Positions 1 to 39,272 of a DNA stretch of 39,272 nt are shown in pieces (positions within the stretch are counted from its first letter, which is position 1; each line of letters starts with the position of its first letter). A model generated the notes under the pieces. The model was not told where the DNA came from. It made no database searches and saw only the letters and a program-made list of their open reading frames with translations. Origin of the DNA: an uncultured Candidatus Saccharibacteria bacterium (GTDB lineage: Bacteria > Patescibacteriota > Minisyncoccia > Phycocordibacterales > UBA918). The position numbers were made by a program, and so were the translations under genes. The stretch is from positions 1 to 39,272 of the forward strand of contig CAZBQV010000001.1 of the NCBI GenBank assembly GCA_964494235.1, given 5' to 3'.

Positions 1-2132
1 CCCGTTGCACTTGAGCCAGCGACCGTCAGCTTACTTGTCGGAGTGGTCGTACCAATACCAAGAAGGCCCGTTGCCGTCAGACGCATCCACTCCGTGCCCG
101 TGCGACTCGTTGAGCGCCATGAGTGGAATCCTCCGCTCCAAGTCGCAAGATCACCCGATGAGATACCGACGCCATAGTTGGTGTTGTAGTAATAAATCTT
201 ATCCGCAATTTCGTCAGTAAAGTCGAGCTGCACACCTGTTGCTGCGGTAATATCTCCGCCCGCAACATCTATACCCGCATCTGCATTAAGATTTCCACCG
301 ACAGTGAGTGCGCCCGTAGTGCTGTCATCAGCATCATTGCGGAGGAACTTGTCAGGAATGAGTGAAAGTGCCAACGTCGAAGTTGATGAAAGCTCACCCG
401 AGCTATTTGCGTAGAGCAAACCATCAGTCAGACTACTGAACGTAATGGTCGACGTTGCGGTAAGTCCTGCAACCGAAAGATTGCCGGTAATGCGTGAGTC
501 GCCTTGTACCGAGAGCTTCGTGAGTGGTGATGAGGTGCCGATGCCGACGTTGCCATCACTCAAGATTCTCATTCGTTCAGTGCTGTTTGTACCAAAAACA
601 ATTGGCGTTGCATTTGCTCCCGTACCGATTAAGAGACCACTACCAGTGAGCGCGAGCATTTCTGCATACCCACCGATGGCAAATCCATATCGACTCGTCA
701 CGCGGCCGGAGCCGTGAGCGATCGCAAGATAACTCGCGGTGTCAGTTCGGCCATATACACCCGCTTGTGCTGTTGTGCCGGATGAGAAGTTGGTGAGATT
801 GAGGTACGTACCTTTGTCCTGCGTTTTATCGACATGCAGCTCCCATGCAGGGCTCGTTGTACCAAAGCCAACATTGCCACTTTCCTTGAAGGTAGCCAGC
901 GGTGTGCTGTTGTATGCCTGAACCTCGAATACTGCGGAAGTTGAGTCATTTATATTGTACTGAGGTTTAACAATCAGGCCTCCTAACGTATACGGAGCGA
1001 GAATGGCATTACCGACACTTTCATGGGTGCCAATTTTTATATTTCCAGCAACCTGAAGCTTTTCCGATGGACTCGAGGTACCAACGCCAACATTTCCATT
1101 GCTTGCAACATACAACCCCTCATCACCCCCATCTCCTGAGATCCAGTTTGATCCAAGTACTATATTTGCCGAAGTACCACTGAACGTGAGGTTACCAGAA
1201 ATTGAATCTCCTGTATTACGAACATACGCATCTTCGATAATTGACGACGAGATTGAAGATGATGCTGAAAGAACACCCGAGCTATTTGCGTAGAGTAAGC
1301 CGCTCGTAAGTCCGCTGAATGTGATGGTGCCGCTTGAGGTGATGCCGGTTGCGGCTGCAATCGCGCCGGATGAATTTACTTGGAAAGCATCATTTGCACC
1401 AACGGTCAGTAACGCCGTCGGCGACGTATCACCGATGCCGACATTTCCACTTTCAAGTACCGTAAAGACTTCCGTACCTCCCGTCTCAAGCAGATTGAGA
1501 ATGTCAGTCGTACCAGACGTCTGCACGGTAAGGCGTGCGCCGCTTGTTGTTGTTGTACCGATACCGATGTGTCCCCCATCCTTTGCGGTAAAGATTGTCG
1601 TTGCACCGTCTTTAAGATCAAGGATATTTCCCGTTCCTGACTGCGTCACCGTCAGGAGCGTCGTCGCAGATGATGAGGCCATCGTGTCAGCATCATCGCT
1701 GCGCAAAAACTGTGATGCGGTAAAGCCATCGAGCTCCTGCGCTTGGAAGGCTGCCGGCACTGCACCAAGCACTTTTCGTGGCGCCATCTCACTATCTGCC
1801 TCAACAGTCACACCAAGGTAAAGTGTCTGATTGAAATCGACGCCCGAAAGTGACGAGACATCACCGAGCATGACGCTGAAGAGTCCGCTCGTTGCGTGGA
1901 CCGTCTGTGTCTCTGTCCAGATGGCAACTCCTCCCGTGGCAACCGTATACAAATTAAATTCGATATCATAGTTACCGTCTGCAACCGCCGCATTGCTGCT
2001 ATTCGTGAGTTTTCCTTGGTAATTAATCTCTGCATTAAATGCAGCCTCGGCTTTTGTTGTATTGAAAATTGCCCCACCACACAGCGCTGCAATGAGCGCA
2101 CAAACGACAAGTACGCGTGCAAGCGCACTCAT
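1..2132 (-). CDS. Giant secreted repeat protein, tail-fibre-like (N-terminal ~710 aa; C-terminus lies beyond the window start)
   Basis: Absent from the supplied ORF track because it has no in-window stop. The reverse complement from the ATG at 2132 reads MSALARVLVVCALIAALCGGAIFNTTKAEAAFNAEINYQGKLTNSSNAAVADGNYDIEFNLYTVATGGVAIWTETQTVHATSGLFSVMLGD.... I translated by eye to position 1 without meeting a stop, and re-checked plus-strand triplets starting at positions divisible by 3 for 1-300. It has a signal peptide and five copies of the motif GNVG(I/V/F)G(T/D)(T/S)SPxxxLxV. The stretch ERMRILSDGNVGIGTSSPLTKLSV is typical of tail-fibre-like surface proteins. Confidence 0.8.
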   Translation of the reverse strand, partial: MSALARVLVVCALIAALCGGAIFNTTKAEAAFNAEINYQGKLTNSSNAAVADGNYDIEFNLYTVATGGVAIWTETQTVHATSGLFSVMLGDVSSLSGVDFNQTLYLGVTVEADSEMAPRKVLGAVPAAFQAQELDGFTASQFLRSDDADTMASSSATTLLTVTQSGTGNILDLKDGATTIFTAKDGGHIGIGTTTTSGARLTVQTSGTTDILNLLETGGTEVFTVLESGNVGIGDTSPTALLTVGANDAFQVNSSGAIAAATGITSSGTITFSGLTSGLLYANSSGVLSASSSISSSIIEDAYVRNTGDSISGNLTFSGTSANIVLGSNWISGDGGDEGLYVASNGNVGVGTSSPSEKLQVAGNIKIGTHESVGNAILAPYTLGGLIVKPQYNINDSTSAVFEVQAYNSTPLATFKESGNVGFGTTSPAWELHVDKTQDKGTYLNLTNFSSGTTAQAGVYGRTDTASYLAIAHGSGRVTSRYGFAIGGYAEMLALTGSGLLIGTGANATPIVFGTNSTERMRILSDGNVGIGTSSPLTKLSVQGDSRITGNLSVAGLTATSTITFSSLTDGLLYANSSGELSSTSTLALSLIPDKFLRNDADDSTTGALTVGGNLNADAGIDVAGGDITAATGVQLDFTDEIADKIYYYNTNYGVGISSGDLATWSGGFHSWRSTSRTGTEWMRLTATGLLGIGTTTPTSKLTVAGSSAT
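395..416 (-). repeat. Copy 1 of a 22-nt identical in-frame direct repeat inside the giant ORF (cacccgagctatttgcgtagag)
   Basis: The identical 22-mer recurs at 1274-1295, exactly 879 nt (293 codons) away. It encodes LLYANSSG within diverged modules (ITFSSLTDGLLYANSSGELSS versus ITFSGLTSGLLYANSSGVLSA). Confidence 0.85.
1274..1295 (-). repeat. Copy 2 of the 22-nt in-frame direct repeat inside the giant ORF
   Basis: Same 22-mer as 395-416. The flanks are only partly similar, which indicates an old module duplication with a conserved core. Confidence 0.85.
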
Positions 2133-2160
2133 ATATATGTATGTGGTTGTAAAGCGAACG

Positions 2161-3696
2161 TTATGCATACCTATACTGGTCTCTCCGTATCAGCCAATAA
2201 CCCACCGCGAGAAGTGCGATGAGCAAGAGGAGAAAGAGAACATTAACTCGACCATATATTCCTGAAGCAACCGATTCCTTTTCTGCGGGGCGCGTAACGA
2301 CAATTGTCGCCCGCACATCTGCCATCTCTTTTAGCGCATAGTCGATCACGGTAATTCCTGTCGGGTAGTAGCCCTCGTCAACAAGCGGGGCGATCTGCGC
2401 TTCGTACGCAGTCTTTTCTTTGTTAATGCGCAACAAAAATGAGAACAGCTGCGACTTATCCTGCGGATGCGCAAGCGTCACCATGACCGTCTTGAGGTTT
2501 TCAAGTAGCGCATCGTATGGGATAAGAATGGTGAATGGTCGAGTGCTGTCGAGCGTAAAGTAGACATCCTCCTCAACGGTGGCAGGAGAAACAACACGTC
2601 CATCTTGGATGAATTGAATATCCATGAGCGAGAGCTCGATCGTGGTTGATGCAGTCCCGCGATCTTCTTCAAGCGGCACACCTGCGCGACGCGCAATTGC
2701 AAGTGCGCCAGACGAGATGTTCCCCTTATCATCGACCGTGAATACGGTGTAGTAGGCACGATCGTTTTTCCGCAATGCATCTGCATCGAAGAATTCCGTA
2801 CCGTCTCCTTCATATATAAGAGCGCCATCATGAGGATCGCTCGGATAGAAGAGGGGCGAACGAAGAATGCGAACATGCGAGAAGTCTGCTTCACGTGGGT
2901 TTTGCCATGAGAGACGCACATCATCGACCGTTTCAACCTGCGTACGAAGATTGAAGACGTTAGATGGTGGGGTGAGGTCCGGTCCCGCAAGTGTTCTAAA
3001 TGAATCTTGCACAAGTGTTCGTTCATTACCGTACTGGTCAACAGTAATGATCGTGAACTCATAGCGCGTGTCAGGAGAAAGTCCCGTGAGTTTCGTTGTG
3101 TGGACCTTCGAGAATAATTCAGTCGAAAGGAATCCTGATTCGTATGATGCAGTGCGCCCCCATCTGACGTGATAGCGAACTGGTGTGAGCGTCTCCCAAT
3201 TCAGATCCGCCGTGTAGAGGCCAGGCGTAATGTAGAGCGATACCAATCCTCCGACCATGCCGCCGCCCGATGAACTCGGAGCTTCTTCAGCTGCTGGTGT
3301 CAGCGTCGTCGCACTCGACGATGCAGATTGTGCTGACACATTCCCTGCCGCATCAAATGCTGCAACGGTGTACGAATACGTCGTACTGTGTGTGAGCCCC
3401 GTGTCGCTATACGTTGTCAGTGTTGACGTGGCAATCTGAACCGAATCGCGAAAGACTCTGTATCCCGTCACGGCAACATTGTCTGTTGAAGCGGTCCACG
3501 AAAGATTGATTTGCGAAACGCTGATCGCCGTTGCAGTGAGTCCCGCTGGTACGCTTGGAGCTGTACCGTCAGGAACACCAGTCACCGTCTGACTAACCGT
3601 GAAGCTATCGTAGTACGCAGCATGAAGCATCGGGGACCACACCATGCTCATGCATGCGAGGGTCATCAGTGTTATGTGCGTAATAAATAATTTCAT
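2161..3696 (-). CDS. Membrane-anchored surface protein with three fibronectin-type-III-like modules
   Basis: 511-aa ORF. N-terminal signal peptide (MKLFITHITLMTLACMSMVWSPMLHA). FN3 signature LTATAISVSQINLSWTASTDNVAVTGYRVFRD...YSYTVAAFDAAGNVS plus two further FN3-like modules (RYEFTIITVDQYGNE; RLSWQNP...YYTVFTVDDKGNIS). C-terminal TM helix followed by a basic tail (VLFLLLLIALLAVGYWLIRRDQYRYA). No LPXTG motif. Confidence 0.8.
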   Translation of the reverse strand: MKLFITHITLMTLACMSMVWSPMLHAAYYDSFTVSQTVTGVPDGTAPSVPAGLTATAISVSQINLSWTASTDNVAVTGYRVFRDSVQIATSTLTTYSDTGLTHSTTYSYTVAAFDAAGNVSAQSASSSATTLTPAAEEAPSSSGGGMVGGLVSLYITPGLYTADLNWETLTPVRYHVRWGRTASYESGFLSTELFSKVHTTKLTGLSPDTRYEFTIITVDQYGNERTLVQDSFRTLAGPDLTPPSNVFNLRTQVETVDDVRLSWQNPREADFSHVRILRSPLFYPSDPHDGALIYEGDGTEFFDADALRKNDRAYYTVFTVDDKGNISSGALAIARRAGVPLEEDRGTASTTIELSLMDIQFIQDGRVVSPATVEEDVYFTLDSTRPFTILIPYDALLENLKTVMVTLAHPQDKSQLFSFLLRINKEKTAYEAQIAPLVDEGYYPTGITVIDYALKEMADVRATIVVTRPAEKESVASGIYGRVNVLFLLLLIALLAVGYWLIRRDQYRYA

Positions 3697-3700
3697 GGTT

Positions 3701-4471
3701 CTAGAGCGGGAGGAGCGTCAAGGTCGTTGTCGCTACGTACTGCCCTGCTGCTTGGTTTGCCGTTGAGCCTATCTCTACACGAAATCGAATCGTCGTCGCT
3801 GTGCCGTTCGGATGATTTGCACTCGTCCTACGGGCAATCGTCTGCGCGCTCGTCGAGAGGCCGTCCCAACATGCACTTGCCGTGTTACCACTGCCGGTAT
3901 TGCACGATGCACCGTTATCTTTGAATCGTGCAGGGATATCGGTACCCTCTGGCGAAAATCCAAACTGTGATTCATTCGCTGAATTTGTGAATGAATAATC
4001 TGGATCTGATCCAACGGGCGTGTAATCGGGAATACTATTGCTTCCTGACTGCATCGCCGGGCTTCCGCTTGCGGTAATGGTCAATTCGTACCCTGCAAGA
4101 TTATCGGTTGTTGCTGTCGCGAAGGTTGATCCATTACTCGTGCCGCCCGTCACACCGCCGAGCGATGGCGAAAGCGTTACGTTTGCCGCATTGGTGAGCG
4201 CAAGATAAATCTCTTGCATTTGCTGATAACCAGCTTTGAGAGCATATGTCTCGCTTTCTGATTCCCCCGTTGCGATTTCTCCTGTTGTATCTTGCAACTG
4301 ATAGTTTGAAGAAGAACTGTATCCTCCGCCGACGTTGATACTATCGCTTTCAATGCGATAGTTGGTGCTCTGCATCACTTGCGCGTCAACGAGCGGTATA
4401 AGTGAACCAGTACACACAAATATGATTGTGAGCAGCGCGGCGGTATACGTATCTCTAAGGAACATGTGCAT
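3701..4471 (-). CDS. Secreted beta-rich protein, WxL-like (paralog of 5483-6172)
   Basis: 256-aa ORF with a signal peptide. Double SxNY motif (QSTNYRIESDSINVGGGYSSSSNYQLQD). Block LSPSLGGVTGGTSNGSTFATATTDNLAGYELTITASGSPAMQ, a C-x10-C pair followed by W (SCNTGSGNTASACWDGL), and C-terminal QYVATTTLTLLPL. This layout resembles WxL surface proteins with Y or T in place of W. Confidence 0.7.
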   Translation of the reverse strand: MHMFLRDTYTAALLTIIFVCTGSLIPLVDAQVMQSTNYRIESDSINVGGGYSSSSNYQLQDTTGEIATGESESETYALKAGYQQMQEIYLALTNAANVTLSPSLGGVTGGTSNGSTFATATTDNLAGYELTITASGSPAMQSGSNSIPDYTPVGSDPDYSFTNSANESQFGFSPEGTDIPARFKDNGASCNTGSGNTASACWDGLSTSAQTIARRTSANHPNGTATTIRFRVEIGSTANQAAGQYVATTTLTLLPL

Positions 4472-4474
4472 GAC

Positions 4475-5479
4475 CTACTTTGTCTTTACGCGTATCTCGA
4501 AGCGACGTGCAATGAATCGAATTGCAAATATCAGCGCAAAGAGCGCACCAAATACAATTGCGATCAGCTTCCACGGAATAACCACAAACGAGATTGTTGC
4601 GGTATCAAGGATATCCTGATAGCCGCGATTCAATGTGAGCTCCGCAGTGTAATACCCTCCCAGATATCCTCGATTCCATGCAAGTTCACGGAATCGAAGC
4701 GAACCCGGAAGCGCAAACCACGGATCTGCACGCACCACACCGACTTCCTGACCGAAGATATTCCGGATCCGTATTTCACCGTACGGATTGAGATGGATCG
4801 ATCCGGTATTCCCAAACAGTACCTGGAATCGAATCGGTCCATCGGTAAAGAACATCTTGTCTGGTATCGTGCTGAAATCTTCGAGCGCACCCTCAGTGCG
4901 CACGTCTCCTGGCACGGTTACAAAGAACAAAGTTCCAACACGCGACACAATGACGGATCCCGTGCGCGCCATACCTGGCTCGACTGCGGTCCCATCTTCT
5001 GCCGACGTCGTCGTTACAAGAACTGTGCCGTATCGACCTCCCGGCTCAGCATCTGCTGGTACCGATATTGTCACCGGAACTCGCGCTCGCTCTGCGTGCT
5101 GCAGAACGAAGCTCATCTCCGAAATCTGAAGATAATCATGGAGCGAGTACGGTCCTCGATCATCACCGAGGAGCACAACCGTTGTATTTGGATCCTGTGA
5201 TCCAGTCACGTCTTCAATCGCAAGATTGAATGTTCGTGCAGTTCCCATGCGATTTGTTACCAGAAGTTCAACCGTCTTCGTCTCTCCGGGCTGGACAGAA
5301 AGTTCAACTTTTCCCGGTCCAACCACAAAGTCTCCGACAACAGTGTCTTCAGGCAACTTTTCTATCTCATACGCAGCGTTCGTGTGCGTCGGCACAAAAA
5401 GCAGCCACGCGAATGCAACAAGAAGACCTACGATACTCAATCGGATCTGTCTGGCTGTGTAGGTATTTCGAGTTGTCAT
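4475..5479 (-). CDS. Membrane-anchored Ig-like surface protein, DUF916/DUF3324-like (WxL-locus partner type)
   Basis: 334-aa ORF with a signal peptide (LLVAFAWLLFVPTHTNA). Contains PGKVELSVQPGETKTVELLVTNRMGTARTFNL and VPVTISVPADAEPGGRYGTVLVTT, then IRFQVLFGNTGSIHLNPYGEIRIRNIFGQEV. C-terminal TM plus basic tail (WKLIAIVFGALFALIFAIRFIARRFEIRVKTK). Confidence 0.7.
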   Translation of the reverse strand: MTTRNTYTARQIRLSIVGLLVAFAWLLFVPTHTNAAYEIEKLPEDTVVGDFVVGPGKVELSVQPGETKTVELLVTNRMGTARTFNLAIEDVTGSQDPNTTVVLLGDDRGPYSLHDYLQISEMSFVLQHAERARVPVTISVPADAEPGGRYGTVLVTTTSAEDGTAVEPGMARTGSVIVSRVGTLFFVTVPGDVRTEGALEDFSTIPDKMFFTDGPIRFQVLFGNTGSIHLNPYGEIRIRNIFGQEVGVVRADPWFALPGSLRFRELAWNRGYLGGYYTAELTLNRGYQDILDTATISFVVIPWKLIAIVFGALFALIFAIRFIARRFEIRVKTK

Positions 5480-5482
5480 ATA

Positions 5483-6172
5483 TCAGTTTGTTACGGCAGT
5501 AAGTGTTGTTGTCGCTACATACGTATCTGCAGGAACTGCTGGCGATGGGTTTGCAGTAATCTGCGCACGGAAGAAGATCGTGGTCGTCGCACCAGATGCT
5601 GGTGTTTCGGTCGCACGATTGATGATCGTTTCCGGTGATGTTGAGAGGTTATACCAACACGCACCTGCGGTATTACTTGATCCTGTCGCACAGGTATCTA
5701 CGCCGTTGTCACGAAATGTCGGATCAACATCCGATGTTGTCGTTGCTTTTACGCTATACGCAAATTCAGCGGTATTTGATCCAACCGAAAATGTGAAATC
5801 GGGCGTACCAGCAGATGCTTCAGTGTAATCCTGAAATTCACCACCCTGTGAGTTTCCCTGAAGCGCAGGGCTCGAGCTCGCTGTAATGCTCATCGAATAA
5901 CCTGCAGCGTTGTTTGTCATGACGCGCACCTGTGTGGAGCCGTTTGACGTACCTCCCGTAATACCGGCAAGTGATGGACTCATTGTCACATTGTTTGCTG
6001 TTGCAAGAAATGAAATTTCTGCGGTAACAGTCTGTGAGATGGTGAACTGATCGTAGATTGCCTGTCCTACGCGCGGTTCTGCCACCAAGTACGCACTCAG
6101 AAGCGCGACCATAGCAATGAGCGTGAGAACAAGCGATTGCTTGAGCGTGTGTACTATTTCAATGCTTTTCAT
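5483..6172 (-). CDS. Secreted beta-rich protein, WxL-like (paralog of 3701-4471); first gene of the surface operon
   Basis: 229-aa ORF with a signal/anchor segment. Contains MSPSLAGITGGTSNGSTQVRVMTNNAAGYSMSITASSSPALQ, TCATGSSNTAGACWYNL and C-terminal TYVATTTLTAVTN. It aligns block by block with 3701-4471. Confidence 0.7.
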   Translation of the reverse strand: MKSIEIVHTLKQSLVLTLIAMVALLSAYLVAEPRVGQAIYDQFTISQTVTAEISFLATANNVTMSPSLAGITGGTSNGSTQVRVMTNNAAGYSMSITASSSPALQGNSQGGEFQDYTEASAGTPDFTFSVGSNTAEFAYSVKATTTSDVDPTFRDNGVDTCATGSSNTAGACWYNLSTSPETIINRATETPASGATTTIFFRAQITANPSPAVPADTYVATTTLTAVTN

Positions 6173-6232
6173 AATCTTTTATTTTTTAACGTTATTAACT
6201 CTTTGTAATATCGACCTGCTATCCTCGCAGAC

Positions 6233-6264
6233 AGCGCAGAGTGTGCATACGCACACTCTGCGCT
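6233..6264 (-). terminator. Perfect 14-bp hairpin (agcgcagagtgtgc / atac / gcacactctgcgct) overlapping the stop codon of 6263-7114
   Basis: The inverted repeat was read directly from the sequence. No clean U-tract follows on the minus strand, so it may be a non-canonical terminator or an RNA-stability element. Confidence 0.45.
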
Positions 6265-7114
6265 ACCGACCAGGATCAATAGGTACAAGTACGTACCGGT
6301 ATTGATCGCCTGCACGCGATCTGAAAACCGGCTGTACCATACCTGTCCCCCCATCACCTTCGGGCGTGACGACAACCTCGTCCGAAAACGAAGTCTTTAC
6401 CGATTCAATCTCAGCGCGTGAAGCATCGCCCGGAAGCACAACCATTCCTTCACTTACCGGCGCCGCGCCTCCACGCAAATCAACCGCAGGTGTTCCCTCG
6501 TAGGTCAATGAAGCTGACTCGCGCGATGACATATGCGCAAACATGTAGACGCCGATCGCAAGACTTCGAAGTGCGTCATGCGTATGCGAAAAAAATGAAT
6601 CAATCGTCGTTGCAACTGCTGCGACATGTTCAGCTGCGTCCGTCGCGCTCTCAAGAACAACCGCAGAATCAATTGCTCCAAGTGCTACCACTGCATCTGC
6701 TGTGCGCTCCAATGGAGTTGTATATAAAAATATTCCAAGAAACCCTCCCGCAAAGAGAGCAAAAAAAGACATGAGGAGCGCCTGGACACGAAGCTCAATT
6801 GAATCAGAAACAAAGACTGGAACATACGGTGACGGCAATGCTTTCGCACGAATGACTTTTTTCTGAAACTGCACGCGCTCAAGCTGACGCTCGCGTCGAA
6901 TTCGATCACTTCGAAGTTCTTTATTCTTTGAACTTGACGCAACAAATGATGCGAGCGAATCTGCGTTGACCAACCACTGCTTTCCGAGCCGCTGCGCCGC
7001 AACTTTTCCTTCTCGAGCAAGACGTGTGACATAGTCGGCAGTATATCCAAACATACGTCCCGCCTCTCCGGCTGGAATGTAATCACTATTTTGAATTTTT
7101 ACTGCAATTGCCAT
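6263..7114 (-). CDS. Membrane-tethered DNA-binding protein: N-terminal Xis/MerR-type HTH, one TM helix, ~150-aa C-terminal domain
   Basis: 283-aa ORF. HTH region AGEAGRMFGYTADYVTRLAREGKVAAQRLGKQWLVNADSLASFV. TM helix VQALLMSFFALFAGGFLGIFLY. Paralogous N-terminus to 7477-8253. Confidence 0.75.
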   Translation of the reverse strand: MAIAVKIQNSDYIPAGEAGRMFGYTADYVTRLAREGKVAAQRLGKQWLVNADSLASFVASSSKNKELRSDRIRRERQLERVQFQKKVIRAKALPSPYVPVFVSDSIELRVQALLMSFFALFAGGFLGIFLYTTPLERTADAVVALGAIDSAVVLESATDAAEHVAAVATTIDSFFSHTHDALRSLAIGVYMFAHMSSRESASLTYEGTPAVDLRGGAAPVSEGMVVLPGDASRAEIESVKTSFSDEVVVTPEGDGGTGMVQPVFRSRAGDQYRYVLVPIDPGR

Positions 7115-7476
7115 GTTGTTCGAAAAACCAAACTATCTGGTAATTGTATAGCTTTTTCGGACGTTTATCTGCAAAAATTGATGCAAAATATGGGGACAAA
7201 AAAAATATATGTTTCGATAACATTTTTATTATTCCTCATCGATTAATTAACAAAATTTGACGAGAAAAAAATCTTAGGTGTCCACCGCTTTTCTGTAAAG
7301 AATCAGTGGTATTTAAAATAAATAAAAAATCCCTCGGCTATGAGAGACTTTTTATATTAATCCTTTTTTAATTTTAAACCTCTCCAAGTACAGTCACTAG
7401 AAATAATCGAGAATCATTGTGATTTAAAAAATCTCGGGTAAAAGAGATATGGCTAAAAATAAAGATATACGATCAA

Positions 7477-8253
7477 TTATTTATCTATATCACTCATGAT
7501 ACTCGAGAGGGACGCAACGTTATAGCGTGCATCCATCTGTTTGTCTACCTGTGATCCGCCTGATGTGTAGACCCACTGTATCTCTGCAAAAATATTCAAG
7601 AGTAGGACTATAAACATAGTAGTCGCGAGTATCATTGGTGCAAGCGAACGTCGAACTACAATTTCTCGCACTTCAGGAAGAGACTGGATCTCCATGTTTT
7701 TTTCATTCACCTGTCGTATTTCGCGCAAAACGCGGTCGTGGCTTTGTTTTTGCTTAACACTCGTGTCTGACACGTCTCTTCGAATTGCAACTGAAATTTC
7801 GGCATTTTGAGGCGTTTCTTCTTTTTCTGGCACGATTGGTTCAGAAAATTCAACACCTTTATCACTTTCTTTTTCAGGCGCTTGATTTGAAGTGCGGATC
7901 GGACTTGGTATTAAATTATCTGATTCACTACTATAACTTATTGGAGTTTCAAGAAGACGACGCCAGTGCGCTGACTCAGATGTTGTCTTTATGGGAGCGT
8001 CTTGTCGCACATCTATTTCTGCTCGTTGTCTCTGCACATCCTTGCGCGTTACTTCAGCATTTGATCGGTCAGCATTCTGCTGCTTATGCGATGCAAGTGA
8101 ATCTTCGTGAACATACCAGGTCTTACCCAAAAGCACCGCATCAATTTTCCCCTTTCTACAGAGTTGTCCAACATAATCAGCTGTATAACCAGCTGCAGTC
8201 GCCGCTTTCGAAGCCTTGATATATTTTTTATCTGCAAACACAACAGTATCCAT
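7477..8253 (-). CDS. Membrane-tethered DNA-binding protein: N-terminal Xis/MerR-type HTH, charged linker, C-terminal TM helix
   Basis: 258-aa ORF. HTH region ASKAATAAGYTADYVGQLCRKGKIDAVLLGKTWYVHEDSLASH. TM helix LAPMILATTMFIVLLLNIFAEIQWVY near the C-terminus. Confidence 0.75.
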   Translation of the reverse strand: MDTVVFADKKYIKASKAATAAGYTADYVGQLCRKGKIDAVLLGKTWYVHEDSLASHKQQNADRSNAEVTRKDVQRQRAEIDVRQDAPIKTTSESAHWRRLLETPISYSSESDNLIPSPIRTSNQAPEKESDKGVEFSEPIVPEKEETPQNAEISVAIRRDVSDTSVKQKQSHDRVLREIRQVNEKNMEIQSLPEVREIVVRRSLAPMILATTMFIVLLLNIFAEIQWVYTSGGSQVDKQMDARYNVASLSSIMSDIDK

Positions 8254-8260
8254 GTCAGAC

Positions 8261-8266
8261 AGTATA
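8261..8266 (-). promoter_or_regulatory. -10-like TATACT, 7 nt upstream of the ATG at 8253 (leaderless geometry)
   Basis: The minus strand reads GACGTATACT-GTCTGAC-ATG. There is no Shine-Dalgarno. It lies just downstream of the gatB terminator. Confidence 0.4.
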
Positions 8267-8283
8267 CGTCATGAGATACGAAA

Positions 8284-8314
8284 AAAGGATATGCGCGCGC
8301 TGTGCATATCCTTT
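8284..8314 (-). terminator. Rho-independent terminator downstream of gatB
   Basis: 11-bp stem aaaggatatgc / gcatatccttt. On the minus strand it is followed by TTTTTTCG. Confidence 0.65.
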
Positions 8315-8343
8315 CTGTTTTTCCGAAATAACTAGGAAATAGG

Positions 8344-9777
8344 CTATATAATCTTTTTCAGAATGATTGCTTTAACCTCGCTCGGATCAGCAGAACCTCG
8401 TGTCTTCTTCATCAGTTGTCCCACAAGAAATTGCAGCGCCGCCTCCTTGCCCTTTCTATAATCTTCAACAACATTCTGATTCTCACGAAGTACCTCATCC
8501 GTTAGAGTCGCAAGATCAGTACCTGACGCCCCCTGCAAGAGCCCTCTCTCCTCTACAATAATTCGAGGAGAAACAGTTCCAAAAGAGATTTCGTAGAGCA
8601 GGTCTTTTACAACACGCGTCGTAATAACCCCCTCAAGGAAAAGCGCAATGAGTTCAGCAAAGTTGCGTGGCGAGGCCTGCTCAATTGAAGTACCCTCCTT
8701 TGCGATAGCCCCCAACAAGTCAGTCGTGAGGAAATTTACGAGCTTCTTTTTATCGTCAGTAGTTGTAGAGGCGCGCACTGCTTCAAGCTCAGTTATTGCT
8801 TGTTCATAGAACTTACTTGATGACCTGTCAGCAACGAGTATTTCTATAATATTGTTCGGCAAGCCGAGATCAAGAAATTTTGCCCTTATTTTACTTGGTG
8901 TTTCTGGCATTATCTCGTCTAGCCGAGATAATGCCAGAGTAGGTACTTCCTGTGTACTAAATTTTGGAATATCAGGATCAGGAAAATATCGATAGTCATG
9001 TGACGACTCCTTCTTTCGCTGCGATACTGTTTTCAAACCTATTTCGTCCCATCCTCGAGTTTCCTGAATAATAGTCTCCCCCTTTTCGAGCAGATTGATT
9101 TGACGATCGATCTCGTACGCTATGGCAGATTCAACTGAGCGGAAGGAATTGAGGTTTTTAATTTCAACCTTTGTTCCGTATGAATCAGACGCGCTGACAG
9201 AAATATTGACCTCAACTCTCATTTCACCGCGCTCCATATTTGCATCCGAGACTCCGAGCGTCCGAAGCAAGAGCTGAAGCTCGCGCGCAAAATTTCCTGC
9301 TGTCTTTGCGTCATGAATGACCGGTTCCGTGACCAACTCCATGAGCGGCACTCCTGCGCGATTATAGTCGATCAAACTTCCGGCAGCTTTGTCATGGACC
9401 GAGCGAGCAGTGTCTTCCTCAAGATGAACCCGAGTAATTGCGACACCTGCAAGGCTTCCCTTCGAGACAAGCGGATATGCAAACTGACTGATCTGATATC
9501 CTTTCGGTATATCGGGGTAGAAATAATTTTTTCTATCGAATTCAGTGAACGTAGCAAGATTCGCTTCAAGCGCCCGACCGACGAGAAGTACGTGCTGAAC
9601 TGCTTGTTCGTTAACCATCGGCAGTGTACCCGGATGGCCCACACAAATGGGACATACGTGGATATTCGGCTCCGAGTCATGTGGGGCATTTTTACACCCA
9701 CAGAACATCTTGGTTTCTGTCCTGAGCTCCGCATGAATCTCAAGACCTATGGTCGGAGTATATGCTTCTTTTTTCAT
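8344..9777 (-). CDS. gatB: Asp-tRNA(Asn)/Glu-tRNA(Gln) amidotransferase subunit B
   Basis: 477 aa. Contains TIGLEIHAELRTETKMFCGCKN...HVCPICVGHPGTLP and a C-terminal GatB/YqeY-type domain. Confidence 0.97.
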   Translation of the reverse strand: MKKEAYTPTIGLEIHAELRTETKMFCGCKNAPHDSEPNIHVCPICVGHPGTLPMVNEQAVQHVLLVGRALEANLATFTEFDRKNYFYPDIPKGYQISQFAYPLVSKGSLAGVAITRVHLEEDTARSVHDKAAGSLIDYNRAGVPLMELVTEPVIHDAKTAGNFARELQLLLRTLGVSDANMERGEMRVEVNISVSASDSYGTKVEIKNLNSFRSVESAIAYEIDRQINLLEKGETIIQETRGWDEIGLKTVSQRKKESSHDYRYFPDPDIPKFSTQEVPTLALSRLDEIMPETPSKIRAKFLDLGLPNNIIEILVADRSSSKFYEQAITELEAVRASTTTDDKKKLVNFLTTDLLGAIAKEGTSIEQASPRNFAELIALFLEGVITTRVVKDLLYEISFGTVSPRIIVEERGLLQGASGTDLATLTDEVLRENQNVVEDYRKGKEAALQFLVGQLMKKTRGSADPSEVKAIILKKII

Positions 9778-9829
9778 GATCCCATACTACCAGAGGTGGT
9801 ACCCCCTATCAAAGCAGCCAGACCACTAC

Positions 9830-10804
9830 CTATGACCGACCGTTCTCGAGATACTGCGTCAATGAGTCTGCGAGATTTTTGAGCGCTTTGACATCTGTAT
9901 GAGAAATAATGAATGTCGGGATCCCCTTCCTTTTGAAAATATCCGCAGCCACCTGCGCCTCCTCTCCTGAAACACAATCTGACTTTGTTAAAATAACCCA
10001 CTCGGGACGTTCTGCAAGCGTTGCATCGAACGCTGTAAGCTCTTTCCGAACCGTCTCATATGTATCTTCGACTGATGCTTCAGTCAGCGCAATGCAGTGG
10101 AGGAGCATCTTGGTCTTCTGTACATGGCGCAAGAATGTATGTCCGAGCCCCTTGCCTGTTGACGCACCCTCAATAAGTCCCGGAATATCAGCGAGAATAA
10201 AGCCATACAAATCTCCAAGATGCGGCACGAGTGTCGTAAACGGATAATCACCCACGCGTGAACGCGCGTTTGTGAGCGCATTCAGGAGTGTCGATTTACC
10301 TGCGTTTGGAAGACCGATGATACCAACATCGACGACGAGTGAGAGCTCGATTTTAAGCTCTGACTCTTCACCAGGTTTTCCGGGGGTCGTCTCTGTGGGA
10401 GAGCGGTTGACTGAGGACTTAAACATCTCGTTTCCCAGTCCTCCATTTCCACCTTTAAGAATCAAGATAGTCTCTCCCTCATGCTCAAGCTCATAGGTAC
10501 GCCCCAGATCAGTAAGCTCGACTTGAGACCCGATAGGCAAATCAATAACGAGATCTTCCCCATTTCTGCCGAAGCGACTGCGCCCTTTTCCATGCTCGCC
10601 ATTCTGTGCTTTGAATTCTTTCGTACCGGTATATTTGGACAGCTGATTAATATTTCGCACCGCACGAATATAGACATCTCCCCCCTTGCCGCCATTGCCG
10701 CCTGCAGGCCCTCCAAGCGGTCGATGCTGTTCACGAAGCCAGCGTTCGACACCATTGCCGCCGTTGCCTGCTTTCGCATGTATGGTTATTTCATCTACAA
10801 ACAT
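9830..10804 (-). CDS. obg: GTPase Obg
   Basis: MFVDEITIHAKAGNGGNGVERW...GGPAGGNGGKGGDVY glycine-rich Obg fold. G-domain motifs GLPNAGKST and DIPGLIEGAS. I chose the start at ATG 10804 (canonical MFVDE) rather than the track start at 10870. Confidence 0.95.
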   Translation of the reverse strand: MFVDEITIHAKAGNGGNGVERWLREQHRPLGGPAGGNGGKGGDVYIRAVRNINQLSKYTGTKEFKAQNGEHGKGRSRFGRNGEDLVIDLPIGSQVELTDLGRTYELEHEGETILILKGGNGGLGNEMFKSSVNRSPTETTPGKPGEESELKIELSLVVDVGIIGLPNAGKSTLLNALTNARSRVGDYPFTTLVPHLGDLYGFILADIPGLIEGASTGKGLGHTFLRHVQKTKMLLHCIALTEASVEDTYETVRKELTAFDATLAERPEWVILTKSDCVSGEEAQVAADIFKRKGIPTFIISHTDVKALKNLADSLTQYLENGRS

Positions 10805-10811
10805 AAGCTCT

Positions 10812-10817
10812 ATTGTA
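10812..10817 (-). promoter_or_regulatory. -10-like TACAAT, 7 nt upstream of the obg ATG
   Basis: The minus strand reads CATACAAT-AGAGCTT-ATGTTTGTAGATGAA. Confidence 0.35.
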
Positions 10818-10903
10818 TGCGCATCCGTGACGCATGAGTATACCCTAGCGTGCGGCAAAAAGCACGGCACGATTCCCCTCGCATAAAAACTGTGGAGCGA
10901 ACA

Positions 10904-11239
10904 CTATGAGATAAAGTGATTCCCGAGAGTACTGACGAGCGACACGACAAGTGAACCAACGAGCGCCGGTACGAATCCAGCAACCTCAAAACCATCAATA
11001 AATGACGCGGTAAACCAAAAGATCGCTGCATTGATCACGAAGATAAAGAGTCCGAGCGTAAGAATAGTAATCGGAAATGTAAGAATGACGAGAATCGGTC
11101 GCGCTATGAGATTGAGGAGACCGAGCACGACAGCCGCAAAAATTGCTACATAGATATTATCAACAAAAATACCAGGAATGAGATACGCAGCAAGCATGAG
11201 CGCAAGTGCTGTAATAAGTACACGGTAGATAGTAGTCAT
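10904..11239 (-). CDS. Small integral membrane protein, YvlD / phage-holin-4_2 (DUF360) family
   Basis: 111 aa from the ATG at 11239. It has four hydrophobic helices. The sequence IPGIFVDNIYVAIFAAVVLGLLNLIARPILVILTFPITILTLGLFIFVINA is typical of the family. Confidence 0.75.
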   Translation of the reverse strand: MTTIYRVLITALALMLAAYLIPGIFVDNIYVAIFAAVVLGLLNLIARPILVILTFPITILTLGLFIFVINAAIFWFTASFIDGFEVAGFVPALVGSLVVSLVSTLGNHFIS

Positions 11240-11274
11240 GGAACAATTATGGCGCCGCACCGAGTGCTTGTCTA

Positions 11275-13809
11275 CTAAGAGACAATCTTCCAGCCTCCCG
11301 ATGCAATGAGTTCTTCGGCCTTTTTGAATTTCATCTCTTTTGTTTCGGTTCCATTTGAAATTGTAACCATGTCGTTGCGGCCAATCTTTGGGGTAGCCTG
11401 AACCGGCTTTTGACTACGTTGTGCTTCAGTACCTTCTCCAGAAGAGGCGCTGCCTCCGATGAGCTGCGCGTTCTTTTGAACCTGACGAAGTTCGCGCTCC
11501 TCGCGCTCGAGCGCTTGCTCGGCAACATTTGGTATAAGCTCGGCAATGCGCATCAAAAGCGCATCATTCATTTCCTTGAAGAGTCGGTTCGCCTCTTTTC
11601 GATACTCAATGAGCGGATCGCGCTGGCCGTACGCACGAAGGTTGACGCTTGAACGCGTGTAATTCATGAGTTCAAGATGTTCAATCCAAAGTATGTCCGT
11701 CACCTGCAAAATAAGACGGCGCATGAGTGGGTGCCATTTCTCTGCCCCGACTTGCGCACGCTTTTCCGTAATCATTGCTTCGCTCTCAGGCATAAACGCA
11801 ACAACCTCGGCAAGCACAAGATCAACCTCGTCGTCAGCTCCCAATAGGAGCTTACGGCGACGCGCATAAATAGCTTGGCGCTGGCGATTGAGTACATCAT
11901 CGTACGCAAGTACGTGCTTACGCGCATCAAAATTGAAGCCCTCAATCTTACGCTGTGCAGATTCGAGCGAGCGCGTAATCACGCCACTTTCAATCGGCTG
12001 ATCTTCCGGAATGCCAAAACGACCCATCATATTCTTCACCACATCAGACGCGAATACGCGCATGAGCGTATCTTCCATTGAGACAAGAAACTGCGTCTCG
12101 CCCGGATCACCCTGTCGTCCTGCGCGACCGCGAAGCTGATCGTCAGTACGGCGCGCTTCATGACGCTCTGTACCGAGCACGAAGAGACCACCGAGCGCAC
12201 GGACTTCGTCAGCCTTTTCCTTCGATACGCCGACGCCGCCAAGCTTGATATCAACACCGCGACCAGCCATGTTGGTCGCAAGGGTCACTTTCCCCTTTTC
12301 GCCCGCGGCTGCGATGATCTCACCTTCTCGCTCGTGATTCTTTGCGTTCAACATCTCGTGCGGAATGCCTGCCTTCACGAGCTCTGCGCTCAACATTTCA
12401 TTTCGCTCAATCGATGCAGTACCGATGAGAATCGGTTGTCCCTTCTCATGAATCTCTTTCACTTTGCGAATGACCGCCTGAAATTTCCCACGCTCCGTCT
12501 GAAACACCAGATCGTTATGATCGATACGCTGTGTTTTGCGATGCGTTGGCACCGGAACGACCTCAAGCTTATATACCGAATAGAATTCTTCCTGCGAGGT
12601 GAGGCCCGTTCCGGTCATACCCGCAAGCTTCTCGTACATGCGGAAATAGTTTTGGAATGTGATTGATGCATAGGTGCGTGACTCGCGTTGAATCGCAACA
12701 CCTTCCTTCGCCTCGATCGCCTGATGAAGACCTTCTGACCAGCGACGGCCCGGCTGCAAACGTCCTGTATGCTCATCGACAATGACAACCTCGTTGTCGC
12801 GTACCACATATTCCTTGTCGCGCGTATAGAGCGCTTTCGCGCGCACGGCCGTCTCAAGATGATGGACATACTTGATGCCGCGATCAGTATAAATATTATC
12901 TATACCAAGCAACTCCTGTGCACGCTCAATGCCAGCATCCGTCAAAGTCGCACTCTTGAGCTTCTCATCAATTGTAAAATGCTCCTCATTATTGAGTTTC
13001 GCCGCAATGCGTGCGAACACTTCGTAGAGGTTCTCAGATTCTTGTGCAGGAGCAGAAATAATAAGCGGCGTGCGTGCCTCATCAATAAGAATAGAGTCTA
13101 TTTCGTCGATAATGGCGAAGTGAGGTGCCCGCTGGCGAAGATTCTCAACATCATACTCGATATTGTCACGCAAATAATCAAACCCAAATTCATTATTCGT
13201 TCCGTAAGTGATATCTGCACGATACGCTTCTGCACGCGTCACTGGTCGCAAAAAATCATAAACGACTCGAAACGAGCCCTCCGCATCGCGTTCTGCGTCT
13301 GCTTCGCGGTGCCCCGCATCATATATATATGAAGCATCATGGTTAATAACACCGACCGTAAGACCAAGAGCAGCGTAAATCTGCCCCATCCATACGGCAT
13401 CACGCCGAGCGAGGTAATCATTGACCGTCACTACATGAACCCCTTTCTCAGTAAGAGCATTTAAGTAGGTCGGGAGCGTACCGACGAGCGTCTTACCTTC
13501 TCCTGTGCGCATCTCGGTGATCTTTCCGCGATGCAAAAGCACGCCACCAACGATCTGTACATCGTAGTGCCGCTCATTGAGTGTACGACGCGCGGCTTCA
13601 CGGACGGTCGCATACGCTTCAGGGAGGAGTTCATCGAGTGATGCGCCATTGAAGATACGCTCTTTAAACGCAGCTGTCTTATTTAAAAGCTCGCTATCGG
13701 AAAGCATTGCGAGGCCCTCCTCAAAAGAAGCGACGACGGGGACAAGCGCCTGGGCAGCCATGAGCTCGCGCTCGTACGACTTGCCAAAGAAACGGTCGAG
13801 AAATGACAT
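11275..13809 (-). CDS. secA: Preprotein translocase ATPase SecA
   Basis: Contains MRTGEGKTLV, DEIDSILIDEARTPLIIS and LATNMAGRGVDIKLGG...RGRAGRQGDPG. I chose the start at ATG 13809 (MSFLDRFFGK). Confidence 0.97.
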   Translation of the reverse strand: MSFLDRFFGKSYERELMAAQALVPVVASFEEGLAMLSDSELLNKTAAFKERIFNGASLDELLPEAYATVREAARRTLNERHYDVQIVGGVLLHRGKITEMRTGEGKTLVGTLPTYLNALTEKGVHVVTVNDYLARRDAVWMGQIYAALGLTVGVINHDASYIYDAGHREADAERDAEGSFRVVYDFLRPVTRAEAYRADITYGTNNEFGFDYLRDNIEYDVENLRQRAPHFAIIDEIDSILIDEARTPLIISAPAQESENLYEVFARIAAKLNNEEHFTIDEKLKSATLTDAGIERAQELLGIDNIYTDRGIKYVHHLETAVRAKALYTRDKEYVVRDNEVVIVDEHTGRLQPGRRWSEGLHQAIEAKEGVAIQRESRTYASITFQNYFRMYEKLAGMTGTGLTSQEEFYSVYKLEVVPVPTHRKTQRIDHNDLVFQTERGKFQAVIRKVKEIHEKGQPILIGTASIERNEMLSAELVKAGIPHEMLNAKNHEREGEIIAAAGEKGKVTLATNMAGRGVDIKLGGVGVSKEKADEVRALGGLFVLGTERHEARRTDDQLRGRAGRQGDPGETQFLVSMEDTLMRVFASDVVKNMMGRFGIPEDQPIESGVITRSLESAQRKIEGFNFDARKHVLAYDDVLNRQRQAIYARRRKLLLGADDEVDLVLAEVVAFMPESEAMITEKRAQVGAEKWHPLMRRLILQVTDILWIEHLELMNYTRSSVNLRAYGQRDPLIEYRKEANRLFKEMNDALLMRIAELIPNVAEQALEREERELRQVQKNAQLIGGSASSGEGTEAQRSQKPVQATPKIGRNDMVTISNGTETKEMKFKKAEELIASGGWKIVS

Positions 13810-13816
13810 GGGCCAC

Positions 13817-13822
13817 AGTATA
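13817..13822 (-). promoter_or_regulatory. Extended -10 (TGGTATACT), 7 nt upstream of the secA ATG
   Basis: The minus strand reads GTGTGGTATACT-GTGGCCC-ATG. It lies directly after the 13862-13891 terminator. Confidence 0.4.
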
Positions 13823-13861
13823 CCACACGGAAAAGAGAGCTTCACCAGGATTCATAACAAA

Positions 13862-13891
13862 CAAAACAGCCTCTGTGACCAGAGGCTGTTT
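13862..13891 (-). terminator. Rho-independent (potentially bidirectional) terminator
   Basis: 13-bp perfect stem aaaacagcctctg / tgac / cagaggctgtttt. On the minus strand it is followed by TTTTGTTTGTT. It sits 15 nt after the stop of the lysine-rich ORF. Confidence 0.75.
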
Positions 13892-13906
13892 TGCTTTTGA
13901 AGCAGA

Positions 13907-14020
13907 TTAACGCTTCTTGCGCTTTGCTGCCTTCTTCTTTGTTGCCTTCTTCTTTGTAGCTTTGCGCTTGGTTGTCTTCTTAGCTGTCTTCTTAGCTGCC
14001 TTTCGCTTTTTTGCTGCCAT
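13907..14020 (-). CDS. 37-aa lysine/alanine-rich highly basic peptide (histone-H1-tail-like)
   Basis: MAAKKRKAAKKTAKKTTKRKATKKKATKKKAAKRKKR read from the ATG at 14020. The stop is followed by a strong terminator. There is no homology evidence, so coding status is unproven. Confidence 0.45.
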   Translation of the reverse strand: MAAKKRKAAKKTAKKTTKRKATKKKATKKKAAKRKKR

Positions 14021-14200
14021 AGTATTTTGTGTAAATTTTTTATTACTTCTTTCGACCGCATTGTTTTCTTTTTGTAATATGCAAAGAAAGAAAACAATTG
14101 CTCTTTCATAATTATCATGCACATGTCATGTGCATACAACGAAATAAAATTTTTTTATGTGGATAACAAAAAAAATTATTTTTAAATATTTTTTAAAAAA

Positions 14201-14241
14201 ATAAATTTGCACTGAGTAAAATTTATTCAGTGCAAATTTAT
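14201..14241 (-). terminator. Rho-independent terminator downstream of murB
   Basis: 15-bp AT-rich stem ataaatttgcactga / 11-nt loop / tcagtgcaaatttat. On the minus strand it is followed by a T-run. It starts 9 nt after the murB stop. Confidence 0.6.
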
Positions 14242-14249
14242 TTTTGTCA

Positions 14250-15296
14250 TTACGACACCATCGTCACCTCCCATTCAATAGGAATTCCCGTTGCATCAAA
14301 AACTTTTTTTTGTATAGCGCGCGCAAATACTTCAACATCATGCGCTGTCGCACCACCATGGTTTACAAGAACAAGTGCCTGATTCTCGTACGTTCCAACA
14401 TTTCCAATTTGATACCCACGAAGTGCGAGCACACGATCGAGTATCCACCCGAGAGACACCTTAACTCCGCCCTGTGCTTGCGCGTGCCCTGGCAATTCCG
14501 GGTACCGGACACATAGTCTTTTGTATTGCTCTAATGAAATAACTGGATTCTTAAAAAACGATCCCGCCGTGCCTGTCGTATGCCAATCAGGAAACTTTCG
14601 AGCGCGTATTTCTTGAACAGCCTGTCGGATATCATAAATCCCGACTTCTCCATCACGCGCACTCTTCCACACTTCAAGATCGCGGTATTGTAATTGTGGA
14701 CGCGCATACTTTGAGAGCTTGTATGTCACTCGCGTAATCACAAATCGCTTTCCTTCCGTACTCTTAAAGAAAGAGTCGCGATACTCAAACAAACACTCTT
14801 CGTTTGAGAAAGACCGCATGACGCCCCGATCAACATCGTATGCCTCGACCGACACAATGAGCTGACTCATCTCCACGCCATACGCGCCAACATTTTGCAC
14901 CGGTGTCGCACCGACGTATCCCGGAATGCTCGAGAGATTCTCGAGACCCCACCATCCATGTGAGACTGCATACGCAACGACATCGTCAAACACTTCACCT
15001 GCTCCCGCATGCACAAATACCGCCTCGCCTTGCTCATCGTATTCAAATCCTTTAATGAGAAGGTGTACGACAAGTCCTTTTACGCCCCGATCAGACACCA
15101 ATACATTTGATCCCCCTCCAAGCACAGTTACAGGAAAAGCACCTGCATTCGCCCACTCGATCGCTGCCACCAGCTGCTCCTCATTCTCTACAGTAACAAA
15201 ATATTCTGCAGGTCCACCGATATGAAATGTCGTGTATGAAGAAAGCGGCACGTTCGTTCGCATTTCATGCTCTATGTATTCTCGTGGTGTCTGCAT
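14250..15296 (-). CDS. murB: UDP-N-acetylenolpyruvoylglucosamine reductase
   Basis: Contains PLSSYTTFHIGGPAEYF, LGGGSNVLVSD, GLENLSSIPGYVGATPVQNVGAYG and GSFFKNP. I chose the start at ATG 15296 (MQTPREY), not the track start at 15455. Confidence 0.9.
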   Translation of the reverse strand: MQTPREYIEHEMRTNVPLSSYTTFHIGGPAEYFVTVENEEQLVAAIEWANAGAFPVTVLGGGSNVLVSDRGVKGLVVHLLIKGFEYDEQGEAVFVHAGAGEVFDDVVAYAVSHGWWGLENLSSIPGYVGATPVQNVGAYGVEMSQLIVSVEAYDVDRGVMRSFSNEECLFEYRDSFFKSTEGKRFVITRVTYKLSKYARPQLQYRDLEVWKSARDGEVGIYDIRQAVQEIRARKFPDWHTTGTAGSFFKNPVISLEQYKRLCVRYPELPGHAQAQGGVKVSLGWILDRVLALRGYQIGNVGTYENQALVLVNHGGATAHDVEVFARAIQKKVFDATGIPIEWEVTMVS

Positions 15297-15305
15297 ACAC
15301 GACAC

Positions 15306-15311
15306 ACTATA
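15306..15311 (-). promoter_or_regulatory. -10-like TATAGT, 9 nt upstream of the murB ATG 15296
   Basis: The minus strand reads CGGTATAGT-GTGTCGTGT-ATG. Confidence 0.35.
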
Positions 15312-15460
15312 CCGCGCATTTTCTGTTATATAAAAACCAGAACGCTCCTCTTGATGTATGGCCAGCGGGCGCGAGCTCCAAAATAAGTGAAAGTCTATAT
15401 TGTGAGTGCTGCCGCTAGCCGTACATAAAGATGAACGACAACTCAAGTATACCATTCATT

Positions 15461-15489
15461 AAAAACGCAAAAGCCCCCACCCCGGGGAC
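15461..15489 (-). terminator. Rho-independent terminator after the Wzy_C/TPR gene
   Basis: The minus strand reads GTCCCC-GGGGT-GGGGGC (6 bp including one G-U pair) followed by TTTTGCGTTTTT. Confidence 0.5.
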
Positions 15490-15537
15490 CTTCACGTAGA
15501 CTTTCATGTTGGTGCTGCTTCCAGCACTCACATCTGC

Positions 15538-15565
15538 ATTATACCAACTGCATATATCAGCACAA
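15538..15565 (-). promoter_or_regulatory. Sigma-70-like promoter (TTGTGC, 16 nt spacer, TGGTATAAT) with no ORF behind it
   Basis: The minus strand reads TTGTGC TGATATATGCAGTTGG TATAAT. It starts right after the stop at 15570 and is followed within about 70 nt by the 15461-15489 terminator. Confidence 0.35.
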
Positions 15566-15569
15566 GATG

Positions 15570-17798
15570 TTACGCTTCGATTTCTATATTTCCAGTTTGA
15601 ATTGCTTCAATAAACTGCTCGCCTTGCGCCTTAAAACTTGGAATATCTTCTATCGCCTCGCGAAGTGTCCGAATAGCTGCTGCCGCATCACCCGCCTGAT
15701 ATTCAGAGGCTGCTTTTGAAACCCGCAATTGAGGGTCATTCGGATTCTTTTGGATACGCTTCCCTAAGAGCTCAGCCACCTTTGCATATTCACTGAGTTC
15801 GTAATACACCTGAACAATTGCGTCATGATTCCAATAGATTTCATCGTACGGAGCCGCTGAGAGTTCTTGGAGAAGCTTTTCATCTCCCGTATAAATGGCC
15901 GCCGCCATGTAGTATGCCCGCGCATCTCTATACGCCGGATCAAGGTCAAATGCTTCTTTAAAGATCGCGCGTGCTTTCTCGTAATCTTCTTGTGCAAGGT
16001 ATACTGACCCGATATCAAACATGATTCGCTGCTTCTTTGGAGACAGCGTCTGAGCCTGCTCAAGTTGCTCAAGTGCTTTTTCATGTTGACCGAGTGTTCG
16101 ATAGAACGTGCCAAAAAATGTGTACGTACGCGCAACATTTGGTTCTTCAACTATCTGTTTTGCAAGTTCCATTTCAGCGAGATCTGCAAATGATTGTTTT
16201 GTCTCAACTGAAACCTGAGCATCAGACAAGATGCGCTGCATACTGAGAGCGAGGTGCTCGCGTATTTCTTGATTTGCAAACGAGTTTCTATCAAGCGCTT
16301 GCTTAAACTCCGCAAGACCGCTTCTAAGGAATACTTCTCTTTGCTGAGGACTTATTGTCGGATTATCTTTTGCTGTGTTGATAAAGGAAAGTCCCTGGAT
16401 CATGTCCTTCGCCGCTGCTATATGAGGAATATTGAGGTAGTACACGCCGACACAGAGGATAACTGCTGCTACAGGCGCAGCGATACGATTGATCATCATT
16501 CCATCTATACGAATCCGCGACAGCGCGGGGATCGGACTCCCCACTCGCGTATGTATGAATACGAGCATCGTCCCAAAGAAGAAGTAGCTGATGAGATTAT
16601 CAAACACAAATATATTGTGGATCGCATAACCTGCAAGCAGACCGAGCAAGATTCCGCGCTCCAGTACAGAAAACGTCTCATCTTTTTTAAGGAGTGGGCG
16701 GACAAAGAGATAGTAGAGTGCCGCAAGCCAAATCGAAAGATATGCAGCAAGGCCGAGTACACCGCCGGCAACCATCCAGTCGAGAATAATATTATGCACG
16801 CGATCAAACCACGGCTCCTGCGCGTAGAGCGACGGGCGGTAATATTTGTTGAATACATAGTCGAAATTCCCCTGTCCCCATCCGAGAATCGGTCGCTCCG
16901 CAACACCTTCCAGCGCAATACTCCAGATAGTGAAGCGTGTCGCACCAGCCTCAAGTGAAATCGAAGCAACGCGACTCAAGATCGGGCTCTCACGCACAAA
17001 CGCTGTATCGCGAGCCATGTAAAATGCTGCGCTGATTGCCACAACAAGCACGAGTCCCAGGAGCGCAGCTTTGCGTAACAATACGTTTCCCTTTGAAAAA
17101 AGGGCGATGTAGAGCCCGGTGACTGCAAGACCACCAACCAGACCGAGGATGGTACCACGTGTCGCAGTCTGCACAAGGAGGAACATAAAGACGAGCGCAA
17201 GTCCGCCGTAGAGGATACGGAGCTGCATGATGTTCGTACGCGTCATCATGAAGAGCGCGATGAATGCATGAAAGAGCATATACACCGCCATATAGATCGC
17301 ATTACCGAGCGTCGCGTCAATACGTAAGCCTCCCTGCATAATATCGACACGGCCCAAGAGCTGAAATCCCGCGTAGAGCGAAACAACAGAGGCAGCTGCG
17401 AGCGATGCATTGAAAAACCAGTCCCAAAGCTTTTCTGTCGTCAAAACCGCAGCCGCCACAACAAAATACGCGAGGAGATGTACGAGCGTAATCCACCCTT
17501 CCATGCGTTCGAAGTTACTCCAGAAGCTCCGCACTGGTGATTCACCAAAGACATTTGCAACAAGCATGATACTCACAAAACCGCCGAACGCCGCGAGTAT
17601 CCATGAGAATTGTGGACGATATCGCGCATCATAGAGCGCGAGCAGTACCCACGCTGCGAAGATGATTTCAACAATGATTCTGAATGCAAAATTCTTTCCC
17701 GTGATGTATGGAAAGAACAAGCTTCCGGTCACCAATAAAGGTAAAAATGGAAGGATAAACACTCCACCCAACACCACGTATCGTAATGTGTCTCGCAT
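15570..17798 (-). CDS. Polytopic O-antigen-ligase/polymerase-like (Wzy_C) membrane protein fused to a C-terminal TPR domain
   Basis: 742 aa. About 450 aa of multi-TM sequence includes LLVQTATRGTILGLVGG. About 250 aa of TPR-like repeats follows (ARTYTFFGTFYRTLGQHEKALEQLEQAQTLSP..., YEKARAIFKEAFDLDPAY...). Confidence 0.8.
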   Translation of the reverse strand: MRDTLRYVVLGGVFILPFLPLLVTGSLFFPYITGKNFAFRIIVEIIFAAWVLLALYDARYRPQFSWILAAFGGFVSIMLVANVFGESPVRSFWSNFERMEGWITLVHLLAYFVVAAAVLTTEKLWDWFFNASLAAASVVSLYAGFQLLGRVDIMQGGLRIDATLGNAIYMAVYMLFHAFIALFMMTRTNIMQLRILYGGLALVFMFLLVQTATRGTILGLVGGLAVTGLYIALFSKGNVLLRKAALLGLVLVVAISAAFYMARDTAFVRESPILSRVASISLEAGATRFTIWSIALEGVAERPILGWGQGNFDYVFNKYYRPSLYAQEPWFDRVHNIILDWMVAGGVLGLAAYLSIWLAALYYLFVRPLLKKDETFSVLERGILLGLLAGYAIHNIFVFDNLISYFFFGTMLVFIHTRVGSPIPALSRIRIDGMMINRIAAPVAAVILCVGVYYLNIPHIAAAKDMIQGLSFINTAKDNPTISPQQREVFLRSGLAEFKQALDRNSFANQEIREHLALSMQRILSDAQVSVETKQSFADLAEMELAKQIVEEPNVARTYTFFGTFYRTLGQHEKALEQLEQAQTLSPKKQRIMFDIGSVYLAQEDYEKARAIFKEAFDLDPAYRDARAYYMAAAIYTGDEKLLQELSAAPYDEIYWNHDAIVQVYYELSEYAKVAELLGKRIQKNPNDPQLRVSKAASEYQAGDAAAAIRTLREAIEDIPSFKAQGEQFIEAIQTGNIEIEA

Positions 17799-17867
17799 AA
17801 TGCCAAAACTATAGCACGGAGCGCGACGCCCCGAAAAACGCCCCTTGTCCTGGTATACTACGCCTAT
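17799..17867. promoter_or_regulatory. 69-bp divergent promoter region with back-to-back extended -10 elements
   Basis: Minus strand: TGCTATAGT (hexamer at 17808-17813), 9 nt before the ATG at 17798. Plus strand: TGGTATACT (hexamer at 17854-17859), 8 nt before the ATG at 17868. Neither side has a Shine-Dalgarno. Confidence 0.45.
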
Positions 17868-18533
17868 ATGAACACCCCTACGAATGACCTCTTTGCACGC
17901 GTAAGGAAGTCTCGCGTATTCTCCAACATCATTGACGCCTTCTCACTCGATAATAAGAGCGTGCTCGACATCGGGTGCTCTGAAGGCCACCACCTCGCGT
18001 GCTTCGGCGCAGGAAGCATTGGCATTACCATAATCCCCGCACATGTCGAAGAAGGAAAAAAACGGGGTCTTACTATTCTCGAAAAAAATGTAGAGGATGA
18101 GCGCTTCGAGCTCGCTGAAACATTCAATGCAATTTGGGCCAATAATATTTTTGAGCACCTCAATCAACCACACCCTTTCCTTATGAAAATGCGAAACGTA
18201 CTCAAAGACGACGGCATACTCATCCTTGGTGTACCGGTCATTCCTTTTTTCTCATTTCTCACCTATTTTAAGAAATTTCGAGGAGCATACGCAGTCTCCC
18301 ATGTAAACTTCTTTACACGAAAAACACTTATTGAAACCGTGCGAGCAGCTGGATGGCACGTGCATGAAGCGCGACTCTTTTATATGAGGAACGCCTTTCT
18401 CGACTCATTCTTTAATCTCATCGCGCCCCACATCTACGTCGTGGCGAGCGCGCAGCCAGATTTCAAATACGCGCGCAAACGCCTCCGATCACTTGAGGGC
18501 TATGGCAAAAGCACGCAGCAACCTTTGCAATAA
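17868..18533 (+). CDS. Class I SAM-dependent methyltransferase
   Basis: 221 aa. Motif I VLDIGCSEGHH. Also AIWANNIFEHL and LKDDGILILGVP. Confidence 0.85.
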   Translation: MNTPTNDLFARVRKSRVFSNIIDAFSLDNKSVLDIGCSEGHHLACFGAGSIGITIIPAHVEEGKKRGLTILEKNVEDERFELAETFNAIWANNIFEHLNQPHPFLMKMRNVLKDDGILILGVPVIPFFSFLTYFKKFRGAYAVSHVNFFTRKTLIETVRAAGWHVHEARLFYMRNAFLDSFFNLIAPHIYVVASAQPDFKYARKRLRSLEGYGKSTQQPLQ

Positions 18534-18559
18534 CTATGTAGTTATATAGGCAATCGCCC

Positions 18560-19816
18560 ATGCTACAACGACTCAAACATCACGCCGCCCGCGGCCTTCG
18601 CTGGAGCGAACAGTACACCAAGACCGACATGATCTACCTTACCAAGGGCGGCTTTTGGCTTGCATTTGGTCACGGCATACAAGTCGCGAGCGGCCTCATT
18701 CTCGCGGTCGCTTTTGCAAACCTTCTCCCTAAAGAATCATATGGAACCTACCAGTTCATCATGTCGGTTGCAGCGGTCATGAGCGCACTCACACTTTCTG
18801 GCATGAGCACGGCGATCAAACGTGCTGTCGCAAACGGAAACGAGGGCGCGCTTCCATACGGATTCAGAACACAGCTTGTATGGAGTACAAGCATTGTCTT
18901 CATTGGTGGCGCGCTTGCTCTGTACTACTTCGTAAATGGAAATAATACGCTCGCAATCTCATTTCTCATTGTCGGCGCACTCTCTCCATTTGTGGAAGGC
19001 TTCAGTCTCTATAAGGCATACCTCATCGGTTCAAAGCGGTTCAAGGAAAGTGCATTCCTCGGCTTTTGGCGCCGCCCTATATTTATCATAACTCTACTCA
19101 TCACCCTTCTCTTTACCGATGATCCTGCCATTCTGGTAAGCGTATATTTCGTATCGAGTGTCATTTCAGCAGGCCTCCTCTATCTTCTCGTCGTACAAAA
19201 ATATAAGCTACGCGAAACACAAGACACAGAACTCACGTCATACAGCAAACATCTAAGTATTATCGGATTATTCGCAACGCTCGGGAATAATTTCGACAAA
19301 ATACTAATGTTCCATTATTTGGGAGCTGCAGCGGTCGCAACGTACATGCTCGCACTCCTCCCCTTCACGCATTTATATAAGTCATTCGGACTTATTAGTG
19401 ATCTTGTGTTTCCAAAATTTGCAAAACAAGAATTCGGAATCTTAAAGGATACATTGTTTCGAAAAGTAGCAATCTTCTTCCTTGCAGCCTGTGTTACCAC
19501 ATCACTGTACCTCATAGTCGCACCATATGTTTTCCCTATCTTATTCCCAGCCTATCCTGAAGCGATTCTTCTCTCACAAGTCGCAGTACTTGCCCTCCTC
19601 ACAAAGCCAAATACCCTGTATGGACAAGTATTTGCGGCACACGGTGAGAAATATATACAACATTTTATCCAAATAAGTACTACTGTTGTAAAAATTCTGT
19701 CACTCATAATACTCCTTCCTATTTTCGGTATATGGGGCGCAATTTATGCTCTCCTCATCGCGCACGTATATTGGAGCGTTGTCGTCATGTTGCTTTTCTA
19801 TATGCACAAAGAATAA
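18560..19816 (+). CDS. Oligosaccharide/polysaccharide flippase (Wzx-like, MOP/PST superfamily)
   Basis: 418 aa with about 12 predicted TM helices. PST-type N-terminus (FANLLPKESYGTYQFIMSVAAVMSALTLSGMSTAIKRAVA). Confidence 0.8.
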   Translation: MLQRLKHHAARGLRWSEQYTKTDMIYLTKGGFWLAFGHGIQVASGLILAVAFANLLPKESYGTYQFIMSVAAVMSALTLSGMSTAIKRAVANGNEGALPYGFRTQLVWSTSIVFIGGALALYYFVNGNNTLAISFLIVGALSPFVEGFSLYKAYLIGSKRFKESAFLGFWRRPIFIITLLITLLFTDDPAILVSVYFVSSVISAGLLYLLVVQKYKLRETQDTELTSYSKHLSIIGLFATLGNNFDKILMFHYLGAAAVATYMLALLPFTHLYKSFGLISDLVFPKFAKQEFGILKDTLFRKVAIFFLAACVTTSLYLIVAPYVFPILFPAYPEAILLSQVAVLALLTKPNTLYGQVFAAHGEKYIQHFIQISTTVVKILSLIILLPIFGIWGAIYALLIAHVYWSVVVMLLFYMHKE

Positions 19817-19821
19817 AAAGA

Positions 19822-19847
19822 GGGCCGACATCGGATGATGCCGGCCC
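19822..19847 (-). terminator. Hairpin terminator between the convergent flippase and kdsC-like genes
   Basis: gggccgacatc / ggat / gatgccggccc, 10 bp with one mismatch. On the minus strand it is followed by TCTTTTTATTC. Confidence 0.5.
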
Positions 19848-19869
19848 AAACCTTCGACTGTGTGCATAT

Positions 19870-20529
19870 TTATGCAGGAACGTCGCGCCACAAACCGCGA
19901 ATCTTGAGGAATGCACTGAAGATCTCATAGAGAACTCCTTCGCCTCCCTTGGCAGCTGTGACACAACACGAAGCAGCAATCGCTTCTTCACACGAGTCAG
20001 CGGGTGCAATAGCGATACCACCCGCTTCGCGCACAGCACTGAGTGTCTCAGCGTCCTGAATGCCGTCGCCGACAAACAGAATCTCTCCGAGTGCACACCG
20101 AGCCGTCTGCTTTATCCTCGTGAGCTTATCCTTTTCCCCAAGGATGGGTACGGCGCCGAGCGCGAGCGCTCGGTCGTGTACAACGGGAGAATTTCTCCCG
20201 CTGATAAAATACACGGAGAGACCATTTTCCCTCAGGTATTCCACCACCTTCCCATCGCGAGTATCGAATCCATACCCTTCAGCGATAGGCCTTCCAACCT
20301 TCGCCGAGAAAAGTTCGACCCTATTCACGACAGGATTCCCCAGTGCGTCGAGTGGCACCAACGGAGTCCGCAGAAATCCGTCATGCCGCTCGAAACCGAT
20401 AACGCCGCCGCCCGCTCCCAGAAGCTCAAAAATGACAACGGGTTTTTGATGGGTCATAACGCCGTCGACATCGAGCCATACTTCCTTGATATTGGAAGCT
20501 CGCTCGAGCAGAAGTTCATGCAGATTCAT
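19870..20529 (-). CDS. kdsC: HAD-IIIA phosphatase, KdsC/YrbI family, with a ~45-aa insertion
   Basis: 219 aa. Contains LDVDGVMT, FDTRDG, YFISGRNSPVV, GEKDK, FVGDGIQD and TAAKGGEGVLYEIF. ATGA start/stop overlap with the upstream kdsB-like gene. Confidence 0.7.
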   Translation of the reverse strand: MNLHELLLERASNIKEVWLDVDGVMTHQKPVVIFELLGAGGGVIGFERHDGFLRTPLVPLDALGNPVVNRVELFSAKVGRPIAEGYGFDTRDGKVVEYLRENGLSVYFISGRNSPVVHDRALALGAVPILGEKDKLTRIKQTARCALGEILFVGDGIQDAETLSAVREAGGIAIAPADSCEEAIAASCCVTAAKGGEGVLYEIFSAFLKIRGLWRDVPA

Positions 20530-21302
20530 GTCAGCTCCCCTTTCTCAATTCGCTCCGCGACGATCACACGCACCTGCTCAAGCTCCTCTGGGGTGTTTAC
20601 CCCAAGATTTTGATAGGTGCCTTTTACGATACGCATCCGATATCCATGCTCGAGTATTCGCATCTGTTCAACACCTTCCCGCAGCTCCAATGGCCCCTGC
20701 GGAAGCGTTAAAAACATATACAAAAAATCTCGACGGAGTGCCATCGCACCGGTGATGTGATACACATCAACAGCTGCGTGCGAGTTATACGGATGCGGGA
20801 CAAACGCTCTGGAAAAGCATAGTACATTGTTTTTAAGATCGGTCAAAACCTTCACGAGACTCGGTTCAGCAATCATCTTTTCATCCTCGATTAAATCCCC
20901 AACTCCCGCGACTTGCAGATCGGGATCTTCGAGCAAAAGCTCAACACACGCATCAATTGCAGTTGCCGAGTAGAGCGGCTCATCTCCCCAAACATTTACC
21001 ACGATGTCAGGGACGAAATCAGAAAACTGCTTGACTGCTGCCGCTGTTCGATCAGTCCCCGTCGGCAATTCAGACGGTGTCATAATCGCACGGACACCAA
21101 GATTTGTTGCAATCTCTGCAATACGTTCAGAATCAGTAGCCACGACAAGCGCATCGAGATTTTTTGCGCGCTGTGTTCGTTCAATAGTTCTCTGTATCAG
21201 AGGTTTCCCACAAATATCCAAAATCATTTTCTCTGGCACGCGCGTCGAGCCAATTCGAGCAGGAATAACGCCGAGCACCTTTGGTTTTCTAGATGTAGAC
21301 AT
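20526..21302 (-). CDS. kdsB: KdsB-family cytidylyltransferase (CMP-Kdo synthetase-like)
   Basis: 258 aa. Contains GVIPARIGSTRVPEKMILDICGKPLIQRTIER, VVATDSERIAEIA, TGTDRTAAAV and VVNVWGDEPL. Confidence 0.8.
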   Translation of the reverse strand: MSTSRKPKVLGVIPARIGSTRVPEKMILDICGKPLIQRTIERTQRAKNLDALVVATDSERIAEIATNLGVRAIMTPSELPTGTDRTAAAVKQFSDFVPDIVVNVWGDEPLYSATAIDACVELLLEDPDLQVAGVGDLIEDEKMIAEPSLVKVLTDLKNNVLCFSRAFVPHPYNSHAAVDVYHITGAMALRRDFLYMFLTLPQGPLELREGVEQMRILEHGYRMRIVKGTYQNLGVNTPEELEQVRVIVAERIEKGELT

Positions 21303-21342
21303 AGACCCGCAGCGTAATATTTTGAAAAGTGTACATTAAACC

Positions 21343-22116
21343 TCATTGCCTGTACACCGAGCGAAACGCGCACGTATCATTTCCATGCCGGAACAATGTA
21401 TACCCCTTTGACTCCAGCAACCCTTCACACGCACGCCGCTCCTCGTCTGACTGAAACTTGCTTTCATAGTTAATTATTTTTGGAGAAAATCGTCCAAAAT
21501 CAAACATTTTCAGGATCTCAAAATCATATCCTTCGCAATCGAGGAAAAGAAAATCAATCTTTTGGACGTCATACGACCGTACAAAGGATTTGAGTGTGAG
21601 TGTATCAACGACAATCTCGTCCGTATAGTCCGCAAGATTTGGCGAAACATTCTCTATAATACGACCAATTCTCTTTGTGAGCGTCTTATCAAATACGTCC
21701 TTGTTAAACGAAGCAATTGCTGTTACTTCGAAAAAATTCGCCTCTGTTATAAAAGTGTCCTTAACTTTATAGAAAGATTTTCTTCCATCCTCGTTTGAAA
21801 TTGCGACATTTGCGAAGGTTACAGAATCTACGCCTTTGTAATTATCTTTTAATCTCTCAAAAATATCGACTTGAGGCTCAACGAGTATGCCGCGAAGATT
21901 ATGCCGAGTCACATAGGGATACAGTATGTCCCTTGTCTTGCCATCATTTGCGCCGATCTGGACGAAAAAGAAATCATCCGGATTAACATTTGAAAAGAAC
22001 ATATCGAAGAAGTGTCTCGGTTCCAACTGCTTCTGTTTCTGAGGATTATTGTCAGGAACAGCTCGATTCAGCTGGTATCCAAAATATGCAAAGATTTTTT
22101 TAAGGAGGGCTTTCAT
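21343..22116 (-). CDS. FkbM-family methyltransferase
   Basis: 257 aa. Contains FFVQIGANDGKTRD and IDFLFLDCEGYDFEIL. Confidence 0.8.
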   Translation of the reverse strand: MKALLKKIFAYFGYQLNRAVPDNNPQKQKQLEPRHFFDMFFSNVNPDDFFFVQIGANDGKTRDILYPYVTRHNLRGILVEPQVDIFERLKDNYKGVDSVTFANVAISNEDGRKSFYKVKDTFITEANFFEVTAIASFNKDVFDKTLTKRIGRIIENVSPNLADYTDEIVVDTLTLKSFVRSYDVQKIDFLFLDCEGYDFEILKMFDFGRFSPKIINYESKFQSDEERRACEGLLESKGYTLFRHGNDTCAFRSVYRQ

Positions 22117-22124
22117 GAATCTAT

Positions 22125-24248
22125 TTAGGTCATGTTTTTAAACTGACGGTAATCAATGCTGCTGACGGCGTCAGCCTGCTCCCGATACGCAAGTATCTTA
22201 TCGACAAGTGCGCGGCTCGAAAGATCCATTAACCCCTTCGTGTGTTCTATTGATGCGGCAAGATGGGATGTTAGGAATACATTCGGTAATGTTCGCAGCG
22301 TATCATCCTTCGAAAGCGGTTCGCTATCAAATACATCGATACAGGCAAAAATATCCCCTCTCTTAAGCCGTTTAATAAGCGCTTCTGTATCGACGAGTCC
22401 TGCCCGACCAGAGTTTATAAACACAGTCCCCGAACGAAGAGCTCCAATTTCCTGAGCTCCAAACGATCGCTCAGTACGCGGCGAAAGACCTCGCTGTATC
22501 GATACAACGTCGCATCGCAGTACTTCATCAAGAGTACTTGATACGACGCCGAGCGTCTGCGCAGTCTCGGTATCCATATACTCTGAGTGTACATATACCG
22601 TGCAGCCAAACGCTCGAAAAAGCGGGATAGTCTTTTTGGTAATTTCTCCAAAACCAAGTATCCCGACTGATCGACCAGCAAGCATTCGAGCAGTAGCCCT
22701 ATTTGGTCGAGAAACTGGAGCGATGATCGGTCGTATGGACGAAATATACGGTTTCAGGAATCTGAGAAGAGAATTTTTGGCAAAAGAACGTATCTTCTCT
22801 CTTACCATATCTTGAAATCGCGGCACCGAAAATTCCCAACCACCTTTCCGAAGCACCTCGTGTGACACACTTGCGCGCCGTAAACCAACGAGCGCTTGCA
22901 TGACAATAAACTCAGCAACAGCGTCAGCATACACATCAGCAGTATTGATAATCGCCAAGCCTCGGTCAATCGCTGCTTCACCGCCCCACTTCTTGATGGA
23001 CGCCCCTAATACACCGAGAATGGCCACCCCTGGTAGCAAATCGAGTAGCTCGTGGTCAAGTGGAATTGCGCTCGGCCCACCTGTCAAAACTGCGCCAATT
23101 GTACGTCGCTCAGTTTCAGACATCTTTTCTAGATCTTCGCGATATACAATACGGACATGTTCCCCAAGACGAGGAAGCTCTGCATGAAGAGCACGCGGAT
23201 TGAGTACGAGCACGGATGAAAAGCGACCCTCAACAATCTGTTGACGTATAGGAATCTCTGAATCAATCTGCCCCACTGGATTTTTTGTTTCAATTGACGA
23301 CCAATCGATGGTGCCCATGTGCCCGCGCTCAATAAGTTCAACAAGGTGCAGTGCGGATATTGTTCTATCAAGTGAGTGCAGTGGTTCGTCACCTTCATGT
23401 ATTGCATTCAGAAAAGCAGCGAATTCAGCGTAAATGCCACCAGTGACGTCGTCGTCAGTTTTTACTTCATCTTTATCCTCAGCATCTCGGCTTATATGAA
23501 GCGACTGTCCCTCTACAGCGTACGAGACCCCATATCCATGAAACGCATATCGTTCCAGACGAGAGCCGGCAGAGTTATTTGCAGAAAATACAGCATGCCG
23601 ATCGCCCCATACTATCAGTGCGGAAAAATTCTCGCGCGGATCATTTGATGTTCCATTGTAAGCAGTATAGAGCGCTGTTGGGCGTTCACCCATAATAAAA
23701 CAAAGGGTATCAAGTGCATGAATTGCACTGACGCCGAGCCACGTCTCCATGCCAAAGGGGACTAACGTACCTGCGTTTGGTTTATTGAAGATCGCCTCAG
23801 CTGATTGTATTGAAGATTCACGAAGATTCTTCTTTATTTCCAGGATATGTTTTTGAAATCTTCGATTATATCCTGCCGCCGCAATACGTCCCTGATGTTT
23901 TGCAAGAGCTGAAAGCTCCTTTACCTGCTCCGTATTCTTTGCGGGCGGCTTTTCGACAAATAGATGTTTGCCCGAACGCAGTGTATTGAGACCCTCTCGA
24001 TAATGAACATCTGCAGGAGCAAAAATGCATACTGCATCAATATCAGTACGCCCAATCAAGTCTTCGGCACGATGGGTCACATACGGAATGTCAAATGTAG
24101 ACGCTGCAGCGTGAGCCGCATCGATATTGATATCGCAAATTCCTATAATGATGCACTGTCCCTCTTCTCGAAGACGGGCAAGCGCAGGAAGATGACGCTT
24201 CACTGTCATTTTTCCCGCACCAATTATGCCAATTCTTACAGAATTCAT
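22125..24248 (-). CDS. Two-domain oxidoreductase fusion: N-terminal Gfo/Idh/MocA and C-terminal D-isomer-specific 2-hydroxyacid dehydrogenase
   Basis: 707 aa. N-terminal part: VRIGIIGAGKMTVKRHLPAL...HLFVEKPPA...AAGYNRRF. C-terminal part: GRSVGILGFGEITKKTIPLFRAFGCTVYVHS...VFINSGRAGLVDTEALIKRLKRGDIFACIDVFDSEP...LTSHLA. Confidence 0.8.
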   Translation of the reverse strand: MNSVRIGIIGAGKMTVKRHLPALARLREEGQCIIIGICDINIDAAHAAASTFDIPYVTHRAEDLIGRTDIDAVCIFAPADVHYREGLNTLRSGKHLFVEKPPAKNTEQVKELSALAKHQGRIAAAGYNRRFQKHILEIKKNLRESSIQSAEAIFNKPNAGTLVPFGMETWLGVSAIHALDTLCFIMGERPTALYTAYNGTSNDPRENFSALIVWGDRHAVFSANNSAGSRLERYAFHGYGVSYAVEGQSLHISRDAEDKDEVKTDDDVTGGIYAEFAAFLNAIHEGDEPLHSLDRTISALHLVELIERGHMGTIDWSSIETKNPVGQIDSEIPIRQQIVEGRFSSVLVLNPRALHAELPRLGEHVRIVYREDLEKMSETERRTIGAVLTGGPSAIPLDHELLDLLPGVAILGVLGASIKKWGGEAAIDRGLAIINTADVYADAVAEFIVMQALVGLRRASVSHEVLRKGGWEFSVPRFQDMVREKIRSFAKNSLLRFLKPYISSIRPIIAPVSRPNRATARMLAGRSVGILGFGEITKKTIPLFRAFGCTVYVHSEYMDTETAQTLGVVSSTLDEVLRCDVVSIQRGLSPRTERSFGAQEIGALRSGTVFINSGRAGLVDTEALIKRLKRGDIFACIDVFDSEPLSKDDTLRTLPNVFLTSHLAASIEHTKGLMDLSSRALVDKILAYREQADAVSSIDYRQFKNMT

Positions 24249-24253
24249 ATTCC

Positions 24254-24988
24254 TTACGGTGAAAATAATTTGCTATCCCACTTGGGAATGTTTCCAATCT
24301 CGCTCAGATTATCATCAGTTGTAACGACATTCTTCCGCAAAAAAGGCGGCCAGTGCTTCATTGTCCCACGATCTGCAATGGCTGTCTTCTGCATAAACTC
24401 TCCAACATTATTAAAATGTGCGCCCCCCTGGAGACCAATTCCTGCAGCAATGATGTACTCCGCGCGCGGAAAACGCTTCACCGCGTACATGATTGCATCA
24501 AGACCTGTTGAGTGGGAAAGCCAATCCATATCTCCATGAAACAGAATGTCCGGAATAACCTTCGTAACAAAATGACGCAAACCACGAACTCGAATACGTT
24601 CATACATAACCAGAAGAACTCTCCATCCAAGAACGTGCTTCATGAATTGATGACGTTCACGAATTGTATAAACGGTGATCTGTGCGTCTGCAAGCTTGAG
24701 GGTCTCTCGTATAAACGCAACGATATCAACGCCGCCATCTCCAAAGACAATGATCTCGTCAGGGGCTCCCTTTTTGAACGACTCTTGGATATGGGGGTGC
24801 TTCAAAAGTTCTACTCCGGGCACTAGCCCTACGGTACGTGACCCATACCTACGCCGATACTCAAGCGCCAATTCCACCGCACCATTTGCAGCAAGTACTA
24901 CCGGTGCTTCGATCTCAGGAAACTGCGCTTCGGGTTTTGAACCGAGCACGACGACCGTCTGAGTTTCTACACCACGCGAGGAGTCCAT
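24254..24988 (-). CDS. Hypothetical protein; weak resemblance to CMP-sugar (sialyl/Kdo-type) transferase or MptE/DUF115-like fold
   Basis: 244-aa ORF packed in the operon, with 5-nt and 9-nt gaps to its neighbours. Contains VVVLGSKPE...VVLAANGA and LSHSTGLDAIMYAVKRFPRAEYIIAAGIGLQGGAHFN. The functional call is speculative. Confidence 0.55.
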   Translation of the reverse strand: MDSSRGVETQTVVVLGSKPEAQFPEIEAPVVLAANGAVELALEYRRRYGSRTVGLVPGVELLKHPHIQESFKKGAPDEIIVFGDGGVDIVAFIRETLKLADAQITVYTIRERHQFMKHVLGWRVLLVMYERIRVRGLRHFVTKVIPDILFHGDMDWLSHSTGLDAIMYAVKRFPRAEYIIAAGIGLQGGAHFNNVGEFMQKTAIADRGTMKHWPPFLRKNVVTTDDNLSEIGNIPKWDSKLFSP

Positions 24989-24997
24989 ACACAGCCA

Positions 24998-26131
24998 CTA
25001 TAAAATGGCATATAGGGTACGTCCAGCATCAGCTTTCGTAAAGCGACGAGGATTATTGCCTGCGCGTTCAATGGACATGGCCTCGACAAGACCTTCAATA
25101 TGTTCCTTCTCTACGCCAAAGTCGCTCAATCTGAGAGAAAGATCGATGTCTTTTATAAGCTTTTCATAAACGCACACCGCTTCGTCGATACTCTGTGACC
25201 CCAAAAAAGTTTTAATGTTAGCGAGCACACTTTGTACATACGCAACACCACGAGTATCCATCACGTCATCAGAAGACACACTGTCATTAAACCTCAACAG
25301 TTGTGGCAATGTCAGTGACACCGCCTGACCATGAGGGATACCAAACTGAACGGTGAGAGCATATGACATGGCATGACATGCCGTTGTCTTCGAAATATTG
25401 ATGGCTCTCCCCGCAAGATGTGCGGCGCGCGCAAGTGCGCTCCGAGAGGAACGATCTGGATCGAGAACCGCTTTCCTAAGATTACTCAAAATCAGCTCAA
25501 GAGCTTCTGCAGCATATTCTTTTGACTCGTCCGTCGAGTGAATAGACCACATACTTTCAATAGCCTGACAGAGCGCATCAACTCCCGAAAGGGCAGTCTG
25601 CCGCGGGGAGAGAGAGTGCGTAAGCGCAGAATCAACAATCGCATAGTCTGGCATCATATGCGCCTGCGCAAGTGAATATTTTTTCGGACCAATATACACC
25701 GCAGCAAAATGAGTTGCCTCTGCGCCTGTTCCTGCAGTTGTCGGTACCGCAACGACCATTACTCCTTTCTCTGTGAGCGGTGCTTCTCCTTGTATGTACA
25801 CAGCAGGATTCTCATCATGAACCGCAAGAATGGCAATTGATTTTGCAATGTCGATCGCGCTTCCACCACCGATCGCAAGGACCAGATCCGGACTTGTTTC
25901 TCGCATCATTGCAATTCCTTTTTCAATATCTTCGAGCTTTGGATTTGGTGAAAAATTATCAAATATACACACCTCGTGTGCGTGCAAAAGTTGATCACAT
26001 ATTTCCTTCGCGCCTGAGTGGACGAAAGACTCTTTCCCCGTTACAAGCAACACCCGCTTTGGGTTATGTTTAGAAATTATTTCAGAAAGACTTTCTGAAA
26101 ATGGTTTATCAAGATATGCAATCTGCTCCAT
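24998..26131 (-). CDS. Iron-containing (group III) alcohol dehydrogenase, candidate phosphonoacetaldehyde reductase (PhpC-like)
   Basis: 377 aa. Contains LAIGGGSAIDIAKSIA and metal-site histidines in context (ACHAMSYAL...PHGQAV). It lies directly downstream of ppd. Confidence 0.8.
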   Translation of the reverse strand: MEQIAYLDKPFSESLSEIISKHNPKRVLLVTGKESFVHSGAKEICDQLLHAHEVCIFDNFSPNPKLEDIEKGIAMMRETSPDLVLAIGGGSAIDIAKSIAILAVHDENPAVYIQGEAPLTEKGVMVVAVPTTAGTGAEATHFAAVYIGPKKYSLAQAHMMPDYAIVDSALTHSLSPRQTALSGVDALCQAIESMWSIHSTDESKEYAAEALELILSNLRKAVLDPDRSSRSALARAAHLAGRAINISKTTACHAMSYALTVQFGIPHGQAVSLTLPQLLRFNDSVSSDDVMDTRGVAYVQSVLANIKTFLGSQSIDEAVCVYEKLIKDIDLSLRLSDFGVEKEHIEGLVEAMSIERAGNNPRRFTKADAGRTLYAIL

Positions 26132-26160
26132 ATGTCACGCGTACGATACCACACTACTGT

Positions 26161-27285
26161 CTACGATTTCAAAAACTTTTCAAAATCCTGCTTATTTTCG
26201 ACAGGAGAACGTGTTGGCCTTCCGAGATCGTCTCGAGACCCACCAGAAATACGTACTTCAATGAACACCGGTCCTTCTTCATGTTCACTACCTTTAAAAA
26301 TGGACTGGATCCCGTCTCGATTGTCCACGCGCAGTACTTTTTTATACCCACAGGCGTGCGCAACTTCACACAAATCTGTTTTGAACGCAACGGTAGCCTG
26401 TCCTCCGACCGATTCGTGCATGCCATTATTGAACACAACATGTATGAAATTCTTTGGCGCACGCGCGCCGATTGTCGCCATACCACCAAGATGCATGAGC
26501 GCCGCGCCATCTCCATCAAAACAGTACACGCGCTTTGATGTAGCCTGTGCGGCACCAAGCGCAATTTGCGAAGCATGGCCCATTGATCCAACAGTAAGAA
26601 AATCACGCATATGGCCTTCATTCCGCTGCTTTCGTAGTTCAAATAACTCACGAGAAAGTTTCCCTGTCGTTGATACCACCACTGAATCTACACCCACCAA
26701 AGGCAAAATCTCTGCAACCGCTTGTTCACGAGTGAGCCTGTATGTTTCTTTTTTCGCGTGCACAGATGCGTACGCACTAAACGTATCCTTCCGGACAACT
26801 AGTGCATACGGCATATTTTTTTCTCGCGCAGTTTTAATTGCCGTAGAGACTTCTGCCGATACCTCCTCGAGAGAATTTGAGAGAACGACATATGGAATCT
26901 CAAGCGCCTCCAGAAGTCTTGGGGTAATCTTCCCCATCTTGATGTGCTGCGGTTCATCCTTTACGTCTGGCTCCCCGCGCCACCCAACAAGCAGGAGCAT
27001 CGGAATCTGGTACACTTCAGCATCTGCAAGCGAGACGAGTGGATTTACCGCATTCCCCAATCCCGAATTCTGCATATACACAAGCGGTACGCCTCCAGTC
27101 GCAAGATGATGCCCTGCAGCGATTGCGACTGCAGCCCCCTCATTGACTGCAATGAGATGGTCCTGCTCCCCTCCATGGTCGTCAACATACGCACAAAAAT
27201 CCTTGAGCAAAGAATCGGGCACCCCCGTAAAAAAACCAACACTTTGCGTTTTCAGGAGGTTAAAAAAATCTGCTGGATTAACCAT
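26161..27285 (-). CDS. ppd: Phosphonopyruvate decarboxylase (TPP-dependent)
   Basis: Contains FFTGVPDSLLKDF and GSMGHASQIALGAA. TPP motif GDG-x25-NN (GDGAALMHLGGMATIGARAPKNFIHVVFNN). I chose the start at ATG 27285 (MVNPADFF), 4 nt after the pepM stop, rather than the TTG at 27306. Confidence 0.9.
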   Translation of the reverse strand: MVNPADFFNLLKTQSVGFFTGVPDSLLKDFCAYVDDHGGEQDHLIAVNEGAAVAIAAGHHLATGGVPLVYMQNSGLGNAVNPLVSLADAEVYQIPMLLLVGWRGEPDVKDEPQHIKMGKITPRLLEALEIPYVVLSNSLEEVSAEVSTAIKTAREKNMPYALVVRKDTFSAYASVHAKKETYRLTREQAVAEILPLVGVDSVVVSTTGKLSRELFELRKQRNEGHMRDFLTVGSMGHASQIALGAAQATSKRVYCFDGDGAALMHLGGMATIGARAPKNFIHVVFNNGMHESVGGQATVAFKTDLCEVAHACGYKKVLRVDNRDGIQSIFKGSEHEEGPVFIEVRISGGSRDDLGRPTRSPVENKQDFEKFLKS

Positions 27286-27289
27286 ACGA

Positions 27290-28630
27290 TTACTTTCCAC
27301 CCTCAATAAGGGTCAGGATGTCTTTGATCGGCATACAGTATTCGTCGTCCACTTCCTGGGCGCGACTGTTTTTTAGAATTGACTCTGCAGTTCGCATCAT
27401 TGCAGGATATGCACTTCGAAGGAGCTGATTGGCATAAATCACCATGTTTACACCTGCCTTCTCGAGTTCTTTTTCTGTTACAGACGCATACGTTGAAGGG
27501 ACGGCAACAAGCGGCGTATCGCCGCGAAACTTCTTGAATTCTTTACAGAAATCAAAAATCTCCTTCGGACTCTTCTCTTTGCTGTGAATCATAATCGCTC
27601 CCGCCCCTGCCTCAATATACGCTCGCGCGCGCGCAAGCGCGTCCTCAAGCCCCTTTCCGAGAATGAGGCTTTCGATGCGCGCGATAATCATAAAGTCATC
27701 CGTTACCCGCGCCCGATTCCCCGTCTTTATCTTTTCACAAAAATTTTCAATTGAATCTTGCTCTTGCTCAACCTCCGTACCAAAGAGAGAATTTTTCTTG
27801 AGACCGTGCTTGTCCTCAATGATAATCGCTGAAACACCGAGTCGTTCAAGTGAACGAACAGTATATGGGAAATGTTCAAGGAGACCTCCTGTGTCACCGT
27901 CATACACAATCGGTTTCGTCGTAACCTCGAGAATATCAGAGACTGTACCTAATCTCGACGAGACATCAACAAGTTCGATATCAGGCTTCCCTTTATTGGT
28001 CGAATCAGTGAGGCTTGAGAGCCACATAAAATCAAACTCTTTCCGGATATTCTTTTCTTTAATGAATACATGCTCTGCAATCAGTGCAGAGAGTCCGCTG
28101 TGTGCTTCAATTCCGCGAATAAGCGGGCGCGCTTTGAGGAGCCGTCGCAAGCGCTCAAGTCTAATTTTCGGCGTGGTCCCAACCTCCTTTAAACTCTTGT
28201 TAAGCTGCGTCGAGGAAATACCCTCCGTATATGCAGGCTCAATAAGCTTTCCTCCCCACTTTTTTAAAACCCCAATAACTTGCTTGCGCGTTTTCTGCTG
28301 AACTCCTGTTTTCCAATCATCACCGTGAACGACATAGTCGGGTTTGAACTTCTCAAGATTTGGTCGGTAATCAAGTGTCTCCTGCGGCACAACGCGTGCG
28401 ACACCTTTTATATTCTCTATTACCGCCCTTCGTTGCTCAAAACTCATGTACGGCAACCGCTTATAGCTCGCAATCGCAGCATCAGTCAGGAGCCCGACCG
28501 TAACTACGCCATACTTTGTACCTTCCTTGATAATCTTGAGATGGCCCGGATGTACGAGATCCGCACTCATAGCGATATAGACAGTTTTCTTACCGCGCCC
28601 CTTTTTAGGAGAAACTGATTTTTTTGCCAT
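27290..28630 (-). CDS. pepM: Fusion protein: HxGH-type cytidylyltransferase (TagD-like) and phosphoenolpyruvate mutase
   Basis: N-terminal domain: [12 protein letters not shown] and [10 protein letters not shown], which match the HxGH and RTEGISTS-type cytidylyltransferase signatures. C-terminal domain: [22 protein letters not shown], and [13 protein letters not shown], which matches the PepM-specific EDK-x5-NS motif. I chose the start at ATG 28630 (MAKKSV). Confidence 0.9.
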
Positions 28631-28638
28631 ATCGTCCA

Positions 28639-28644
28639 AGTATA
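28639..28644 (-). promoter_or_regulatory. -10-like TATACT, 8 nt upstream of the ATG at 28630 (head of the phosphonate operon)
   Basis: The minus strand reads CTATGTATACT-TGGACGAT-ATGGCAAAAAAA. The alternative TTG start at 28639 would lie inside this hexamer. Confidence 0.4.
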
Positions 28645-28745
28645 CATAGGAAAGGTAGATTTTCTAGCCTCTCGCCAACCCCTTAATCCTTCGTACGTTA
28701 CGACTCAAGCTTTCCACGCTATACTACCCTAAAATTACACGATAT

Positions 28746-29954
28746 ATGCCTCCATTCTTCAGAAAAATAAAAACCCCATTAATCCTCCTCTTGAGCTGGA
28801 TGATGTATCCCCTCTCCTGGCTTTCACCGCGAAGTAATCAGATTTGGATCTTTGTTGGATGGCACAAAAGCGCAGATCGAGAGATATTTGCCGACAATTC
28901 AAAATATCTTTTTTTATATACCACCGAACATCATAAAGAAATTCGGTCAATTTGGATTGCTGAGGACGACAATATGCGTGATCAACTTCGAGCACACGGG
29001 TATGAGAGCTATACAGTGACTTCGTGGCTCGGACTCTATTACTCACTTCGAGCCGGATACACAATCATCGATGCGAACATGCGCCTCTTTAATTGGCGCG
29101 CGAGCGGACGAAGTAAAGTCATTCAACTCTGGCACGCAGATGGTATCAAAGGACTCGAGCTCGGGAGTTCATGGAAACTCTCAAAGTTCCGAGAAATCAT
29201 CATCTCGCCCGGGCTCTTCCGACGCATATACTTCTTTATCGCATCTTCACCATACATTGCAACAAATTTTATTTGCCCAAGCTTTGATGTGCCAAGAGAA
29301 CGTGTTCGTATCACCGGTCTCCCTCGCTACGACATATTCTTCAAACACATCCGTAACGCTGATATAGATATACATCAAGACCTCGATGAGGCACTGCAAA
29401 AAGTACGAGCCATGCACCCTTCACGTATTCTGCTCTATGCGCCAACATTTCGCCGAGGCAAAGATGCAGATTCGCCCCTTGCACAACTTGATCTCTCGAA
29501 GCTCAATACTTTTCTTTCAGAAAGAAACGATTTTCTTTTCATATCTCTCCATCCAAAATTCTCAACAACCGAATGGCTCCCGAAAGAGACCTTCTCACAC
29601 ATATCGTTCGTTAATCCCGATTTTGACAAATACCCTCTTCTCCCAAGGTTTGATCTCGTCATCACTGATTACTCATCGCTCTGTCTTGAATTCCTCCTTC
29701 TTGATAAACCAAGTATATTTTTTGTCTATGATTTTGATGAATACCGAAAAGACCCCGGCATTCCTGAAGATTTCTGGAATCTAGTACCCGGTCCACGACC
29801 ACGCACTTTTGATGACCTCCTCAGGGCACTTACTGAAACATCAGCAACTCGCTCTGAGGAACGCAAAAAGGCTCGAGAAATTCTCTTCATATTCAAGCCA
29901 GGAGAGGCTTCAAAGAATGTTGCGCATGAGATTCTCAAAGACAGCGCAGCGTAG
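28746..29954 (+). CDS. CDP-glycerol glycerophosphotransferase family protein (TagB/TagF-like)
   Basis: 402 aa. Contains FADNSKYLFLY, IQLWHADGIKG, LLYAPTFRRGKD and VITDYSSLCLEFLLLDKPSIFFVYDFDEY. Confidence 0.85.
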   Translation: MPPFFRKIKTPLILLLSWMMYPLSWLSPRSNQIWIFVGWHKSADREIFADNSKYLFLYTTEHHKEIRSIWIAEDDNMRDQLRAHGYESYTVTSWLGLYYSLRAGYTIIDANMRLFNWRASGRSKVIQLWHADGIKGLELGSSWKLSKFREIIISPGLFRRIYFFIASSPYIATNFICPSFDVPRERVRITGLPRYDIFFKHIRNADIDIHQDLDEALQKVRAMHPSRILLYAPTFRRGKDADSPLAQLDLSKLNTFLSERNDFLFISLHPKFSTTEWLPKETFSHISFVNPDFDKYPLLPRFDLVITDYSSLCLEFLLLDKPSIFFVYDFDEYRKDPGIPEDFWNLVPGPRPRTFDDLLRALTETSATRSEERKKAREILFIFKPGEASKNVAHEILKDSAA

Positions 29955-29959
29955 AAGAA

Positions 29960-31096
29960 CTATGACTGAACAGATTCCTTAAAGAGAGTTTCGTATTTTC
30001 TAGTAATACTCTCGAGGTCATACATTTTTGCCTTCGCGCGCGCCGCATTCCTTCTCAACTGTTGTTCTTCCTCTGTCGCACCGGCGAGAATCTCCATCGT
30101 GCGCGCAATATCATCCGCATCATCAGAGACAATGAAGCCTGTGCGATTTTCGTCGATGTACTCTTCTGCCCCTGATACTCGTGTCGAGATAACAGGTAAA
30201 CCCGCAGAGAGCGCCTCGACAACAGCAACACTAAACCCCTCAAAGCGCGACGTAAGAACAAAAAAATCACTTGCAGCATAATAGTCTGCGACATTCTTTT
30301 TTATGCCTGGCAGAACCACAAGGTCGCGCAACCCAAGTGACGTAATATGTTGCTCCAGCTGTGGTCGCAAGATACCTTCCCCAAGGATGACCAGACGATA
30401 ACCTTCCACACGCTCTGAGAAATGTTTAAAGGCAGTTACCAATAATTGTTGATTTTTTTGATGAATAAGCTGTCCAACATTGATAATAAGCCGATCATCA
30501 GGACGGAATCCAAGCTCTTTCTTAAGTGCAACTACGTCTGCCGAAGCAAGCTTTCGAATCATTTCCTCCACGTCCACACCGTTATGAATAACAGTGAATT
30601 TTTTGCGAGATATTCGCTCTTGTGCGGCAGTGAACTCGGCAACATAGTTTGAGACAGCAACAATTCGGTATGTGATATACGACAATATCCAGTCAACGAC
30701 TTTCTGAAAAGTGGTCTTCCACGTGTACGTATTCTGCTCAGTCACAATGACTTTATAGCCCGTAAGCGGCTTCAATACGCGAAAAATTGTATTACTAAAG
30801 AAAAAACTTGACCACACGACATCTGGCCGAATGTGCTTAAGTAGTTTATAGAGGCGCAGTAATTCCTTCACATCTGCAATTCTCTGAAAATAAAAGCGAT
30901 GTACTGAGATGTCAGCGGGAAGCAGATTATAGAATGACTCTTGTTCATCAAACTGAATGAGCGTTACAAGATGGATTTCAAAAGTAGCCCGATCAGTGCG
31001 CGCCAATACATCAGCGACGATTTTCTGTCCTCCACCGATACGAAAATCATTGATTCCAACTACTAATCGAAGTTTATTCTGACGAAATTTGTCCAT
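29960..31096 (-). CDS. Glycosyltransferase family 4
   Basis: 378 aa. GT-B/GT4 C-terminal domain: VILGEGILRPQLE...FVLTSRFEGFSVAVVEALSAGLPVISTRVSGAEEYI. Confidence 0.85.
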   Translation of the reverse strand: MDKFRQNKLRLVVGINDFRIGGGQKIVADVLARTDRATFEIHLVTLIQFDEQESFYNLLPADISVHRFYFQRIADVKELLRLYKLLKHIRPDVVWSSFFFSNTIFRVLKPLTGYKVIVTEQNTYTWKTTFQKVVDWILSYITYRIVAVSNYVAEFTAAQERISRKKFTVIHNGVDVEEMIRKLASADVVALKKELGFRPDDRLIINVGQLIHQKNQQLLVTAFKHFSERVEGYRLVILGEGILRPQLEQHITSLGLRDLVVLPGIKKNVADYYAASDFFVLTSRFEGFSVAVVEALSAGLPVISTRVSGAEEYIDENRTGFIVSDDADDIARTMEILAGATEEEQQLRRNAARAKAKMYDLESITRKYETLFKESVQS

Positions 31097-31101
31097 ACAA
31101 A

Positions 31102-31722
31102 TTACTTGCGTGCCACGATGATGTATCCGAGCGGGTAATATTCTTTTGAAAAATAGCTATTCGACTTTATGAACGAAATCAATGCATCACCCATACGTGC
31201 GCACGCCTTTCCAAATCTCTGTATCATCGAATACCGATAAAGGTTGTGTCGCAACTGGTACGATGCCCCGCATACTCCCGTTCCAATAGTGCGGACTTCT
31301 ATGTCTGAAAATCCTGTTTCTTTAAAAAGCCGCTCAAGCGTTGCTTCTGTGAAGCGCCAATGATCACGTGGACTTGGGTGGATCTGAATCAAAAATGGCA
31401 CTGCGTATACCGACAAGCCATCATTCTTTAAAATTCTCCAACTTTCATTGAGCAGTGTCTGATAATTGAAGATGTGCTCAAGCACATTCAGACACACGAC
31501 CCCATCATACGATCCATCCTTAAGAGGAAGTAGCTGCTCAAGATTGCAGATGATGTCTCTCGAGTCATCCCCATCAAGATTTGCAACAGTGATTGTGTGA
31601 TCACCTTTAAAGAGAGCGTGGTAACCGGATCTGCGCGATCCACCAAGATCAATAATGTCTCCATTCAGGGAAATCTTTGTGAGCTCCTCATAGAGCATTT
31701 CTCTCCATAATGACTGACTCAT
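31102..31722 (-). CDS. Class I SAM-dependent methyltransferase
   Basis: 206 aa. Contains IIDLGGSRRSGY, DGVVCLNVLEHI and LKNDGLSVYAVP. Confidence 0.8.
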   Translation of the reverse strand: MSQSLWREMLYEELTKISLNGDIIDLGGSRRSGYHALFKGDHTITVANLDGDDSRDIICNLEQLLPLKDGSYDGVVCLNVLEHIFNYQTLLNESWRILKNDGLSVYAVPFLIQIHPSPRDHWRFTEATLERLFKETGFSDIEVRTIGTGVCGASYQLRHNLYRYSMIQRFGKACARMGDALISFIKSNSYFSKEYYPLGYIIVARK

Positions 31723-32378
31723 GATTTTTTTGGTGACGAAGCTTCAAACAGAAGCATGAACGAAAAGAAACCTGGGAAAAACCGATCGAGCCATGCATAT
31801 TTTCCAAGCGGCGTTATGCGCACCTCCTTAAAATTATTTTTAAGGAGGTGCGCAAGCTCTTTCCTAGAGAAGTGGTTGATGTGCGTTGGATCAGCCAACG
31901 GAGTTCCGGATTTCTTTCCAAAGAACAGACGTACCCTATTTGCAAGACTAAACGCGTTCGGCACCGATCCAAGGAATACACCGTCTTTCACTAACACCCT
32001 GCATACCTTTGCGCATACCCGTTCCGGATAATACAAATGCTCAAGAACCTCTCCTGCAACGACAACATCAAAGGTGCCTTCTGGAATGTCCCACTCCCCA
32101 TGAAGATCCATGTGTTTTGTTTTTATTCCCAATTCACGCTCCAGTCTTAGAAGTGCCTCTCGGTCGATATCAACCCCAAGCACCTCATTTCCTTTATAAA
32201 ACTCGCGTGTGAGTTCGCCGTCACGACAACCAATATCAAGAATGCGTTTGCCGGTACCAATGCGAGACCTCAAAAATTCTCCACGAATACCTCCAAAAAG
32301 AGTTGTTCCTCTCCGGTGCCCGGTCGTATGGTGCGTTTGGTAGGTGTGCTCAATGCCTGTGAGAGAATGAGATTTCAT
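31719..32378 (-). CDS. Class I SAM-dependent methyltransferase
   Basis: 219 aa. Contains RILDIGCRDGELT, DVVVAGEVLEHL and LVKDGVFLGSVPN. 4-nt overlap with the next gene. Confidence 0.8.
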   Translation of the reverse strand: MKSHSLTGIEHTYQTHHTTGHRRGTTLFGGIRGEFLRSRIGTGKRILDIGCRDGELTREFYKGNEVLGVDIDREALLRLERELGIKTKHMDLHGEWDIPEGTFDVVVAGEVLEHLYYPERVCAKVCRVLVKDGVFLGSVPNAFSLANRVRLFFGKKSGTPLADPTHINHFSRKELAHLLKNNFKEVRITPLGKYAWLDRFFPGFFSFMLLFEASSPKKS

Positions 32379-32387
32379 AGCAATATT

Positions 32388-33008
32388 TTATGTAGCATTA
32401 AGACATTGTGATAGTTTCTCAATGGAATCAACAGCGTCATCTCCTTTGTAAAAAATGCACGTACGGATCTTTCGGCGCTCAAGAGCAACCATGATGCTCG
32501 TATGATTGTGGATCATAACATCTCGCCACTGCTTCTCATACGAGATACCCATACTTCGCCGTATCGTACCAACCCTCACTCCATCATTTAAAGGCTCTTT
32601 GTATAAGATCATCGCCACCGCATCAGATTTCGGCATATGCGAAATCCAACGTTCAAATACTCCTGGCGACTGTTTGCTCTCATAGAGAGACAAAAGACGC
32701 TGGAGTAATCCCTCGTCAATAATTGTTTTTACCTCATGCGGTACGTGCCGCGCAGTCCATAGACGGCCACTGGTATTAAGGAAGACTGATATTTTGAATC
32801 GAAACAGACGCCAGGATTGTACTCGTGCGCATTCGCGAACCAGTGTGAAAATAAACCGCGCAAAAAAAAGAGGGTGTGCGGCCGCGAAAAAGACTGAATG
32901 AATACGGCGACTATAGGCTGGCACAGTCGACAAGAGCCCCTTCTCGATCAGACGCTCGACGACGTGTGTTTTACCAGCTCCGGGTAATCCAAAACATTCT
33001 ACAATCAT
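32388..33008 (-). CDS. P-loop NTPase of unknown function (kinase or sulfotransferase-like)
   Basis: 206 aa. N-terminal Walker A motif FGLPGAGKTHV. I recognise no other motif. Confidence 0.6.
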   Translation of the reverse strand: MIVECFGLPGAGKTHVVERLIEKGLLSTVPAYSRRIHSVFFAAAHPLFFARFIFTLVRECARVQSWRLFRFKISVFLNTSGRLWTARHVPHEVKTIIDEGLLQRLLSLYESKQSPGVFERWISHMPKSDAVAMILYKEPLNDGVRVGTIRRSMGISYEKQWRDVMIHNHTSIMVALERRKIRTCIFYKGDDAVDSIEKLSQCLNAT

Positions 33009-33823
33009 GAACGTGGGCGTGACGCTCTATAGAGATAGCTTTCGGATGCTCGATCAAAAAGGAACGGTATCCAAAATATACCGCGTGTTACCACCGAAAT
33101 CCGGTGAAGAATGTCAAATATGACACGCAGTGGTGCATACTTCACCTTCCAACGCAGCGTTGCAGGATACACAAAATTGAGCTCGAATCCCGCGTCGTTC
33201 AGTAATGCACACATCTCTTTTCGGCCGAGCTGGTCGCTATGTACGACACGATCTTGCACACCCACTGATGTGAGATATCGTCGATTTTTTGTAATCAGTA
33301 TGAGCTGACCGCCCGGACGAAGCATTTCATAAATTTTTTCGAGCGCTTCTTTTTTTTGCGCAAAGTATTCAAAGCAGCGAGAAGCGAATACAATATCAAC
33401 GTTATTCGGCGGAATCGAATCCATAAAATCCGCATGCTCAAATGTAATTTGCGAATACACTGAGAGCTTCGCCTGTGCTTGATTGAGCATTTCTTCTGAT
33501 TGCTCAATCAAGTGAAGTCGCTCAGTAATATGTGTTCGAAGTATATTTGTCCAAACACCATCACCCGGACCTATCTCAACTCCATTCCTATACGATTCAT
33601 TCCCTAATGCTCGCAGAATTGCACGCATTGTCTGACGATAATCAAACGTGCGCGCAAATGAAGAGTGCCACCGAGATGTCGTATAGCCTTCAGGGAGTGA
33701 TTTTACCTGTTGATTATAGTACGCTCGTACGTACTGATTAGCGAGTCTATCCGATTCAGTTTTTTCCATATCATCCTCCTTGTGCATACGAGAGAGTGTG
33801 GCATACCTTGCCGTCTTATTCAA
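33005..33823 (-). CDS. Class I SAM-dependent methyltransferase
   Basis: 272 aa. Contains GVEIGPGDGVWT, DIVFASRCFEYF and LRPGGQLILITK. Confidence 0.8.
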   Translation of the reverse strand: MNKTARYATLSRMHKEDDMEKTESDRLANQYVRAYYNQQVKSLPEGYTTSRWHSSFARTFDYRQTMRAILRALGNESYRNGVEIGPGDGVWTNILRTHITERLHLIEQSEEMLNQAQAKLSVYSQITFEHADFMDSIPPNNVDIVFASRCFEYFAQKKEALEKIYEMLRPGGQLILITKNRRYLTSVGVQDRVVHSDQLGRKEMCALLNDAGFELNFVYPATLRWKVKYAPLRVIFDILHRISVVTRGIFWIPFLFDRASESYLYRASRPRS

Positions 33824-34946
33824 CTCGGCCAGTTTTTATTATGCCTAAAAAAATATTAGTTCCATCCATCATCCGATCAGTACTAAATTGATCAAGTTTT
33901 TTCTTTCCGCCCTGAGCAAGGGTATCCGCATAAGTAGGGTTTTTAAGAATATCCATAATTGCTCTTTGGAGATCTGTCTTGTCGTGAGGATGAATCAATA
34001 ATCCACTTTCTCCATTATCGACTGCTTCAGGATTTCCGCATACGTTTGTTGCAATTACAGGGACGCCCGCAGCATACGCTTCCAATATTTGATGCGAGAA
34101 GCCCTCGTATGTACTATTGAGCACAAAAACATCGGCTGCGGCAAGGTACTCAATAAGCCGTTCTTTTGTTACTCGACCCAAAAAAGTGACGTGGGTATGT
34201 AGATTATGTTCAGCAACAAGCTTTTTTAGTTTCGTCTCCTCTGGTCCATCTCCAGCGAGGTACAATCTAAGGTCAGGAACGTCTTTAAGCAAAGTAGGAA
34301 TCACTTTTATAAGTTCATCAAATTTTTTCCACGGCACCATCCGCCCTGCAGAAATTATTATCCGACCCGTCATACCAAGATGCTCCCTTAAGAAACCTTT
34401 CTCAGTGTTGAGCACTTTCCCTGAAAAACTATTTGGTATAACAGTGATTTTAGATGGCGAAATATTCCAATAAGAAATTATGCCCTTCATGTACGAGCTT
34501 TGTACCGCAACAGCAATCGCAGCACGAGCAACAATACGCTCAATGCCGCGAGCGAGCATTAGGAAGAGTGGGTACGTTTTTTTTGAGACAACGAACTCAT
34601 CGAGTGTTTCGTGTATGTTGTAACGAAGTACCCCTTGTTCCCAGGCATAATCTCCACCAAGTCGAAGAAAAAACTTTTTTCTAAGTACCTTCGCTGCAAC
34701 CATTGCCGGCAAGCCGACAGAAACTGGATCTTGCGCAAATACAATATCCTTTTTATACGCTCCCCTGAAACACTTAAACAAAAATACTACATGTCGAATA
34801 ACTTTCGGTAGACTCCGCACCTCTCCGAAGGTAAGGACCGACACATCATGCCCCGACGATAAAAGACGTTCTTCGATCGTCTTTACATACGTTGCAGGGC
34901 CGCCGATGTCGGGCGGGTAGATGCCAGTGACGATGAGGATTTTCAT
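33816..34946 (-). CDS. Glycosyltransferase family 4
   Basis: 376 aa. Contains MKILIVTGIYPPDIGGPATYV and FVLNSTYEGFSHQILEAYAAGVPVIATNVCGNPEAV. Confidence 0.85.
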   Translation of the reverse strand: MKILIVTGIYPPDIGGPATYVKTIEERLLSSGHDVSVLTFGEVRSLPKVIRHVVFLFKCFRGAYKKDIVFAQDPVSVGLPAMVAAKVLRKKFFLRLGGDYAWEQGVLRYNIHETLDEFVVSKKTYPLFLMLARGIERIVARAAIAVAVQSSYMKGIISYWNISPSKITVIPNSFSGKVLNTEKGFLREHLGMTGRIIISAGRMVPWKKFDELIKVIPTLLKDVPDLRLYLAGDGPEETKLKKLVAEHNLHTHVTFLGRVTKERLIEYLAAADVFVLNSTYEGFSHQILEAYAAGVPVIATNVCGNPEAVDNGESGLLIHPHDKTDLQRAIMDILKNPTYADTLAQGGKKKLDQFSTDRMMDGTNIFLGIIKTGRVE

Positions 34947-34949
34947 AAA

Positions 34950-35984
34950 TTATGCGTAGTGAGAGAGAATGCGCGGAATAAGCGCTTCAACCGAGTGCTC
35001 TGCGAGCACTCGTGCGCGGAGCGCTGTGCTAAGCACAGAACGATCGGGCGCAGTATGCAACGACTCAATCCGATCAGCAAGTGACGCAGCATCGTCAGGT
35101 GGAAATGTGAGGCGTTCGACATACGTGCTAAATATATCTTTAAATGCAGGATTTGAGGTGATGACCGGAACTCCCGCGACGAGTGCCTCGAGACCAACCT
35201 TGTCGAGACTCCCGGTCGCACTCGGATTTGCAAAAATATCTGCATCACAAATGAAGCGCGGCACCTCCTCTGGAGAAACAGCGCCAGAAAACGCAACTGC
35301 ATCCTCAATCCCCTTTTCTTTTATGCGCGCGCGGAGCGCCGCAAAATACTCTTCATCCATGACCTTCCCTACAAATTTCGCAGTCGCATCGATGCTCCGC
35401 GCGCGCAAATGCGCAACCGCATCGATGAGCACTTCATTGCGCTTAATCGGTCCAACCCGACCCACACATACAATTCGGATACGTGAAGCATCATACGTGT
35501 CAGGACACAGTGGGAATAGATCTGTATCAATTCCCTGCCCGACAACGCGCGTTTTCGTACTCGCGAGCCGAAAGCCACTCGGTGTTGACGTAAACACGTA
35601 ATGGGTCAAAAAAGTTGCAACTCTGAGTGAAAAACTCGTCGCACCATGTGCATACCACAGACCGATACGCTTCCCGAGTATTCGCCAGAGCAATCCTCCG
35701 AGAATGACGTACACCTGATTCATGTGAACAAAGACGGCATCATACTCGTGCCGATAGGTCCACAGGTATGAAAAAAATCGACGAAGGTATGTAAATCGTC
35801 CATATCCACTTTCTTTTCCCAGCGAAAGCACCGTCACATTTTCCGGAAGTGAATGCGCACCTTCTTTCAAACAGACGACGTACACATGTTCACATACGCG
35901 AGCATATTCAGAAATCCAACGATGAAAAAAACCGAGAATCGGATCATGCTGATCAACGACTTGGGTGACTATGAGCAATCGCAT
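34950..35984 (-). CDS. Glycosyltransferase family 4
   Basis: I chose the start at ATG 35984 (MRLLIVTQVVDQHDPILGFFHRWI), 1 nt after the upstream stop. Also contains FANPSATGSLDKVGLEALVAGVPVITSN. Confidence 0.8.
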   Translation of the reverse strand: MRLLIVTQVVDQHDPILGFFHRWISEYARVCEHVYVVCLKEGAHSLPENVTVLSLGKESGYGRFTYLRRFFSYLWTYRHEYDAVFVHMNQVYVILGGLLWRILGKRIGLWYAHGATSFSLRVATFLTHYVFTSTPSGFRLASTKTRVVGQGIDTDLFPLCPDTYDASRIRIVCVGRVGPIKRNEVLIDAVAHLRARSIDATAKFVGKVMDEEYFAALRARIKEKGIEDAVAFSGAVSPEEVPRFICDADIFANPSATGSLDKVGLEALVAGVPVITSNPAFKDIFSTYVERLTFPPDDAASLADRIESLHTAPDRSVLSTALRARVLAEHSVEALIPRILSHYA

Positions 35985-35985
35985 A

Positions 35986-37458
35986 CTACGCTTGTTTCGG
36001 CTGCTCTGGAGCTGACGTCCCGTACGCATTGAGAACACAGGCTTCAATCACGTCAACAAACGCACGACGGTACGCGGATACGTCCTGCTCAACAACGGAA
36101 AAGACTTTGTTTTTCCCGTTGATCGCAAACGCGGTGCGAAGCTGATTGTTATTGAGAAAATCCCTAATACGCGACTGGAAACACATAACGTCATCGACAG
36201 GACATACAAATGCATTCACACCATCCTCGAAGAGCGCTTTTGACATCTCTCCCTCGACCGTAAGAATGGGAAGGCCCGCAGCGGCTGCGGCTGCAACAAG
36301 TAAATCCTGTTCATCGTTCGTTGTGGAGTTGATAAGCAAGTTCGCCGTCTTCATATACGAAACAAGATCATCACGTTCGGGCTGAATGATCACCCTCTCA
36401 GCAATGCCGAGCGCCGCAATCTTTTCAACGAGCTGCTCGTGCTCAGGACCCTCCCCGACAATAATGAGACCGATGGTTGGGTACTGCTGGAGATACGGCG
36501 CACAGACATCGATAATAAAATCCACCCGCGAGCGCGCATCGAGTGGTGTCACTGCGAGCATAATGAATTTAAATTGAGGATACCGCTCATGGAGATTAAA
36601 GAGCACTTCACCATCACGAAACGCCACGAGGTCTCGAAATGGCGGCAAGAACGAAATCTTATCTTTGCTTTTCCTAAACCGACGTTCAATATTTGCCTGA
36701 ATGCGTGACGAACGCACGAAGATACACGCGGCGCGCGGTATGACGAACTTCGCCGCCATGAGTCGCCAATTATTCCCGTCCTCTTCTTTGACAAAACCTT
36801 CTTCAAACGGATCAGTGAGCACCTGCACTTGAAGCGGAACTTTGTACTTGCGCGCGATGAGATATGCTGCCGCTGCTGATTCGAATGCATCGCCTGCAAC
36901 GACAATGTCGCCACGGAAACCGACGGTCGCGAGTACGAGCTGACGCTTTGCAACACCATACGCATTCAGAACGCCAAACCCATACGATCGAGAGTTGGTC
37001 GAGTAGACCCACATATTGAGCGCAACGCGGAGCGACTCAGGGAGCGCTTCGCGATTGAGGTTAATCACGATGACGTGAATCTCGTCAAAACGATCTGCAA
37101 CTTCAAGATAATCAAGCTGCGACTTGCTCCCTTCAATAAAAAAAGAAATGTCAGTCGTCACGAGCACCATGCGAAGCTTCTTTCGATCCGACGGAGCGGG
37201 GGCAGGCGGCGCAGCCTCGGCAGCTTCAGCTTCCGCAATGAGCGCCGCCTCGGCTGCTGCCTTCTCCGCTGCTTCAACACGCTTCGCTTCCTCAGCTTTT
37301 CGAAGCTGCTCGTCAAGAATCACAATCTCTCCTTCTCCACCAGCGCTCTCTTCGGCAAGCACCGCTTCAAGGCCGCGCGCTGCGCGCGCGGCTGGGTCCA
37401 CCACCCCCGCATTCTGGAGATTTTCATCCTCTGAATTTCGTGTTCCGTTCGGAGGCAT
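35986..37458 (-). CDS. GT4-like glycosyltransferase with a ~95-aa Ala/Glu-rich N-terminal extension
   Basis: 490 aa. The extension contains EQLRKAEEAKRVEAAEKAAAEAALIAEAEAAEAAPPAPAPSDRKK. The GT-B body follows (KLRMVLVTTD... IIVGEGPEHEQLVE... LINSTTNDEQDLLVAAAAAAGLPILT). Confidence 0.75.
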   Translation of the reverse strand: MPPNGTRNSEDENLQNAGVVDPAARAARGLEAVLAEESAGGEGEIVILDEQLRKAEEAKRVEAAEKAAAEAALIAEAEAAEAAPPAPAPSDRKKLRMVLVTTDISFFIEGSKSQLDYLEVADRFDEIHVIVINLNREALPESLRVALNMWVYSTNSRSYGFGVLNAYGVAKRQLVLATVGFRGDIVVAGDAFESAAAAYLIARKYKVPLQVQVLTDPFEEGFVKEEDGNNWRLMAAKFVIPRAACIFVRSSRIQANIERRFRKSKDKISFLPPFRDLVAFRDGEVLFNLHERYPQFKFIMLAVTPLDARSRVDFIIDVCAPYLQQYPTIGLIIVGEGPEHEQLVEKIAALGIAERVIIQPERDDLVSYMKTANLLINSTTNDEQDLLVAAAAAAGLPILTVEGEMSKALFEDGVNAFVCPVDDVMCFQSRIRDFLNNNQLRTAFAINGKNKVFSVVEQDVSAYRRAFVDVIEACVLNAYGTSAPEQPKQA

Positions 37459-37467
37459 ATATGGCCA

Positions 37468-37473
37468 ATTGTA
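37468..37473 (-). promoter_or_regulatory. -10-like TACAAT, 9 nt upstream of the ATG at 37458
   Basis: The minus strand reads TAG-TACAAT-TGGCCATAT-ATG. The hexamer immediately follows the upstream stop codon. Confidence 0.3.
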
Positions 37474-38625
37474 CTACACCTTATTTGCCGTGCCGCAACG
37501 CTCCATGAGCGCTGCCCATGCTTCAGCGTAGGGCCTCTGATGTCGAGCGTACGCTTCTACGGCTGCACGCGCTGCCAGTCCCATACGCTTTCGGCGCGGT
37601 GCATCGTCTAAAAGTTCCGAGACTGCCACAGATAACGCACCGACATCACCGACAGGAACAATAGCTCCATGCACTCCATCAAGAAATACCTCTCCTGCAC
37701 ACCCTACCTCCGTTACAACCGCAGGTACGCCCGAGGCCATCGCTTCGAGTATGACGCGTGCCCACCCCTCGTAAGCTGAAGAGAGGACAAAGAGATCAGC
37801 CTGCTGAAGGTACACTGGCAGATGACTCGTCCACGGAATAAATGACACGCGATCAGAAACACCGTACCGATGTGCTTTTTCCTTGAGTCGCATTTCTTCG
37901 GGACCAGAGCCGATAATGACGAGTCGCGCAGAAGAATGCACGAGACGTGAAAATGATTCGATTAAAACATCAAAGCGTTTTTGACGAACAAGCCGTCCGA
38001 TGCCAAGTATAAAAAAATCAGAATCAGGATATTTCGCGCGCAAATTTTCACTCGGAGGAATTACATCTGTTTTTAGGAAGGCCTCGGTATCGATCGCCAC
38101 TGAAAGCTCAGAAATGCGTTCGCGAGGGACGCCAACCGATACCAGATGCTCGCGTGCACGCTGTGAGACCGTACGCACACATGATGCGCGGCGCACCAGC
38201 CATGATCCAAAAATGTATCGGACGCGATTGAATAGCGATTCTCTGCGCCACCACGACGTTCCAAAAAAATCCCCATGTTCTTGTACCTGAAGCGGCACGC
38301 CGTAGCGAAGGTGGAGGAGAAATCCAACAAGTCCTGTCTCGAATGGATCTTGCGAAGAGATCAGCCACGGTTCGTCTTTGCGCGCGCGCAATATCGCTGC
38401 ACTTTTTCGGTATGCGCGGACCAACATACCAAGACGCGTAAAGGTATTGATCGGATACAGATGTAAATTGCCATCAGTCGTTTCCCCAAGCGCACTAGCG
38501 CCGTGTGCAAAAATAATCATGTGGAGCGCCTTGATTTTTCGAGCGCACGTACGCAATCGCGTACGCTCCGGATTCTCCGGATCAAATATATTTTTTCCGT
38601 AACCAATCGTGAGTACTGAAATCAT
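37474..38625 (-). CDS. Glycosyltransferase family 4
   Basis: I chose the start at ATG 38625 (MISVLTIGYGKNIF), which makes an ATGA overlap with the upstream stop. Also contains FVLSSAYEGWARVILEAMASGVPAVVTEVGCAGEV. Confidence 0.8.
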   Translation of the reverse strand: MISVLTIGYGKNIFDPENPERTRLRTCARKIKALHMIIFAHGASALGETTDGNLHLYPINTFTRLGMLVRAYRKSAAILRARKDEPWLISSQDPFETGLVGFLLHLRYGVPLQVQEHGDFFGTSWWRRESLFNRVRYIFGSWLVRRASCVRTVSQRAREHLVSVGVPRERISELSVAIDTEAFLKTDVIPPSENLRAKYPDSDFFILGIGRLVRQKRFDVLIESFSRLVHSSARLVIIGSGPEEMRLKEKAHRYGVSDRVSFIPWTSHLPVYLQQADLFVLSSAYEGWARVILEAMASGVPAVVTEVGCAGEVFLDGVHGAIVPVGDVGALSVAVSELLDDAPRRKRMGLAARAAVEAYARHQRPYAEAWAALMERCGTANKV

Positions 38626-39272
38626 GAGGTGATTTGTGAAAAAACTTTCGTCTGCATCTCGCGCGCAATCCGCGCCCAATCGTACCGCGACGCGACGAGC
38701 GTATATGCATGGCGCACAACACGCCCTACTTCTTCAGGCTGTGAAAGAATATCTTCAACCGCCCGGGCAATCTGTGGTGGACTATCCGGATCAACTGCCC
38801 AGCCTGTCGTCTCCATTTCTGGATTACGCACACGATCAAACAAGAAATCCGCAATGCCCCCAACCTGCGTACCAATGACCGGCAGCCGTGCAGCCATTGC
38901 CTCGATAAACGCATTGCCCATCCCCTCTGAACGAGACGGTCGTATGAATATGTCACATGCAGCCAAATATTCAGGGAGTTCGACGTATGCAACTTTTCCA
39001 AGAAAATGTGTTCGCGCCGTTACTTCGCATTTCTCCGCAAGCGCTTTGAGCACAGCCTCGTCCGGACCATCGCCGAGTATCAAAAAATGAACGTGCTCAG
39101 GAAGATAAGGGAGCGCGCGAATCACATCGTCAATTCCATTTTTGTGCACGAGTCTCGATGCGGTCACCAAAAACACCTCACCTTCTTTTTTTCCTATCTT
39201 CTCAATGTACGACGAGCGCGGATGTGAGAATCGAGCAACATCTACACCATTTGGAATAATGACCGGCGCACC
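38622..39272 (-). CDS. Glycosyltransferase family 4 (C-terminal part; the N-terminus lies beyond the window end)
   Basis: The frame stays open to the window edge. The reverse complement from 39272 reads GAPVIIPNGVDVARFSHPRSSYIEKIGKKEGEVFLVTASRLVHKNGIDD.... Also contains FIRPSRSEGMGNAFIEAMAARLPVIGTQVGG. The internal GTG start at 39176 in the track is an artefact of truncation. Confidence 0.85.
   Translation of the reverse strand, partial: GAPVIIPNGVDVARFSHPRSSYIEKIGKKEGEVFLVTASRLVHKNGIDDVIRALPYLPEHVHFLILGDGPDEAVLKALAEKCEVTARTHFLGKVAYVELPEYLAACDIFIRPSRSEGMGNAFIEAMAARLPVIGTQVGGIADFLFDRVRNPEMETTGWAVDPDSPPQIARAVEDILSQPEEVGRVVRHAYTLVASRYDWARIAREMQTKVFSQITS

Follow-up and report, generated by a model that had tools for sequence, protein, structure and literature searches.

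A five-gene surface locus of a Parcubacteria-type bacterium as a possible compact relative of the Pam pilus

Gene content and conservation of the locus

The locus lies at one end of a 39-kb stretch of DNA (39,272 nucleotides, here called the window), and its bearer is an ultrasmall CPR bacterium of the Parcubacteria type. In Firmicutes, csc/WxL loci combine a DUF916 membrane protein with two or more WxL proteins into a non-covalent surface complex, and an earlier sequence-only reading had compared the locus with such complexes. The ORF listing and translation confirmed the five minus-strand genes described there, named P1 to P5 in transcription order (Table 1), as well as the gaps of 3, 3, 4, and 28 nt between them. 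A hydropathy scan showed hydrophobic N-terminal leaders in P1, P2, P3, and P5 and a weaker one in P4, in agreement with the reported signal peptides, and also the C-terminal TM helices claimed for P2 and P4, each with a basic tail. The quoted motifs (AGYELTITA, AGYSMSITA, and YVATTTLT) were found in the sequence. There was no LPXTG motif among the window ORFs of at least 80 aa, as had been noted, and Pfam scans of the window ORFs detected no sortase.

Table 1. Features of the locus and its upstream flank.
Feature	Position (nt)	Strand	Description
P1, 229 aa	5483..6172	-	Leader ~1-37, N-terminal strand, beta domain (single conserved Cys pair)
P1 strand, residues 38-51	6020..6061	-	AIYDQFTISQTVTA; candidate Nte, just before the first strand of the domain
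P2, 334 aa	4475..5479	-	Leader, two beta-sandwich domains, C-terminal TM helix; membrane-anchored, WxLIP/PapD type
P2 TM helix, residues 305-323	4511-4567	-	Hydropathy scan
P3, 256 aa	3701..4471	-	Secreted pilin-like subunit without the P1/P4 strand motif
P3 NY-repeat segment, residues 31-86	4214..4381	-	STNYRIESDS / SSNYQLQDTT / SETYALKAGY; common to PamT
P4, 511 aa	2161..3696	-	Leader, N-terminal strand, FN3 array, further region, C-terminal TM helix, basic tail
P4 strand, residues 27-39	3580-3618	-	AYYDSFTVSQTVT; mature N-terminus of P4
P4 TM helix, residues 485-503	2188-2244	-	Hydropathy scan
P5, at least 710 aa	1..2132	-	Secreted, tail-fiber-like, MAT-like; open at window edge
Hairpin	6233..6264	-	14-bp perfect stem, GTAT loop; read from sequence
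H1	6263-7114	-	N-terminal HTH (HTH_17/excisionase-like), one TM helix
H2	7477-8253	-	N-terminal HTH (HTH_17/excisionase-like), one TM helix

The synteny survey proposed in the sequence-only reading was carried out on the 58 related loci from Parcubacteria-type genomes that had enough flank, and the order and strand of P1-P2-P3-P4 were kept in 53 of them. This recurrence, together with the large sizes of the P2 family (more than 1,159 homologues) and the P3 family, speaks against a chance arrangement. Purifying selection on the module is strong. Compared with the nearest relative (CAZXUO010000002.1), the amino-acid identity was 97.8% for P1, 93.4% for P2, 89.8% for P3, and 85.9% for P4, all higher than the 81.1% of gatB, while identity at third codon positions was only 67% for P1 and about 50% for P2-P4 and gatB. 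The chromosomal context of the module, murB-secA-obg-gatB, recurs in many distinct genomes. The general reading of the locus as a surface attachment module was upheld.

The chaperone-like P2 and the pilin-like P1 and P3

P2 is a DUF916/WxLIP homologue. Pfam PF06030 (DUF916) was matched by 43 of the 44 members of its family at E <= 0.01 (best 9.5e-8), with the window P2 itself scoring 20.6 bits, under the gathering score of 27.3. In a PDB search, the P2-family profile picked up WxLIP1 of E. faecium (2.7e-8), and hhalign against seven Firmicute WxLIPs gave a probability of 95.3%. The AF2 model (pLDDT 90.6) consisted of two domains and the TM helix, and its top Foldseek matches were WxLIP 9i1y and 9i25 at 5e-12 with both domains aligned. 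Below WxLIP and RbmA followed the chaperone-usher chaperones CfaA, CsuC, CupB2, EcpB, DraB, FimC, and Caf1M (1e-7 to 1e-5). The earlier label, DUF916/DUF3324-like, is supported for DUF916, and Pfam DUF3324 was unmatched; the WxLIP motif NQIDKxxxYFDLK is also absent from P2. The fold and the homology suggest that P2 acts as a chaperone.

P1 and P3 are paralogs (47% identity over 165 aa), and an HMM of the P3 family, which comprises 1,887 cluster representatives, matched P1 residues 56-227 at 5e-47. C161 and C172 of P1 are invariant. In the P3 model, residues 88-256 were confident, and the NY-repeat segment was disordered in the monomer (pLDDT <50), yet this segment holds many invariant residues and is among the best-conserved stretches of the protein. 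Foldseek gave only weak best matches for the P3 model (E 3e-3 to 0.1, TM-scores 0.2-0.5), most of them donor-strand subunits, i.e., CfaB, PapE, the PapG pilin domain, FimG/FimA, PapA, TasA, TLP-1, and CanA. Pfam Caf1 was weakly matched by 5 of 65 P1 orthologues. The modeled beta domain shared by P1 and P3 thus appears to bear a weak resemblance to donor-strand pilins.

Both proteins had been called WxL-like, which was not borne out. Pfam WxL was matched by none of the 65 P1 orthologues and not by P3, the hhalign probability of P1 and P3 against a WxL alignment was at most 1.2%, and the solved WxL chain 9i25_A did not rank among the 50 best structural matches to the P3 model. The motif resemblance behind the call is real and falls at the same site, the C-terminal hairpin, but it was not significant (E 0.15), and neither of the corresponding motifs of P1 and P3 contains Trp.

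The P1/P4 strand and the fiber-like P5

A new finding was an 11-residue N-terminal strand that is common to P1 and P4 and co-varies between them. It reads AIYDQFTISQTVT in the P1 and AYYDSFTVSQTVT in the P4 of the window, and F43 and Q47 of P1 are nearly invariant. When the best 11-mer BLOSUM62 score between P1 and P4 was calculated across 53 loci, pairs from the same locus scored 26.6, compared with 21.6 for cross-locus pairs and 15.7 for shuffled P4 segments; P3 also scored 15.7, the shuffle level. The same-locus value was reached in none of 10,000 permutations. We inferred that this segment is a donor strand, although gene conversion could be another source of the co-variation within genomes.

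The remainder of P4 matched Pfam fn3 at 2.7e-15 in two stretches, and its PDB profile matches were FN3 domains. Since an FN3-like Pur_ac_phosph_N stretch was also detected, the earlier 3xFN3 label is plausible. Its strand and TM helix make P4 a candidate base or anchor.

The P5 ORF begins at 2132 and, as described before, reaches base 1 after 710 codons without a stop; the homologue in the nearest relative has 1,379 aa. In P5, a conserved N-terminal domain roughly 200 aa long (47-58% identity across loci) is followed by GNVGIGTxSP..KL repeats. Residues 416-557 (nt 462-887) matched Bd2133 (PDB 8ond) at 2.7e-7, and NCBIfam Bdello_MAT_N matched residues 26-94 (nt 1851-2057) at 8.6e-6, with 25.6 bits against a cutoff of 60. 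P5 therefore resembles the MAT fibers of Bdellovibrio bacteriovorus (Caulton et al., 2024; PMC10769870) in these matches, in the mosaic and fast-changing remainder behind a conserved N-terminal domain, and probably in belonging to an organism that lives on other cells. It differs in that the Bdello_MAT_N score is under the cutoff, that the C-terminal tip lies beyond the window, and that the gene stands beside a chaperone/pilin module, which is undescribed for Bdellovibrio MATs.

A giant protein, either of 800 aa or more or truncated where the locus ends, was encoded directly beside the module in 33 of the 45 loci surveyed; counts of this adjacency, on either side, ranged from 33 to 36, and 12 loci had no adjacent giant. 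The P5-type N-terminal domain was present in all 18 downstream giants, i.e., P5 with its conserved domain adjoins the module in 18 of the 45 loci, while 13 of the 15 upstream giants were without it and most bore a different, C-terminal poly-Gly signal. The comparison of P5 with P1, P3, and P4 revealed no pilin-like domain, no strand motif, and no similarity. A physical tie of P5 to the module, as read from adjacency, is speculative.

A possible usher-less filament and its alternatives

The Pam pilus of CPR bacteria, reported from Ca. Mycosynbacter amalyticus (Troman et al., bioRxiv 10.64898/2026.03.03.709456), is a more specific comparison for the locus than WxL/Csc; the likeness was judged from the published description and the PamT model. 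NCBIfam NF058579 (CPR_pilus_PamT) was matched by all 43 P3-family members, and a 61-aa N-terminal fragment of P3 alone matched it at 1.1e-8, though the match covers this N-terminal segment only, with 39.8 bits against a cutoff of 240. No Pam model of NCBIfam was matched by P1, P2, or P4. Both systems are CPR-specific operons of Sec-exported proteins without an usher or trans-envelope machine, with paired cysteines in the pilins and a tail-fiber-like neighbor. The PapD-like Pam chaperones retain a C-terminal TM helix, as does P2; the single-domain tip pilin PamT has its N-terminal segment in common with P3; and the FnIII anchor PamR compares with P4 in its N-terminal strand and its C-terminal TM helix. 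On the other hand, the two-domain major pilins PamA (55 kDa) and PamB (39 kDa) and the ATP synthase neighbor have no counterpart in the 39-kb window, where the single-domain P1 is the sole shaft candidate. Moreover, Pam has two chaperones rather than one and a different gene order, and the reported Pam pilins come mainly from Saccharimonadia and Microgenomatia, not from the Parcubacteria group.

The reading that we favor, with moderate confidence, is that the operon encodes a thin TM-anchored filament, assembled with a chaperone and without an usher beside a long, phage-tail-like adhesive fiber, as a compact relative of the Pam pilus. All five proteins, whose leaders were seen, would be exported by Sec. 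P2, held in the membrane by its C-terminal helix, would act on P1 and P3 as a two-domain PapD/WxLIP-type chaperone that holds their incomplete beta domains. P3, whose acceptor domain comes without the donor-strand motif, is therefore the candidate distal (tip) subunit and would display the conserved PamT-like NY-repeat segment. The 14-residue N-terminal strand and the acceptor domain of P1 would allow head-to-tail addition, so that P1 is the candidate polymerizing subunit. P4, with the strand and no acceptor domain, would plug the last P1 and end growth; its FN3 array would span the wall and its TM helix would anchor the filament. P5 is the likely host-contact element and might, speculatively, dock on the filament or act beside it. 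Donor-strand exchange, polymerization, and the subunit order are proposed here from sequence logic only.

Such a filament would resemble the chaperone-usher pili of Gram-negative bacteria (Pap, Fim, CFA/I, Csu, and Caf1) in the two-domain Ig-like chaperone fold, in the division of labor among a strandless tip, a subunit that polymerizes by means of an N-terminal donor strand, and a terminator, and, on weak evidence, in the pilin-like subunit fold. It would differ in that there is no outer membrane or usher, the chaperone is membrane-tethered, and the terminator doubles as membrane anchor. Apart from the weak Caf1 matches, no sequence similarity to PapD or pilin Pfam families was found.

The module might instead be a non-filamentous WxL/Csc-type complex, as in Lactobacillales, with P1 and P3 as diverged WxL-like wall-binding domains held by P2, which we regard as rather unlikely. 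P2 is truly related to WxLIP (DUF916, DUF3324, and TM helix), being homologous in its first domain and structurally matched over both, with a C-terminal TM helix in each. One WxLIP-type protein with two small secreted paralogs is the commonest composition of WxL clusters, which likewise have large adhesins adjoining and an HTH gene nearby, and large proteins elsewhere (P0352 and P0303) end in a P3-like domain, like large WxL proteins. The motifs are also co-linear (TD..AGY.LTI with TD.RG..GW.L.V, and C-terminal Y.ATTTLT with Y.TTLTW). WxL domains diverge to such a degree that a ten-member profile barely detected 9i25_A (E 0.019), and the negative profile tests are therefore not decisive. Nevertheless, these tests and the fold search went against WxL domains, and Trp-x-Leu motifs, NQIDKxxxYFDLK, an LPXTG partner, and a sortase are lacking. 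Nor does a wall-binding complex explain why P1 and the TM-anchored P4 have a strand in common. The locus also differs from WxL clusters in its CPR host, which is not a Firmicute, and in its FN3/TM anchor, which takes the place of a small LPXTG protein with sortase. However, an N-terminal motif, Y[DNT]SNG.[IV].F, is common to the WxL proteins and to the small LPXTG protein of two Firmicute WxL loci, so that small subunits and anchor share such a motif in both systems. Strand logic of this kind may thus operate in WxL clusters as well, and the WxL/Csc interpretation may not be a true rival of the filament model.

It is improbable that P1-P4 form just a short membrane-anchored stalk (P4-P1-P3) that holds a giant fiber or adhesin without a long pilus, the NY segment of P3 being the docking site for the conserved N-terminal domain of the fiber. 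The frequent adjacency of giants, the P5-type domain of every downstream one, and the conserved yet disordered NY segment are consistent with docking, and in Bdellovibrio MAT fibers the invariant N-terminal domain has been proposed to attach to some surface element (PMC10769870). Against it stand the loci without an adjacent giant, the upstream giants of the other type, and the lack of any similarity or motif tying P5 to P1, P3, or P4. Furthermore, P1 combines a donor strand with an acceptor domain, as a polymerizing subunit must. A prophage remnant, i.e., a tail-fiber gene with accessory genes and no role in a cellular appendage, is close to refuted. It would account for the tail-fiber-type repeats of P5 and for faint Peptidase_S74, Caudo_TAP, and Amidase_5 matches in the homologues of relatives, but it conflicts with the Sec-type leaders of all five proteins, the constant chromosomal context, and the strong purifying selection. 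In addition, Pfam scans of the window revealed neither structural nor replication genes of phages, and a BFVD fold search returned nothing meaningful.

Upstream of P1, the hairpin overlaps the stop codon of the neighboring HTH gene, 60 nt before the P1 start. Lacking a T run, it escaped the terminator scan, and it probably marks the boundary of the five-gene transcription unit. H1/H2-type neighbors sit between gatB and the module in relatives, and the H1 orthologues have a conserved C-terminal motif; H1 and H2 are possible regulators of the module.

The locus and its DUF916/WxLIP-like protein

The five co-directional minus-strand genes P1-P5, in transcription order, were recovered by ORF listing and translation with intergenic gaps of 3, 3, 4 and 28 nt, and the motifs quoted in the sequence-only reading were found in the sequences. 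That reading had assigned leaders to all five products; the hydropathy scan gave hydrophobic N-termini in P1, P2, P3 and P5, while that of P4 was weaker. The same scan placed the C-terminal transmembrane (TM) anchors at residues 305-323 of P2 and 485-503 of P4, with basic tails after both. The LPXTG partner was absent, as had been stated, since no LPXTG-type signal was found in window ORFs of at least 80 aa, and Pfam scans of the window ORFs gave no sortase domain; WxL/Csc clusters often, but not always, include a small LPXTG-anchored protein, a sortase or both. The exact P4 protein had no database record, and the contigs whose P2- or P3-family proteins agree fully or almost fully with those of the window were at most 5 kb long. 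The P1-P5 locus is real, conserved and without annotation.

Coordinates of the operon genes and of the elements upstream of them
Feature	Position	Strand	Description
P1	5483-6172	minus	229 aa (ORF listing and translation)
P2	4475-5479	minus	334 aa (ORF listing and translation)
P3	3701-4471	minus	256 aa (ORF listing and translation)
P4	2161-3696	minus	511 aa (ORF listing and translation)
P5	start 2132, open through base 1	minus	710 codons, end outside the window
H1	6263-7114	minus	HTH_17/excisionase-like N-terminus and one TM helix
H2	7477-8253	minus	HTH_17/excisionase-like N-terminus and one TM helix
Perfect hairpin	6233-6264	minus	14-bp stem, GTAT loop, no T run

A WxLIP combines a DUF916 (PGBD) domain, a second Ig-like domain (DUF3324/HBD) and a TM helix at the C-terminus. 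P2 is a DUF916/WxLIP relative: all but one of 44 family members matched PF06030 with E-values of 0.01 or lower (9.5e-8 at best), and P2 alone scored 20.6 bits, under the gathering score of 27.3. The P2 family profile retrieved EfmWxLIP1 (E. faecium WxLIP1; 9i25_C, 9i1y_A) from the PDB at 2.7e-8, and hhalign against seven plasmid-derived Firmicute WxLIPs gave a probability of 95.3%, over the first domain only. In the AF2 model of P2 (pLDDT 90.6), the leader is followed by two beta-sandwich domains, with a TM helix at the C-terminus. With this model, Foldseek ranked the WxLIP structures 9i1y/9i25 first (5e-12, 275-283 columns, both domains), followed by RbmA and then by the chaperone-usher chaperones CfaA, CsuC, CupB2, EcpB, DraB, FimC and Caf1M. 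The modelled fold and its matches show that P2-type proteins have the predicted architecture of PapD-type chaperones. The earlier assignment to DUF916/DUF3324 therefore held by profile for the first domain; DUF3324 had no Pfam match, and the second domain agreed by structure only. The family, which numbers more than 1,100 homologues, lacks the conserved NQIDKxxxYFDLK near the PGBD N-terminus and has DFVVGPGK.EL at the aligned position. In the paper describing WxLIP, the protein was read as a peptidoglycan and host binder and the connection to chaperones was not drawn. In the literature searched, the listed papers that mention DUF916 (22 of 23) dealt with Firmicutes or other non-CPR topics, and a link between DUF916 and CPR appears to be unpublished there.

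The small paralogs and the likeness to the Pam pilus

P1 and P3 are paralogs with 47% identity over 165 residues, P3 carrying about 55 extra N-terminal residues. Both had been taken for WxL-like proteins, which the searches did not bear out. [quoted passage not shown] Pfam detected no WxL domain in P1, P3 or 65 P1 orthologues, and none was present in the precomputed Pfam annotation of 120 P3 homologues. Profile-profile comparison by hhalign with ten small Firmicute WxL proteins from plasmids gave probabilities of 0.4-1.2%, a pooled 147-sequence domain profile gave nothing significant, and the WxL chain 9i25_A lay outside the top 50 Foldseek matches of the P3 model. The resemblance noticed at first reading corresponds to the best local alignment, that of the C-terminal hairpin ('F.V.V...Y.ATTTLT' versus 'V.L.VPGS...Y.TTLTW'), which falls at the same position yet has an E-value of 0.15. 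WxL homology was rejected for want of significance, and the two proteins were not demonstrable as WxL proteins. WxL domains differ so much from one another that the WxL profile detected the solved 9i25_A only at E 0.019, and a remote homology may therefore exist. The AF2 model of P3, confident over residues 88-256, gave weak Foldseek matches (E 3e-3 to 0.1, TM-scores 0.2-0.5), mostly to donor-strand fibre subunits (CfaB, PapE, the PapG pilin domain, FimG/FimA, PapA, TasA, TLP-1 and CanA), and the P3 profile had no match among PDB sequences.

A different relation was found for P3, which matched the NCBIfam model NF058579 (CPR_pilus_PamT) at 3.3e-10, with 39.8 bits relative to an equivalog cutoff of 240; all 43 P3-family members matched this model (best 1.3e-14). 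The match was confined to the NY segment, a conserved stretch of NY repeats (residues 31-91 alone, 1.1e-8), and neither the C-terminal domain of P3 nor P1 matched the PamT model. The Pam pilus of Ca. Mycosynbacter amalyticus is encoded by an operon of Sec-exported proteins, in which PapD/FimC-like chaperones retain a C-terminal TM helix, PamT is a single-domain tip pilin and there is a tail-fibre-like neighbour (bioRxiv 10.64898/2026.03.03.709456). In the same report, PamR is an RbmA-like FnIII protein that terminates and anchors the filament and bears an extra strand at its N-terminus and a TM helix at its C-terminus; the major pilins PamA and PamB have two domains, with a nine-strand NTD, a linker donor strand and a truncated Ig-like CTD. 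Pam pilins were reported mainly in Saccharimonadia and Microgenomatia, with no mention of WxL or DUF916 (bioRxiv 10.64898/2026.03.03.709456).

Compared by published description, each described part of this system (chaperone, PamT, PamR and tail-fibre neighbour) has a counterpart in the window, that of PamT being a putative one. P2 resembles PamC and PamD as a chaperone-like protein with a C-terminal TM helix, and P4 resembles PamR in combining fn3 (2.7e-15), a C-terminal TM helix and an N-terminal strand. Unlike the Pam locus, the window has no ORF for two-domain major pilins of the PamA/PamB kind, and P1 consists of one domain preceded by a short strand; nor were the ATP synthase genes of the Pam neighbourhood found in the 39-kb window. 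In contrast to chaperone-usher systems, usher-like ORFs were absent from the window and from those related loci that were inspected. CPR bacteria have no outer membrane. A phage origin of the module was rejected in view of the chromosomal context that it keeps in many distinct genomes and of the lack of any meaningful BFVD fold match. The Pam pilus is a closer known system than WxL/Csc. This analogue had been missed at first reading; from the proposed WxL/Csc-like surface complex, the DUF916-like protein and the general function hold, and the WxL domains are unsupported.

Taken together, we lean towards reading the locus as a compact Pam-type filament, usher-free and with a membrane-tethered WxLIP-type chaperone, paired with a MAT-like adhesive fibre (MAT, the mosaic adhesive trimer fibres of Bdellovibrio bacteriovorus). 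Relative to the Pam report, the new elements would be a lineage not emphasised there, a minimal set of parts, a putative single-domain shaft subunit and a documented sequence link to WxLIP. If this reading is right, the Pam principle would reach a large CPR group as a minimal four-protein form that is easily reconstituted. The reading would join Pam pili, chaperone-usher pili and the WxL/WxLIP clusters, at present interpreted as binding peptidoglycan and host, three fields that are mutually uncited in the literature searched; it also gives MAT-like fibres a candidate partner for docking.

The P3-like domain was also seen at the C-terminus of large adhesins in some relatives, such as P0352 (1,205 aa, in which Laminin_G_3 and four fn3 stretches precede it) and P0303 (2,187 aa), which parallel the 'large WxL' proteins and the two-domain tip adhesins of chaperone-usher systems. 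Many representatives of 450-670 aa look like P2-P3 fusions or read-through calls, for example P0243, in which WxLIP_PGBD is followed by a P3 domain.

Conservation and the N-terminal strand of P1 and P4

The P1-P2-P3-P4 order was intact in 53 of the 58 loci with enough flank. Exactly two ORFs with a P1/P3 domain were present in 73 of 84 loci (83 related loci and the window), and such an ORF exceeded 400 aa in only one. Between gatB and P5 the window is collinear with its nearest relative, L011 (CAZXUO010000002.1), and amino-acid identity to L011 falls along the operon from 97.8% in P1 through 93.4% (P2), 89.8% (P3) and 85.9% (P4) to about 61% in P5, with values of 81.1% for gatB, 75% for H1 and 65% for H2. 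At third codon positions, identity was about 45-54% in all genes but P1 (67%). Recent horizontal transfer was rejected for P2-P4, whose third positions are as diverged as those of gatB; in P1 they are less diverged, yet one third of the codons for identical residues differ from L011. The pattern of substitutions points to very strong purifying selection on the module and not to recent transfer, as would be expected for tightly interlocking, abundant structural subunits.

The P3 family comprised 1,887 cluster representatives, and in the search of representatives the best 150 matches were close relatives throughout. P2 relatives were found in MAGs labelled Kaiserbacteria, Paceibacteria, Zambryskiibacteria, Nomurabacteria, Taylorbacteria and Parcubacteria, and the named labels that were checked belong to the NCBI Parcubacteria group. 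Many module-bearing GTDB species-representative MAGs (TPA) are labelled 'uncultured Candidatus Saccharibacteria bacterium' and one 'Nanoarchaeia archaeon'; these labels are probably generic or mis-binned, because all other named relatives are in the Parcubacteria group. A very large share of CPR consists of Parcubacteria-type bacteria (GTDB Paceibacteria), whose attachment to hosts is, to our knowledge, hardly described. The module is very widespread, is annotated only as hypothetical proteins and is conserved above a housekeeping enzyme; its spread and conservation fit a major cell-surface structure.

The mature N-termini of P1 (AIYDQFTISQTVTAE) and P4 (AYYDSFTVSQTVTGV) have a short strand-like motif in common, which in P1 stands directly before the strand that opens the confident domain. 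Orthologues of P1 and P4 in other loci have the motif too, and it changes in step within genomes (TVKQ/TVKQ, VVITQ/VVITQ, EIHQ/EVHQ). Scored as the best 11-mer under BLOSUM62 in 53 dereplicated loci, P1 and P4 of the same locus had a mean of 26.6, compared with 21.6 for different loci, 15.7 ± 3.6 for P1 and a shuffled P4 segment, and 15.7 for the control of the P3 N-terminal region and P4. The same-locus score was reached by none of 10,000 permutations. The co-varying strand offers indirect support for the predicted donor-strand exchange into a filament. P1, with a strand and a putative acceptor domain, would be able to polymerise, the strandless domain of P3 fits a predicted distal cap, and the strand, FN3 stalk and TM helix of P4 fit a likely terminator and anchor; this division of roles mirrors the published model of PamT, pilin and PamR.

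A Glu-Pro pair (P1 residues 32-33; …EP.[VL]..[AS]…) was observed just past the hydrophobic core of the leader and about 5-10 residues ahead of the strand motif. E32 was invariant and P33 nearly so among 65 P1 sequences, a degree of conservation uncommon in the c-region of signal peptides, and the pair may mark a dedicated processing step.

The pattern of P1 and P4 was also seen in Enterococcus plasmid WxL loci (L001:2182-4795 and L007:1634-4295), where one mature N-terminal motif is shared by the LPXTG anchors (AYDSNGVTSF and NYDSNGVTAF) and five of six WxL proteins (EYTSNGAITF, SYTSNGAVDF, EYNSNGQITF, DYDSNGVVEF and NYDSNGVITF). On this pattern, strand complementation may serve in the assembly of WxL clusters too.

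The P5 fibre and neighbouring genes

P5 carries a leader and GNVGIGTxSP..KL repeats. Its N-terminal domain matched the NCBIfam model Bdello_MAT_N at 8.6e-6 (25.6 bits, under the cutoff of 60), and residues 416-557 gave a shaft match to the MAT fibre Bd2133 (8ond) at 2.7e-7. MAT fibres combine a conserved N-terminal domain, a trimeric, beta-helical shaft and a tip that varies (S74 or non-S74); the tip of P5 lies outside the window. Across loci, only the first ~200 residues of P5 were conserved (47-58% identity) and the remainder was mosaic; identity to L011 was no higher than 61% for residues 1-542. Homologues measured 1,379 aa in L011, 3,182 aa in L009 and 4,020 aa in L008. Among 45 loci flanked on both sides, 18 had a P5-type fibre directly downstream, 15 a different giant directly upstream and 12 neither. 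The invariant N-terminal domain of MAT proteins was proposed to bind an unidentified surface element (PMC10769870), and the pilin/anchor module is a candidate for that element because P5 adjoins it. No sequence link of P5 to the module was found: the NY segment of P3 had no similarity to the P5 N-terminus, and the adjacent giants of the loci examined carried no P3-like domain.

A much wider model can be offered only tentatively, and we regard it as rather unlikely in its full extent. In it, bacteria that lack an outer membrane would have an ancient pilus system, reduced to its minimum in the four-gene core P1-P4 and working by donor-strand exchange with a membrane-tethered PapD-like DUF916/WxLIP chaperone and no usher; Pam pili and the WxL/Csc clusters of Firmicutes would have elaborated on this machine. 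In the present group of CPR bacteria, the structure would also be a surface element of the long-sought kind that holds MAT-type giant fibres for host-cell contact. 

The upstream giants of nine loci (L010, L013, L024, L039, L057, L062, L065, L069 and L087) stand directly before the P1 orthologue and span ~1,100 to >3,000 aa within the loci. They have in common a C-terminal beta domain (…GGPSD.WGR.W…NF.VRV…VDAIQVRVYHQA), followed by 8-10 glycines and then, at the very C-terminus, by one or two residues of which the last is I or L. The giants of L029 and L048 instead have a hydrophobic TM-like stretch after the poly-Gly, to which L048 adds a basic tail. The poly-Gly end looks like an undescribed C-terminal sorting signal.

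H1 and H2, the membrane-anchored HTH genes upstream of the operon, are kept as neighbours in relatives, and H1 orthologues have a conserved C-terminal end (PVF[KR]....D[QE]Y[RL][YF][VL][LM]VP[VI]); Firmicute WxL loci likewise have an HTH gene adjoining WxLIP. The 'DQYRY' common to the P4 tail and the H1 C-terminus is not kept in P4 orthologues and was treated as chance. The hairpin overlaps the H1 stop codon, with the P1 start 60 nt further on, and may be a terminator or operator; promoter and terminator scans gave no excess of matches over shuffled sequence, and Rfam and tRNA scans of the window were empty. In the Pfam scans of the window, the housekeeping neighbours gatB, obg, secA and murB were followed by a large cell-envelope glycan island (about 15570-39176). 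It encodes an O-antigen-ligase/TPR protein and a flippase, a PEP mutase-cytidylyltransferase fusion, a phosphonopyruvate-decarboxylase-like TPP enzyme and an Fe-ADH for phosphonate synthesis, as well as a CDP-glycerol glycerophosphotransferase, several methyltransferases and at least six GT4 glycosyltransferases. This gene content points to a putative phosphonate-decorated, teichoic-acid-like polymer in a CPR bacterium.

Follow-up and report, generated by a model that had tools for sequence, protein, structure and literature searches.

Previously, the Pnt pathway has been described as putting PntC-activated AEP on cell-surface glycans by means of LicD-like transferases, and about 60% of Ppm enzymes carry a fused nucleotidyltransferase (Rice et al. 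2019, PMC6697681). The same source gives CMP-HEP as the product of the cytidylyltransferase (CyTase) of Fom1. PMC8942020 cites HEP-bearing exopolysaccharides from Stackebrandtia nassauensis and Glycomyces, and a methylphosphonate-polysaccharide adduct from Nitrosopumilus maritimus. A third point of comparison is formed by TagF, TarF, TarL, Bcs3 and Cps3D, which have PF04464, two catalytic His motifs and a paired donor-supplying cytidylyltransferase in common with the TagF-like protein of the window. To our knowledge, only donors of the CDP-glycerol or CDP-ribitol type are known for the TagF family, and we know of no teichoic acid in a CPR host such as the one discussed here. The literature searched held no link of TagF-family enzymes to phosphonates. 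CMP-HEP is the C-P isostere of a CDP-alcohol.

The present analysis of the window (the whole stretch of 39,272 nucleotides) suggests a CPR chromosomal surface-glycan island with a plugged-in CMP-HEP supply cassette, in which a TagF-like enzyme would decorate the glycan with 2-hydroxyethylphosphonate (HEP). Judged from sequence comparison, we put the probability of this reading at roughly 0.6. The features concerned are as follows.

15570 to 17798, minus strand: Wzy_C (O-antigen polymerase/ligase-like) membrane protein with C-terminal TPR repeats (PF04932 + TPR)
18560 to 19816, plus strand: Wzx-type polysaccharide flippase (PF01943)
19822 to 19847, minus strand: strong terminator-like hairpin (11 bp, 8 GC, T-run), lying where the HAD and flippase genes converge
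19870 to 20529, minus strand: HAD phosphatase, distantly KdsC-like (PF00702, 26.8 bits)
20526 to 21302, minus strand: KdsB-like CMP-ulosonic-acid synthetase (CTP_transf_3; PF02348, 148.7 bits)
21343 to 22116, minus strand: FkbM-family methyltransferase (PF05050, 64.6 bits; TIGR01444)
22125 to 24248, minus strand: two-domain oxidoreductase (GFO_IDH_MocA + 2-Hacid_dh, D-2-hydroxyacid dehydrogenase)
24254 to 24988, minus strand: orphan of 244 aa, from a small uncharacterised family
24998 to 26131, minus strand: Fe-dependent alcohol dehydrogenase, Fe-ADH (PF00465 + PF25137)
26161 to 27285, minus strand: phosphonopyruvate decarboxylase, Ppd, 374 aa (TIGR03297)
27290 to 28630, minus strand: bifunctional Fom1-type HEP cytidylyltransferase and PEP mutase (PepM) fusion (PF01467 + PF13714, TIGR02320)
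28631 to 28745, no strand: intergenic region of 115 bp that separates the divergent PepM and TagF-like genes, measured from start codon to start codon
28746 to 29954, plus strand: TagF/TarF-like CDP-alcohol phosphotransferase, 402 aa, single domain (PF04464, 172.9 bits)
29960 to 39176, minus strand: glycan-building block of six GT4-type glycosyltransferase ORFs, three class-I SAM methyltransferases and one unknown 206-aa protein

The preliminary description had placed one minus-strand operon from 28630 down to 19870, and all its genes lie where it had put them. The gaps along it are 4 (from the PepM stop codon to the Ppd start), 29, 9, 5, 8, 40 and -4 nt (the HAD gene overlapping the KdsB-like gene), and the hairpin at 19822-19847 marks its end. 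The glycan-building block is mostly syntenic with the Paceibacteria locus L006; for its last GT4 ORF (38622-39176), a truncation or an overlapping call is possible. The window shows no priming glycosyltransferase. In the Nomurabacteria locus L054, the same Wzy_C-TPR gene is a neighbour of SecA and of a flippase gene.

The loci compared included the window, L008 (Kaiserbacteria MFKU01000016.1), L056 (Logan), L053, L054, the PepM-less L005 and L006, and JGI 3300045391. In three independent loci (the window, L008 and L056) the TagF-like gene is divergent from the CyTase-PepM gene, which opens the trio CyTase-PepM, Ppd and Fe-ADH; in the syntenic Paceibacteria L005 and L006 and in JGI 3300045391, an NTP_transferase-HAD-IIA fusion takes the place of the trio, with a 4-nt overlap between this fusion and the TagF-like gene in L006. 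The TagF-like protein finds TarL, Bcs3, Cps3D and TagF in the PDB and retains both catalytic His motifs (WHADG and HP, aligned with the known ones), and its scores for the TarL, TarF and TarB NCBIfam equivalogs are far under the cut-offs. Its identity is 60% to L008 and 55% to L056, both PepM loci, versus 37% to L006. In the other shared genes, L008 and L006 are about equally close to the window, and L056 is, if anything, more distant (KdsB-like 63, dehydrogenase fusion 46, orphan 47). Among the shared genes, only the TagF-like gene thus follows the donor cassette in its sequence, a co-variation based on four or five loci. As such a pattern is not seen in the rest of the shared genes, it points to the TagF-like protein as the probable HEP (phosphonyl) transferase. 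The divergent orientation had been proposed in the preliminary description and holds, whereas the 106-bp spacer given there does not: the distance is 115 bp from ATG to ATG, and 106 bp is obtained only from an upstream TTG at 28639, where public gene calls for the PepM gene use the ATG. Within the spacer, one sigma-70-like match, a weak one, lies on the minus strand (28666-28639), and promoter-like counts within 28631-28745 are in no excess over shuffles.

The five downstream genes (orphan, dehydrogenase fusion, FkbM, KdsB-like and HAD) are a second, independent CMP-dependent module, whose likely role is to produce a modified acidic sugar and attach it to the glycan that HEP would decorate. 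They are not phosphonate-specific because they are kept in syntenic Paceibacteria loci without PepM, Ppd and the ADH; of the earlier view of the whole operon as a phosphonate system, therefore, the trio and the TagF-like gene stand and these five genes do not. The dehydrogenase fusion has orthologs irrespective of PepM (54% in L006, 57% in L008, 46% in L056), the FkbM ortholog occurs in PepM-less L006, and the KdsB-like protein is 63 to 68% identical across all syntenic loci (L008 65, L006 68, L056 63). The KdsB-like protein exceeds the cut-off of NF003952 (235 bits, cut-off 193) and stays below that of the equivalog TIGR00466 (135 against 155). The KdsC-like matches of the HAD protein are weak and far below cut-offs (TIGR01670, 53 bits, cut-off 107).

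The orphan and 71 members of its family gave zero matches to Pfam, NCBIfam and PDB sequences, and the family counts 200 representatives at E<=1e-3 among the 1.84 billion searched. Its AF2 model (pLDDT 95.2) was compared with the PDB by Foldseek, where the top six matches were all CstII (E 6e-4, probability 0.90-0.99, TM 0.35-0.47). No PDB fold family other than CstII, the CMP-Neu5Ac sialyltransferase (GT42) of Campylobacter jejuni, was matched. CstII resembles the orphan in size (about 250 aa) and in having a CMP-sugar synthetase nearby; however, with such TM values and an identity of 10-12%, GT42 membership of the orphan is not demonstrable. It could be argued that CMP-HEP is made and that this CstII-like orphan, or a GT4 enzyme, is the HEP transferase, while the TagF-like enzyme uses an ordinary CDP-alcohol whose synthesis is encoded in another part of the genome. 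The orphan starts 9 nt past the Fe-ADH stop codon, weakly resembles a CMP-donor transferase in its fold and is found together with the trio in both L008 and L056. Nevertheless, it is equally conserved with or without PepM (49% in L008, 50% in L006, 47% in L056), a CTP_transf_3 CMP-sugar synthetase gene lies near it in 6 of 6 informative contexts (once with NeuB as well), and the donor cassette is not tracked by its sequence. Furthermore, the window holds no CDP-alcohol supply gene other than the cassette. This alternative therefore appears unlikely, and the orphan would be a CMP-sugar-dependent transferase that is not phosphonate-specific.

For the trio, the cytidylyltransferase-PEP mutase fusion with its EDK-x5-NS motif, and Ppd and Fe-ADH following it, had been predicted beforehand, and both positions and motifs were borne out. 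The fusion protein passes the NCBIfam equivalog TIGR02320 (394.8 bits, cut-off 319.55). Its cytidylyltransferase domain covers residues ~11-150 (HPGH at residue 27, GISST at residue 137) and its PEP mutase domain residues ~155-446, with the EDKx5NS motif intact ([10 protein letters not shown], residue 272). The Mytilus PepM residues W44, S46, L48, D58, D85, D87, E114, K120, N122, S123, R159 and H190 are kept; this agreement and the TIGR02320 match identify a true PepM, and the identity of a methylisocitrate lyase, raised in the preliminary description as a possible outcome of the alignment, was rejected. The Fom1 CyTase structure (PDB 5x3d) matches the N-domain at E 1.5e-57 with 89 of 140 residues identical (64%), and TagD-type glycerol-3-phosphate cytidylyltransferase is a remote match at E 3e-8 only. 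Because of this identity to the characterised domain that makes CMP-HEP, the suggested cytidylyl activation of a phosphonate is supported. Ppd also passes its equivalog (TIGR03297, 512.2 bits, cut-off 312.5) and has the TPP motif GDG-x25-NN at residue 258; a TTG ORF start at 27306 was rejected, the true start being the ATG at 27285. The Fe-ADH carries GGGSAIDIAK at residue 88. Each of the seven inspected PepM loci has this enzyme beside Ppd, and the syntenic PepM-less loci lack it. Its family and this strict co-occurrence suggest a phosphonoacetaldehyde reductase of the PhpC/FomC type yielding 2-HEP.

The top NCBIfam match of this enzyme (TIGR03405 Phn_Fe-ADH, 210.6 bits) is under the equivalog cut-off of 423.7 and just slightly above its lactaldehyde reductase score. 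The Fe-ADH could have another role and the CyTase activate another phosphonate (phosphonoacetaldehyde-derived AEP, or HEP modified to DHEP or methylphosphonate), and PF01467-Ppm fusions are also found in AEP-type clusters (GCF 743, PMC8942020). Against this, no aminotransferase (AEP transaminase), cupin oxygenase (HepD/MpnS), radical-SAM (Fom3-type methyltransferase) or FomD-like tailoring gene is present anywhere in the 39-kb window, the related CyTase domain of Fom1 is HEP-specific, the ADH strictly accompanies PepM and Ppd, and close homologs carry the JGI annotation 'HEP cytidylyltransferase'. A product other than HEP is thus quite improbable.

The same three enzymes, the PF01467-PF13714 fusion and a predicted CMP-HEP intermediate are shared with Fom1-Fom2-FomC of Streptomyces wedmorensis, which catalyse the early part of fosfomycin biosynthesis. 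Streptomyces Fom1 yields CMP-HEP only as a transient intermediate (PMC6697681), and in Paceibacterota L053 a CDP-alcohol phosphatidyltransferase gene comes after the trio. A small molecule that is free or cytidylylated for a short time, as on the way to fosfomycin, or a lipid-directed phosphonate, is nevertheless very unlikely here: Fom3 (radical-SAM methyltransferase), Fom4, FomD and CDP-OH_P_transf genes are all missing from the window, the cassette lies inside a glycan operon of the Wzx/Wzy type and is co-transcribed with it, and a TagF-like glycan-modifying enzyme is the immediate partner in three loci. Without Fom3, FomD and Fom4, the predicted role of CMP-HEP is that of a group-transfer donor to the glycan and not that of a protected antibiotic intermediate. 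The Pnt pathway likewise makes and cytidylylates a phosphonate, moves it to a surface glycan and has a nucleotidyltransferase-Ppm fusion; in contrast to it, the window would use HEP rather than AEP, a PF01467 rather than a LicC-like PF12804 CyTase and a predicted TagF-like rather than LicD-like transferase. The TagF-like protein is of typical size for TagB/TarF-type single-domain transferases, but its predicted donor, unlike that of TagF, TarF and TarL, is the phosphonate CMP-HEP, from which a phosphonate ester would be formed instead of a phosphodiester. Stackebrandtia, Glycomyces and N. maritimus also have a PhpC-type ADH in the ppm neighbourhood and, as product, a polysaccharide ester of a C2 phosphonate or of one derived from it; they belong to other phyla (Actinomycetota, Thaumarchaeota), and N. 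maritimus has MpnS besides.

In the proposed pathway, PepM would convert PEP to phosphonopyruvate and Ppd would decarboxylate this to phosphonoacetaldehyde, in keeping with their family membership. The Fe-ADH may then reduce the aldehyde to HEP, and the N-terminal CyTase domain would combine HEP with CTP to give CMP-HEP. At the cytoplasmic face, the TagF-like enzyme would transfer the hydroxyethylphosphonyl group to a hydroxyl of a lipid-linked O-methylated oligosaccharide, with release of CMP, a step proposed because of gene adjacency, the natural cassette swap and co-variation. The flippase would flip the decorated unit, and the Wzy_C-TPR protein may then polymerise or ligate it. The earlier proposal of a CMP-linked HEP attached to a methylated surface glycan is thus supported within the reach of sequence analysis.

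The trio is widespread (>8000 homologs). Elsewhere it is followed by other types of CMP-releasing transferase, namely LicD (Nomurabacteria L054), CDP-OH_P_transf with a weak Glyphos_transf, or a sulfatase-like protein, and the phosphatidyltransferase in L053 suggests a phosphonolipid there. The novelty of the locus had been over-rated, as the Fom1-type trio is very common and already auto-annotated in public MAGs, and a Kaiserbacteria MAG in NCBI (GCA_001781095.1) has the same layout. The host, a tiny uncultured organism considered a CPR bacterium only conditionally before, is CPR and Kaiserbacteria-like by SecA and synteny. The chemistry of the trio is as expected, and what is modestly new is its TagF-like transferase partner and its CPR host.

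The window is a chromosomal fragment in which housekeeping genes lead into a large surface-glycan locus. The phosphonate and glycan genes reported in the preliminary description were all recovered in place, with their motifs, and the locus is arranged as follows.

2161-3696, minus strand: 511-aa putative surface protein with fibronectin-III domains
4475-5479, minus strand: 334-aa putative surface protein with a weak WxL-interacting/peptidoglycan-binding domain match
8344-9777, minus strand: GatB
9830-10870, minus strand: Obg
11275-13845, minus strand: SecA
14250-15455, minus strand: MurB
15570-17798: Wzy_C plus TPR membrane protein, followed by a class-I methyltransferase
18560-19816: Wzx-type flippase
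28630 to 19870, minus strand: operon, comprising a cytidylyltransferase (CyTase)-PepM fusion (27290-28630), Ppd (26161-27285), Fe-ADH (24998-26131), an orphan 244-aa protein (24254-24988), a dehydrogenase fusion (22125-24248), FkbM (21343-22116), a KdsB-like gene (20526-21302) and HAD (19870-20529)
28746-29954, plus strand: TagF-like gene, divergent from the operon
up to the window end: run of GT4 glycosyltransferases and SAM methyltransferases

The operon genes are spaced by 4, 29, 9, 5, 8, 40, and -4 nt, and a strong hairpin (19822-19847, with a T-run) closes the operon. The divergent spacer, earlier given as 106 bp, measures 115 bp from ATG to ATG; the shorter value holds only if an upstream TTG (28639) starts the PepM fusion. 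No exact-protein record begins at this TTG, the recorded start being the ATG (28630). Sigma-70-like matches, counted in search of a shared promoter region, were no more frequent than in shuffles (16 vs 13.9 ± 3.0). Base composition carries no signal of a recent horizontal acquisition, as the GC content of the cassette (CyTase-PepM, Ppd and Fe-ADH; 0.473), the TagF-like gene (0.445) and the neighboring operon module (0.474) lies close to that of the window (0.478). Elsewhere, GC falls to 0.41 to 0.44 at 6000-9000, against ~0.48 to 0.51 in the flanks. The stretch, possibly a small inserted element, takes in the gene of an HTH_17 protein (6263-7114), a 258-aa ORF lacking annotation (7477-8253) and the beginning of gatB. 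The putative surface proteins occupy 2161-5479 of the minus strand.

[quoted passage not shown] It is present in the fusion ([10 protein letters not shown], residue 272), and the KRCGH-type lyase motif is absent from the protein. The PepM domain scored 394.8 bits against TIGR02320 (equivalog cut-off 319.55), compared with 141 for phosphonopyruvate hydrolase (Pphn_pyruv_hyd) and 95 for methylisocitrate lyase (prpB). The residues which we take to be catalytic or Mg-binding in Mytilus PepM (W44, S46, L48, D58, D85, D87, E114, K120, N122, S123, R159, and H190) were all kept in the alignment to 1m1b, together with D115 and K116; the sole substitution was G47 to S. The concern that the active site might match that of a lyase is thus answered in favor of a real PepM. 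Ppd, likewise, scored 512.2 bits against TIGR03297 (cut-off 312.5) and carries the TPP-binding motif GDG-x25-NN at residue 258. Both assignments therefore hold at the equivalog level, and the route from PEP to phosphonoacetaldehyde is predicted with high confidence.

The Fe-ADH belongs to PF00465 (137.9 bits) and PF25137 and contains the nucleotide motif GGGSAIDIAK. Its top NCBIfam family is TIGR03405 (Phn_Fe-ADH), although its score (210.6 bits) stays below the equivalog cut-off of 423.7. The gene adjoins PepM/Ppd in the window, in five related loci (L008, L053, L054, L055 and L056) and in many metagenome loci, and it is absent from the PepM-less loci L005 and L006. Because of this genomic context, we assign it as a putative phosphonoacetaldehyde reductase (PhpC/FomC/PsrA-type). 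Separately, a group of metagenome contigs (L026-L038) carries CyTase-PepM relatives that are 55 to 56% identical and mutually near-identical, with neither Ppd nor Fe-ADH detectable up to 10 kb on each side; these fusions may serve a different, non-decarboxylating phosphonate pathway.

The CyTase domain lies N-terminal to PepM. Its residues 11-150 align without gaps to the CyTase domain of Streptomyces Fom1 (PDB 5x3d; E 1.5e-57), 89 of the 140 positions being identical (64%), and the motifs HPGH (HxGH) and GISST (ISST) are present. The bit score of 198 against Fom1 compares with only ~35 to 36 against TagD glycerol-3-phosphate cytidylyltransferase structures. According to PMC6697681 (citing Cho et al. 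2017), the Fom1 N-terminal domain transfers CMP from CTP onto 2-hydroxyethylphosphonate (HEP), yielding CMP-HEP. Since the domain is Fom1-like and Fom1 makes CMP-HEP, the window trio is, at the level of homology, a Fom1/Fom2/FomC module. The fosfomycin pathway has the same trio. Among the annotated window ORFs of at least 150 aa, Fom3, Fom4 and FomD are missing, as are proteins of the HepD/MpnS and AEP-transaminase types. Tailoring of the MpnS, HepD, Fom3, FomD or AEP-transaminase type was rejected, as no such domain occurs in any window ORF of that size. Because these proteins are absent, HEP is most likely the final phosphonate and CMP-HEP the donor, and the predicted formation of both commands good confidence.

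The loci in which the orphan's few relatives lie show which genes belong to this chemistry. A syntenic island occurs in L006 (a GTDB MAG, Candidatus Paceibacteria bacterium), in the near-identical Logan contig L005 and in JGI contig 3300045391. It comprises GT4s, methyltransferases, TagF-like, orphan, the GFO/2-HADH fusion, KdsB-like, HAD and flippase genes; FkbM is found in L005/L006 only, none being called on the JGI contig, which additionally has Wzy-TPR and MurB. PepM, Ppd and Fe-ADH occur in none of the three. In the position of the PepM cassette, all three carry a fusion of ~500 aa combining NTP_transferase and HAD-IIA (7688-9184, minus strand, in L006, with a 4-nt overlap into the TagF-like gene), whose product is presumably an NDP/CDP-activated alcohol- or sugar-phosphate. 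The window layout itself, with the TagF-like gene divergent from CyTase-PepM/Ppd/ADH and the orphan module following, is repeated in L008 (Kaiserbacteria MAG RIFCSPLOWO2_12_FULL_52_8, GCA_001781095.1) and Logan contig L056.

Since the orphan module is shared by loci with and without PepM, the orphan, dehydrogenase fusion, FkbM, KdsB-like and HAD genes form a module independent of phosphonate synthesis. The preliminary description had listed the orphan, dehydrogenase fusion, FkbM and KdsB/KdsC-like genes with the phosphonate genes in one operon; their retention without PepM sets them apart. Phosphonate tailoring by the orphan, dehydrogenase fusion and FkbM (DHEP formation or HEP O-methylation) was rejected as well, since syntenic loci without PepM retain each of these genes. 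What is specific to phosphonates is the trio and, probably, the TagF-like enzyme. Two related islands also bear genes for sulfate activation (ATP-sulfurylase/APS kinase) or for sulfotransferases (L056:13323-14960 and L005:17942-18859, both plus strand). Sulfate, phosphate ester and phosphonate decorations may be interchangeable on this CPR glycan.

The TagF-like protein scored 172.9 bits against PF04464 (gathering threshold 22.1). The two catalytic histidine motifs are retained, WHADG aligning with WHGVG of Bcs3 and LHPKF with the HP motif. Against the TarF/TarL/TarB NCBIfam equivalogs it reached just 56 to 86 bits, compared with cut-offs of 500 to 1000, and the window holds no gene for CDP-glycerol or CDP-ribitol synthesis. 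Its length, 402 aa, matches single-domain TagB/TarF-type enzymes and not long polymerases. How it varies with the adjacent cassette is apparent when window proteins are compared with their orthologs.

Percent identity of window proteins to orthologs in L008 (with PepM), L056 (with PepM) and L006 (without PepM)
TagF-like: L008 60; L056 55; L006 37
KdsB-like: L008 65; L056 63; L006 68
Dehydrogenase fusion: L008 57; L056 46; L006 54
Orphan: L008 49; L056 47; L006 50
HAD: L008 49; L056 36; L006 54

Judged by the remaining genes, L006 is if anything nearer to the window than L056, but of their two TagF-like proteins that of L056 is much the closer. Such co-variation is the pattern expected if TagF-like specificity is tied to the adjacent donor cassette, and the cassette swap points to this protein as the putative phosphonyl transferase. 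Since CMP-HEP is an isostere of a CDP-alcohol, transfer with CMP release is plausible for the TagF family, and the enzyme would move HEP from CMP-HEP in this manner. We hold this step with moderate confidence, and we put the probability of the full predicted mechanism, from PEP to TagF-mediated transfer, at roughly 0.6. The mechanism proposed in the preliminary description is supported in silico.

What the orphan contributes is a separate matter. A word index retrieved 7 relatives; an exhaustive HMM search of 1.84 billion proteins retrieved 200 representatives (50% clustering), all with lengths of ~220 to 255 aa. The orphan matched nothing in Pfam, NCBIfam, PDB sequences or PDB profiles, and 71 family members and their profile gave the same null result against Pfam and PDB. 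The motifs G-S-K-P (toward the N-terminus), A-N-G-A and S-T-G-L are conserved. An AlphaFold model built with the 71-sequence alignment (pLDDT 95.2, pTM 0.92) returned, in Foldseek, Campylobacter jejuni CstII (GT42) chains as all six of its best PDB matches, with E down to 6e-4 and probability 0.90 to 0.99, at TM values of just 0.35 to 0.47. By sequence, with no Pfam or PDB profile match, it is not placed in GT42. A CTP_transf_3 CMP-sugar synthetase lies within a few kb in all six informative family contexts (a second distant member, on a 924-bp contig, was left out), and one distant locus also has a NeuB nonulosonic-acid synthase. Our best guess is that the orphan represents an undescribed family of CMP-(ulosonic acid)-dependent glycosyltransferases.

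The window's KdsB-like protein passed NF003952 (235 vs 193) but fell short of TIGR00466 (135 vs 155) and NF003948 (174 vs 281); at the equivalog level, it does not qualify as a CMP-Kdo synthetase (KdsB). No KdsA (Kdo-8-P synthase) or NeuB-type aldolase is encoded in the window. The GFO_IDH_MocA plus 2-hydroxyacid-dehydrogenase fusion, KdsB-like and HAD genes are kept together in L005/L006, L008 and L056, and FkbM joins them in L005/L006 and L056 and is missing from L008.

A bolder reading makes the TagF-like protein the first TagF-family phosphonyl transferase, one that could add HEP repeatedly to give oligo- or poly-(hydroxyethylphosphonate), and the orphan a new CMP-sugar-dependent glycosyltransferase family distantly related to GT42. 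Repeated addition would be possible because HEP keeps a free 2-hydroxyl, as glycerol-phosphate does, but we regard the combined proposal as improbable. If true, it would give an episymbiotic CPR cell a surface "phosphono-teichoic acid" whose C-P backbone resists hydrolysis.

The trio is a common module found well beyond this locus. More than 8000 homologs of the fusion were found at E<1e-30. Those of ~70% identity come from Kaiserbacteria, Nomurabacteria, Paceibacterota, WOR-3, Ignavibacteria, Marinimicrobia and Bacteroidota, and JGI labels some homologs [quoted passage not shown]. Among RefSeq Ppm enzymes, 23.6% are PF01467-Ppm fusions (PMC6697681). PhpC-type HEP neighborhoods account for 8.5% of ppm neighborhoods, a set in which PMC8942020 counts, from work that it cites, the HEP-exopolysaccharide of Stackebrandtia and the methylphosphonate adduct of N. 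maritimus.

Elsewhere the trio is accompanied by other partners: LicD in a Nomurabacteria MAG (L054), with flippase, Wzy-TPR and SecA also adjoining, CDP-OH_P_transf plus a weak Glyphos_transf in a Paceibacterota contig (L053), and a sulfatase-like protein in WOR-3 (L055). The 631-aa "Glyphos_transf" of L053 has a single short motif in common with the TagF-like protein and counts as weak support. Among 43 metagenome loci fetched by the PepM query, a sample biased by peptide patterns and with many short contigs, none of the 42 with any tblastn match had a relative of the window's TagF-like gene detectable near PepM. The flippase/Wzy_C-TPR/SecA neighborhood (window 11275-19816) recurs at L054:12745-17332. 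This suggests a conserved, hypervariable glycan island beside secA in Paceibacteria-class CPR genomes.

SecA has its best named relatives in Candidatus Kaiserbacteria (78%) and then in other Parcubacteria/Patescibacteria, and the best named relative of the PepM fusion also comes from Kaiserbacteria (74%). Synteny links the locus to Kaiserbacteria GCA_001781095.1 and to a Paceibacteria MAG. Therefore, the host is a CPR bacterium, as had been considered. The novelty originally claimed for the locus has to be reduced, because the chemistry up to CMP-HEP is characterized, the fusion occurs widely and is annotated automatically, and public CPR MAGs contain the same layout; NCBI, JGI and Logan assemblies already include the window's own proteins. 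As the steps up to CMP-HEP are textbook chemistry, current understanding is not overturned. Three points appear new in the literature searched: that the cassette pairs repeatedly with a TagF-family enzyme, that a natural swap points to the TagF-like protein as phosphonyl transferase, and that the decoration system occurs in several CPR lineages. Searches combining TagF/glycerophosphotransferase with phosphonate, and pepM with CPR taxa, returned nothing relevant, which is no proof of absence.

The enzymes that place activated phosphonates on cell surfaces are a recognized gap: [quoted passage not shown] (PMC6697681). The swap constitutes a natural experiment on this step: beside the TagF-like gene, the same glycan island carries a Fom1-type CMP-HEP cassette in some genomes and an NTP-transferase-HAD fusion in others, and the TagF-like protein alone changes with it. 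Kaiserbacteria, Nomurabacteria and other Paceibacteria are also predicted to use part of a very small genome for phosphonate decoration of the surface, the interface of CPR cells with their hosts. Such decoration may bear on phosphatase or phage resistance and on phosphorus cycling in groundwater and sediments.

Follow-up and report, generated by a model that had tools for sequence, protein, structure and literature searches.

A Fom1-type cytidylyltransferase/PEP mutase fusion, very probably a source of CMP-2-hydroxyethylphosphonate, in a bacterial surface-glycan locus

Among described systems, the gene considered here lies closest to Fom1 of the fosfomycin pathway of Streptomyces wedmorensis, whose N-terminal cytidylyltransferase (CyTase) domain transfers CMP from CTP to 2-hydroxyethylphosphonate (HEP), giving CMP-HEP (Cho et al. 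2017, as cited in PMC6697681 and PMC9088020). Rice et al. (2019, Nat Commun 10:3698, PMC6697681) made this domain the exemplar of a class of Ppm enzymes fused to PF01467; among 1485 RefSeq Ppm enzymes carrying EDKx5NS, the motif that those authors define as Ppm specific, 33% were fused to PF12804 and 23.6% to PF01467, and a class in which both were fused to Ppm made up 2.9%. PntC represents the LicC-like PF12804 AEP cytidylyltransferases, which are often Ppm-fused, as in Treponema denticola Tde1415, and PhpF, a phosphonoformate cytidylyltransferase, is a PF01467 protein (PMC6697681). The searchable text of Rice et al. assigns neither substrates nor transferases to the PF01467-Ppm class. PF01467-Ppm fusions are also recorded in AEP-transaminase neighbourhoods (GCF 743; PMC8942020), and HEP phosphonoglycans have been described in Glycomyces and Stackebrandtia (Yu et al. 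2014, as cited in PMC8942020). The premise of the initial annotation of this locus, that characterised phosphonate cytidylyltransferases are of the LicC/MobA-like and not the HxGH fold, was thus mistaken, since the Fom1 CyTase (PDB 5x3d) and PhpF both belong to PF01467. Our literature search on CMP-AEP, CMP-HEP and PntC yielded little beyond Rice 2019 and Li & Horsman 2022, and we found no paper there that relates PEP mutase (pepM) to the Candidate Phyla Radiation (CPR) or to Patescibacteria.

The window, by which we mean the whole stretch of 39,272 nucleotides analysed, comes from a reduced-genome bacterium that its genome size, best named hits and synteny mark as probably CPR and Kaiserbacteria-like, and contains one gene of this kind, with the following features (motifs verified by a translation check).

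27290..28630, minus strand: gene for a Fom1-type fusion (predicted 2-HEP cytidylyltransferase / PEP mutase), 446 aa from the ATG
28181..28600, minus strand: N-terminal CyTase domain, PF01467 HxGH fold, aa 11-150
28541..28552, minus strand: HPGH (HxGH) nucleotide-binding motif, aa 27-30
28208..28228, minus strand: TEGISST, the second signature of the fold, aa 135-141 (TPGISST in Fom1)
27299..28150, minus strand: C-terminal PEP mutase domain, aa 161-444
27788..27817, minus strand: Ppm-specific, PepM-diagnostic EDKx5NS motif, aa 272-281

The reading frame is free of stops from 28639 (TTG) or 28630 (ATG) down to 27290; the in-frame TTG lies three codons 5' of the ATG, which is likely to be the start codon and gives a protein identical to the called protein P0002 (446 aa). 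A TATACT hexamer is found 8 nt 5' of the ATG, and the divergent intergenic region (28631-28745, 106-115 nt) is without an obvious Shine-Dalgarno sequence, in line with leaderless-like starts elsewhere in the window. Pfam recognises CTP_transf_like (PF01467, E 1.3e-12) and PEP_mutase (PF13714, E 4.9e-54) in the protein and nothing else, the NCBIfam PEP-mutase equivalog TIGR02320 is passed with 394.9 bits against a cut-off of 319.6, and a PDB sequence search aligns the mutase domain with the PepM structure 5unc (E 6.9e-45). The in-frame fusion of an HxGH cytidylyltransferase to an intact PepM, which had been read from the HPGH and TEGISST motifs, is therefore confirmed, as is the proposal that C-P bond formation and nucleotide activation are united in one polypeptide, both domains being encoded in a single open reading frame.

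The resemblance of the N-terminal domain to that of Fom1 is close. Its best PDB sequence match is 5x3d_A (E 1.6e-57, residues 14-153), with 63.6% identity over 140 ungapped residues; the Foldseek entry title gives 5x3d as the HEP-CMP-bound form of the CyTase domain of S. wedmorensis Fom1. An AlphaFold2 model of the fusion built on a 43-sequence alignment (pLDDT 85.7, pTM 0.84) was compared with known structures by Foldseek, and the modelled N-domain superimposes on 5x3d with a TM score of 0.96 and an rmsd of 1.0 Å, the C-domain on the PepM structures 5unc and 1pym with TM scores of 0.78-0.79. H27, G29 and H30 do not vary in any of the 43 aligned family members. A degenerate N-domain with misplaced HxGH histidines, which the initial annotation had named as a ground for abandoning its reading, is rejected on this fit and on the invariance of the histidines. 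Fom1 and the present protein have in common an N-terminal PF01467 CyTase domain and a C-terminal PepM, the HxGH, (T)xGISST and EDKx5NS motifs, and the partner enzymes phosphonopyruvate decarboxylase (Ppd) and an iron-containing alcohol dehydrogenase (Fe-ADH). PntC likewise combines Ppm with a domain for CMP activation of a phosphonate, for tailoring of the cell surface, but its fold is MobA-like and unrelated to HxGH, it acts preferentially on AEP, and it is usually partnered by LicD-type transferases; PF12804 is absent from the fusion described here, and the genome's single PF12804-like match is a KdsB-like gene at 20526-21302.

The genes that follow the fusion, and those at the end of the same operon, are listed in the order of transcription.

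26161..27285, minus strand: Ppd, phosphonopyruvate decarboxylase, Fom2-like (TIGR03297; TPP_enzyme_N and TPP_enzyme_C)
24998..26131, minus strand: Fe-ADH, candidate phosphonoacetaldehyde reductase (PhpC/FomC-like) that would yield 2-HEP (Fe-ADH, ADH_Fe_C)
24254-24988, minus strand: 244-aa orphan ORF, same operon, no Pfam or NCBIfam match
22125-24248, minus strand: Gfo/Idh/MocA and D-2-hydroxyacid dehydrogenase fusion, 707 aa, same operon
19870-21302, minus strand: KdsB-like CMP-sugar synthetase and KdsC-like HAD phosphatase, end of the operon

We take Ppd and Fe-ADH to be the equivalents of Fom2 and FomC of the fosfomycin pathway. The Ppd start codon lies 4 nt past the stop of the fusion gene, and the protein scores 512 bits against the equivalog TIGR03297 (cut-off 312.5). 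The best NCBIfam match of Fe-ADH is the phosphonate-specific model Phn_Fe-ADH (TIGR03405), at 210.6 bits, below the cut-off of 423.7, and this shortfall calls for some caution in reading the product as HEP. The presence of these two genes directly downstream bears out the expectation that the intermediate steps are encoded separately from the first and the last. The cassette lies in a surface-glycan locus: the 20 kb around it encode five GT4 glycosyltransferases, several SAM methyltransferases, a Wzx flippase, a Wzy/O-antigen-ligase-TPR protein, the KdsB-like CMP-sugar synthetase, which passes an NCBIfam subfamily model, and the KdsC-like phosphatase. The operon also encodes an FkbM methyltransferase.

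By homology with characterised enzymes, the C-terminal mutase would convert phosphoenolpyruvate to phosphonopyruvate, and the translationally coupled Ppd would carry this on to phosphonoacetaldehyde and so pull the unfavourable equilibrium forward; Fe-ADH would then reduce the aldehyde to HEP, and the N-terminal HxGH cytidylyltransferase would join HEP and CTP to give CMP-HEP and PPi. We suggest from the gene context that CMP-HEP serves as the activated donor for decoration of the surface glycan specified by the surrounding GT4, methyltransferase, Wzx and Wzy genes, and that transfer is most likely the task of an adjoining TagF-like enzyme (see below). A role for the gene as a Fom1-type bifunctional enzyme making CMP-HEP for glycan decoration is, in our judgement, highly probable. 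The dehydrogenase fusion, the FkbM methyltransferase and the 244-aa orphan could modify HEP before or after its activation, and the double dehydrogenase and the orphan might act on either the phosphonate or the CMP-sugar branch. Both of the latter are kept in a Kaiserbacteria cluster (L016), as proteins of 715 aa and 244 aa.

The fusion is a typical representative of the known Fom1-type class and adds another case to the PF01467-fused Ppm enzymes of Rice et al., from which its architecture does not differ. At least 8000 clusters (90% identity) match it at E <= 1e-20, and the best 120 of these carry both Pfam domains, which argues that the fusion is not a product of frameshift or misassembly. 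An assembly or frameshift artefact was accordingly rejected, the same layout being present in every homologue among the matches listed, and the observation, far beyond chance, is confirmed. Some JGI homologues already bear the title [quoted passage not shown] Named sources among the matches listed include Kaiserbacteria, Paceibacterota, Nomurabacteria, Ignavibacteria, WOR-3, Marinimicrobia and Salinivirgaceae; genome contigs extend this range to Syntrophomonadaceae, Brevinema, Saccharibacteria, Erysipelotrichales, Ruminococcus, Roseburia, Desulfobacteraceae and Gastranaerophilales. The triad of fusion, Ppd and Fe-ADH is present in 11 of the 14 fusion loci taken from genome contigs, a set drawn from several phyla, and another five contigs of other lineages have it as well. 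The domain-architecture survey proposed in the initial annotation had already been published (Rice et al. 2019), and our own search agrees with it. The surmise that the fusion might be recurrent yet unstudied holds in its first half, given its occurrence in other phyla, and fails in its second, given its place in that survey. Within its own phylum the cassette appears to be a patchy accessory trait, because a sample of 300 of its genomes, whose sizes of 0.5-1.4 Mb fit Patescibacteria, contained only three others with a PepM match, one of which had the full fusion (62% identity).

Several loci depart from the common layout. In Candidatus Kaiserbacteria (L012, JACRFK010000003.1), a stand-alone PepM of 309 aa at 7995-8924 is 65% identical to the C-domain of the window's protein; it starts within the conserved interdomain linker (GTTPNQRLKQMRRLL), has Ppd as the next gene and has no CyTase domain upstream, a state that is either the result of loss of the CyTase domain or the ancestral, unfused condition. 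In three metagenome-assembled genomes of Ruminococcus and Lachnospiraceae (L007, L008 and L011), about 250 residues precede the HxGH domain in an open frame of about 680-700 aa, which fits a triple fusion of LicC-like, HxGH and PepM domains, the "both" class of the Rice et al. survey. The gene order in these three loci is fusion, Fe-ADH and Ppd, with a TagF-like gene next in L007 and L008.

The initial annotation left the substrate of the CyTase domain as an open question. It is not really open, since the N-domain is 63.6% identical to the Fom1 CyTase, which has been assayed and crystallised and acts on HEP, and the substrate is almost certainly 2-HEP. The fold by itself does not fix the substrate, as AEPT-type and PnAla-type neighbourhoods likewise contain PF01467-Ppm fusions. 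The comparison with other fusions is given by pathway context (N-domain identity to the window's protein).

Loci with Ppd and Fe-ADH: 56-76%
Fom1 CyTase: 63.6%
Triple LicC-like/HxGH/PepM fusions (Ruminococcus, Lachnospiraceae): 41-47%
Roseburia and Pseudobutyrivibrio loci (LicD, PalB-like aminotransferase, LicC-like transferase; no Ppd): 36%

The PepM domains of the Roseburia and Pseudobutyrivibrio loci are still 65% identical to that of the window. K57, R58, G109 and Q111 are among the positions that are invariant in the HEP-context group and in Fom1 and that the window's protein keeps; all four are replaced in both of the loci with a phosphonoalanine (PnAla) context. Since N-domain identity follows pathway context and so does the pattern at these four positions, the fused HxGH domain appears to have diversified with its substrate, and we infer that the window's N-domain belongs to the HEP-specific group. 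As a separate observation, the locus of Roseburia lenta (L009, 3722-9293) and L010 place the PF01467-PepM fusion with LicD, a PalB-like aspartate aminotransferase and a LicC-like NTP transferase, together with an Asn-synthase-like gene and an adjoining flagellin gene, and have no Ppd or Fe-ADH, which suggests a different substrate for those fusions, perhaps one derived from phosphonoalanine.

The alternative that survives best is activation of some other phosphonate, such as 2-AEP, phosphonoacetate or an oxidised or methylated derivative of HEP. The diversity of neighbourhoods in which PF01467-Ppm fusions are found speaks for it, as do PhpF, a PF01467 enzyme that activates phosphonoformate (PMC6697681), and the presence in the operon of the 707-aa double dehydrogenase and the FkbM methyltransferase. 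Nevertheless, among the window ORFs that were compared with Pfam there is no aminotransferase and no aldehyde dehydrogenase, and in both overall identity and the four diagnostic residues the N-domain sides with Fom1 and the Ppd/Fe-ADH fusions and not with the PnAla-context proteins, so that we consider another phosphonate improbable.

Activation of HEP has also to be weighed against a role in ordinary teichoic acid metabolism, because a second gene of interest stands directly upstream of the fusion.

28746..29954, plus strand: TagF-like (Glyphos_transf) transferase, candidate CMP-HEP phosphonyl transferase (PF04464, E 1.3e-50)

This gene is transcribed divergently from the fusion, 106 bp away, and its protein matches the PDB structures of TarL (8va1, 3.6e-19), Bcs3, Cps3D and TagF. 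If the N-domain were a true TagD, it would turn glycerol-3-phosphate into CDP-glycerol for this neighbour, so that the two formed a pair of the conventional teichoic-acid type, and the attached PepM would be incidental. Such a reading gains from the PF01467 Rossmann-like fold with HxGH that the domain shares with TagD/TarD, from the TagF-family gene at so short a distance on the opposite strand and from the content of the genome (616 kb in 61 contigs and 85% complete, so that absences are provisional), which has one PepM, one PF01467 domain and one PF04464 gene, all at the fusion locus, and hence no stand-alone TagD and no other PF01467 domain to act as one. It is countered by the distance in sequence: the domain obtains 46 bits against the TagD equivalog TIGR01518 (cut-off 165.4), and TagD structures match it in the PDB search only at E values of 1e-7 to 3e-8, as against 1.6e-57 for the Fom1 CyTase. 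TagD, moreover, is not fused to PepM, whereas this domain is, and its association with Ppd and Fe-ADH is conserved in different phyla; the TagF-like genes of Bacteroidota and Ruminococcus loci lie within the HEP-cassette operon itself. We therefore regard a true TagD as very improbable, and the label "TagD-type" of the initial annotation is apt for the fold and wrong for the equivalog family.

That the cassette supplies the opening steps of a fosfomycin-like antibiotic pathway, with CMP-HEP a transient for Fom3-type methylation, is scarcely credible: its first three genes match Fom1, Ppd and Fe-ADH in domain content, but the glycan-cluster setting, in which Wzx, Wzy, several GT4 enzymes and methyltransferases are encoded, and the small size of the host genome (616 kb) tell against it, and such a pathway is made unlikely by the lack of any match in the genome, provisional at 85% completeness, to PF02310 (the B12-binding domain, marker of the B12-radical SAM methyltransferase Fom3) or PF04167 (DUF402, marker of the hydrolase FomD; PMC9088020). 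The Fom1 system and the present one differ in their hosts, a tiny-genome, probably CPR bacterium here and an actinomycete in the case of Fom1, in the Fom3 and FomD markers that this genome lacks and in the surface-glycan setting, where CMP-HEP, in the reading that we prefer, is predicted to be the donor for end use and not a transient intermediate.

The architecture, the CyTase fold, the 2-HEP substrate and the wide distribution of the class have all been published, and annotation pipelines already name homologues accordingly; the present gene adds one example, that of a reduced-genome, probably CPR bacterium investing in a C-P compound for its surface glycan. The worthwhile question beyond the fusion is which enzyme moves HEP from CMP-HEP to the envelope, and the conserved TagF-like neighbour is a candidate. 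Its recurrence beside the cassette, together with the want of any other PF01467 enzyme to make CDP-glycerol, points to this role. Of the 16 HEP-context loci inspected, 7, from several phyla, have a TagF-like gene next to the cassette; such a gene accompanies the cassette in Patescibacteria, Bacteroidota (Salinivirgaceae), Ruminococcus and one unassigned contig, and those of Salinivirgaceae and Ruminococcus lie immediately downstream on the cassette's own strand. A near-syntenic cluster in Kaiserbacteria (GCA_001781095.1) includes the divergent TagF-like gene, the 244-aa orphan and the Gfo/Idh/MocA-2-hydroxyacid dehydrogenase fusion. The family is too divergent for simple searches, tblastn of the TagF-like protein on related loci (E 1e-5) giving a match in L015 only; iterative jackhmmer on six-frame ORFs revealed TagF-like neighbours in L007, L008, L016/17, L018, L028 and L029, for which the positions are as follows.

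L007 and L008, about 11563-12939
L016, 8736-9953
L018, 14229-16160
L028, 11541-12794
L029, 11481-12758

Whether this TagF-family enzyme is the missing CMP-HEP-dependent phosphonyl transferase, with CMP-HEP taking the place of CDP-glycerol, seems to us evenly balanced, and our literature search found no published test of HEP transfer from CMP-HEP by a TagF-like enzyme. Were it so, the product would be a glycan-O-P(O)(O-)-CH2CH2OH monoester, and the free hydroxyl of HEP could even permit a teichoic-acid-like poly(HEP) chain. In the Bacteroidota-type contigs L028 and L029, the TagF-like gene is followed by genes for very large membrane proteins with a YidC/60KD_IMP-like region (12766-16461 and 12758-15409, respectively), that of L028 having in addition a sulfatase/alkaline-phosphatase-fold domain, and a sulfatase-fold protein occupies the corresponding position in the WOR-3 locus (L027).
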